Shown piece after piece: positions 1 through 39,908 of a DNA stretch of 39,908 bases; position 1 is the stretch's first letter; each line of letters starts with the position of its first letter. The DNA lies in the NCBI GenBank assembly GCA_018671575.1, contig JABHHM010000026.1, forward strand, positions 1 to 39,908, read 5' to 3'. Below the pieces are notes generated by a model, which saw only the letters and a list, made by a program, of their open reading frames with translations, did not search any database and was not told the DNA's origin. Position numbers and translations under genes: made by a program. This stretch comes from Methylococcales bacterium (GTDB lineage: Bacteria > Pseudomonadota > Gammaproteobacteria > JABHGC01).

Positions 1-140
1 AAAGGGCATAAAACTCTTTTGTCTGTCTTCTTTGCCACAAAAATAGTTATGTAGAACGACTACACGCCTATTTTTATAACAAAAAAGACAAACAAAATTT
101 CTGCGCAATATGGGTAGTTTATTTATTGCGCGTTACCTAA
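1..140 (-). mobile_element. MITE/REPIN-like palindromic element, family B (cut by the window edge)
   Basis: Reverse complement (TTAGGTAACGCGCAATAAATAAAC...AAAAATAGGCGTGTAGTCGTTCTACATAACTATTTTTG) aligns with the copies at 19674-19836 and 32049-32230. Confidence 0.8.
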
Positions 141-167
141 GCAAGTTAGGTCAATCAAATCGTTTGG

Positions 168-545
168 TTAGAATGGAACATCATCATTTTCTGCCCAAGG
201 TGGTGCTTCATTAGGTGGTGGAGGACTATTTTGATCCATTGTGGAATTCTGATTTGACTGATTGTCTGATAAATGACTGATTTTCCAAGCTTGAATGGAA
301 TTGAAATAAACAGTTTCACCCTTAGGGTTAACCCATTTTCGTCCTTTTAAGTTAAAGGAAACATCGACTTCATCACCGACATTGAAATCATTGATAATGT
401 CACACTTGCTTTGTACCAGTTCCATTTTTAAAAATTCAGGGTATTCTGGGTTTTCTGCATATTCAACAACAAATTCACGTTTTTTGAATTTACTTGAAAC
501 TTGAGATTCATTAAATATTTCAATAATTTTTGCTTTAATTTCCAC
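168..545 (-). CDS. DUF3127 family protein (OB-fold, SSB-like acidic C-terminus)
   Basis: FKKREFVVE..YPEFLK.EL.Q, VDVSFNLKGRKW, YFNSIQAWKI; disordered tail ending DDVPF. Confidence 0.85.
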   Translation of the reverse strand: MEIKAKIIEIFNESQVSSKFKKREFVVEYAENPEYPEFLKMELVQSKCDIINDFNVGDEVDVSFNLKGRKWVNPKGETVYFNSIQAWKISHLSDNQSNQNSTMDQNSPPPPNEAPPWAENDDVPF

Positions 546-558
546 GAATTTTTCCTGT

Positions 559-888
559 TTAATGTCTAGCCATTAATGTTTGTAGTTTTTCAGTTAATTT
601 GTTGTTACGAATCATAATGCGGTTGGATATTTCAAATAATACATCCGCATCATTATTTTTTGTTTGTTTTTTATATTGTTTTATATTGTCTTGAAAAGCA
701 GCGTATTTTGCCTGTAAAACAATTAGGTAATTCTGAGTTTCATAGTTTGTCATTTCTTTATTATTGAATTGAAAGCTTAATTCATTCAGTTCGGAGAATA
801 AATTTAAGCCAATATTTTCTAATTGATTGATTAATGAAATATTTTCTGGCTCATGATACTCATCAACAAAATTGATCGTTTTTTCCAT
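559..888 (-). CDS. hypothetical helical protein
   Basis: 109-aa ATG ORF ending 13 bp before the DUF3127 gene on the same strand; no recognisable motif. Confidence 0.6.
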   Translation of the reverse strand: MEKTINFVDEYHEPENISLINQLENIGLNLFSELNELSFQFNNKEMTNYETQNYLIVLQAKYAAFQDNIKQYKKQTKNNDADVLFEISNRIMIRNNKLTEKLQTLMARH

Positions 889-1074
889 AATTTTATAAGA
901 TACCGTCTATTGGGTTAACTGACTGGGTAAAGTGTAAAATTTTAAACAAATAAGGTCAATCACTAAAATACAACGGTTTTTCATTTTATTGCCAGATTAA
1001 TTTAATTTTGTATTTATTGATTGCTGTTGTGATAGAATTTCACATTACATTTTATTTAGGCATTGAACAGTATT

Positions 1075-2391
1075 ATGAATTTTAACTCTCTTGGGTTGTC
1101 CCCAGCTATTTTACAAGCCATCACTGAGCAAGGCTATGAAACGCCAACACCGATTCAGGAAAAAGCAATTCCTGCTGTCATTGATGGTCGTGATCTCATG
1201 GCGGCAGCACAAACAGGTACGGGAAAAACCGCAGGATTTACCTTGCCGATTTTAGAAAAATTGTCACAGGGGCATCGTGCCAATGCAAACCAGGCGCGTT
1301 GCTTGATTTTAACGCCAACTCGTGAACTGGCTGCTCAAATTGGTGAAAGCGTCACCAATTATGGTAAGCATTTACCATTGAAGTCTACGGTCGTATTTGG
1401 TGGCGTTAAAATTAATCCACAAATGATGAAATTGTGCAAAGGGGTAGATATTTTAGTAGCAACACCTGGACGGTTACTGGATTTGTATCACCAAAATGCA
1501 GTGAGGTTTAAAACCTTAGAAGTATTGGTATTAGACGAAGCTGACCGAATGTTAGATATGGGGTTTATTCATGATATTAGGAAAATACTCGGACTATTAC
1601 CTAAACAACGTCAAAATTTAATGTTTTCTGCTACTTTTTCAGATGAGGTGCGAAAGTTGGCGAGAGGTATGATCAATAATCCTGTTGAAATTTCTGTGAC
1701 GCCAAGAAATACGGCATCAACAACGGTCAAACAATGGATTTGTCCTGTTGATAAAAAACAAAAGTCAGTTTTGTTAACACATTTAATCAAGGAAAATAAA
1801 TGGGATCAAGTATTGGTGTTTACTAAAACCAAACATGGCGCCAATAAATTAACACGCCATTTGGAACTAGAAAATATAAAAGCCGCCGCTATTCACGGTA
1901 ATAAAAGTCAAAGTGCTCGAACTAAAGCTTTGGCAAATTTTAAAAATGGTTCAATTAAAATACTGGTTGCAACCGATATTGCGGCAAGAGGACTGGATAT
2001 TGATCAGCTACCCCAGGTTGTCAATTTCGATTTACCTAATGTTGCTGAAGACTACATTCATCGGATTGGCAGAACGGGGCGTGCAGGTTGTAATGGGCAT
2101 GCTGTTTCTTTGGTTTGTGCTGATGAGTTTAAGTTATTGTCAGACATTGAACGATTAATTAAGCAGTTACTTAGCAGAAAAATAGTCGATGGATTTGAGC
2201 CAGTGCATGATCTTCCCGAATCAAAATTAAATCAAAGACCAATCAAACCTAAAAAGCCAAAGAAGCCTACAAAATTAGGGCAACCCAGGCAAGCTAATCA
2301 AAATAATAAACAATCGGAAGGCAGTCGTCATCGTAAATCAAAAGGAAATAACTGGCCGTCAAGAAGGCAGGCAAGCAACAAAAAAAGTTAG
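1075..2391 (+). CDS. rhlE: DEAD-box ATP-dependent RNA helicase (RhlE-like)
   Basis: Q motif [47 protein letters not shown], basic tail; ATG at 1075 preferred over TTG at 1063. Confidence 0.9.
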
Positions 2392-3026
2392 CTTTTTGGG
2401 AAGATGGATTTATTAGGGGCTGAATCAACTTTTTTTAAAATTATGCGACGAAACCAACCGTTTAAATTTTCTTTCTGGTCATCAATGACTGTCAGCAACG
2501 GTGTGGTTTCTAAAACATCTTCAAAAATTACATCTGTGCTGGTGGCTATTCTGCTGATGATTGGATTGAACATTTTTAAAAAGAATGCAGGTTGGTTTCT
2601 TTTTAAAAATTTATCAAAAACAAGTATTTTGCCGTCTGATTTTAAAACACGGCAAGCTTCATTCAGTGTTTTTGAATGATCAGGTACGACGGCTAAAATT
2701 AAATGCATGATGATAATGTCAAAAGTTTCGTCATGGAATCTCAGTGATGTTGCATCAGCTACTTCTAATTGTATTGTTAAATTCGATTTTTCTGCTCTGT
2801 TTTGGGCTTTTTTCAGCATGGCAGGGGTGATGTCTATTCCATGATAAATTGCATTTTGTGGTAATAATGGAATATCGAGTCCTGTTCCAATGCCGACAAC
2901 TAATATTTTTTTATGGGTGACATCTCCCATGGCTTGAATATTTTTACTTCTTGCTGATTTGAAGGTGTTTTTAATAAAAAAATCATAAAATGGCGCAATG
3001 AGGGTATAAGTAAAAGCAAGGCTCAT
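2388..3026 (-). CDS. class I SAM-dependent methyltransferase (phospholipid N-methyltransferase PmtA-like)
   Basis: Y..IAPFYD, motif [25 protein letters not shown]; substrate is inferred. Confidence 0.8.
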
Positions 3027-3103
3027 TATTGGATTCCGATGAATTAATATACTATATTTATAAGTACGATCACCAAATACGTCAAGTAGCCACCACTTTA
3101 TTT

Positions 3104-4708
3104 ATGCCAAAAATTAAACATCCTCCAATTGTGATTAATCATTCATTTGATGAGTTTTTGAGTCAATGTGCTATGTATCATCATATTCATTCAGCCATTG
3201 CGGTGATTGATTTAGGCGGTAAGCTGGTTTTTCAAAATGTGGCATTTGATAAATTATGGGATGCCCTGAAAAAAAGTAAGAGTGAGCAGTCGTTATGGGA
3301 TAATGACCAAATGCAGTCCTGTTTTAACCAAGTTAAAGCCGAAGTCATTAAAGTAAAAGTTAAAATCAAACACGTTTTAGAAAGCAGTATTTCGATACTG
3401 GTACAGCCGATTGTATCCGCAAATAATGAACTTCATGGCATGATGCTAACGGTAGATGAAGAAACCATTCAAAATGTGTTTCAACAAAAATATAACTTTG
3501 CTTTATCAAGAGAATCTCATGCCGAATTAGCACATACCATTAAATCATTATCAAAAGATCGAATTAAAAAAGAAAAAACCATACATACTTTATTAAAAGG
3601 AACGCCTTTTGGAATTATGTTGATTGATAGTAATCGTGCCATTATGCAAATTAATTCGGCAGCCGAAGATATATTCAAACAAAAATCATCAAATATGATT
3701 GGTTTGGGTTGCGATCAATTTTTTTATTGTTTTCAAAAAGGCAATCAGTGTCCCGTTTGTAATAGATATAAAATTACTCTTGAAGAAACCATGGCAAAAA
3801 GCAATCATGATTTTGAAGTGCCCCTTTTAAGAAATACAGTTTTGTTGGATCATGAAAAAGAACCTGTGATCATTGAGGCATTTGTTGATTTAACAGAGCG
3901 AAAGGTCGCTGAACAGGAAAGTCAAATTGCCAAAGAGCTGGCTCAACAAAATGAATTTGAAAAACAACTGGCAATGACGGCTAATAAAACAAAAAGTGTA
4001 TTTTTAGCAAGCATGAGTCATGAACTTAGGACACCTCTCAATGCCATTATTGGTTATAGTGACTATATAGAAGATATTGTTGCCGATGAAGACTTTGATC
4101 AGGATGATTTGATTTTTAGCAATAAAAATATCAATCGTTCGGGGAAAAACTTATTGGCATTGATCAATAATATTCTGGATTTGTCTAAAATTGAGGCAGA
4201 TAAATCGGAATTATTTATTGAGTCATTTAATATTGGCGAATTATGTGAACATACTTTGTTGACTGTTGATGTATTGGCTAAAAAGAATAACAATGAAATG
4301 AAGTTTTTCATTGAAGGCAATAATCATTTTTTTACGGATGAAATGAGGTTCAATCAAATTATCTTAAATTTACTGAGTAACGCTTGCAAGTTTACCAAAA
4401 ATGGAGTGGTTGAGTTATCAATAAAATTCTATGAGAAAGAGGGACGAGAATGGTTGCAAGCTTCCGTTAAAGACAGTGGTGTCGGTATGAGTTCAACACA
4501 ACTGGACAAAGTATTTGATGAATTTGCTCAAGCAGAGTCGAATACCTCAAAAGAATTTGGCGGTACAGGACTGGGTTTGTCCATTTGTAAAAAACTGGCA
4601 AAATTGATGAAGGGGGATTTGGAGGCAGCGAGTCATTTCGGTAAAGGATCCTGCTTTACATTAAATATTCCATCGATGTCTCCAGAATATCAGCAGTTAA
4701 AAAGTTAA
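3104..4708 (+). CDS. cytoplasmic PAS-domain sensor histidine kinase
   Basis: H box FLASMSHELRTPLNAI, N box NLLSNACKFT, G1 DSGVGM, F box FDEF, G2 GGTGLGL; PAS-like N-terminus; likely start is the ATG at 3104 (ORF open from 3029). Confidence 0.9.
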   Translation: MPKIKHPPIVINHSFDEFLSQCAMYHHIHSAIAVIDLGGKLVFQNVAFDKLWDALKKSKSEQSLWDNDQMQSCFNQVKAEVIKVKVKIKHVLESSISILVQPIVSANNELHGMMLTVDEETIQNVFQQKYNFALSRESHAELAHTIKSLSKDRIKKEKTIHTLLKGTPFGIMLIDSNRAIMQINSAAEDIFKQKSSNMIGLGCDQFFYCFQKGNQCPVCNRYKITLEETMAKSNHDFEVPLLRNTVLLDHEKEPVIIEAFVDLTERKVAEQESQIAKELAQQNEFEKQLAMTANKTKSVFLASMSHELRTPLNAIIGYSDYIEDIVADEDFDQDDLIFSNKNINRSGKNLLALINNILDLSKIEADKSELFIESFNIGELCEHTLLTVDVLAKKNNNEMKFFIEGNNHFFTDEMRFNQIILNLLSNACKFTKNGVVELSIKFYEKEGREWLQASVKDSGVGMSSTQLDKVFDEFAQAESNTSKEFGGTGLGLSICKKLAKLMKGDLEAASHFGKGSCFTLNIPSMSPEYQQLKS

Positions 4709-5032
4709 CACTTTGTCACTTTCTTTGACCAATACATAAAATTGTTGCATTGAACCTAATTCGCAAGCCAGTTCTTCTTCAAGTGACGGCATTGTATCTA
4801 TCCTTGATTCACAACAAACACCACAACCCACAACTTTTCCACCTTCATCGTCAAACATTTCTTTGTATTCAAGGACGTTAAATTTTAGATTGCTACCACT
4901 GAGGCATTCAACGCCTTTACCCATTAAAAAAACAGTGACTTCATCTTCATAAGCGAGGGCAGAGTTTGCATATCTAAAAGCATTCCAGGCAGTTTCTGCA
5001 TCGGGAGAATAAATTACAATTAATATTTTCAT
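4697..5032 (-). CDS. DsrE/DsrF-like family protein
   Basis: ETAWNAFR.A, VTVFLMGKGVE, CGVCC..R, ESDKVLTF; start at MKILIV. Confidence 0.8.
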   Translation of the reverse strand: MKILIVIYSPDAETAWNAFRYANSALAYEDEVTVFLMGKGVECLSGSNLKFNVLEYKEMFDDEGGKVVGCGVCCESRIDTMPSLEEELACELGSMQQFYVLVKESDKVLTF

Positions 5033-5295
5033 TATTTGACCTTTTTTTTTAATTAATGTCACAATTATAATTCAAATTTAGCAAGGCAATAAAATAAATT
5101 TTACTCTCATTATTTGTCCTATTTTTATCGGAAAATCCCCTGGTTTTCACAATTGATATTACTAATAATCACAATAAATCAGTGGATTTATAGCCAAATA
5201 GTGCAACATTTTTTAAAATGCTGTGCTAACTTTATGTTATAGAAGCATAAATTATGTCAATAATAAAAATTTAAATAATAAGAATTATAAGAATC

Positions 5296-8121
5296 ATGAC
5301 CAGTCAATTTGAATCTTTGTCAGAATCATCCGCATTATTTGGGGCAAATGCCGCATTTATAGAAGACTTATATGAGGAATATTTAACCGATCCTGAAGCT
5401 GTTGGAGAGGTTTGGAGAGTCTATTTTGATGAAGTGATTAGTTCACTTGAATCTGGAATGACAGAAACTCCTCACAGTGAAATTCAAAAGTCATTTCTAT
5501 TAATGGCTAGAAAGCGAGGTGGCAGAGGTAGCGTTTCAAAAAATTGTATGGAGCCTGAAGCCGCTCAAAAGCAAGCCTCTGTTTTGAGATTAATTAATTC
5601 CTATCGTGTTCGTGGGCATCAACACGCCAACATTGATCCATTGGGAATTCGTGATCGTGAAGTGGTGCCTGATCTTGAATTGGGTTTTCATGGATTGGGT
5701 GAAGTTGAGCTTGATGTTGACTTCAATACGGGGTCTTTGGTTGCTCCTGACCGCATGTCGTTAAGAAAAATTCACCAACAACTGTTAAAAAGCTATGGAG
5801 GAAAAATTGGTCTGGAATATATGCACATCATCGATACCAGAGAAAAAAGATGGATTCAAAAGCGCATTGAATCAGTGCAGTCAACACCCAATTTTAATAA
5901 TGAACAAAAAACCTGGTTTTTAAAGCTATTAACAGCATCGGAAGGCATCGAAAAATATTTACACAACAAATATGTGGGGCAAAAGCGATTTTCTTTGGAA
6001 GGTGCTGAGAGTTTAATTGTCATGCTGGATGATTTGATTCAGCGTGCAGGTACTCATGATGTTAAAGAAGCTGTTATTGGAATGGCGCATCGTGGTCGAT
6101 TAAATGTTTTAGTCAATATTCTGGGTAAACCACCAGAGCTTTTATTTCGTGAATTTGAAGGCAAAAGTAAAAAACAAGGATCAGGTGATGTGAAGTATCA
6201 TCAGGGATTTTCCTCCGATATTGCAACCCCTAATGGTGCAATGCATGTTGCTTTATCTTTTAATCCTTCCCATCTGGAAATCGTTGACCCTGTAGTACAA
6301 GGTTCTGTGAGAGCAAGACAACAACGACGAGGCGATAAAGATAGTCGACAGGTCATCCCTATTTTAATACATGGTGATGCTGCCTTTTCTGGTCAAGGAG
6401 TCATCATGGAAACCTTTAGCATGTCTCAAGCCAGGGGTTATAAAACAGGTGGAACTGTTCATATCGTCATTAATAATCAAATAGGTTTTACCACCAGCAA
6501 CCCATTGGATTCAAGGTCAACCTCTTATTGTACTGAAGTATCTAAAATGGTTCAGGCACCTATTTTTCATGTCAATGGAGATGATCCAGAAGCGGTTGTT
6601 TTTATCTCTCAAATAGCCATGGATTATTGTATGACATTTAAAAAAGATGTCGTTATTGATATGTATTGTTATCGCCGTCATGGTCACAACGAAGCGGATG
6701 AACCTGCTATTACTCAGCCTTTGATGTATAAAAAAATAAGGGCCAAAAAAACCACCCGAGAACTCTATGCAGAACAGTTGGTCAGGCAAGGTGTTTTGAC
6801 TGCTGATGAATCACGTCAAATGGTGGATGATAATAGGACTACATTGGATCGAGGTGAATCTATTTCACGTCCAGTTATGAATAATGTCAAAATGGATTAC
6901 ATTATTGACTGGTCACCATTCAAAGATCAAGAATGGGATTTTGGCATAAAAACTCGATTACCCATTGCTGAAATACAATCCTTGTCTGATCCATTATTAA
7001 ATTTACCTGATGGTTTTGAAGCACATCCCAGAGTATTAAAAATGTTGGGTGATCGTCGTAAAATGATTGCAGGGGCATTGCCGATGGACTGGGGGTGTGC
7101 AGAAACATTGGCATTTGCTTCATTACTAAAAGCAGATCATGCAGTCAGGATATCTGGTCAGGACAGTGGGCGGGGAACTTTTTCTCATCGACATGCCGTA
7201 TTACACAATCAACACAATGGCGAAGCTTATATTCCATTAAAACACATCAAAAAAGATCAAGGACATTTTATAGTCATTGATTCTCTTTTATCAGAAGAGG
7301 CGGTATTGGGTTTTGAGTACGGATATAGCTCTGCCGACCCGTTTACTTTGGTTATTTGGGAAGCTCAATTTGGTGATTTTGCCAATGGGGCTCAGGTGGT
7401 GATTGATCAGTTTATCAGTTCAGGTGAAGTGAAATGGGGTCGGCTATGTGGTTTGACCATGTTGTTGCCTCATGGTTATGAGGGACAAGGGCCAGAGCAT
7501 TCATCAGCAAGATTAGAGAGATATTTGCAATTGTGTGCAGAACATAATGTTCAAATTTGTATTCCATCGACTCCTGCGCAAGTTTTCCACATGATAAGGC
7601 GACAAATGGTTCGACCTTATAGAAAACCATTGATTGTGATGACAGGTAAGAGTTTGTTGAGACATAAGCAGTGTATTTCAACATTGGAAGATTTGTCTAA
7701 TAATGATTTTTTACCCATTATCAGTGAAACTAAAAAACACCAGCCTAAAGAAATAACAAAAGCCATTTTTTGTAGTGGTAAAGTTTATTACGATATTTTA
7801 CAGAAAAGAGATGAATTGGAGCTTAATGAGATTGTCATCATCAGATTAGAGCAATTGTATCCTTTTCCTAAAAAGTTATTTATCGAGCAGATAGATAAAT
7901 ATCCCAATTTAAAAACCATGGTTTGGTGTCAGGAAGAGCCACAAAATCAAGGTGCTTGGGATCAACTAAAGCATCGTTTTCAATATCCTGTTAAGAAAGG
8001 TGTTGAATTAATTTATGCTGGCAGACCCGCATCAGCTTCACCAGCCGTGGGTGTGTTTGGATTACATGTAAAACAACAAGAACAATTAGTGAATGATGCA
8101 TTGCTTGGGGCAGGCGTATAA
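5296..8121 (+). CDS. sucA: 2-oxoglutarate dehydrogenase E1
   Basis: [27 protein letters not shown] motif HGDAAF.GQG..., [14 protein letters not shown]. Confidence 0.98.
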
Positions 8122-8164
8122 TAGTGAAGTTATTGCATATTACTCATGTAGAAAGGAAATCAAA

Positions 8165-9394
8165 ATGAGCATTGAAGTTTTAGTACCATCATTACCAGAA
8201 TCTGTTGCAGATGCAACCATTGTTACCTGGCATAAAAAAGTAGGTGAGCAAGTCAGTAGGGATGAAAATTTAGTTGACCTGGAAACAGATAAGGTGGTGC
8301 TTGAAGTGCCTGCACCGATTGATGGTGTCATCACAAAAATTCTACAACAAGATGGTGATGTCGTAACATCTGGTGTGGTACTTGCCATACTTGAAAGTGC
8401 ATCAGACCAGCCCGTAGTGAGCAGTGAAGCAGTCGAACAAAATACTGCGCAGAATGAAGTGATGATGAGCCCTGCTGTCAGGCGAATGGTGACAGAGCAT
8501 AAACTGAATGAGTCACTCATTCCCGCAACAGGTAAAGGAGGGCGGTTAATAAAAGCTGATGTGATTAATTATTTGGAAACACAAAAACAAACCAAAGAAC
8601 CATCGGTGGGAACGCCTGTGATTGCAGAACCAAAAATTGAAGCCAGTATAATGTCGCAAAGAAATCCTGTTATGAGCAATGTTTCATTGGGCGAAAGAAA
8701 ACAGCAGCGAGTTCCAATGACTCGACTGAGAGCTAGGGTTGCAGAAAGATTGGTTGAAGCACAACAAACATCCGCTATTTTAACCACCTTTAATGAGGTC
8801 GATTTAAAAGCTGTGATGGATATGCGTAAACACTATAAAGAATCCTTCGAGAAAGAACATGATATCAAATTAGGTGTTATGTCATTTTTTGTCAAAGCCA
8901 GTATTGATGCGTTGAAACGATATCCCATTATTAATGCTTCAGTTGATGGAAATGATATTATTTATCATGACTATTTTGACATCGGAATAGCTGTGTCCTC
9001 TCCAAGAGGTTTGGTTGTGCCTATTTTGAGAGAAACCGAAAAACTGTCATTTGCCGAAATAGAAAAAGGTATTTTAGGATATGCGGAACAGGCTAAAAAT
9101 GGTTCTTTAAGTTATGAAGCCTTGATGGGCGGGACATTTACCATTTCAAATGGTGGTGTCTTTGGTTCTATGCTATCAACACCTATTCTGAATCCTCCAC
9201 AAAGTGCAATTTTAGGGATGCATACCATTCAGCAGCGAGCTGTTGTGGTTAATGGAGAAATTGTTATTAGGCCAATGATGTATCTGGCATTGTCATATGA
9301 TCATCGTATTGTTGATGGGCGTGATGCGGTACAATTTTTGGTCAGAATTAAAGAAAACCTGCAAGACCCAGGTAGGATGTTGTTGGATGTGTGA
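8165..9394 (+). CDS. sucB: dihydrolipoamide succinyltransferase E2
   Basis: Lipoyl motif ETDKV, E3-binding domain [11 protein letters not shown], catalytic DHRIVDG; AAAGGA RBS before the ATG at 8165. Confidence 0.98.
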
Positions 9395-9416
9395 TTGAGT
9401 TCCTAAAGAGATGACG

Positions 9417-9459
9417 CACATGAAGGCAAAGAAGAAAAAACTTCAATAGCTTCATAGTG
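9417..9459. repeat. REP-like palindrome, family D (CATGAAG...CTTCAT)
   Basis: CACATGAAG...GAAG...CTTC...CTTCATAGTG; related copies at 21447, 22608, 24727 and 28353. Confidence 0.6.
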
Positions 9460-9498
9460 AAAATAAAAAATATCTATTTTTACAAAAAAAATTTATTT

Positions 9499-9531
9499 AG
9501 GAGAAATGCTATAGTATTTCTCTCCTTTCTT
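9499..9531 (+). terminator. possible hairpin/terminator between sucB and lpdA
   Basis: GAGAAATGC-TATA-GTATTTCTC followed by a pyrimidine-rich run. Confidence 0.35.
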
Positions 9532-9664
9532 ACATAGACTTATTAGCATCATTATTTTAGAAAAAATAAATGGAAAATTTTGGAGCTATTTGGGTTACAT
9601 CGCGAACTCACTATTGTAGTATACCAAACATATTTTATTGCTTTTCTGTTCCTACCCAATCTGA

Positions 9665-11113
<1,449 letters not shown>

Positions 11114-11234
11114 ATGATTATTGATAATCCTTAAGTACGAAATAACTTTCCTTATTATCATGCGCCTGCATGGATATGAAAAATAACCCCTAATTATTCA
11201 GTAACTCTGTCTTAAATATGGAGAAAAATACCGT

Positions 11235-11711
11235 ATGAAAAGTTTGTTAACATCGGCAATTATTATTGTATTACTTGTTTTTATTGCATGGCCTTACAGT
11301 AACCTGTATTTTCTAAATGAAGCATTAATGAGTAATGATGATGCCGAAATGTCCAAATGGATTGATCTCAAATCTGTACAAATACAGTACAAACAAGATT
11401 TAAATAACAATATTAATAGCAGTATTCCTGGTGGAACAAATGCATTTACCTCTTTTTTGAAAGATGGCATGAAATCTTTGGGAGATGCGGGTGTTGAAAA
11501 TGGCATCAATAACCAATGGATCAGGAATTTATTTTTAAACATAAAACAGAAAGATCAAGCACCAGAATCATTGTTTGATCGAATGTCTTTTGCATTTTTT
11601 GAAGATATGAATCAATTTCAAGTTAGACTGGGAGAATTAGGAAAGTCTCCAACTCATTTTATTATGCAACGTCAGGATAAAATATGGCGTGTGACTAAAA
11701 TTTTTAATTAA
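11235..11711 (+). CDS. DUF2939-like membrane-anchored protein
   Basis: N-terminal hydrophobic segment ending WPY, then A....D...M...IDL.SV; C-terminal WRVTKI. Confidence 0.65.
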   Translation: MKSLLTSAIIIVLLVFIAWPYSNLYFLNEALMSNDDAEMSKWIDLKSVQIQYKQDLNNNINSSIPGGTNAFTSFLKDGMKSLGDAGVENGINNQWIRNLFLNIKQKDQAPESLFDRMSFAFFEDMNQFQVRLGELGKSPTHFIMQRQDKIWRVTKIFN

Positions 11712-11712
11712 G

Positions 11713-11875
11713 GGAGGCTGTCCGAAAACTCATCTTTCCGCCAACTCTGCGTTCACCCCTCAAGGGGGGACCGAGGAAAAATGGTCTTAAAATGCTCGTT
11801 TACACCCGTAAACTGCGCTTTTTCGGCAATTTCATGCCTTGATTTGACGAAAATCTGAGTTCTCGGACAGCCTCC
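11713..11875. mobile_element. MITE family A, copy 1 (carries a 23-bp internal insert)
   Basis: Terminal inverted repeats GGAGGCTGTCCGAAAACTCA / TGAGTTCTCGGACAGCCTCC; near-identical to 24902-25041. Confidence 0.9.
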
Positions 11876-11877
11876 TC

Positions 11878-11930
11878 GCTGAGTTGAGTAGCTCGTCTGC
11901 TCAAACGACACTTATGCGCTTGTGGAATAA
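11878..11930. repeat. 53-54 bp two-hairpin repeat, family C, copy 1
   Basis: GCTGAGTTGAGTAGCTCGTCTGCTCAAACGACACTTAT-N11-ATAA; aligns with 12966 and 27208. Confidence 0.8.
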
Positions 11931-11942
11931 AAAAGGAATAGT

Positions 11943-12617
11943 ATGCTGGTAAAAATACCAGGAATATTAAACACTGGTCAATTAAAAACAGTGTGTCAAA
12001 TTTTAGACAATGCAGATTTTGTGGATGGTAAATTATCGGCAGGGCGTGTTGCCTCACGAATAAAAAATAATCGTGAATTGGATCAAGAATCTGCCGATAT
12101 TAATATCTTAAATAGTATCGTAATGAACTCATTGGTTGCGAATAAAACGTATCAGGCTGCAGTATTGCCTTATCGTATTGCTTCCCCATTTTATGCTTGT
12201 TATACCCATGGAATGAGTTATGGTTGGCATATCGATGACCCTGTGATGGGGCCAAGTAACGGTCGTTATCGAACAGACGTTTCTACCACTGTTTTTTTAA
12301 ATGATCCTGATGAATACCAAGGTGGAGAAATTATCATCAGAACAACTTTTGGTGAGACAGAAATAAAACTTCCTGCTGGTTTTGCCATTGTTTATCCTTC
12401 AACGAGTTTACATCAAGTCGCTGAAGTAACTAGCGGTGAACGTAGAGTTGCTGTCACTTGGACTCAGAGTATGGTTAAAGACCCCGCTCAACGGCAAATA
12501 CTTTATGATATTGACCAGGTACGAGAACAGCTCAATCAGCAACAGCCTCACAGTGATGATTTTTATAAATTAGACACCAGTTACGGAAATTTATTTCGCA
12601 TGTGGAGTGAAATATAA
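11943..12617 (+). CDS. piuC: Fe(II)/2-oxoglutarate-dependent dioxygenase (PiuC/YbiX, PKHD-type)
   Basis: FVDGKLSAG, HID, RTDVSTTVFL..P.EY.GGE, YPSTSLHQV..V..G.R, NL.RMWSE. Confidence 0.9.
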   Translation: MLVKIPGILNTGQLKTVCQILDNADFVDGKLSAGRVASRIKNNRELDQESADINILNSIVMNSLVANKTYQAAVLPYRIASPFYACYTHGMSYGWHIDDPVMGPSNGRYRTDVSTTVFLNDPDEYQGGEIIIRTTFGETEIKLPAGFAIVYPSTSLHQVAEVTSGERRVAVTWTQSMVKDPAQRQILYDIDQVREQLNQQQPHSDDFYKLDTSYGNLFRMWSEI

Positions 12618-12964
12618 TGTCAGAACAAGACTTGACCGAAGTTGTTCAACTGGGCCAGTATTTTAACATTGATAAACACACATCTGGAAAAATACAATTT
12701 AAACTCAATCATGAAAAATTAAAACAAGTCCAGACATCCTCAGATAAAGCCGCCAAAACAATGGGGATTAATGAGGCTAAAATGTTTTTAAAAGCCTTAA
12801 ACGGTGTTGATGATATTCAGTTGAATATTTTTACGGCCTCATTAACAGTGACGTACCAAGAGAGTCAGATTCAGTCGCAGTGGTGGGATGATTGGGTGGC
12901 AGGTAATGAGTCTGCTGAATTGAATCAGTGGTTGTCAGACGCAATGAAACTTATGGATGGTTAA
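12617..12964 (+). CDS. hypothetical protein, HMA2-like domain
   Basis: Start overlaps the piuC stop (TAATG); H.SGKIQFK and GV.DIQLN.FTASLTVTY resemble HMA_2 motifs. Confidence 0.55.
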   Translation: MSEQDLTEVVQLGQYFNIDKHTSGKIQFKLNHEKLKQVQTSSDKAAKTMGINEAKMFLKALNGVDDIQLNIFTASLTVTYQESQIQSQWWDDWVAGNESAELNQWLSDAMKLMDG

Positions 12965-12965
12965 A

Positions 12966-13019
12966 GCTGAATTAAGTGGCTTGTCCGCTTCAATGATAAC
13001 TTATCCCCATGTGGGATAA
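12966..13019. repeat. family C repeat, copy 2
   Basis: GCTGAATTAAGTGGCTTGTCCGCTTCAATGATAACTTATCCCCATGTGGGATAA. Confidence 0.75.
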
Positions 13020-13313
13020 TTTACACATATCTAAAATATAAGGTTGATTTCTGCTATATGTTTTCTATGCTTATAATACAATAGGAAAAAATAAGAATTA
13101 AATACATATAACATAATCTTTTATTACTTATCACAGAAAAATCATAATATTAATTTAAGGCATTGATATATTTGAGATTTATAATGTATCGGTGATCTGA
13201 CTGGTTCCATTTTATGCCATAAATGGGCGACTAAAAGAAACTATGCTTTGATTTATTTATCCTAATATTATAAAATAATAAATATCTAATAAATAACAAT
13301 CGGGAGAATGATA

Positions 13314-13568
13314 ATGTCAAAAGGGCAAAGCATACAGGATCCTTTTCTAAATACATTGCGAAAAGAGAGAATTCCAGTATCGATATTTTTGGTCAATGGC
13401 ATTAAATTACAGGGACAGGTTGAATCATTTGATCAATTTGTGGTATTGCTGAAAAATGCAGTCACACAAATGGTTTATAAGCATGCTATCTCTACAATTG
13501 TGCCATCCAGGAATGTCAAAATGTCATTAAATAATGATGATCCGCAGGATTCTATCGGAAATGTATAA
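13314..13568 (+). CDS. hfq: RNA chaperone Hfq
   Basis: [34 protein letters not shown]...[10 protein letters not shown]. Confidence 0.98.
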
Positions 13569-13597
13569 AATGATCCATTTATGTTGTTTTATTATGT

Positions 13598-13630
13598 AAG
13601 CAACACAATTTTTATTGTGTTGCTTTTTTT
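13598..13630 (+). terminator. intrinsic terminator of hfq
   Basis: AAGCAACACAAT-TTTT-ATTGTGTTGCTT followed by a T run. Confidence 0.85.
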
Positions 13631-13771
13631 ATGTTTGATATCTATTTAGCCTTCCTTTTTTTAAATTTTCATCTCGTTTAAGTCTTTTTGAAACTTCTTC
13701 TAATTCTAGAATATTCACCTAATTTTCTATATAATACCGTCTTTTATCATTAGGTTAAACGGGTTGAAATT

Positions 13772-14779
13772 ATGCATTTTGTATTTGAATATCTTTTATT
13801 TATTGCTGAAGTCATTACTATTTTGGTGGGAATGTTGATGTTTGTTGGTGGCGTTATCGCATTGTCAAAAAAATCCAAAGAAGTTGATCCCTTATCTTTG
13901 GAAATTAAAAGTATCAACGATAAATACCATCAAATGAAATTGTCTATTTTGGATGCTGTTTTATCCAAGGAACAACTGAAAGAATTAAATAAAGAGGAAA
14001 AGAAACAGCAAAAACTAAAAGATAAAGAAAAAGAATCAAATAAAAATAGATTGTTTGTCATTGATTTTGATGGAGATATTAAAGCCTCAGAAGTCAATTG
14101 TTTGAGAGAAGCTGTCACGGCAATTTTGACCGTAGCCACCAAAGATGATCAGGTTTTACTGAGACTGGAAAGTGGTGGTGGTGTGGTTCATGGTTATGGT
14201 CTGGCGGCATCACAGTTGGCTCGGTTAAAAAGCCAGCAAATATTATTGACCATTGCGGTGGATAAAGTGGCTGCCAGTGGTGGTTATATGATGGCCGCAG
14301 TGGCTGATAAAATCATTGCCGCTCCCTTTGCCATATTGGGTTCAATTGGTGTGTTGGCTCAAATTCCAAATTTTCATAAGTTATTGAAAAAATATAATAT
14401 TGATTATGAACAGCACACAGCAGGAGAATACAAACGTACTTTAACCTTGTTTGGTGAGAATGATGACAAGGCACGAGAAAAACTACAAGAAGAATTAGAA
14501 GAGACTCATACTTTATTTAAAAGTTTTTTACTGGAACATCGTCCAGCATTAGACATGGAAAAAGTAGCGACAGGTGAGCATTGGTATGGAACCAATGCAT
14601 TGGAATTAAGTTTAATTGATGAAATTAAAACCAGTGATGACTTTATTATGTCGGCTTGTGATGAATCCGATGTGTTTGAAGTCAGTGTGGTTCAGCATAA
14701 ACATTGGTATGACAAGTTTAGTGATAACTTAACTAAAATGGCCGAATCGGTGGTGTCCAGGTTTAATTATGGAGGGTAG
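13772..14779 (+). CDS. sohB: S49 family protease SohB
   Basis: N-terminal TM, DFDGDIKAS, RLESGGGVVHGYGLAASQL, VAASGGYMMA, TAGEYKRT. Confidence 0.95.
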   Translation: MHFVFEYLLFIAEVITILVGMLMFVGGVIALSKKSKEVDPLSLEIKSINDKYHQMKLSILDAVLSKEQLKELNKEEKKQQKLKDKEKESNKNRLFVIDFDGDIKASEVNCLREAVTAILTVATKDDQVLLRLESGGGVVHGYGLAASQLARLKSQQILLTIAVDKVAASGGYMMAAVADKIIAAPFAILGSIGVLAQIPNFHKLLKKYNIDYEQHTAGEYKRTLTLFGENDDKAREKLQEELEETHTLFKSFLLEHRPALDMEKVATGEHWYGTNALELSLIDEIKTSDDFIMSACDESDVFEVSVVQHKHWYDKFSDNLTKMAESVVSRFNYGG

Positions 14780-14782
14780 ATA

Positions 14783-16267
14783 ATGTTGACATTGAGTAAA
14801 ATAATAAGCTTTTTCCTAATAATTATAAGTAGTTTCTCGCTTCAAAATGTCATGGCTTATCCACTAGATGCCGACAAAGAAACAGGCATTGTTCGTCTGG
14901 AAGGGCGCAAGTTAGGTCAATCGACTAAAATTCAAGGTGTTGCCAAATTAACGATCGGTGCTTTATTGGAAAACCGACACATCCGTTTAAATTTACTGAA
15001 TCAAACATTGCCTAAATTACCATCTGCCAATCAATCACTGTCCACAGAAATTAAAAAAATTCTGGGTGAAGAGGCTGATCGTTATGGCGTTGCACTGTTG
15101 GATATTTCCAATCCAGCCAAGCCACTTTATGCTGAATATAATCCCAGAATAAAGTCCAACCCTGGCAGTGTTGGAAAGTTAATAGTGGCCATTAGTTTCT
15201 TTCAAATGTTGGCAGATGTTTATCCAAATGACATTGCCAGTAGAAAAAGAGTGTTAAAAGAAACATTGATTACGGCTGATCGTTTCATCTTAAAAGACCA
15301 TCACAAAGTCCCTTTTTGGACACCCGCAAAGAAAAAATTCAAACGACGTCCCATCAAGTTAAAAGATACTGCTTCTTTATGGACTTATTTAGATTGGATG
15401 TTATCCGCCAGTTCTAATGCAGCCGCCGCCATGATTCAACGAGAAATGATGTTGATTAAACACTTTGGCAAAGACTATCCTGTCGCTCAGTCAGACATCG
15501 ATGATTATTTTAACAATACGCCCAAAAGAGAATTAAGCAAAACCTTACAAACCATCATGCAAGGTTCATTAACCAATAATGGCATTGATGTTGCCCAATT
15601 TAGACAAGGCGGTTTTTTTACCCGAACAGGTAAACACAAAGTACCTGGAACTAACAGCACTATGAACAGTAAAGAATTGCTGACTTTTTTGTTTCTATTG
15701 GAGCAAGGCAAAATCGTTGATAAATTCTCTAGTCTGGAAATTAAACGACTACTGTACATGACCAAAAAACGCATTCGTTACGCCTCATCTCCTGCCCTTT
15801 ATAAATCCGCTGTTTATTACAAATCAGGCTCACTTTATAGTTGCCGACCCAAAGGTTGTCGCCACAAATATACAGGTTCTGCCTATAATTATATGAACTC
15901 AGTGGCTATCATTGAAACCGTTGCGGGTACGTCTGAAATTGTTTATTTGGTGGCATTGACATCCAATGTATTAAAGAAAAATTCAGCCGTTGCTCATCAA
16001 TCATTAGCCACAAAAATTCATGAATTTATTGTTGATTTTCATGCCAATAAACCCAGTTTAAAAGAAAAGTTTGTATTCAATGTGATTGCAAAACCGCAAC
16101 GTGCCAGAGTTAAAATAATGAACATAAAACCTCGGTTTCGCTCTGGAATGAAGTTGACTGAAGGACATTATTTATTAAAAGTGACTCGACGAGGCTATAA
16201 AAGTTATAAAAAATGGATTGATTTATCCAGAAACAAAACAGTCTTGGTCGATTTGGTTAAAAAATGA
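14783..16267 (+). CDS. exported serine hydrolase (class A beta-lactamase-like fold) with C-terminal PEGA-like domain
   Basis: Signal peptide; SxxK (PGSVGK), SxN (SSN), KSG triad; C-terminal P..ARV.I...L.EG.Y.L.V.R.GY. Confidence 0.75.
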   Translation: MLTLSKIISFFLIIISSFSLQNVMAYPLDADKETGIVRLEGRKLGQSTKIQGVAKLTIGALLENRHIRLNLLNQTLPKLPSANQSLSTEIKKILGEEADRYGVALLDISNPAKPLYAEYNPRIKSNPGSVGKLIVAISFFQMLADVYPNDIASRKRVLKETLITADRFILKDHHKVPFWTPAKKKFKRRPIKLKDTASLWTYLDWMLSASSNAAAAMIQREMMLIKHFGKDYPVAQSDIDDYFNNTPKRELSKTLQTIMQGSLTNNGIDVAQFRQGGFFTRTGKHKVPGTNSTMNSKELLTFLFLLEQGKIVDKFSSLEIKRLLYMTKKRIRYASSPALYKSAVYYKSGSLYSCRPKGCRHKYTGSAYNYMNSVAIIETVAGTSEIVYLVALTSNVLKKNSAVAHQSLATKIHEFIVDFHANKPSLKEKFVFNVIAKPQRARVKIMNIKPRFRSGMKLTEGHYLLKVTRRGYKSYKKWIDLSRNKTVLVDLVKK

Positions 16268-16332
16268 CAAGAGAGATGAAATTTATCGAATCTTATGCAT
16301 CAGTCATTTGAAGGTGAAGTGAAGTGGAATTA

Positions 16333-16360
16333 AGAAGGGGAAATTATTTCGTGCCCGTTC
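16333..16360. repeat. 28-bp imperfect palindrome, family E
   Basis: AGAAGGGGAAATTATTTCGTGCCCGTTC is 23/28 identical to 39713-39740. Confidence 0.55.
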
Positions 16361-16379
16361 TAAGGCAATTTACTGCTTT

Positions 16380-19300
16380 TTAAAAATTAATGGTTGTTGT
16401 TTGTAAATGGTCAAATATTGGGTTTAATAAGGTTTCAGCTGTGACCGTAAAGTCATCATCTATGGGTGAATTTTTTTGATGATATAGCGTGTGATAATAG
16501 GGGGAGCTGAATTCAGGCGAAACACCTCCTTGCCAGACTTGCTCTGCTTGATAAAGTGCTTTGTGATGATCATTGCCTTTGTGTTTTTGTTCAATATATT
16601 TGAAAGATGATTTTGGGAAAAAATTGAGAGGTTGGCTTAACCCTTGCCAATAAAATTTCAGTAATTGTTGTAGATATTGTTCTGGGTTATCCACTTCATT
16701 AAATTGAAGCTGTTGTTTTTTTGCCAGATGAATGCTGATCTTGGGTTGCTCATTCTGCAGCTGACAAAGTAGCACTAAATGTTTGATCCAAAGTTGTAAG
16801 TAATCTTGTGGTTTTAAATCAGCATAACGTGACTGCAATAAATGTGAATGAGTTAAATTGGATAATTGCCCGTGAAGCACTAAGTCATCTAGGGATAAAT
16901 CTATCATCAAGGGGGCAATGGCATTTTGTTGGTGTTGTTGCTGAATGCGGTTAAATTCTGCAATGTCGGTGATTACATGGCGTACTGTGTTTTGTCCAAA
17001 TTCATCATAAGGTAAACGTCCGCTGGCTTTTAAGTGTTCTCCCAATTGCTCTATCTTGTGTCCATCAATGATTTGTTCCAGCATGGATTGGTTGAGGAGA
17101 TAGCTTTCTAAATTATCCAATGAAAAAGGCTCTGTGTCATTGCTAACCGACCTGTTTTCATTGAATTGAACTCCCAAACGATGAATGAAAAAATATTTTA
17201 CGGGATGTTTATAAAATTGAATGAGGTCATCAAGTTCAACCTGTTTAAAGTCGTTGGTTGGCGGGGTTAATGGTGATGTTTTGATTTTTTCGGGGTGATT
17301 TTTATTTTGAAATAGCCATTCATTGGCATAGCTAAAAAAGTTTGAACTGGCTTCAAAGTAGGCAGTATTAAAAGGTTGTAAGGGATGTTCTGTTATTAAA
17401 TTATTTTGTAATGCTTCGTTTAGCGCAAAATTTTCAATAATGTATTCAGTCAGCTCATTGACCAAAGATGAAGGAGAAATCAGGGTGTTATCAATAATAT
17501 TACGCCCAATATAACTGATATAAAATGTTTGTCTGGCAGACAATAAACATTCCAAAAATAAATAACGATCGTCCTGCCTTTTTGAACGATCACCTAAGCG
17601 TTGATTGTTTGCCATTAAGTCAAAGCCCGTTGGTTTATTGATTCGTGGAAATTTTCCATCGTTCAATCCCATCAGACAAACGACTTTAAACGGAATACTG
17701 CGCATAGGTAGCATCGTACAAAAGGTAATTTGTCCCGTCATGAATCGGTTGCCATGACTGATGTTATCAATCCGTTTGGTTAAGTGTGTTTGCATGACTT
17801 TTAGACAAATGGGGGATTCATGATCAGCCTGTTTAACCTGATCTGAAATATCAATGATGATATCCCGTAATAATTGAAAAACCGATGTGTTTTGGTCATC
17901 TTCCTCAAAAAAATGGTTAAGAATGGATTGTAATACCTCATTCCATTTCAGTGCCGAGTGATTGATGGATAGTTTTTGTCGTAACTGACTCAGTTGGCGT
18001 ATGAAATGCTGTAGTTTGCCAATTTCTTCTGCTTCTGAGCTACTGAATACGGGGTAAGGCAGTTGTTGATTGAATAATGATGCGGTGTCAGGCATGGCAA
18101 TGCCTAACAATAATCGCTCTAAACCAAATTGCCAGGTATTTTCATCGGTTGCTGGGCAATCGAATGCTTGTTTAGAATGACCGTCTTCTCCCCAACGAAT
18201 ACCTGCTTGTTGACAGGTGTTTTTTAATCGACTGATGGCTGATTTATTGAGTTGAAAGCGTTTAAGTATGTTTTCTGAATCCAGTAAACTAAAAATATCT
18301 GAAAAATTAAAACGACTGTGGGAGATGTTGAGTAGTTGAAAAAATTGAGGTGTGATTTCATGTTCTTGATGAACTGATCTGTCGGCAATTGACCACGGTA
18401 AATAATGATCGCTGGTGCCAAAAACAGCTTCAATATAAGGAATGTAATCATTGATGTCGGGTGTCATGACAATGATGTTATGTGGTTTTAAGCTGGGTGT
18501 TTGTTCAAATAATGCCAGTAATTGATCATGTAAAACTTCTATTTCTCGAAGTGGGCTATGGCAACAGTGAATTTGTAGGCTGTTGTCTGAGTCTTCAATG
18601 ATTGGTAAGGCTTTGTCAAAAGGAAGTTCAGTTTGTTCAAATAAATCATTGTCCGTGTTTGTTTCATTAATGACTTGCTGACGATCAAGTAAATAGAGAA
18701 TATCGGTTTGAATGTATTCTAGTAGATTTGTAACCGTTGGTTCAACATAGGTTTCTTGGTCGAGACAATCATATTGGTGTAATTGTTGTTGAAAATCTTT
18801 CCCCAGTTGCCCCATGGATGCCAGTAGAGGATGTCCAACGGAGTAATGTTCCAGTGACATTGATTGGCAATGCAGTTTGCGTAATTGTTTGATACGGACA
18901 ATGGATTTTTTGGTAATGATATCTCCCCAAAATTGTAAACAGGGGTTTAACATGAATAAATGCACGTCACATTGTTCAGATATTTGGTTAAAAACTTCTA
19001 AATGAGCGGGAGGTAAGGCTGAAATACCAAAAATAGACAGTCTTTCAGGGAGTTTGTTGTTATTTAATTGTCCCTGTTGGCATTGTTCGATGAAATCATG
19101 TAGAACATTGGCTCGATGTGGTAATTTCTTATTTTCAACGATGGCTCGCCATAACTGTGCTTGCCAGTGTTCGTCATTACCCGACTCCCAGTTCATAATC
19201 CAGTCAGGTCTGAATACCATGTACTGATCAAAAATATCAACTATTTTACAGGCAAGTTGATAGAGTTTGAATTCATCATATTCAGTTGTCAAATATTGTT

Positions 19301-19634
19301 GAATGATTGAAAATTCTTTTTTATCCAGATGGCGAGGTAGTAATTCAATGATTTTCCAAACCAGAATGTCTTTATCAAATGACGTGTTGTCAGGTATGTT
19401 TTGTAGTTGAGACTGGAAAATTTTCCACACAAAAGAGGCTGGAAAGGGATATTCAATATTGGCTGCAATAGATTGCTTAGTAGCCAGTTGCATAGACAGC
19501 CAGCGTGACATTCCCTGGCTTTGGACAATAATCGTTTCTGCTTCAAACACATTGTTGAGAGTCTTTTGTTCGATAGTATCGACAAGTTGTTCGAATAGAG
19601 CTTCTAGCCGATTGCTATGGTATAAGTTGATCAA
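16380..19634 (-). CDS. recC: exodeoxyribonuclease V gamma subunit
   Basis: YHSNRLE.L, IIVQSQGM.RWL, FDQY.VFRPDW, CHSPLREIEVLHD, TFCTMLPMRSIPFKVVCL.G.NDG.FPR, HPLQPF. Confidence 0.97.
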   Translation of the reverse strand: MINLYHSNRLEALFEQLVDTIEQKTLNNVFEAETIIVQSQGMSRWLSMQLATKQSIAANIEYPFPASFVWKIFQSQLQNIPDNTSFDKDILVWKIIELLPRHLDKKEFSIIQQYLTTEYDEFKLYQLACKIVDIFDQYMVFRPDWIMNWESGNDEHWQAQLWRAIVENKKLPHRANVLHDFIEQCQQGQLNNNKLPERLSIFGISALPPAHLEVFNQISEQCDVHLFMLNPCLQFWGDIITKKSIVRIKQLRKLHCQSMSLEHYSVGHPLLASMGQLGKDFQQQLHQYDCLDQETYVEPTVTNLLEYIQTDILYLLDRQQVINETNTDNDLFEQTELPFDKALPIIEDSDNSLQIHCCHSPLREIEVLHDQLLALFEQTPSLKPHNIIVMTPDINDYIPYIEAVFGTSDHYLPWSIADRSVHQEHEITPQFFQLLNISHSRFNFSDIFSLLDSENILKRFQLNKSAISRLKNTCQQAGIRWGEDGHSKQAFDCPATDENTWQFGLERLLLGIAMPDTASLFNQQLPYPVFSSSEAEEIGKLQHFIRQLSQLRQKLSINHSALKWNEVLQSILNHFFEEDDQNTSVFQLLRDIIIDISDQVKQADHESPICLKVMQTHLTKRIDNISHGNRFMTGQITFCTMLPMRSIPFKVVCLMGLNDGKFPRINKPTGFDLMANNQRLGDRSKRQDDRYLFLECLLSARQTFYISYIGRNIIDNTLISPSSLVNELTEYIIENFALNEALQNNLITEHPLQPFNTAYFEASSNFFSYANEWLFQNKNHPEKIKTSPLTPPTNDFKQVELDDLIQFYKHPVKYFFIHRLGVQFNENRSVSNDTEPFSLDNLESYLLNQSMLEQIIDGHKIEQLGEHLKASGRLPYDEFGQNTVRHVITDIAEFNRIQQQHQQNAIAPLMIDLSLDDLVLHGQLSNLTHSHLLQSRYADLKPQDYLQLWIKHLVLLCQLQNEQPKISIHLAKKQQLQFNEVDNPEQYLQQLLKFYWQGLSQPLNFFPKSSFKYIEQKHKGNDHHKALYQAEQVWQGGVSPEFSSPYYHTLYHQKNSPIDDDFTVTAETLLNPIFDHLQTTTINF

Positions 19635-19673
19635 TGTGTATGGGGTCTCTGGGTGAACATTATTATTTTAACA

Positions 19674-19836
19674 TAAGGGGAGGCGAAATAAATAAATGTC
19701 CAAATTGTGCAGGATTTTTGTTCGCCTTTGAGGAGCGAAAAATAGGCGTATAGTCGAATTACACAACTATTTTTGCAACAAAAAAGCGGACAAAAATACA
19801 AGCAAGTTGGATGTTTATTTGTTGCGCATCCCCTAA
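19674..19836. mobile_element. MITE family B, full copy
   Basis: Imperfect TIRs TAAGGGGAGGCGAAATAAATAAA / TTTATTTGTTGCGCATCCCCTAA, internally palindromic; near-identical to 32049-32230. Confidence 0.88.
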
Positions 19837-19853
19837 TTATGCTCAGCTACTTA
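19834..19853. repeat. solo terminal repeat of MITE family F
   Basis: TAATTATGCTCAGCTACTTA is 18/20 identical to the right end of 39744-39906. Confidence 0.6.
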
Positions 19854-19855
19854 TT

Positions 19856-20989
19856 CTACAGCATTCGGTCATCCAACTGAAAATCAGAAAAATCATCTTC
19901 AGACTGTGAGACAGTTTCATCTTCTTGCTGAGAAAGTTTGAGTTTAAGTTTTAAATCACTGTTGGCATCAGAGTTATATAATGCTTCTTCTTCAGATATT
20001 TTACCTTGTTTAAAGAGTCGATAGAGTGATTGATCAAAAGTCATGATGCCTTTTTCACCTTTGGTTTCATTCATCGCAGGCATTATTTCATCTAAATCAC
20101 CTTTTTCAATCAATTCCCTAATATACGGTGTGGGTTGCATAATTTCAAGGGCTGCAACTCGTTTCATGTTTTGACCAACCACCAGTCGTTGACAAACAAT
20201 GGCAACTAAATTCATTGATAAGTCCATCAGTATCCGAACATGGTTTTCAGGGGGGAAGAATCCCAAAACTCTTTCCAGTGCTTGTACGCAATTATTGGCG
20301 TGTAAGGTTGATAAGCAGAGGTGTCCTGATTTAGCATAAGAAATAGTGTGTGACATGGCTTCTTTATCTCTGATCTCACCCACCAAAATCACATCAGGGG
20401 CTTCACGCATGGCGTTGATTAAAGCGTTGTGAAATGAATGTGTATCCACGCCAACTTCTCGTTGGTCCACAATGGATAATTTGTACGGATGGACATATTC
20501 TATTGGGTCTTCAATGGTAAGAATATGACCACTACTATGGCTGTTACGATAATCAATCATGGAGGCGAGGGTGGTTGATTTACCTGAACCTGTTGAGCCA
20601 ACCACCAAAATTAAGCCATGTTTACTCATGGCGATTTCGCCTAAGTGACTGGGTAAATTTAAGTTTTTTAAATTGGGTATTTCACCTTTAATATAACGCA
20701 CCACAAAAGCAATGTGGCCTTTTTGTTTGTAGACGTTGAGTCTGAATCTTTCGCCACCTAAAGCCGTAAAACCGATATTTAACTCGAGTTCTTCTTCAAA
20801 TTGGTCAATTTGTCCTTCACTCATCATTGAAAAAGCAATCTCTCTAACAACATTGGGCAGTAATGGGTTTTTGCCAATGGGATTTAATAAGCCTTCTACT
20901 TTGATGTGTGCTGGCGCGCCAACACTAAAAAATAAATCAGAAGCTTCTTTTTCTACCATCATTTTTAGAAAATGTTTGATATCTGCCAT
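19856..20989 (-). CDS. pilU: PilT/PilU family type IV pilus retraction ATPase (PilU-like)
   Basis: ASDLFFSVGAP, Walker A GSTGSGKST, TIEDPIE, QREVGVDT, AMREAPDVILVGEIRD, GHLCLSTLHANN, TFDQSL. Confidence 0.85.
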   Translation of the reverse strand: MADIKHFLKMMVEKEASDLFFSVGAPAHIKVEGLLNPIGKNPLLPNVVREIAFSMMSEGQIDQFEEELELNIGFTALGGERFRLNVYKQKGHIAFVVRYIKGEIPNLKNLNLPSHLGEIAMSKHGLILVVGSTGSGKSTTLASMIDYRNSHSSGHILTIEDPIEYVHPYKLSIVDQREVGVDTHSFHNALINAMREAPDVILVGEIRDKEAMSHTISYAKSGHLCLSTLHANNCVQALERVLGFFPPENHVRILMDLSMNLVAIVCQRLVVGQNMKRVAALEIMQPTPYIRELIEKGDLDEIMPAMNETKGEKGIMTFDQSLYRLFKQGKISEEEALYNSDANSDLKLKLKLSQQEDETVSQSEDDFSDFQLDDRML

Positions 20990-21157
20990 GTTGTTGTCAT
21001 CCTAATGTTGATACATATATTTAAAGACTAGCAAAGTAAATAATCTAGTCATCTATTACTCAAACTATTTTTAATTATTTACTCAAGGTTTCGATAAGAT
21101 GAACGATAAATAAAGGTATGAGGAATGCTAAAATTTAAGAAAATTAACAGGGGAATA

Positions 21158-21367
21158 ATGATGAAAAATAATGCAGATGCAATATCGTTGAGTAATCAAG
21201 GGCTTGATCGATTAGTAAATGATTTGTTGATGAGTAATGACTCAGGTGGTTTTCATCAAGACTATTTGCGAGCTAAAAAACAAGTTGGAGTCATTGCTTC
21301 ATCAGTTGAAGTTTTTAAATTACTTTATCTAGGCCATAAAACAACTAAAACATTCTTGGTGCATTGA
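21158..21367 (+). CDS. small hypothetical protein
   Basis: AGGGGA RBS before the ATG; fills a gap between divergent/convergent genes; no motif. Confidence 0.45.
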   Translation: MMKNNADAISLSNQGLDRLVNDLLMSNDSGGFHQDYLRAKKQVGVIASSVEVFKLLYLGHKTTKTFLVH

Positions 21368-21446
21368 ATTGTGACTTGAATAATTGTTCTCTAACGGGAC
21401 GCTTTTAATCTTTATTAATATACAAAAAATTTACTAAATTTATTTA

Positions 21447-21486
21447 ACCATGAAGATAATGAAGAAAAGCGTCATGTCTTCATGGT
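21447..21486. repeat. family D palindrome
   Basis: ACCATGAAGA...TCTTCATGGT, perfect 10-bp arms. Confidence 0.7.
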
Positions 21487-21542
21487 AAAAATTAAAATTC
21501 AGAAACTTCATTTTAAGGATGTTTTAAAAATAATGCTCACTG

Positions 21543-21563
21543 TAAATAGGTGGTCATAATTAT
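21543..21563. repeat. solo terminal repeat of MITE family F
   Basis: TAAATAGGTGGTCATAATTAT is 18/21 identical to the TIR at 39744. Confidence 0.5.
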
Positions 21564-21569
21564 GAATGT

Positions 21570-22508
21570 CTATGGCATATCATTAATTTCCGCACCTTCT
21601 TTCTCGACTGGCATTAAGTCTTCTTTGCTGATACCCATGCGTAAAATGGTCGTGCTGGCAATGTAAATTGAAGAGTAAGTTCCAATAAAAACACCAATAA
21701 TCAACGCAAAAGCAAATGCGTGAATAATTTCTCCGCCCAAAAAGAATAGCGAAAGTAGTACCAGTAATGTGGTCATGGATGTCATCAAGGTTCTTGATAA
21801 GGTTTGATTTAATGAGGTGTTAATGATTTCGGTCGGAGAGCCTTTTCTTATTTTTCTAAAGTTTTCACGAATTCGGTCAAAGACCACGATGGTGTCATTG
21901 AGTGAGTAACCTATGACCGCCAGGATTGCGGCTAACACCGATAGATCAAAATTTATTTGCGTGACTGAAAATACACCCAAAGTAATAATGACATCATGAA
22001 CCAATGCAGTGACAGAACCAATAGCAAAGCGGTATTCAAAGCGTACTGCGACATAAATGAGTATGCAAATCAACGCATATAACATGGCGAGTGCGCCATT
22101 TTCTTTGAGTTCTTTACCAACTTGAGGGCCGACAAATTCAACACGGCGCATGTCTATTTTACCCATGTTGCTGGTTTTTAGAATGTCGAGTATTTCTTCA
22201 CTGATTTCTGCAGGTTTTTTGGCATCTGTTTTGGGTAATCGAATCAATGCTTCTCTCGATGTACCAAAATTCTGAACGGAGGCATCTTTATATTTTGATG
22301 CCGTCAAAAGGTCTCGAATTTTTTCAAGGGGTGCGGCTTGTTGAAAACCAACTTCTATCAATGTGCCCCCTGTAAAGTCGATGCCAAAGTTAAAGCCTCG
22401 AATAGAAATGGTTAAAATGGAAATAATAATTAACGCACCAGATATCATCATGGCGGTTTTTTGTTTTTCCATAAAATTAAAATGCGTTTTTGTTGCTAAG
22501 AGTTGCAT
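21570..22508 (-). CDS. secF: protein translocase subunit SecF
   Basis: GIDFTGGT, VGPQVGKEL, RFE, HDV, GYSLNDTIVVFDRIREN, GTYSSIYIA. Confidence 0.98.
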   Translation of the reverse strand: MQLLATKTHFNFMEKQKTAMMISGALIIISILTISIRGFNFGIDFTGGTLIEVGFQQAAPLEKIRDLLTASKYKDASVQNFGTSREALIRLPKTDAKKPAEISEEILDILKTSNMGKIDMRRVEFVGPQVGKELKENGALAMLYALICILIYVAVRFEYRFAIGSVTALVHDVIITLGVFSVTQINFDLSVLAAILAVIGYSLNDTIVVFDRIRENFRKIRKGSPTEIINTSLNQTLSRTLMTSMTTLLVLLSLFFLGGEIIHAFAFALIIGVFIGTYSSIYIASTTILRMGISKEDLMPVEKEGAEINDMP

Positions 22509-22607
22509 TGGTTAAAGCCTTTTCTGAAATTTGTGTTCGGAATATTGTTAAGCATGATGTCCTAATGGGTAAATTTTTGAATGCTTGGACATTGAATAAT
22601 TTTTAAC

Positions 22608-22646
22608 CCATGAAATCATGAAGACTAAACTTAATGCCTTCATGGT
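22608..22646. repeat. family D palindrome between secD and secF
   Basis: CCATGAAATCATGAAG...CTTAATGCCTTCATGGT. Confidence 0.65.
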
Positions 22647-22692
22647 AGAAATAAAAACATCTATAATTTAAAAACTTTATTTTGCTGATAAT

Positions 22693-24558
22693 TTAAATAT
22701 CTAGTTTCTTTATGGATTGTCGTCCACCATAAACGATATTTACAATGGCTCGTGTACCCATAATAGCCGTAAACATTGATGTAATAATGCCAATGGACAG
22801 CGTAATGGCAAAACCTTTAATTGCCCCAGTCCCAAAACTAAATAGAATAACTGCCGCAATAAACGTTGTAATGTTGGCATCCGCAATGGTTGATAATGCT
22901 TTTTCGTAGCCTGAAAAAATACTGGCTTGTGGGCTACTGCCATTGCGAATTTCTTCCCGTATTCTTTCAAATACCAATACATTGGCATCCACTGCCATAC
23001 CAACTGTTAAAACAATTCCAGCAATACCTGGTAATGTCAAAGTGGCTTGTAGCATGGATAAAATGGCTACAATGAGTATCAGATTAACCATTAATGCGGC
23101 ATTGGCAATAAGACCAAAGACTCGATAATAAAATCCCATGAATACCATTACAATTGCCAGGCCAATAACAACGGATAAAAACCCTTGGTCAATGCTTTCT
23201 TGACCTAAGCTAGGTCCAACGGTTCGTTCTTCAATGATTTCAATGGGAGCGGCTAAAGCACCTGCTCGAAGCAATATGGCAAGATTGCGAGCTTCTTTGG
23301 TAGAATCTAGTCCACTGATCATGAAACGTTTGCTGAAATGTTCTCGAATGGTGGCAATGTTAATAACTTCTTCAGTAACCGTGGTTTTTTTGACTTTTTT
23401 ACCATTGACCATTTTGGAAGTGGTTTTATATTCTATAAATACCACTGCCATGGGTTTGTTGACATTGGCAGCAGTGATTTTGCTCATTTTCTTAGCACCG
23501 ACACCATCCAGTGTGATGGTGACCATCGGTGTACCATTTTGTTGTTCAATGCCAGAAGCGGCATTGGTGATTTGGTCACCCGTTACAATGACTCGTTTTT
23601 TCAATAAAACGGGTTGTCTGGTGTCTCTTTCATAATAAAGTTTTGCAGAAGCAGGCACTCGACCTTGTACAGCGGCAGTCACATCATGTTCCGTATCACC
23701 CAGTCGAAATTCAAGGGTAGCTGTCGCCCCCAATAAATTTTTGACTTGTGCGGTATCTTGAACGCCAGGTAGTTGCACCACAATTCGGTCACTGCCTTGT
23801 TGTTGAATGACGGGTTCGGCAACACCCAGTTCATTAACACGATTGCGTAATGTGGTGATGTTTTGTTCGAGAGCGAATTTTTTAACCGCTTTACGTTCTC
23901 TTTCGCTGAGACGTGCTGTGACATAAAATAAACCTGATTCGTCTCTTTCTTCAACCTCTAAATCACCAAATTCTTTTTTAATGGCAGTAGTGGCTTTGTT
24001 TCTAATGTCTAGCTTGTTAAATTTTAATTCAATAGAATCAGAGAGTCTTTTGATGCCACGATAGCGAATTTTTTTATCGATTAAATGACGACGAATATCG
24101 CCCACATATCTTTCTTCTGATTTTTTGATGGCGGCATCCATGTCAACTTCAATTAATACATGAATTCCACCTCTTAAATCAAGCCCCATATACATTGGCA
24201 ATGCGCCAACTGATAACAGCCATTGTGGTGTTGCGGGTGCTAAATTTAATGCAACAGTATATTTATCCGTTAAAGCCTCTTTGATTTTGTCAGCGGCTTT
24301 TAATTGATCTTCAACTGAATGAAAACGAACCAAAAGGTCATCATTTTTCATTCTTTTGCTAGATAATGGTGTGATATTGGCTGTTTTGAGGGTGGATGCT
24401 ATTAATTTTTCTTTAGATTCATCCAGTTTTACGGTTCGAGTGGCTGAAATTTGCAGGGCAGGGTCTTCGCCAAACAGATTTGGTAAGGCATATAAGCCAC
24501 CGATTAATATGACAGAGGAAATTAATAGAGTTTTCCATAATGGATATTGATTCATCAT
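22693..24558 (-). CDS. secD: protein translocase subunit SecD
   Basis: GLDLRGG, RNRVNELGVAEP, VGPSLG, GMAVDANVLVFERIREE, DANITT. Confidence 0.98.
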   Translation of the reverse strand: MMNQYPLWKTLLISSVILIGGLYALPNLFGEDPALQISATRTVKLDESKEKLIASTLKTANITPLSSKRMKNDDLLVRFHSVEDQLKAADKIKEALTDKYTVALNLAPATPQWLLSVGALPMYMGLDLRGGIHVLIEVDMDAAIKKSEERYVGDIRRHLIDKKIRYRGIKRLSDSIELKFNKLDIRNKATTAIKKEFGDLEVEERDESGLFYVTARLSERERKAVKKFALEQNITTLRNRVNELGVAEPVIQQQGSDRIVVQLPGVQDTAQVKNLLGATATLEFRLGDTEHDVTAAVQGRVPASAKLYYERDTRQPVLLKKRVIVTGDQITNAASGIEQQNGTPMVTITLDGVGAKKMSKITAANVNKPMAVVFIEYKTTSKMVNGKKVKKTTVTEEVINIATIREHFSKRFMISGLDSTKEARNLAILLRAGALAAPIEIIEERTVGPSLGQESIDQGFLSVVIGLAIVMVFMGFYYRVFGLIANAALMVNLILIVAILSMLQATLTLPGIAGIVLTVGMAVDANVLVFERIREEIRNGSSPQASIFSGYEKALSTIADANITTFIAAVILFSFGTGAIKGFAITLSIGIITSMFTAIMGTRAIVNIVYGGRQSIKKLDI

Positions 24559-24726
24559 AGTGAGATACTTTGTTTATTATTAGAAGTTTGAAATAGAGCC
24601 GTAGACTATAGAACTTACAAGGGTAGGATGCAATATTATATGATAATATTTGTTGTGTAGTTATAGTGTCATAATATTATATGTATCGGAAAAACAAATT
24701 TAAAAGATAGATGTTTTTATTTTTGG

Positions 24727-24775
24727 TATGAAGAGATTGAGGTTTTTTTCTTCATTGTTTTCAGTGCTTCATGGT
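24727..24775. repeat. family D palindrome (degenerate)
   Basis: TATGAAG...CTTCATGGTAAAAA. Confidence 0.55.
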
Positions 24776-24901
24776 AAAAAAACTAGGTCAATTTCCAAAT
24801 GTTTATTGCGAGTTCTCTATAAGTAAAGCGGTTTCGTGATGATGATGTTTCAACCCTTCCTTCTTGATGCCATTACCATCTACTCTCCAATCCAAAGACT
24901 A

Positions 24902-25041
24902 GGAGGCTGTCCGAGAACTCATCTTTCCGCCAACTCTGCGTTAAAAATGGTCTCAAAATGCTCATTTACACATGTAAACTGCGCTTTTTCGACAATTTTA
25001 TGCCTTGATTTGACGAAAATCTGAGTTCTCGGACAGCCTCC
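24902..25041. mobile_element. MITE family A, intact 140-bp copy
   Basis: Perfect 20-bp TIR GGAGGCTGTCCGAGAACTCA; CTAG at both junctions (possible target duplication). Confidence 0.92.
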
Positions 25042-25059
25042 TAGAAGTAATTTGTTTTT

Positions 25060-25132
25060 AACCGCGAATGGATACCAATAAACACACATAGTATTGATTG
25101 AAAATAGTGTTTATCCGTATTTATTCACGGTT
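25060..25132. repeat. REP-like long imperfect palindrome
   Basis: AACCGCGAATGGATACCAATAAACAC...GTGTTTATCCGTATTTATTCACGGTT. Confidence 0.65.
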
Positions 25133-25529
25133 CTAAAGTGTATTTTGCTAGTTTATTCGAAAGGCATATGTTCAATATGCCCTCATTAAGTGTTTTAAGC
25201 AAAGTGTAACCATTTATTGTGTTATATCTTGTTATAAGAAATTCCCATTTATACGCGCTACATCATTATAAAAATCTAAAATTGACCACTTGTCCTCAAG
25301 ATTCGACCACCCAGTCCTTATTAGGGGTTTACCCCCTATTCTTTTTTTTTATTCTCGTATATTCTTTAAACATCAGCAGCGGAAAGGTTTAATCTTAGTC
25401 GAAATTGAGTAAGTTATTTAAACTGAATAGACAATACCAATAATGGTTTAAATACTTGTCTTGCTTCGACTAATACTGATAAATATTACACATTAAAGCT
25501 TATTATATAAAAATATTGGAGAAATACTT

Positions 25530-25808
25530 ATGAAAAATTCAACTAACAAAATTGCAATGAAAACACGTCAGCTTGGTCAAGGCATGTCAGAGTATATTAT
25601 TATAGTGGCTTTGGTCGCTGTGGCGGCGATTGGTGTGGCAGGTTTCTTTGGTGATACGATTGAGCATCAGATGGCTGCGATGTCAGAAGAAATATCTGGT
25701 GGTAATGGCGGTAATTCTATTCAAAGTTCTGTTCAGTCGGCTGGAAAAGCCAATGCGGCAGCTACTATTGAATCGAAGATGGGAACTTATGATACTAAAA
25801 ACAACTAA
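25530..25808 (+). CDS. flp: Flp family (type IVb/IVc) major pilin
   Basis: Prepilin motif G|QGMSEY followed by hydrophobic IIIVALVAVAAIGV; GGAG RBS. Confidence 0.88.
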   Translation: MKNSTNKIAMKTRQLGQGMSEYIIIVALVAVAAIGVAGFFGDTIEHQMAAMSEEISGGNGGNSIQSSVQSAGKANAAATIESKMGTYDTKNN

Positions 25809-25820
25809 GTATTTAGTCTA

Positions 25821-25850
25821 GTATGCAAAACCAATTAGGGTTTTGCATAC
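25821..25850 (+). promoter_or_regulatory. strong hairpin after the pilin gene (mRNA stabiliser or partial terminator)
   Basis: GTATGCAAAACC-AATTAG-GGTTTTGCATAC, perfect 12-bp stem, no immediate U tract. Confidence 0.6.
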
Positions 25851-25894
25851 CCACTTAACTTATTATTTCTCATTGTTTTTTATCTAAGAAAATA

Positions 25895-27199
25895 ATGAAA
25901 AGTGATAACCAGCTACACCCCACATTGAATCAGGGGAACTCAATGAAACCAAAGAACATCATCAAAAAAATCAAACAAACGGGACAGTCTACCATTTTAA
26001 TGTTGACTGTTTTAGCCGTTGCATTACCTGCCATTGTCATTTTATATAATTCAGGAAAAGCCACCACAACCAAAATGGAAGTGGTGAATGCGGCTGATGC
26101 ATCGGCTTACAGTGGTGCTATTTGGGCTGCTAGAAATCTGAATTTTATGGCTTACACCAATCGAGCCATGGTGTCTAACCATATATTGGTCGGGCATTTT
26201 GTCAGTTATGCTTCCTGGTTAAGGTATGTTGATGATGATATGGGTAAAATAGCCTCAGTGCTGTCTTTTATTCCTTTTGTCGGTTCAGCGGTGAGTGCCA
26301 TTTCATCCGTGGTCTCATTAACGAGAACATTAACTGATGTGGCAGGGCATGTTTTGGTGCCGATGGTGGATGCTTTGAACACTTTTTATCACAGTGCCCA
26401 AGTTTTAGCGAAAATGTATGGTTTTTATGCCGTACCAGAAATTATGAAAGAAACAGCCAAGCGTTATGACCCTGAAATAAAAATCAATGACATTGATGCC
26501 TTGGATGATGACTTTGTTAAATACAGTGGTATCTATAATCTGGTGCGGAATAACGTGGCAATGTTTACCTTTACCAAACGTTATACGCCGAGTAGTGATG
26601 GTGGCATTATTGCGGGACTAACCCGAGACAGTTTTGGTGGCTCAAGGGCATGGATAGAAGGCAGTGCCAGAAGTACAGGATCAAAAACCCTTTTTCCAGT
26701 CAAAATAAGAAAAAGAGGAGAAACCACCATGACGGATGATATGTCTGACTGGAATGCCCACGATGAAAGAGAGGTTAGCATGTTTAACTTCAAAAAAATG
26801 AAATGGGGTGATTGGTCAACTTTGAGTAGCGGTGAAGCATCTGCCAGAGGATATTGGAGTCAATACCAAGGGGTTAGAGGTTATTATGGCTTAAATAATC
26901 AAACGGGAATAGATCAAACCTTGTATTTAACTGCATTTGCCAGTAAACCGACTGAAAACATGAAGCTTGACAGTAAAATGGGAATCAATGATAGAGGTCC
27001 TAATGATCCTTATAAAGTTCACAATATTTCTGCCGTCAGTCGAGCATTGATTTATCACAAGCGTCCAGATGCTAGTTTGGGCTGGGGGTTAGGTAATGGT
27101 AATTCAAATGCATCACCCAGTGGTGAATATTCGAACCTGTTTAACCCTTTTTGGGAAGTTAGATTGGACGAAGTTAAATTAGCTGGCTTACCAATATGA
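25895..27199 (+). CDS. TadG-like tip pseudopilin
   Basis: G|QSTIL plus TM without Glu5, NAADASAYSGA, LNFMAYTNRAMV, C-terminal E..NLFNPFWEVRL; true start may be the later MKPK. Confidence 0.8.
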   Translation: MKSDNQLHPTLNQGNSMKPKNIIKKIKQTGQSTILMLTVLAVALPAIVILYNSGKATTTKMEVVNAADASAYSGAIWAARNLNFMAYTNRAMVSNHILVGHFVSYASWLRYVDDDMGKIASVLSFIPFVGSAVSAISSVVSLTRTLTDVAGHVLVPMVDALNTFYHSAQVLAKMYGFYAVPEIMKETAKRYDPEIKINDIDALDDDFVKYSGIYNLVRNNVAMFTFTKRYTPSSDGGIIAGLTRDSFGGSRAWIEGSARSTGSKTLFPVKIRKRGETTMTDDMSDWNAHDEREVSMFNFKKMKWGDWSTLSSGEASARGYWSQYQGVRGYYGLNNQTGIDQTLYLTAFASKPTENMKLDSKMGINDRGPNDPYKVHNISAVSRALIYHKRPDASLGWGLGNGNSNASPSGEYSNLFNPFWEVRLDEVKLAGLPI

Positions 27200-27207
27200 T
27201 GAATAAA

Positions 27208-27260
27208 GCTGAGTTGAGTAGCTTGTCTGCTCGAACGAAACTTATCCCTTTATGGGATAA
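27208..27260. repeat. family C repeat, copy 3
   Basis: GCTGAGTTGAGTAGCTTGTCTGCTCGAACGAAACTTATCCCTTTATGGGATAA. Confidence 0.8.
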
Positions 27261-27328
27261 ATTGGTAATAAGCCTAATTAATATAAGTGTTGATGTCGTC
27301 TATAATAATGATGTCAAAGTCAGTTTAA

Positions 27329-28102
27329 ATGGAGAGCAGGATGTTTAAATCAAAAGGTCAGGCTACCTCAGAATTTGTGATCATAGGCACAGCCGTTTTT
27401 GTCCCCATTTTTTTAATGTTGCCAATAATGAGCAAATACACCGACATGAAACAAAAAGCATCAGAAGCCAGTCGTTATGCTGTGTGGGAAAGAACAGTCT
27501 GGTCTGATCCGAATGCCAGTTGGAATGATGGTGAAAATACCAAAACTGATGCAGTGATTGCACAGGAAATTAATGATCGTGTTTTTGGTCATATTTTACA
27601 AGGAATGACCTCAAATAGAGTAGAAAATACAACCTGGAAAGATGAAAATGGTGCTCCTCTGATTAAAAGTGTCAAATTAAACAAAATGAATGAAGAAGAA
27701 GTGCCTGTTAGACCGACTCAAGCTCTGGCAGTGTTTGAACAAGTGGCATATGGTGGAGGAATTTTTGAAACATTGGGTCATAAAGGTTTAGATTTAGGTA
27801 AAAAGACATTCTCAGATGCCGAAGTTGAAGTGACCGTGAATAATATCACTGTGCCAGGTGTTGTTTCGGAAATAAAAATGACCTCGTCTGCAGGTATTTT
27901 AAGTAGCAGTTGGTCAGCCCCATCTCAGCAAGAGTTTTATGATCGTTTAAGTAAGCTTGGTCCTGCCAAAGGTGTAAACACTTTAATGTCTCCAGCAGAT
28001 TTACTTTGTCAAATTCCGTTGTTATATAAAGAAGGCTGTAATGCTAAAACAGTTGAGCTAGAAGCAGATTGGACGGTGGTTCCCAATGCAAAGAAAAAAT
28101 AA
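27329..28102 (+). CDS. TadE/TadF-like pseudopilin
   Basis: G|QATSEF plus TM, ASRYAVWERTVW; probable start at MFKSKG (27341). Confidence 0.8.
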   Translation: MESRMFKSKGQATSEFVIIGTAVFVPIFLMLPIMSKYTDMKQKASEASRYAVWERTVWSDPNASWNDGENTKTDAVIAQEINDRVFGHILQGMTSNRVENTTWKDENGAPLIKSVKLNKMNEEEVPVRPTQALAVFEQVAYGGGIFETLGHKGLDLGKKTFSDAEVEVTVNNITVPGVVSEIKMTSSAGILSSSWSAPSQQEFYDRLSKLGPAKGVNTLMSPADLLCQIPLLYKEGCNAKTVELEADWTVVPNAKKK

Positions 28103-28103
28103 T

Positions 28104-28268
28104 ATGATGAAAAAAATAATCAAAAAACAACTGGGTATGTCAATGACTGAGTATGTTGTCATGGGTGGCGCACTTGTGATCTCATTTGCTGCAGTTAAAG
28201 ATGATGTGCTTCCCCTTATTATTGAGTTTTATGATGAGTATATGTGGACATTGGCAATGCCGTTGTAA
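28104..28268 (+). CDS. small minor pilin
   Basis: Basic leader, G|MSMTEY plus hydrophobic segment; directly follows the TadE-like gene. Confidence 0.7.
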   Translation: MMKKIIKKQLGMSMTEYVVMGGALVISFAAVKDDVLPLIIEFYDEYMWTLAMPL

Positions 28269-28352
28269 AGTTACTCTGTTCTGTTCAAATCCATTAACGT
28301 AGAATTTAATAGAACATAGTGCCTAACGGGTAAATACTGTTTGTTATTTATT

Positions 28353-28408
28353 TCACCATAAGAAGCACATGAAAACAAAATTCATTATCGTCATGCATTT
28401 CATTGTGA
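28353..28408. repeat. degenerate family D palindrome
   Basis: TCACCAT...CATGAAA...TCATG..TTTCATTGTGA. Confidence 0.35.
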
Positions 28409-28446
28409 GAATGAGTGCTTTAGTCGGTATATTTCAACAATTTTTA

Positions 28447-28740
28447 TTAGTCCGAAAATACTCGCTGAAATACTTCATTAATCTTTTCTGCTGTGAATAT
28501 ATTTTCTATCCACTCTAGTATTGTTTACTGTTCATTTGATAAATATGGGTCTCAGCATCTTCTGGTATTGAGCCGAATTTGTTTCATTTGACGCAGTAAA
28601 ATTGTAGTCTCACCGTGCTACGTTTCTTGGTGTGTGCTTGCTTTTCTAACCACAATTTTCCAATCATCAACTCTTTCTAACATTGTTCTCACCTCATGCA
28701 GGTCATTCAACTCTGGTATTGGTTGTTTATGCCATTTTCG
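28447..28740 (-). pseudogene. remnant of the C-terminus of an Rpn-family/DUF4351 protein
   Basis: Manual translation across one stop and two frameshifts: IPELNDLHEVRTMLERVDDW...*HGETTILLRQM / KFGSIPEDAETHIYQMNSKQ / LEWIENIFTAEKINEVF. Confidence 0.7.
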
Positions 28741-28987
28741 TGAAAATAAAAGTCGTTTAATCGCACATTGTGAATGTTCATTCTATATATCATTATGATA
28801 CATAGGGACAAAATTTATTTAATATTTCTCATTTGCAAAGATAAAAGCGGTGAAAGTTTGTGTAATAAAAAATATTTTCGTGACCTATACTAAAATTAGT
28901 GATTAAAAAATCAGTGTTCATTAAGTGTTTAATCAATGCAGTTTGCTCGTTAGGCCATGGTGCTCTAACAAAATAAGGAAAATAAAG

Positions 28988-31858
28988 ATGAAAAAAATAT
29001 TTCATTTCATATTTTGTGCCATGTTATCAGTGATGTCATCTTCGTCGTATGCGTTCAAAATTGATACGCATATATGGATTGGTCAGCAGATTATTAATGA
29101 CCTGAAATCAAATATACCCCATGGTCAATTAACATTTAATTATGATTTCGATGAATTTGGTAATTCTAAAGAAGTTAAAATTCCCATAGTTTGGGATACT
29201 TATATGAAAGTTACGGGTTTTTTTGAAGCATTTTTATTAGGAAATATGGGACCCGATGCTACACCTGATATGATTGTTGGACAGAGCGTTATTCATCCAG
29301 GAATTAATCCAGAAAAAAACAATGCAGATGATTGGAAAACAAATCAATGGTTGATGCACATGAGAACTTATGCATATCTGCTAATGGAGGACAAAGGTCC
29401 TTGGGTTTCACATCAACTTGTATCAAATCCTTATTATCATGGTGTTTTAGCTCATGCCGCTGCCGATGTTTTTGCTCACACTTATGTTAATCAATATTCA
29501 GGTGATGTGTTTGATTTAAACGATGGAGAAACCCTGGTTGAACAACGGCATTATGTATTGGAAGGATTTATCTCAAAGCATACACCACCTCTCAAAAATC
29601 ATAAAGGGGATTTGATTGGTGAACCATGGGAAGTAGTACAATCCGACGCCAACACCACAGGAGATCTTGTGAAGTATTCCGAATATGTCAGGGATGTATT
29701 GATATATAACGACGATGTACAAGAGCAATATTTGAAAGTGCCAACGGCTACTCATTTGGCTGCATTTTATGAATTTAGAAAGGGAATTGATAATCTGGAA
29801 GAAAAGTATAAAGAAATAGATAACCAAATAAGTAAGTATCTGCTTCCTTTTATAGCTCGAGACAGTGGTTTAAATAGTATTCTTGTAGGTGACTTTAGTG
29901 AGCTTAATAATCTGGCTACAAAAGTGCTTGAGGAACTGAATAAAGGTAATGAGGACATAAGGCAATTAGTTTCTGATTTGGAGTTTGAATCACGTATAGC
30001 CAATGAAAAAATATTTAACGTGCTGAAATCGACTGTTTTGGATGTGAAAGATTTAGAAAAAGAATGGGTGTCAACACTACAAAAATGGCGTGAAAAGTTA
30101 ATAGAAGTTGCCAGTTTACCTGCAATCCCTGTTTGTCCGAAGATATTTGATAAAGTATGCGAAGAACAAAAAAGAATCATTGAGCAATCCAATAAACTGA
30201 TTATTGATGCGTCTAATGCGCTTGAAAATAAAACTTTGTCTCTAAAAAATGACCTGATTGATAGAACAATTGATATCACTGAAGAAATTCAAAAAATTCC
30301 AGAAATATTGTTAAAAATAGATCAGGCTATTGCGGAACTGGAAAAATTGGGAATGGGGTTTTTGTGGCCTAAACCTTATAACAAGTTCGACTTCATTTTC
30401 ATTAACTGGAAAGAACGCTACGACACCGCCATGTCTGAATACGTCAAAGCATCCACTCAATCCATGATCAATGCAATGAACCCCAACGCAAGCGCATTAG
30501 AACCTATGGCAAAATGGTTCGAATGCCACCATTTGAGTATCATTGGTTTACCTGGTCAGGAAGTTTGTGGTATTAAAAATATGCTGGGTGAAATTCATGA
30601 GGCAGTCAAACACATTACAAAAATTTTAGACCAAGCCAATATTCTGGGTTCATCATTGCCATTACCCACACCCTCTGATTTATTAGAATTTGTAGACAAA
30701 GAAGTACAAAGCTTAGTCGATAAGTTTAAGGCTAAAGCAATAGATCAACTCCCCGAAAATGTTAAACAAATATTGACTCTTCTGGATGAAGACATAACGG
30801 ATGAAACCTTAAATAAATATTTCACCATAAAAGAAACGGGCTACCCTAAAAAAGGCTTAATCCAGATTCCTAATATGGCAAAAAGAATCAAGGCAGAAAT
30901 GCACTTGACGCCCGATGGACATTTTGATCCTAAAAAATACCCTGTGATTTATAATGCCTTGGTGATGGCAAAATTATCTTTGCTGGACAAAGAGGGATTT
31001 ACGAAATTAGCCGAAGCATTGAATGTTACAGATCACACTCAATATATGGGTGAGTTTAAAAATATTGTCGGACAAGCATTTAAAAATATTGATGTTGGTT
31101 ATCAATGGATGGAAAATCCACCACCTGTGCCAAATAGCTTGAATAAATATAATCTTGCTGATATCAAATCCTATTCAACAGATTTTGGTTTTCTTCCTTG
31201 GAAAGGCGATATGCGGGATAAAATGTTCAGGAAACTATTTATTGGTCCATTGTCTCCAGGTATCGATAGTCCAAAAGAAATCGGTTTTTCGAATATTGTC
31301 GGCTCACAATATCCCTATAAAGTCTGTTCTGCAAATCCCTTTCCTGATGATATCTATGACAAAAGATGTCTGGGAGAACCCAATGATGGGGGTAACGGAG
31401 GTGGTGGTGGAAGCGGGGAGGGAGGTTCTTGTGCCTCAGAATCAGCTACACAAAAAATGCCATATCAGTCAATATATTTAAAAAACTTACGCTCATTTCG
31501 TGACAATGAATTGAGCCAGTCTGAGAATGGTCAAAAAATTACCCAACTGTATTATAAGCATTCCAAAGAAGTGAAAGAAATGATGAAAAAAGATGTTTAT
31601 TTAAGATTGTTGGGTATTCGATTAATATTGCGATCTGTCTATGCCTTTAATCCAAAACAAGTTAAAAAGGACGTTGTACCTCTGGATAAAAATTATTCAA
31701 AACTTGCCATCCGTTTTCTTGAACAAGCCCAGAAAAATGGCAGTGAAGAACTTGTTGATGATTTTAATGAATTAAAAGTATTGGTCGGATCACTTAAAGG
31801 ATTGACCGCACAAGAAGTGCTGGATGAAATCAAATCAATGAGTGATATTTCAGAATAA
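28988..31858 (+). CDS. secreted Zn-dependent phospholipase C/P1-nuclease-family protein with CFI-box-CTERM-like tail
   Basis: Signal peptide SSYA|FKIDTH; GPD, HAAADVFAH and RHYVLE Zn-ligand pattern; Gly linker, then C...LRSFRDNEL...G.KI..LYYKHS; AAGGA RBS before the ATG at 28988. Confidence 0.7.
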   Translation: MKKIFHFIFCAMLSVMSSSSYAFKIDTHIWIGQQIINDLKSNIPHGQLTFNYDFDEFGNSKEVKIPIVWDTYMKVTGFFEAFLLGNMGPDATPDMIVGQSVIHPGINPEKNNADDWKTNQWLMHMRTYAYLLMEDKGPWVSHQLVSNPYYHGVLAHAAADVFAHTYVNQYSGDVFDLNDGETLVEQRHYVLEGFISKHTPPLKNHKGDLIGEPWEVVQSDANTTGDLVKYSEYVRDVLIYNDDVQEQYLKVPTATHLAAFYEFRKGIDNLEEKYKEIDNQISKYLLPFIARDSGLNSILVGDFSELNNLATKVLEELNKGNEDIRQLVSDLEFESRIANEKIFNVLKSTVLDVKDLEKEWVSTLQKWREKLIEVASLPAIPVCPKIFDKVCEEQKRIIEQSNKLIIDASNALENKTLSLKNDLIDRTIDITEEIQKIPEILLKIDQAIAELEKLGMGFLWPKPYNKFDFIFINWKERYDTAMSEYVKASTQSMINAMNPNASALEPMAKWFECHHLSIIGLPGQEVCGIKNMLGEIHEAVKHITKILDQANILGSSLPLPTPSDLLEFVDKEVQSLVDKFKAKAIDQLPENVKQILTLLDEDITDETLNKYFTIKETGYPKKGLIQIPNMAKRIKAEMHLTPDGHFDPKKYPVIYNALVMAKLSLLDKEGFTKLAEALNVTDHTQYMGEFKNIVGQAFKNIDVGYQWMENPPPVPNSLNKYNLADIKSYSTDFGFLPWKGDMRDKMFRKLFIGPLSPGIDSPKEIGFSNIVGSQYPYKVCSANPFPDDIYDKRCLGEPNDGGNGGGGGSGEGGSCASESATQKMPYQSIYLKNLRSFRDNELSQSENGQKITQLYYKHSKEVKEMMKKDVYLRLLGIRLILRSVYAFNPKQVKKDVVPLDKNYSKLAIRFLEQAQKNGSEELVDDFNELKVLVGSLKGLTAQEVLDEIKSMSDISE

Positions 31859-31886
31859 ATGACAAGTATTATAAGGATATAATGTA

Positions 31887-32011
31887 GGAGTTCTGTCTGA
31901 GAACTCGTCTTTCCGCTGGTTCTGTGTTAAAAATGGTCGCAAAATGCTCATTTATACACATAAACTGTACTTTTCGACAATTTTATGCCTTGATTTGACG
32001 AAAATCTGAGT
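31887..32011. mobile_element. MITE family A, degenerate copy with truncated right end
   Basis: GGAGTTCTGTCTGAGAACTCG...TTTTATGCCTTGATTTGACGAAAATCTGAGT. Confidence 0.85.
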
Positions 32012-32048
32012 GAGTGGTGATATCGGTTAAATTATTTAAACCACTGAA

Positions 32049-32230
32049 TAAGGGGAAGTGAAATAAATAAACGTCCAAATTGTGCAGGATTTTTGTTCGC
32101 CTTTGAGGCGCAAAAATAGGCGTATAGTCGAACTATACAACTATTTTTGCAACAAAAAAGGTGGACAAAAAAATTACTATGCCTTTTGGGTACAAGCAAG
32201 TTGGATGTTTATTTATTGCGAATTCCCTAA
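32049..32230. mobile_element. MITE family B copy with an insert of about 19 bp, overlapping the rdgC 3' end
   Basis: Near-identical to 19674-19836; ends TAAGGGGAAGTGAAATAAATAAA / TTTATTTATTGCGAATTCCCTAA. Confidence 0.88.
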
Positions 32231-33145
32231 GCCTGAATCTTTCTCTATAGCACCACCGTGAATTTCCATTAGCCGTGGTAAAAAGTTGGAAATTTCCATC
32301 GCCATGATTGAAAAGTCGGCATCAAATTGTGCTTCAACTGATTCATCATCAGATTGTTCGGCTTGATCTAGCACCAGATCATCATACTTAATGCGTTTGA
32401 CTGAAAGGTCATCACATAATAAGAATGAAAATTTCTCATCCCAATTCAGTGCCAGGCGTGTACAGCTTTTTCCAGCTTCCAGATGATTGGTTATTTCGGT
32501 GGATGTTAAGTCAATATTTTTACATCGAATAATACCACCATCAGATTCTAAATCTCTCAGTTCGCATTCATTTTCAATGCTAAAATCTGCAGGAGGAGGG
32601 TTTTCAGTCATCCATGAGGTGAGAATGTTACTGGTTAATGTGTGAGTTTTTGGTGGTTCAACAGGCAGTGATCCAAGGCAGTTTCTGAGTAATACCGTTA
32701 ATTCTTCTGCTTTATTTCGACTGGCAGAATCCACGATTAGCCAATTGTTTTTTAAGTCAAAGTAAGCATAAACTTTGGATGTTTTGGTAAAGGCTTTGGT
32801 GGTTAGGTCATGTAATACTTCTTCACGAATTTCTTCTTTTTCTTTTTTTCGGACTTTGCGCATTTGCGTGTCTTCAATTTCTTGAACTTTCTCATCAACG
32901 TATTCGCGAACGACGGAGGCAGGTAAAACTTTTTCTTCTTTTTGAGCACAGACCATGAGGTAGCCGTCAATGCTTTTGAAAAGCTCATCGTGTTTTTTAT
33001 CAACGGGTGAAATCAAACCATAAGAAAACATTTCCAGTTTTCCGCAAGGTCTGAATTTGTGTTTTTGTAGATCTTCTTGAATTTGTTCTACCGATTGAGT
33101 TAACGGCTTGTAAAAACGGTATAGACAGAGATTTTTAAACCACAT
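32213..33145 (-). CDS. rdgC: recombination-associated protein RdgC
   Basis: MWFKNL.LYR, EEKVLPASVV, LR..LGSLP, LAL.W, D.SVKRIK, FDADF..M..E. Confidence 0.95.
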   Translation of the reverse strand: MWFKNLCLYRFYKPLTQSVEQIQEDLQKHKFRPCGKLEMFSYGLISPVDKKHDELFKSIDGYLMVCAQKEEKVLPASVVREYVDEKVQEIEDTQMRKVRKKEKEEIREEVLHDLTTKAFTKTSKVYAYFDLKNNWLIVDSASRNKAEELTVLLRNCLGSLPVEPPKTHTLTSNILTSWMTENPPPADFSIENECELRDLESDGGIIRCKNIDLTSTEITNHLEAGKSCTRLALNWDEKFSFLLCDDLSVKRIKYDDLVLDQAEQSDDESVEAQFDADFSIMAMEISNFLPRLMEIHGGAIEKDSGLGNSQ

Positions 33146-33214
33146 GAATTTTTACTGCTCCCTAATATTATTGGAATGAAAATAGGGCGTTATTATGCGT
33201 AAGATTCACTGAGA

Positions 33215-33823
33215 CTACAAGCGTTTTAATACCACAACGAGGTGCAATGAGATTTTTTCCATTTCGATGATTAAATTTTGTACATGGGTGATGAAATGGT
33301 TATAAAATGCCAGTGTTGGTAGGGCAATAATCATTCCGAAGGCAGTGGTTATTAAGGCTTCTGAAATACCACCCGCCAGCATGTTGGCATTGACTGTTTG
33401 TTGTTGAGAAAGGGTGGCAAAAACAGAAATCATACCCAAAACAGTTCCTAATAACCCCATCAGTGGGGCAGCACTGGCGATGGTGCCTAAAGTGGATAAA
33501 TATTTCCTAATAATGGGTATTTCTTGTCGGCCAGCTTCTTCCAATATTTCTTTTAATTCAGATTCGCTTTTTTGATAGTTCAAAATGCCTGCCAATATAA
33601 TGTTGGTCATGGGGATTGGGTTTTGTTTGCAATAGGCGGTGGCTTCTGGAATTTTATTGTCCAATAAAATGGTTTCAATTTGTTCGATGATTTTGTTGTT
33701 GATGACTCTATTGCGTCTTAATGCCATTGATTTGATCACGATGATCACCAGTCCCCAGATAAATAAAGCGGTTAGAGGGTAGATCATTAACCCGCCATTT
33801 TTGATGATTTCACTAATTTCCAT
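33215..33823 (-). CDS. MotA/TolQ/ExbB proton channel family protein (ExbB/TolQ type)
   Basis: GG..IYPL TM1; LGTIASAAPLMGLLGTVLGMI; LAGGISEALITTAFG...ALP. Confidence 0.93.
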   Translation of the reverse strand: MEISEIIKNGGLMIYPLTALFIWGLVIIVIKSMALRRNRVINNKIIEQIETILLDNKIPEATAYCKQNPIPMTNIILAGILNYQKSESELKEILEEAGRQEIPIIRKYLSTLGTIASAAPLMGLLGTVLGMISVFATLSQQQTVNANMLAGGISEALITTAFGMIIALPTLAFYNHFITHVQNLIIEMEKISLHLVVVLKRL

Positions 33824-33837
33824 GATAATTTCCTCTG

Positions 33838-35349
33838 CTATTTTTTCTGTTTTGGCAACAATACAATTTCAATTCGGCGGTTGATTGCTCTGCCTTGTGG
33901 GGTTTTATTATCGGCAACTGGACGATATTGAGAGTAGCCGACAGCGGATAAGTAGGAGGCAGGAATGCCGACTTCATTTTCAAAAAATCGAACCACATTA
34001 ACTGATCTTGCGGCACTCAAACCCCAGTTAGTGGAGAGTAATCCTTGTCTATTTTTAATGGGGACATCATCAGTGTGCCCTCCAATTTGAATTTCCAGTC
34101 CTTGCATTTTATTTTTCAATAATTTGCCAACTTTTTTCAGTAGTTCAAAGCCATCTGATTTTAAAGTAGAACTACCAGAATCGAATAATATTTTATCCGA
34201 CAATTGAATAATTAGGCGATCTTGTTGTTGATTGATTTCTAATTGGTTATTGGTTAGATAAGACTTTAAATTATTATTTAACCCTGCTCTTGCTTGATTA
34301 ATTTGAGATAGTTTTTCGGCATTTTTTTCCGCTTCATTTTTGTAAATAGCCAGTTGTTTTTCTAAATCATTATTTTCATCCGATAAATTATTGATGTTTT
34401 CCAGCAATGTTTCTTCGTTGTCTTTATTGGCATCGTTGGTTTGTGTCAGTTGTTGGATTTTTAACTGGTGTCGTAGTAAATCAGAATTTAGATTTTTGAT
34501 CTTTTCTGTCTGTTGTATTTTGGCCGTAGAATAATTAAGGATTTTTTTGTTGGCAGAGGCAATGACTGTGTTTAAACCTGAAATGGTTTGATCAGATTCG
34601 GTCGTCACTTTTTTGTATTGTGTTGCTAACTGCACAACACGGCTATTTAATGATTCAATATCTGTTTTCTGTTGATTAAGCATTGCTGCTTTTTGCTTGA
34701 TTTCATTGTTTTGCTGTTCAATGCTCAAGTTTCTCATATTGACCAGGTTGGTCATTGCTTCGTGCTGACTGTTGAGTTTTTTTAGGGATGTTTGAGTTGA
34801 CTGATTATTTTCTGAGAGGGTTTTATAACGATCAACCAATTGGATGATTTTAGAATTGAGTGAGTTGATGTCTGTCGATTGTTGTTTGATGGTGGTATTT
34901 GCCTGCAACATGTTTTTGTTGGTTTGATTAATCATCGTTTCTTTTTCTGCCAACTGATTCTGTGTACTGAGAATGGTATCCTGTTTTTGGTTGATGATGT
35001 TTTGTTTGGATCTATTTTGGTTGGTTAAGCTTTGCAGTTGCTGGTTGAGTTGTTTTAGCTTGTCATCCATGATAACAATGCGAGATGAATGCTGGTCGAG
35101 AGACTGTTCTTTTTGTTGAATTTGATTGTTTAGCTGAGACTGTTTGTTTTCATAGTCTGACAATTGCTGTGTTAATTCAGTTTTTTCCTGTTTTAAACTG
35201 GATAGGGCGTTTTTAAGTTCTTCAAGTTTTTCAGGGCTGATGAAAGAGGTGCTGACCGCAAAAAATAAAACCAACAGAAAGACGACGTCAATGAGTGGTG
35301 TCATATCAAGTGACAATCGGCTCTCTTGTTGGAAATTATCAAGTTTCAT
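33838..35349 (-). CDS. chimeric ExbD-type TM / long coiled coil / MotB-type OmpA-like peptidoglycan-binding protein
   Basis: N-terminus DMTPLIDVVFLLVLFF; Q/N/K-rich heptads at about aa 40-365; C-terminus LFDSGS, GHTDDVPI, NWGLSAARS, GY..YRP, NRRIEI. Confidence 0.88.
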   Translation of the reverse strand: MKLDNFQQESRLSLDMTPLIDVVFLLVLFFAVSTSFISPEKLEELKNALSSLKQEKTELTQQLSDYENKQSQLNNQIQQKEQSLDQHSSRIVIMDDKLKQLNQQLQSLTNQNRSKQNIINQKQDTILSTQNQLAEKETMINQTNKNMLQANTTIKQQSTDINSLNSKIIQLVDRYKTLSENNQSTQTSLKKLNSQHEAMTNLVNMRNLSIEQQNNEIKQKAAMLNQQKTDIESLNSRVVQLATQYKKVTTESDQTISGLNTVIASANKKILNYSTAKIQQTEKIKNLNSDLLRHQLKIQQLTQTNDANKDNEETLLENINNLSDENNDLEKQLAIYKNEAEKNAEKLSQINQARAGLNNNLKSYLTNNQLEINQQQDRLIIQLSDKILFDSGSSTLKSDGFELLKKVGKLLKNKMQGLEIQIGGHTDDVPIKNRQGLLSTNWGLSAARSVNVVRFFENEVGIPASYLSAVGYSQYRPVADNKTPQGRAINRRIEIVLLPKQKK

Positions 35350-35399
35350 TTTGTTATCCTAGTTGCAACGTATTCAGAGTAATAACGAATCAGTCAGTT

Positions 35400-36539
35400 T
35401 TACTTTTTCTTTCTTTTTTCTAAGCGTGATACTCTTTCCCAGATAGGATGAGACTCTTTCTTTCGACGAACATCTCTTTCCAATAAAAATGCCAGATTTT
35501 TCAAAGCAATGATGAAGTTGGATTCTTTTTTCAGGCAACACTCAAAAGAGTGGATGGCTTTTTCTGGGTTTTTTTCTCGTAAATCAAACCCGATACTGGA
35601 GAAAACCATTTCAGTTTCACCAATTTTGACGATATCACCAAAATTTAATTTGGCATTTTCAATTTCTTTTCCGTTATGAAAAGTGCCGTTGGTGCTTTCG
35701 TTGTTCTCAATGACAAAATAATTGTCCTGATATCGAATGATTGAATTCGTTCTTGATGACTGTGTGTCATCTAACATAATGGTATTGATGTCATCTCTAC
35801 CGATGGTCGATTCAGTAAAATGTAAATGAAAAATGGTGTCAATATCATTGCCAGAAATGATTTTTAAATAGGGTAAAGATTTATAATATTCATTGTCTTT
35901 TTCCAATGATGGGATAATGGATGCCATCATAGTCTGGTCGGCATCGCTCATTATTGTTGCATCATCAACCGACGTTTTTGGTGGTGTTTTATCGCCATTA
36001 AACATGGTCTCTAAAAAGGGTAATGTGCCATCATCTGTTTTGGATTTTTTCAGTTGTGCATTGTTGCCATCTTGTAATTGAACAATGCCTGAGATTTTAC
36101 CACCAACCATACTGAATTGGTCTCCAGGGTGTAAATCTTGTAAGCTTTGTTGGCATAAATAAGGAATGACGGCATTTTCTATGGTTTGTACCAAGCCAAA
36201 GTTGTGTTCTTGTTTTTTATGTCTTATTTGTGATTTTGCGATGAGTACATAGACTTCATCTGCTTTGAATTCAGTGATGTAATGGTTTTTTGATAGAGAG
36301 GTTAGTTTGTTTTTCAATTTTGAAATTTCAGCCTGATTGCTGATGATGAATTGTTCTCTATCTTTGATTTTATGGTCAAGTTCATCTTGAACATCGGCCA
36401 ATAAAATTTTATTATTTTTATAACGATTATAAAAAAATTTATTCGACAGGATTAAAACGATCACCATTAGATTAAGGCTTAATATAATGTGTAATCCGTA
36501 TTCATTTAATAATTCATGTATTAGCTCCATGTCCTGCAT
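35400..36539 (-). CDS. membrane-anchored FHA-domain protein with C-terminal TPR-like helices
   Basis: TM at about aa 16-32 followed by basic residues; FHA motifs IGR, SR, STNGT, L..GD.V.IG; A...F..CL...NF..A..NLA. Confidence 0.82.
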   Translation of the reverse strand: MQDMELIHELLNEYGLHIILSLNLMVIVLILSNKFFYNRYKNNKILLADVQDELDHKIKDREQFIISNQAEISKLKNKLTSLSKNHYITEFKADEVYVLIAKSQIRHKKQEHNFGLVQTIENAVIPYLCQQSLQDLHPGDQFSMVGGKISGIVQLQDGNNAQLKKSKTDDGTLPFLETMFNGDKTPPKTSVDDATIMSDADQTMMASIIPSLEKDNEYYKSLPYLKIISGNDIDTIFHLHFTESTIGRDDINTIMLDDTQSSRTNSIIRYQDNYFVIENNESTNGTFHNGKEIENAKLNFGDIVKIGETEMVFSSIGFDLREKNPEKAIHSFECCLKKESNFIIALKNLAFLLERDVRRKKESHPIWERVSRLEKRKKK

Positions 36540-36797
36540 CCTTTGGTATTTTCTTCGATCTTATTAAATTAATCCTAGCAGAATTCATTCATTTGTTATT
36601 TTAAATTTGATGTAATGATTCCAGTAATTTTTGTAGTATACCTGAAAACGAATTAAAAGTTAAGTAAATTATTATAATCTAATATAGATTGTTGGGATTG
36701 TTTAACAATAAAGCCCTTAAAATCAGTATAAAACTTGATGTTTGCTGTTAACTATTTAATATTAGAATATATAGCTACAAAAAATTAGGAGTGGGTT

Positions 36798-38351
36798 ATG
36801 CAAGATAAGGAAAAATTGATCGTTTTTGACACAACATTGCGAGATGGTGAACAAAGTCCAGGTGCATCAATGACTTGTGATGAAAAAGTACGCATAGCCA
36901 AAGCATTGGAAAAGCTACAAGTAGATGTCATTGAGGCAGGCTTTCCTGTGGCAAGTCAAGGTGATTTTGACGCAGTGACATCGGTTGCAAAAACAGTTAA
37001 AGACAGTGTTGTTTGTGGCTTGGCAAGAGCGTTAGATAAGGATATTGACCGAGCTTCAGAAGCATTAAAACATGCCAATGCCTCTCGTATTCATACTTTC
37101 ATTGCAACATCGCCCATTCACATGAAAATGAAGTTACGCATGGAGCCTGATCAAGTCGTTGAGCAGGCAATCCATTCAGTTAAACGAGCGAGAAACTATA
37201 CTGACAATGTTGAATTTTCCCCTGAAGACGCGGGTCGATCTGATTTGGATTTTTTATGCCAAATCATTGAAAAAGTCATTGATGCTGGGGCAAGTACCAT
37301 CAATATCCCTGATACTGTGGGTTATAATGTTCCCATCCAGTTTGGTCATTTGCTTAAAAACTTGATTGAGAGAATTCCCAATGCGGATAAAGCCATTTTT
37401 TCAGTGCATTGTCACAATGATTTGGGTTTGGCGGTGGCAAACTCATTGTCAGCCGTGATGAATGGTGCCAGACAAGTTGAATGTACCATTAATGGTTTAG
37501 GAGAAAGAGCGGGCAATGCAGCATTAGAAGAAGTGGTGATGGCAGTTAAGACTCGAAACGATATTTTTCCTTGTTATACTGAGTTGGATACCACACAAAT
37601 TGTGCAATGCTCACGCCTAGTATCTGGCATTACAGGATTTCCAGTGCAACCCAATAAAGCCATTGTGGGAGCCAATGCATTTGCTCATGAATCAGGCATT
37701 CACCAAGATGGTGTGTTAAAAAACCGAGAAACCTATGAAATTATGCGAGCGGAAGATGTGGGTTGGAGTGCTAATCGTATGGTTTTGGGTAAACACTCAG
37801 GCAGAAATGCTTTCAAAACAAGATTACACGAATTAGGTGTGACCATCACCTCTGAAGAAGATTTGAACGCTGCTTTTACTCGTTTTAAAGATTTGGCGGA
37901 TAAAAAGCATGAAATTTTTGACGAAGATTTACAGGCTTTGGTGACAGATTCCCGATTGGCTGCCGATAACGAATGCGTCAAACTGATTTCAATGAAAGTC
38001 TGTTCCGAAACAGGTGAAACTCCCAAAGCAAAAGTTGTCTTATGGGTCAATGAAAAAGGTGAAAATGAAGCTGTTTGTTTGGGAAGTGGTCCTGTTGATG
38101 CGGCTTTTAAAGCGATTGAAGAAATCGTTAAAAGTGGTGCGAAATTATTGTTATATTCCGTCAGCAACATTACTAAAGGAACAGATTCACAAGGGGATGT
38201 TTCTGTTAGATTAGAGCGTGATGGAAAAATAGTGAATGGCAATGGCAGTGATACGGATATTGTTATTGCATCAGCTAAAGCTTATATTAATGCATTGAAT
38301 AAAATGGTTGTTCAGGCCGATAAAAAACATCCTCAAGGATCGAATGTATAA
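36798..38351 (+). CDS. leuA: 2-isopropylmalate synthase
   Basis: [36 protein letters not shown], regulatory GPVDA. Confidence 0.98.
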
Positions 38352-38369
38352 TTCTACATTAATCAATTC

Positions 38370-39155
38370 ATGACCATGCCAAATCAAAAACATTCATCAA
38401 GACAACTGCAATACCTTGAGGCAATGGGGATCAATCTTTGGGTTTCTCGTGATTTTCAGGAGACTGATATTGTTGCGGATGTCATAGAGTCAAAGATTGA
38501 TATCGAGCCAGAGTTATTGCTCGAAGAGCCTGAAAGCAGCGTGGATTTGCCTCAAATAATGACTGAACAATCAACTGATCAGCCTAAAAATACTTTGGAT
38601 CAGTTGCGTCAGGAAGTCAGTGTTTGCCAAAAATGCCAATTACACTCTGAGCGCACTCAAACTGTATTTGGTGTCGGCAATAGTCAGTCTAATATACTCT
38701 TCATTGGTGAAGCTCCAGGTCATGATGAAGACAAACAAGGCGAGCCCTTTGTTGGCAGAGCTGGGCAATTATTAAACTCAATGTTGTTTGCCATTGGTTT
38801 AAGGCGAGAACAAATATTCATTGCCAATATACTAAAATGTCGTCCACCCAATAATCGTAACCCGCTGGTTGGGGAAATAGAACAATGCATTCCTTATTTA
38901 AAGCAGCAAATAGAACTGGTTAACCCAAAAGTGATTGTAGTGGTTGGTCGAGTTGCTGCCCATGCTTTGTTAAATACTGAGCTACCAATGGCAAAATTAC
39001 GTGGTCAGCAACACTATTTGCCAGAAACTCAATTGCCCATTATTGTCACCTATCATCCTGCTTATTTACTTCGATCTCCATTGGCAAAACAAAAGTCCTG
39101 GGAAGACTTGTTGATGTTGTATGAATTGGATAAAAATTTATTTCAAAGCAAGTAA
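38370..39155 (+). CDS. uracil-DNA glycosylase, family 4 ([4Fe-4S])
   Basis: CQKCQL..R.QTVFG.G, GEAPG..ED..G.PFVG.AG, KCRPPNNR, YHPAYLLR. Confidence 0.93.
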   Translation: MTMPNQKHSSRQLQYLEAMGINLWVSRDFQETDIVADVIESKIDIEPELLLEEPESSVDLPQIMTEQSTDQPKNTLDQLRQEVSVCQKCQLHSERTQTVFGVGNSQSNILFIGEAPGHDEDKQGEPFVGRAGQLLNSMLFAIGLRREQIFIANILKCRPPNNRNPLVGEIEQCIPYLKQQIELVNPKVIVVVGRVAAHALLNTELPMAKLRGQQHYLPETQLPIIVTYHPAYLLRSPLAKQKSWEDLLMLYELDKNLFQSK

Positions 39156-39160
39156 GAGTA

Positions 39161-39190
39161 TTGACATTTGCGTACGTTATATCGTACTTT
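39161..39190 (+). promoter_or_regulatory. sigma70 promoter with overlapping YefM-type operator
   Basis: TTGACA-18 bp-TACTTT; two GTAC cores (39172, 39184) 12 bp apart. Confidence 0.7.
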
Positions 39191-39210
39191 TTTTGTGAGA
39201 GGAAATAAAT

Positions 39211-39453
39211 ATGACCATTCTAAATGCAACGGAAGCCAGATCAAAGTTATATAACCTGATTGATGAAACATCTGAGAGCCACCAACCCATCGTCATTACT
39301 GGAAAACGAGCCAATGCCGTATTGATATCAGAAGAGGATTGGAATGCAATTTCTGAGACATTGTACCTTTTGTCCATTCCAAGCATGAGAGAATCAATCA
39401 AAAAAGGCATGTCGGAATCTGTCAGTGATTGTTCTGAGGAGCTTGATTGGTGA
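39211..39453 (+). CDS. yefM: Phd/YefM family antitoxin
   Basis: NATEARSKLY.LIDE....H.PI.ITGKR.NAVL.SEEDW.AI.ETLYLLS.P.M. Confidence 0.93.
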   Translation: MTILNATEARSKLYNLIDETSESHQPIVITGKRANAVLISEEDWNAISETLYLLSIPSMRESIKKGMSESVSDCSEELDW

Positions 39454-39712
39454 GTTGGAAATTGGTGTTTACCAAGCAAGCCCAAAAGGATGCAAAAAAT
39501 CTTTTATCAGCAAATATGAAAGATAAAGCTCAAAAACTTCTAGAAATTATCAAATAAATCCATTTCAAAACCCACCTCCTTGTGAAAAATTGACTGGAGA
39601 TTTGTTAGGGGCATATTCAAGACGAATCAATATACAGCATCGTCTTGTATATCAGGTTTTAGAAAATGATCAGACTGTAAAAGTTTTAAGAATGTGGTCT
39701 CATTACGAGTAA
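39450..39712 (+). pseudogene. yoeB: Txe/YoeB family toxin, frameshifted
   Basis: GTGA overlap with the antitoxin; MSWKLVFTKQAQKDAK...LLEIIK* (TAA 39555-39557), continuing in the -1 frame INPFQNPPPCEKLTGDLLGAYSRRINIQHRLVYQ...RMWSHYE*. Confidence 0.88.
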
Positions 39713-39740
39713 AGAACGGAAAGTTATTTTGTACCCGTTC
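39713..39740. repeat. family E 28-bp repeat
   Basis: AGAACGGAAAGTTATTTTGTACCCGTTC is 23/28 identical to 16333-16360. Confidence 0.55.
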
Positions 39741-39743
39741 CTA

Positions 39744-39906
39744 TAAGTAGGTGACCATAATTATATTAACATTTTCACTCAATATTTTCCGCCCTTTGGC
39801 ACTACTGCTCTGACCGAATAGACCTCTATGCAATCAGAGCAGTAACACCAAAGGTCAAAAAATCTTGAGCGAAAATTTTGTTAAGATAATTATGGTCACC
39901 TACTTA
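39744..39906. mobile_element. MITE family F, 163-bp palindromic element
   Basis: Perfect 21-bp TIR TAAGTAGGTGACCATAATTAT; the interior also folds back (CCTTTGG..TACTGCTCTGA / TCAGAGCAGTA..CCAAAGG). Confidence 0.88.
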
Positions 39907-39908
39907 CG

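What the first reader, a model, noticed from the sequence alone, without database searches (positions are those of the whole stretch)
33215..36539. Candidate new ion-driven motor system: FHA membrane protein + ExbD/MotB chimera + ExbB/TolQ subunit
Seen: three tightly spaced co-oriented genes (gaps of 50 and 14 bp) in the order FHA protein, B-type subunit, A-type subunit, with no tonB/tolA, flagellar or Zorya effector genes beside them. Known: MotAB, ExbBD, TolQR and ZorAB are 5:2 proton-driven motors, normally encoded A before B. ExbBD/TolQR pass force to TonB/TolA, while MotB/ZorB anchor to peptidoglycan. FHA proteins occur with TolQR-like motors in the myxobacterial Agl-Glt gliding machinery. 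Inference: this is a wall-anchored ExbB-type motor whose output or control runs through a cytoplasmic phosphothreonine-binding partner (envelope sensing, anti-phage sensing or surface motility).
Basis: partly seen in the sequence, partly recalled or inferred. Interest (0 to 1): 0.82.

Follow-up and report, generated by a model that had tools for sequence, protein, structure and literature searches.

The report
Wall-anchored TolQ-type motor with FHA partner
A rare but conserved three-gene set in a marine bacterium appears to build a proton-driven membrane motor that is tied to the cell wall by a long stalk and paired with a phosphothreonine-reading protein on the inside; what the machine does is unknown.

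Summary
Three minus-strand genes, with gaps of 50 and 14 nt, encode a membrane-anchored FHA protein, a B subunit and a 202-aa TolQ/ExbB-class A subunit. The B subunit joins a TolR/ExbD-type trans-pore helix (Asp21) to a ~320-aa proline-free stalk and a MotB-type peptidoglycan-binding domain.

The trio is a unit: 13 of 14 distinct loci from several lineages keep FHA-B-A in that order, while the flanking genes differ. It is rare. The A ortholog was found in 4 of 401 sampled genomes of the class and in 2 of 401 of the phylum.

A is 60-71% identical across the loci and keeps the pore threonines. The FHA partner's most conserved part is an invariant C-terminal helical motif, not its phosphothreonine pocket. 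A fold test of A with the FHA C-terminal half gave a weak pass (0.48 against 0.00 in controls). Contigs from RNA libraries bridge all three genes.

No defence, Tol-Pal, Ton, flagellar or gliding genes accompany the trio. Three literature searches found no description of it.

Verdict: a new variant of the 5:2 motor kind. Its nearest relatives are the computationally proposed TolQ-like/TPH-vWA motors and the GltG-AglR contact. The function is inferred, not shown.

The parts
35400..36539 (-). Gene 1: membrane-anchored FHA partner (379 aa; perhaps 376 aa from the ATG at 36530). It has an N-terminal TM helix continuing into a cytoplasmic helix, a small beta-barrel, a disordered linker, an FHA domain and three C-terminal helices.
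   Evidence: ORF. Pfam FHA 3.2e-12. AlphaFold2 model with mean pLDDT 82.6: helix 2-84, strands 96-151, pLDDT below 50 over residues 155-215, FHA 224-314, helices 325-376. Basic residues follow the TM helix in all aligned N-termini, so the N-out, C-in topology is inferred.
36087..36254 (-). Small beta-barrel domain of the FHA protein (residues 96-151).
   Evidence: Folded alone with pLDDT 93.7. No PDB match at E <= 0.001; the best was E 0.07 with TM about 0.5, to OB/SH3-like barrels. Present in 48 of the 78 family members examined and absent in the L036 form.
35598..35870 (-). FHA domain (residues 224-314).
   Evidence: Foldseek top hits are GarA/OdhI FHA domains: TM by target 0.87-0.95, 30% identity, E 1e-9. 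The window copy keeps GR, SR and STNGT but has Asn where the family has His.
35412..35567 (-). C-terminal three-helix (TPR-like) module carrying the invariant motif ALKNLAFLLERD.
   Evidence: Invariant columns L346, L349, A350, F351, E354 and W367 in 22 sequences. The motif LKNLAFLLE is found in 23 of the 28 strict-motif hits. pLDDT is 93-97. The nearest Atlas clusters are FHA+TPR proteins with a score of 0.87, which is a lead only.
33838..35349 (-). Gene 2: B subunit (503 aa). It has a 14-residue cytoplasmic tail, a TolR/ExbD-type trans-pore helix with Asp21, a ~320-aa helical stalk and a MotB-type OmpA-like peptidoglycan-binding domain.
   Evidence: Pfam ExbD and OmpA. PDB search: B. subtilis MotB 6ysl at 99.6 bits, residues 328-500. 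NCBIfam MotD/MotB models give 114-127 bits, all below their cut-offs.
35236..35307 (-). Trans-pore helix (residues 15-38, DMTPLIDVVFLLVLFFAVSTSFIS) with Asp21.
   Evidence: Nearly invariant in 14 of 14 orthologs, with Asp at position 21 in all. The N-terminal 60 residues match 134-160-aa ExbD/TolR-sized ORFs in other genomes.
34270..35229 (-). Periplasmic stalk (residues 41-360), a predicted continuous coiled coil.
   Evidence: It has no proline and 2 glycines in 320 residues. Orthologous stalks are 183-432 aa and proline-free in 10 of 11. Weak matches to SMC/JetC coiled-coil models.
33841..34269 (-). MotB-type peptidoglycan-binding domain (residues 361-503).
   Evidence: Pfam OmpA 1.1e-16. 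PDB hits to MotB, MotS and PomB periplasmic domains.
33215..33823 (-). Gene 3: A subunit (202 aa). It has three TM helices and a ~75-residue cytoplasmic helical hairpin. It belongs to the TolQ/ExbB class but passes neither equivalog.
   Evidence: PF01618 1.3e-33. TIGR02796 tolQ scores 98.4 bits against a cut-off of 221, and TIGR02797 exbB scores 70.7 against 206. Thr127 and Thr160 align with TolQ residues 145 and 178 of 8odt and are invariant in 17 sequences. The protein is 60-71% identical across 17 loci.
36540..36663 (-). Leader and candidate promoter of the trio.
   Evidence: Contigs from RNA libraries extend to 36611-36616 in X5, X6 and X10. A sigma-70-like site TTAACT-17-TATACT lies at 36663..36635 with 9 of 12 matches, but such sites are no commoner here than in shuffles (20 against 17.4).

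Best explanation
The three genes encode one machine.

(1) A and B form a proton-conducting stator-like complex of the MotA/TolQ/ExbB-MotB/TolR/ExbD kind. Its 5:2 stoichiometry is presumed. A TolQ-class A ring surrounds a dimer of B trans-pore helices that carry Asp21.

(2) Unlike TolR or ExbD, B continues directly into a long, rigid coiled-coil stalk. The stalk ends in a MotB-type domain that fixes it to peptidoglycan. Proton flow should therefore turn, or switch the shape of, the A ring against a wall-anchored axle, as in a flagellar stator.

(3) The work or signal goes into the cytoplasm, not to the outer membrane. The exposed tip of A's cytoplasmic hairpin is nearly invariant. I propose that it is gripped by the FHA-plus-three-helix module of gene 1, which is held at the membrane by its own N-terminal anchor.

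(4) The FHA pocket then links the motor to a threonine-phosphorylated cytoplasmic protein. My preferred reading is a kinase-dependent clutch or adaptor that decides when and where the motor engages. The reverse flow, with the motor's state reported inward, is nearly as likely.

Steps 1 and 2 rest on sequence. Step 3 rests on conservation and a weak fold test. Step 4 is inference. The cellular process served is most likely cell-envelope upkeep or remodelling.
For: Unit of inheritance:
- FHA-B-A occurs in that order in 13 of 14 distinct loci: the window, G001, G002, G216, L022, L023, L024, L026, L028, L029, L031, L034 and L036. L039 has B-A only.
- The metagenome loci were retrieved with the A subunit alone, so they were not selected for the FHA gene. 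Flanking genes differ between loci.

Channel residues:
- Asp21 is present in 14 of 14 B subunits.
- Thr127 and Thr160 of A are invariant. They align with the TolQ positions that PMC12204202 (passages) describes as the essential threonine ring; the residue numbers come from the 8odt alignment.

Chimeric build:
- A is closest to TolQ and ExbB.
- The B head is closest to MotB.
- The stalk is proline-free and 183-432 aa long.

Partner contact:
- A is the most conserved of the three proteins at 60-71% identity, with an invariant hairpin tip (IPEA.A.CK...PM).
- The FHA protein is 28-48% identical overall but has an invariant C-terminal motif.
- Complex prediction of A with FHA residues 216-379 gave a verdict of weak support: score 0.48, best of 3 controls 0.00. 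The mark was reached by 58 of 80 solved complexes and by 2 of 110 mismatched pairs. At 0.60 or under it was reached by only 7 of those 80, and by both mismatches that passed. The runs agree in at least 93% of contacts and the partner's pLDDT is at least 81. My own alignments were used, so these counts hold only roughly.

Precedent: in the Agl-Glt model, the FHA domain next to GltG's TM helix is predicted to sit on the cytoplasmic face of the AglR pentamer (passages of PMC11761067).

Phospho-signalling context:
- The own genome has 16 Pkinase matches over the cut-off and 9 FHA matches.
- Accessory neighbours at some loci are a Ser/Thr kinase with a cNMP domain (L022), a 2xFHA-lytic-transglycosylase protein (L026), and receiver domains (G001, G002, L034).

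Transcription:
- 7 RNA-library runs hold 70-95% of the stretch's words.
- In the 4 runs laid, contigs bridge the B-FHA junction in all 4 (X5 record 21, X6 record 29, X10 record 6, X12 record 13). They bridge the A-B junction in 2 (X5 record 21 and X6 record 28).
Against: - No experiment exists on any member of this family.
- The fold test is only a weak pass. By the tool's own statement such a pass is more often wrong than right unless the guess was already likely. No interface was returned, so the 'hairpin tip' contact is my inference.
- 5 of 22 family members (G002, L034, P0004, P0006, P0007), forming one subclade, have lost pThr-pocket residues (Arg to Asn, Ser to Gln, NGT lost). The window copy has Asn for the family's His.
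- The G001 ortholog of B lacks the OmpA domain altogether. In L023, B is cut by an insertion sequence. In L029 it is in two ORFs.
- L039 has no FHA gene within the 10-kb locus.
- No kinase is conserved with the module: 1 of 14 loci has one.
- A straight coiled coil of 183-432 residues would be about 27-64 nm, at 0.15 nm per residue (a recalled figure). That is longer than the distance to the wall, so the geometry is unexplained.
- RNA-library contigs cannot exclude carried-over DNA, and they do not prove a single transcript (tool caveats).
Confidence: 0.5

Rival explanations
1. A compact Tol-Pal analogue. B combines the roles of TolR (axle), TolA (long helical reach) and Pal (wall binding). 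PMF-driven A-B cycles tether or release the envelope layers during growth or division. The FHA protein only tunes this, or localises it.
For: By sequence A is closest to TolQ (68.6 bits; NCBIfam tolQ is the best hit). The stalk is a long proline-free helix and the head is OmpA-like, as Pal is. A 2xFHA-lytic-transglycosylase gene abuts the module in L026. The window lies among housekeeping genes: sucAB-lpd, secDF, recC, leuA.
Against: The own genome already has a closer TolQ-like gene with a 140-aa TolR/ExbD-sized partner (C213). No TolB, CpoB or outer-membrane component accompanies the module at any locus. The module is too rare for a core envelope function: 4 of 401 and 2 of 401 genomes. G001 retains the module without the wall-binding head.
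Confidence: 0.2
2. A Zorya-like anti-phage or envelope-breach sensor. The wall-anchored B detects envelope damage, the A ring turns, and the FHA protein relays an alarm to cytoplasmic effectors encoded elsewhere.
For: The logic matches ZorAB, a wall-anchored stator with cytoplasmic output. PADLOC ZorB models hit the B head (7.9e1 bits, E 9.4e-23). The distribution is patchy and rare while A is highly conserved across lineages labelled Methylococcales, Magnetococcales and Gammaproteobacteria, as expected for a transferable accessory module.
Against: A and the FHA protein match no PADLOC model. There is no nuclease, helicase or other effector gene at any of the 14 loci. A has only a ~75-residue cytoplasmic hairpin and no long ZorA-like tail. 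The flanks are housekeeping genes, not defence islands. No ortholog was found on viral contigs (best 34% identity), and none of the FHA protein on plasmids.
Confidence: 0.1
3. An energiser for a surface machine encoded elsewhere: gliding as in Agl-Glt, a pilus or type II secretion system, or a type I system as with SiiAB. The FHA protein would be the adaptor to that machine.
For: GltG-type FHA contact with a TolQ-like motor is the nearest precedent. SiiAB is a non-flagellar, peptidoglycan-binding B-before-A proton channel that serves a secretion system (passages of 10.1101/641415). In L022 the module sits between type II secretion genes, judged by reading the ORFs; this was not tested with a family search.
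Against: No Glt, Sii, pilus or secretion gene is conserved with the module; only 1 of 14 loci has T2SS neighbours. The NCBIfam GltG hit covers the FHA domain only (33 bits against a cut-off of 650). The FHA protein has no periplasmic part that could reach such a machine.
Confidence: 0.1
4. The B-A pair is a motor, but the FHA gene is only a conserved upstream neighbour or regulator of something else, with no physical link to the motor.
For: L039 has B-A without it. The fold test was only a weak pass and gave no interface. Neighbouring genes alone pass such tests at a low but real rate (tool description).
Against: 13 of 14 loci keep the FHA gene immediately upstream, on the same strand, with short gaps or overlaps, while the flanks change. 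Both controls with unrelated partners, and the control with A replaced, scored 0.00. All its full-length relatives seen in genomic context lie beside B-A.
Confidence: 0.1

Closest known systems
TolQ-TolR and ExbB-ExbD (Tol-Pal and Ton motors)
   Same: A has three TM helices and the PF01618 core, and its best sequence matches are TolQ and then ExbB. B's TM helix is of the ExbD/TolR type with the essential Asp.
   Different: A fails both equivalog cut-offs, and its cytoplasmic half does not align to TolQ. B has no TolR/ExbD periplasmic domain; it has a 320-aa stalk and a MotB-type head instead. There is no TolA/TonB, TolB or Pal in the locus. The gene order is B before A.
Flagellar stator MotA-MotB / PomA-PomB
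   Same: The B head is closest to the MotB, MotS and PomB peptidoglycan-binding domains, so the logic of a wall-anchored axle is shared.
   Different: A is not MotA-like (at most 25.9 bits) and lacks a large torque-generating domain. No MotB_plug match was found. No flagellar genes lie nearby. The mBio 2025 survey states that non-flagellar ('GIT') B subunits lack the OmpA-homologous domain (passages of PMC12505986); this family is an exception to that statement.
TolQ-like pentamers with trans-pore-helix vWA partners (a proposed class; Mol Biol Evol 2025, PMC12204202, section 8, passages read)
   Same: A TolQ-like A subunit is paired with a B-type protein that keeps only the Asp-bearing trans-pore helix and carries a foreign periplasmic head. 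There is no separate tolR/exbD gene. Earlier notes of this scan report FHA proteins and kinases beside those systems.
   Different: The head here is a MotB-type wall-binding domain on a coiled-coil stalk, not vWA. There is one B gene, not a heterologous pair. The dedicated TM-FHA-three-helix partner is not mentioned in the passages I read.
Agl-Glt gliding motor: AglRQS with GltG (structural model, PMC11761067, passages read)
   Same: An FHA domain of a membrane-anchored protein is predicted to sit on the cytoplasmic face of a TolQ-like pentamer.
   Different: GltG continues into a TonB-like periplasmic arm and belongs to a 17-protein machine. Here the FHA protein is wholly cytoplasmic beyond its N-terminal anchor, and no Glt genes are present. 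The NCBIfam GltG match is 33 bits against a cut-off of 650.
SiiA-SiiB of the Salmonella SPI-4 type I secretion system (10.1101/641415, passages read)
   Same: It is a non-flagellar proton channel whose B-type subunit binds peptidoglycan through a MotB-like domain. The B gene precedes the A gene.
   Different: SiiA is 210 aa with a disordered linker and no long stalk. It serves an adjacent secretion system and has no FHA partner.
Zorya ZorA-ZorB
   Same: It has a wall-anchored B, and ZorB models hit the B head. Its output is directed to the cytoplasm.
   Different: A matches no ZorA model and there are no ZorC/D/E-type effectors. ZorA's long cytoplasmic tail (recalled, not from a call) has no counterpart in the 202-aa A.
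Type VI secretion TssL-Fha (Agrobacterium; PMC3953482, title and abstract seen in the listing)
   Same: An FHA protein is paired with an inner-membrane protein that can carry an OmpA-like wall-binding end. TIGR03350 matches the B head.
   Different: No T6SS genes are present. The TagH model scores 27.7 bits against a cut-off of 120. B's cytoplasmic tail is 14 residues long with no conserved threonine: position 13 is Ser, Thr or Ala.

Membership tests
MotA/TolQ/ExbB-MotB/TolR/ExbD ion-driven motors (superfamily) | A subunit with the PF01618 channel core | tested here: met
   PF01618 at 1.3e-33, 115.9 bits against a cut-off of 22.9.
MotA/TolQ/ExbB-MotB/TolR/ExbD ion-driven motors (superfamily) | B subunit with a single TM helix bearing the conserved Asp | tested here: met
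   Asp21 lies in TPLIDV and is present in 14 of 14 orthologs. ExbD PF02472 scores 28.8 bits against a cut-off of 25.4.
MotA/TolQ/ExbB-MotB/TolR/ExbD ion-driven motors (superfamily) | Conserved pore-lining threonines in the last two TM helices of A | tested here: met
   Thr127 and Thr160 are invariant in 17 sequences and align with TolQ positions 145 and 178 in 8odt. That these positions are the essential ring is taken from PMC12204202 and from recall.
MotA/TolQ/ExbB-MotB/TolR/ExbD ion-driven motors (superfamily) | A5B2 assembly and proton conduction | not tested
Conduction needs an experiment.
TolQ (Tol-Pal) equivalog | Score over the curated TIGR02796 cut-off, and tolR-tolA-tolB-pal neighbours | tested here: not met
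   98.4 bits against a cut-off of 221. The neighbours are rdgC and leuA.
ExbB (Ton) equivalog | Score over the TIGR02797 cut-off, and a TonB partner | tested here: not met
   70.7 bits against a cut-off of 206. No TonB-like gene lies in the locus.
Flagellar stator MotAB | MotA-type A subunit, B with plug helix, and flagellar context | tested here: not met
   MotA models score 20-26 bits against cut-offs of 237-380. No MotB_plug hit. Only the MotB-type head is shared.
Zorya | ZorA with a long tail, plus ZorC/D or other effectors | tested here: not met
   PADLOC gives 0 families for A and for the FHA protein. ZorB models match only residues 335-502 of B.
TolQ-like + TPH-vWA motors (proposed class, PMC12204202) | Trans-pore helix with Asp, directly paired with a TolQ-like gene and no tolR/exbD | tested here: met
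   No other ExbD-like ORF was seen in the loci scanned.
TolQ-like + TPH-vWA motors (proposed class, PMC12204202) | vWA head; usually two heterologous TPH genes | tested here: not met
   The head is OmpA/MotB-type. There is one B gene per locus.
Agl-Glt gliding machinery | GltG/GltJ-type TonB-like arm and Glt genes | tested here: not met
   NF033760 GltG scores 33.2 bits against a cut-off of 650, over the FHA domain only. No Glt-like neighbours.
FHA domain (phosphothreonine reader) | FHA fold | tested here: met
   Pfam 3.2e-12. Foldseek to GarA/OdhI with TM by target 0.87-0.95.
FHA domain (phosphothreonine reader) | Pocket residues Gly-Arg, Ser-Arg/Lys, His and Asn-Gly-Thr. This motif list is recalled. 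| tested here: inconclusive
   The window copy has GR, SR and STNGT but Asn for His. Across 22 members: Arg in 19, Ser in 18, His in 19, NGT in 17. One subclade of 5 is degenerate. Binding itself cannot be tested here.

The most novel reading that the evidence does not exclude
This is a fourth way of using a 5:2 motor. A wall-anchored TolQ-class rotary motor delivers its work inward. It does not act on the outer membrane (Ton, Tol), a flagellar rotor (Mot) or a nuclease-recruiting tail (Zorya). Instead it acts on a dedicated membrane-tethered FHA adaptor. Proton flow and wall attachment would thereby be converted directly into the capture, release or movement of threonine-phosphorylated cytoplasmic proteins, giving a mechanical link between the state of the cell wall and Ser/Thr signalling.
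Probability: 0.2. Interest if true: 0.85.

Novelty: new variant of a known kind. Interest (0 to 1): 0.6.

Why it matters
Five-to-two ion-driven motors are a small set of machines that power flagella, nutrient import, envelope division, gliding and a phage defence. Each new partner set has revealed a new use of the same engine.

This family breaks a recent generalisation that non-flagellar B subunits lack a MotB/OmpA-type wall anchor. It also shows that a TolR-type axle can be fused to a very long stalk.

It adds a dedicated cytoplasmic FHA partner whose most constrained part is a motor-facing helical motif rather than its phosphopeptide pocket. It therefore offers a compact three-protein system of about 1,080 residues. 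In it one could test how the cytoplasmic face of a TolQ-class ring hands work or information to a partner, a question still open for Tol, Ton and Agl-Glt.

It appears to be transcribed in seawater communities, so it is not a dead relic.

Tried and rejected
- **Promoter and terminator scan**. There were 20 promoter-like sites against 17.4 expected, so the scan is uninformative. No minus-strand terminator-like site lies in either gap.
- **Uncovered stretch in the RNA libraries**. Contigs end at 36606-36616 and resume at 36799-36832, leaving the divergent leuA/FHA intergenic stretch uncovered. I read this as a possible transcript start. I do not use it as evidence.
- **Depth differences between genes**. 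Not usable, because these are contigs.
- **RNA searches.** Rfam found no family in the window and ARAGORN found none.
- **Foldseek of the beta-barrel domain**. No hit at E <= 0.001, so no family could be named.
- **Earlier notes of this scan.** Searches by place and by sequence found nothing.
- **First genome-contig scan with the FHA alignment**. It used one strict peptide pattern and returned only 3 loci, so it undercounts.
- **Tree of A subunits**. Module rows have short branches, and all other TolQ/ExbB-like rows lie beyond a branch with 80/99 support. The module was one side of a branch in only 18% of bootstrap trees, and the bootstrap had not settled. A single clade is therefore compatible but not shown.
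- **PilZ idea.** I considered that the beta-barrel might be a PilZ domain. Its DxxSxxG does not fit the PilZ motif as I recall it, and no fold match supports the idea.
- **TolA/TonB-like docking.** I considered docking of the FHA protein's TM helix through an SHLS motif. The His in the window copy is not conserved and the inferred topology is opposite.
- **Literature.** Three searches found no paper describing an ExbD-helix/coiled-coil/OmpA protein with a TM-FHA partner. One search failed on term syntax and was re-sent. These searches cover open-access text only, and the supplements of PMC12204202 and PMC12505986 were closed, so this clade could be listed there.

Full report
**What is there.** They are 36539..35400 (379 aa), 35349..33838 (503 aa) and 33823..33215 (202 aa), separated by 50 and 14 nt.

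Pfam calls are as follows:
- Protein 1: FHA, 3.2e-12.
- Protein 2: ExbD (28.8 bits against a cut-off of 25.4, residues 9-124) and OmpA (1.1e-16, residues 388-491).
- Protein 3: MotA_ExbB, 1.3e-33.

The flanks are rdgC, a 977-aa protein with a sub-threshold phospholipase-C match, leuA and a uracil-DNA glycosylase. The rest of the window is housekeeping: sucA/sucB/lpd, recC, secD/secF and a PilT-like ATPase. The FHA gene may begin nine bases later, at 36530. Database copies start at that Met, and an AAGGA lies eight bases before it.

**The A subunit.** The protein has 202 residues. From the sequence it has three hydrophobic helices and a ~75-residue loop between the first and second.
- Against solved structures it is closest to TolQ (68.6 bits), then ExbB (61.8). 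It is far from MotA (at most 25.9). Only its C-terminal half aligns.
- It fails the curated TolQ and ExbB equivalog cut-offs: 98.4 against 221, and 70.7 against 206.
- Thr127 and Thr160 align with TolQ positions 145 and 178 and are invariant in 17 orthologs.
- The own genome has 11 PF01618 matches. These include a closer TolQ-like gene with a 140-aa ExbD/TolR-sized partner, and MotA-like genes with OmpA partners. This is therefore an extra motor, not the cell's Tol, Ton or flagellar one.
- In a tree, the module's A proteins have short branches. All other TolQ/ExbB-like rows lie beyond a branch with 80/99 support, but monophyly is not firmly shown.

**The B subunit.**
- Residues 1-14 are a cytoplasmic tail.
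- Residues 15-38 (DMTPLIDVVFLLVLFFAVSTSFIS) are an ExbD/TolR-type helix with Asp21. The helix is nearly invariant, and the Asp is at position 21 in 14 of 14 orthologs.
- No ExbD/TolR periplasmic domain follows. Instead there is a 320-residue stretch with no proline, rich in Gln, Glu, Lys and Asn. It weakly matches SMC/JetC coiled-coil models.
- The C-terminal ~170 residues are closest to flagellar MotB (B. subtilis 6ysl, 99.6 bits, residues 328-500), then to MotS and PomB.

Orthologous stalks range from 183 to 432 residues.

**The FHA protein.** With a 22-sequence alignment, AlphaFold2 gives a mean pLDDT of 82.6. The model has these parts:
- One long helix (residues 2-84), comprising the membrane anchor and a cytoplasmic helix.
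- A small beta-barrel (96-151).
- A disordered linker (155-215).
- An FHA domain (224-314).
- Three C-terminal helices (325-376).

Basic residues follow the anchor in all aligned N-termini, so the bulk of the protein is inferred to be cytoplasmic. The FHA domain superposes on GarA/OdhI (TM 0.87-0.95 by target). The barrel, folded alone at pLDDT 93.7, has no PDB relative at E <= 0.001.

The most conserved segment is not the phosphopeptide pocket. It is the C-terminal motif ALKNLAFLLERD..K.E..P.W. Among 22 members the pocket residues are kept in most: Arg in 19, Ser in 18, NGT in 17. One subclade of five is degenerate, and the window copy has Asn where the family has His.

**Is the trio a unit?** Both other genomes of the same family carry it. 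So does one further genome of the class (G216).

A scan of metagenome contigs with the A alignment alone was unbiased with respect to the FHA gene. It returned 22 loci.
- 16 are orthologs, with an A-model score of at least 315 bits.
- 4 of those 16 contigs are too short to judge.
- Of the remaining 12, 11 have FHA-B-A. One (L039) has B-A only, with no FHA-like sequence by tblastn.
- The six distant A-like loci (30-42% identity) have neither partner.

After collapsing duplicates there are 14 distinct loci, and 13 hold all three genes in the same order. Flanking genes differ between loci.

Some loci carry extra neighbours:
- Receiver domains in G001 (as a receiver-kinase hybrid), G002 and L034.
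- A giant TPR protein in L023 and L024.
- A protein with two FHA domains and a lytic transglycosylase in L026.
- A Ser/Thr kinase with a cNMP-binding domain in L022.

Shared contig lengths in the protein searches also pair FHA and B proteins on five further contigs.

**How common is it?** The A ortholog (E <= 1e-60) was found in 4 of 401 sampled genomes of the class. It was found in 2 of 401 of the phylum, counting G000 each time; the other phylum hit is the L022 genome.

A profile of the FHA protein against 1.84 billion representatives gave 454 hits at E <= 1e-30, but many of these are multi-FHA proteins. Of 159 proteins I examined, 78 carry the FHA-plus-C-terminal module, and 48 of them also carry the barrel. 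Source names are generic: 'FHA domain-containing protein', 'OmpA family protein', 'chemotaxis protein MotB'. No ortholog was found on viral contigs, and none of the FHA protein on plasmids.

**Do the proteins touch?** A is 60-71% identical across lineages, against 28-48% for the FHA protein. A's invariant residues include the predicted tip of the cytoplasmic hairpin (I58, P59, E60, A61, C65, K66, P71, M72).

The verdict was weak support: score 0.48 (runs 0.50, 0.39 and 0.48), best of 3 controls 0.00.
- The mark was reached by 58 of 80 solved complexes and by 2 of 110 mismatched pairs.
- At 0.60 or under it was reached by only 7 of those 80, and by both passing mismatches.
- The runs agree in at least 93% of contacts, and the partner's pLDDT is at least 81.
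- No interface was returned. My own alignments were used, so the calibration holds only roughly.

This raises my odds of a contact modestly. It does not locate the contact.

**Is it expressed?** Twenty public seawater or marine runs hold at least half of the stretch's words. Seven of them are metatranscriptome libraries holding 70-95%.

Four of these were laid on 31500-38500:
- One contig (X5 record 21, 33591-36036) bridges both junctions. X6 record 28 (33324-34282) also bridges the A-B junction.
- Contigs of X6, X10 and X12 bridge the B-FHA junction.
- One (X5 record 20) bridges rdgC and A.

They do not show a single transcript, a strand or a level, and carried-over DNA cannot be excluded.

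**What it most likely is.** Sequence supports a proton-conducting A-B complex of the 5:2 kind, with a wall-anchored axle. No periplasmic or outer-membrane client is encoded, and the only conserved third protein is cytoplasmic and membrane-tethered. I therefore infer that the motor's partner is on the inside.

The nearest precedent is the predicted docking of GltG's FHA domain on the cytoplasmic face of the AglR pentamer (passages of PMC11761067). My preferred reading has the FHA protein as an adaptor or clutch. It would tie motor engagement to a threonine-phosphorylated protein. The genome has 16 Hanks-type kinase matches. The reverse direction of information flow is nearly as likely. The process served is probably envelope-related.

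**Points against a simple story.**
- G001 keeps the module without the wall-binding head.
- One subclade has a degenerate FHA pocket.
- No kinase is conserved with the module.
- The stalk looks too long for a straight reach to the wall.

**Comparison with what is known.**
- The mBio 2025 survey of MotAB relatives separates flagellar from 'generic' transporters. It states that generic B subunits lack the OmpA-homologous domain (passages). This family is an exception.
- The Mol Biol Evol 2025 paper proposes TolQ-like pentamers whose B-type partner is a trans-pore helix fused to a vWA head, with no tolR gene (section 8 passages). This family has the same logic with a different head, a single B gene and a dedicated FHA partner.
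- Earlier notes of this scan on other genomes pointed me to that paper. They report FHA proteins and kinases beside the vWA systems. They are unchecked leads.
- SiiAB shows that a peptidoglycan-binding, B-before-A proton channel can serve a non-flagellar machine, and it supplies an assay.
- Membership in Tol-Pal, Ton, flagellar stators, Zorya and Agl-Glt fails on tested defining features.

Three literature searches found no description of this trio. The supplements were closed.

**Verdict.** This is a real, conserved and probably transcribed three-gene module. It is a new variant within the 5:2 motor kind. Its function is unknown, and its mechanism is partly shown by sequence and partly inferred.

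Noticed in passing
window 32048-32232 (between the 977-aa gene and the 3' end of rdgC): A ~185-bp palindromic repeat. It gives 57 matches in the own genome, about 40 of them forward copies at 84-98% identity, many at contig ends. It folds into a long hairpin (MFE -66.8 kcal/mol, z = -5.4). It shows summed RNA-library contig depth up to ~500 with many variant loose ends. There is no Rfam match. It looks like a MITE/REP-like element and may explain the fragmented assembly of 524 contigs.
   Followed up: partly
window 32213-33145 (rdgC) and 33146-33214: An RNA-library contig (X5 record 20, 32257-33619) bridges rdgC and the A gene. No minus-strand terminator-like site lies between them. In this genome rdgC may be read through from the trio. 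rdgC is not a neighbour at other loci.
   Followed up: partly
L020 (G001) 5482-6282: The ortholog of B in this related genome is 266 aa. It ends in a Gln-rich low-complexity tail with no OmpA domain, and the A gene starts 19 nt later, so there is no room for a lost head. A receiver-histidine-kinase hybrid overlaps the end of A by 4 nt.
   Followed up: partly
L023 7929-10339 (same scaffold as L027): The B gene is split by an inserted transposase ORF (277 aa) into a 106-aa N-terminal piece and a 416-aa C-terminal piece. A giant TPR protein (over 1,300 aa) overlaps the end of A, and L024 has a similar 1,647-aa TPR protein.
   Followed up: no
L022 4956-6595 and flanks: A Ser/Thr kinase with a cNMP-binding domain lies directly upstream of the FHA gene. 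It is in two overlapping ORFs, from a frameshift or an assembly error. The module sits between genes that read like type II secretion components, judged by eye and not tested.
   Followed up: partly
L026 4224-6032 (minus strand): A 602-aa protein with two FHA domains and an SLT lytic transglycosylase domain lies directly downstream of the module, convergent with it.
   Followed up: no
window 28925-31858: A 977-aa protein whose N-terminus weakly matches zinc-dependent phospholipase C (24 bits, below the cut-off of 26.8). It has a Gly-rich stretch near residue 830 and is otherwise unassigned.
   Followed up: no
G000 contigs C145 and C100: Weak PF01618 matches lie inside 718-aa and 648-aa open frames. 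OmpA-like matches lie nearby on C145. These may be ZorA/ZorB-like or other long-tailed stators elsewhere in the genome.
   Followed up: no
window 39211-39453: An 80-aa Phd/YefM-type antitoxin (PF02604, 3.4e-18) lies at the window's end. No toxin gene was examined.
   Followed up: no
window 14783-16267, 25895-27199, 27329-28102: Three ORFs of 494, 434 and 257 aa have no Pfam match at E <= 1e-5.
   Followed up: no
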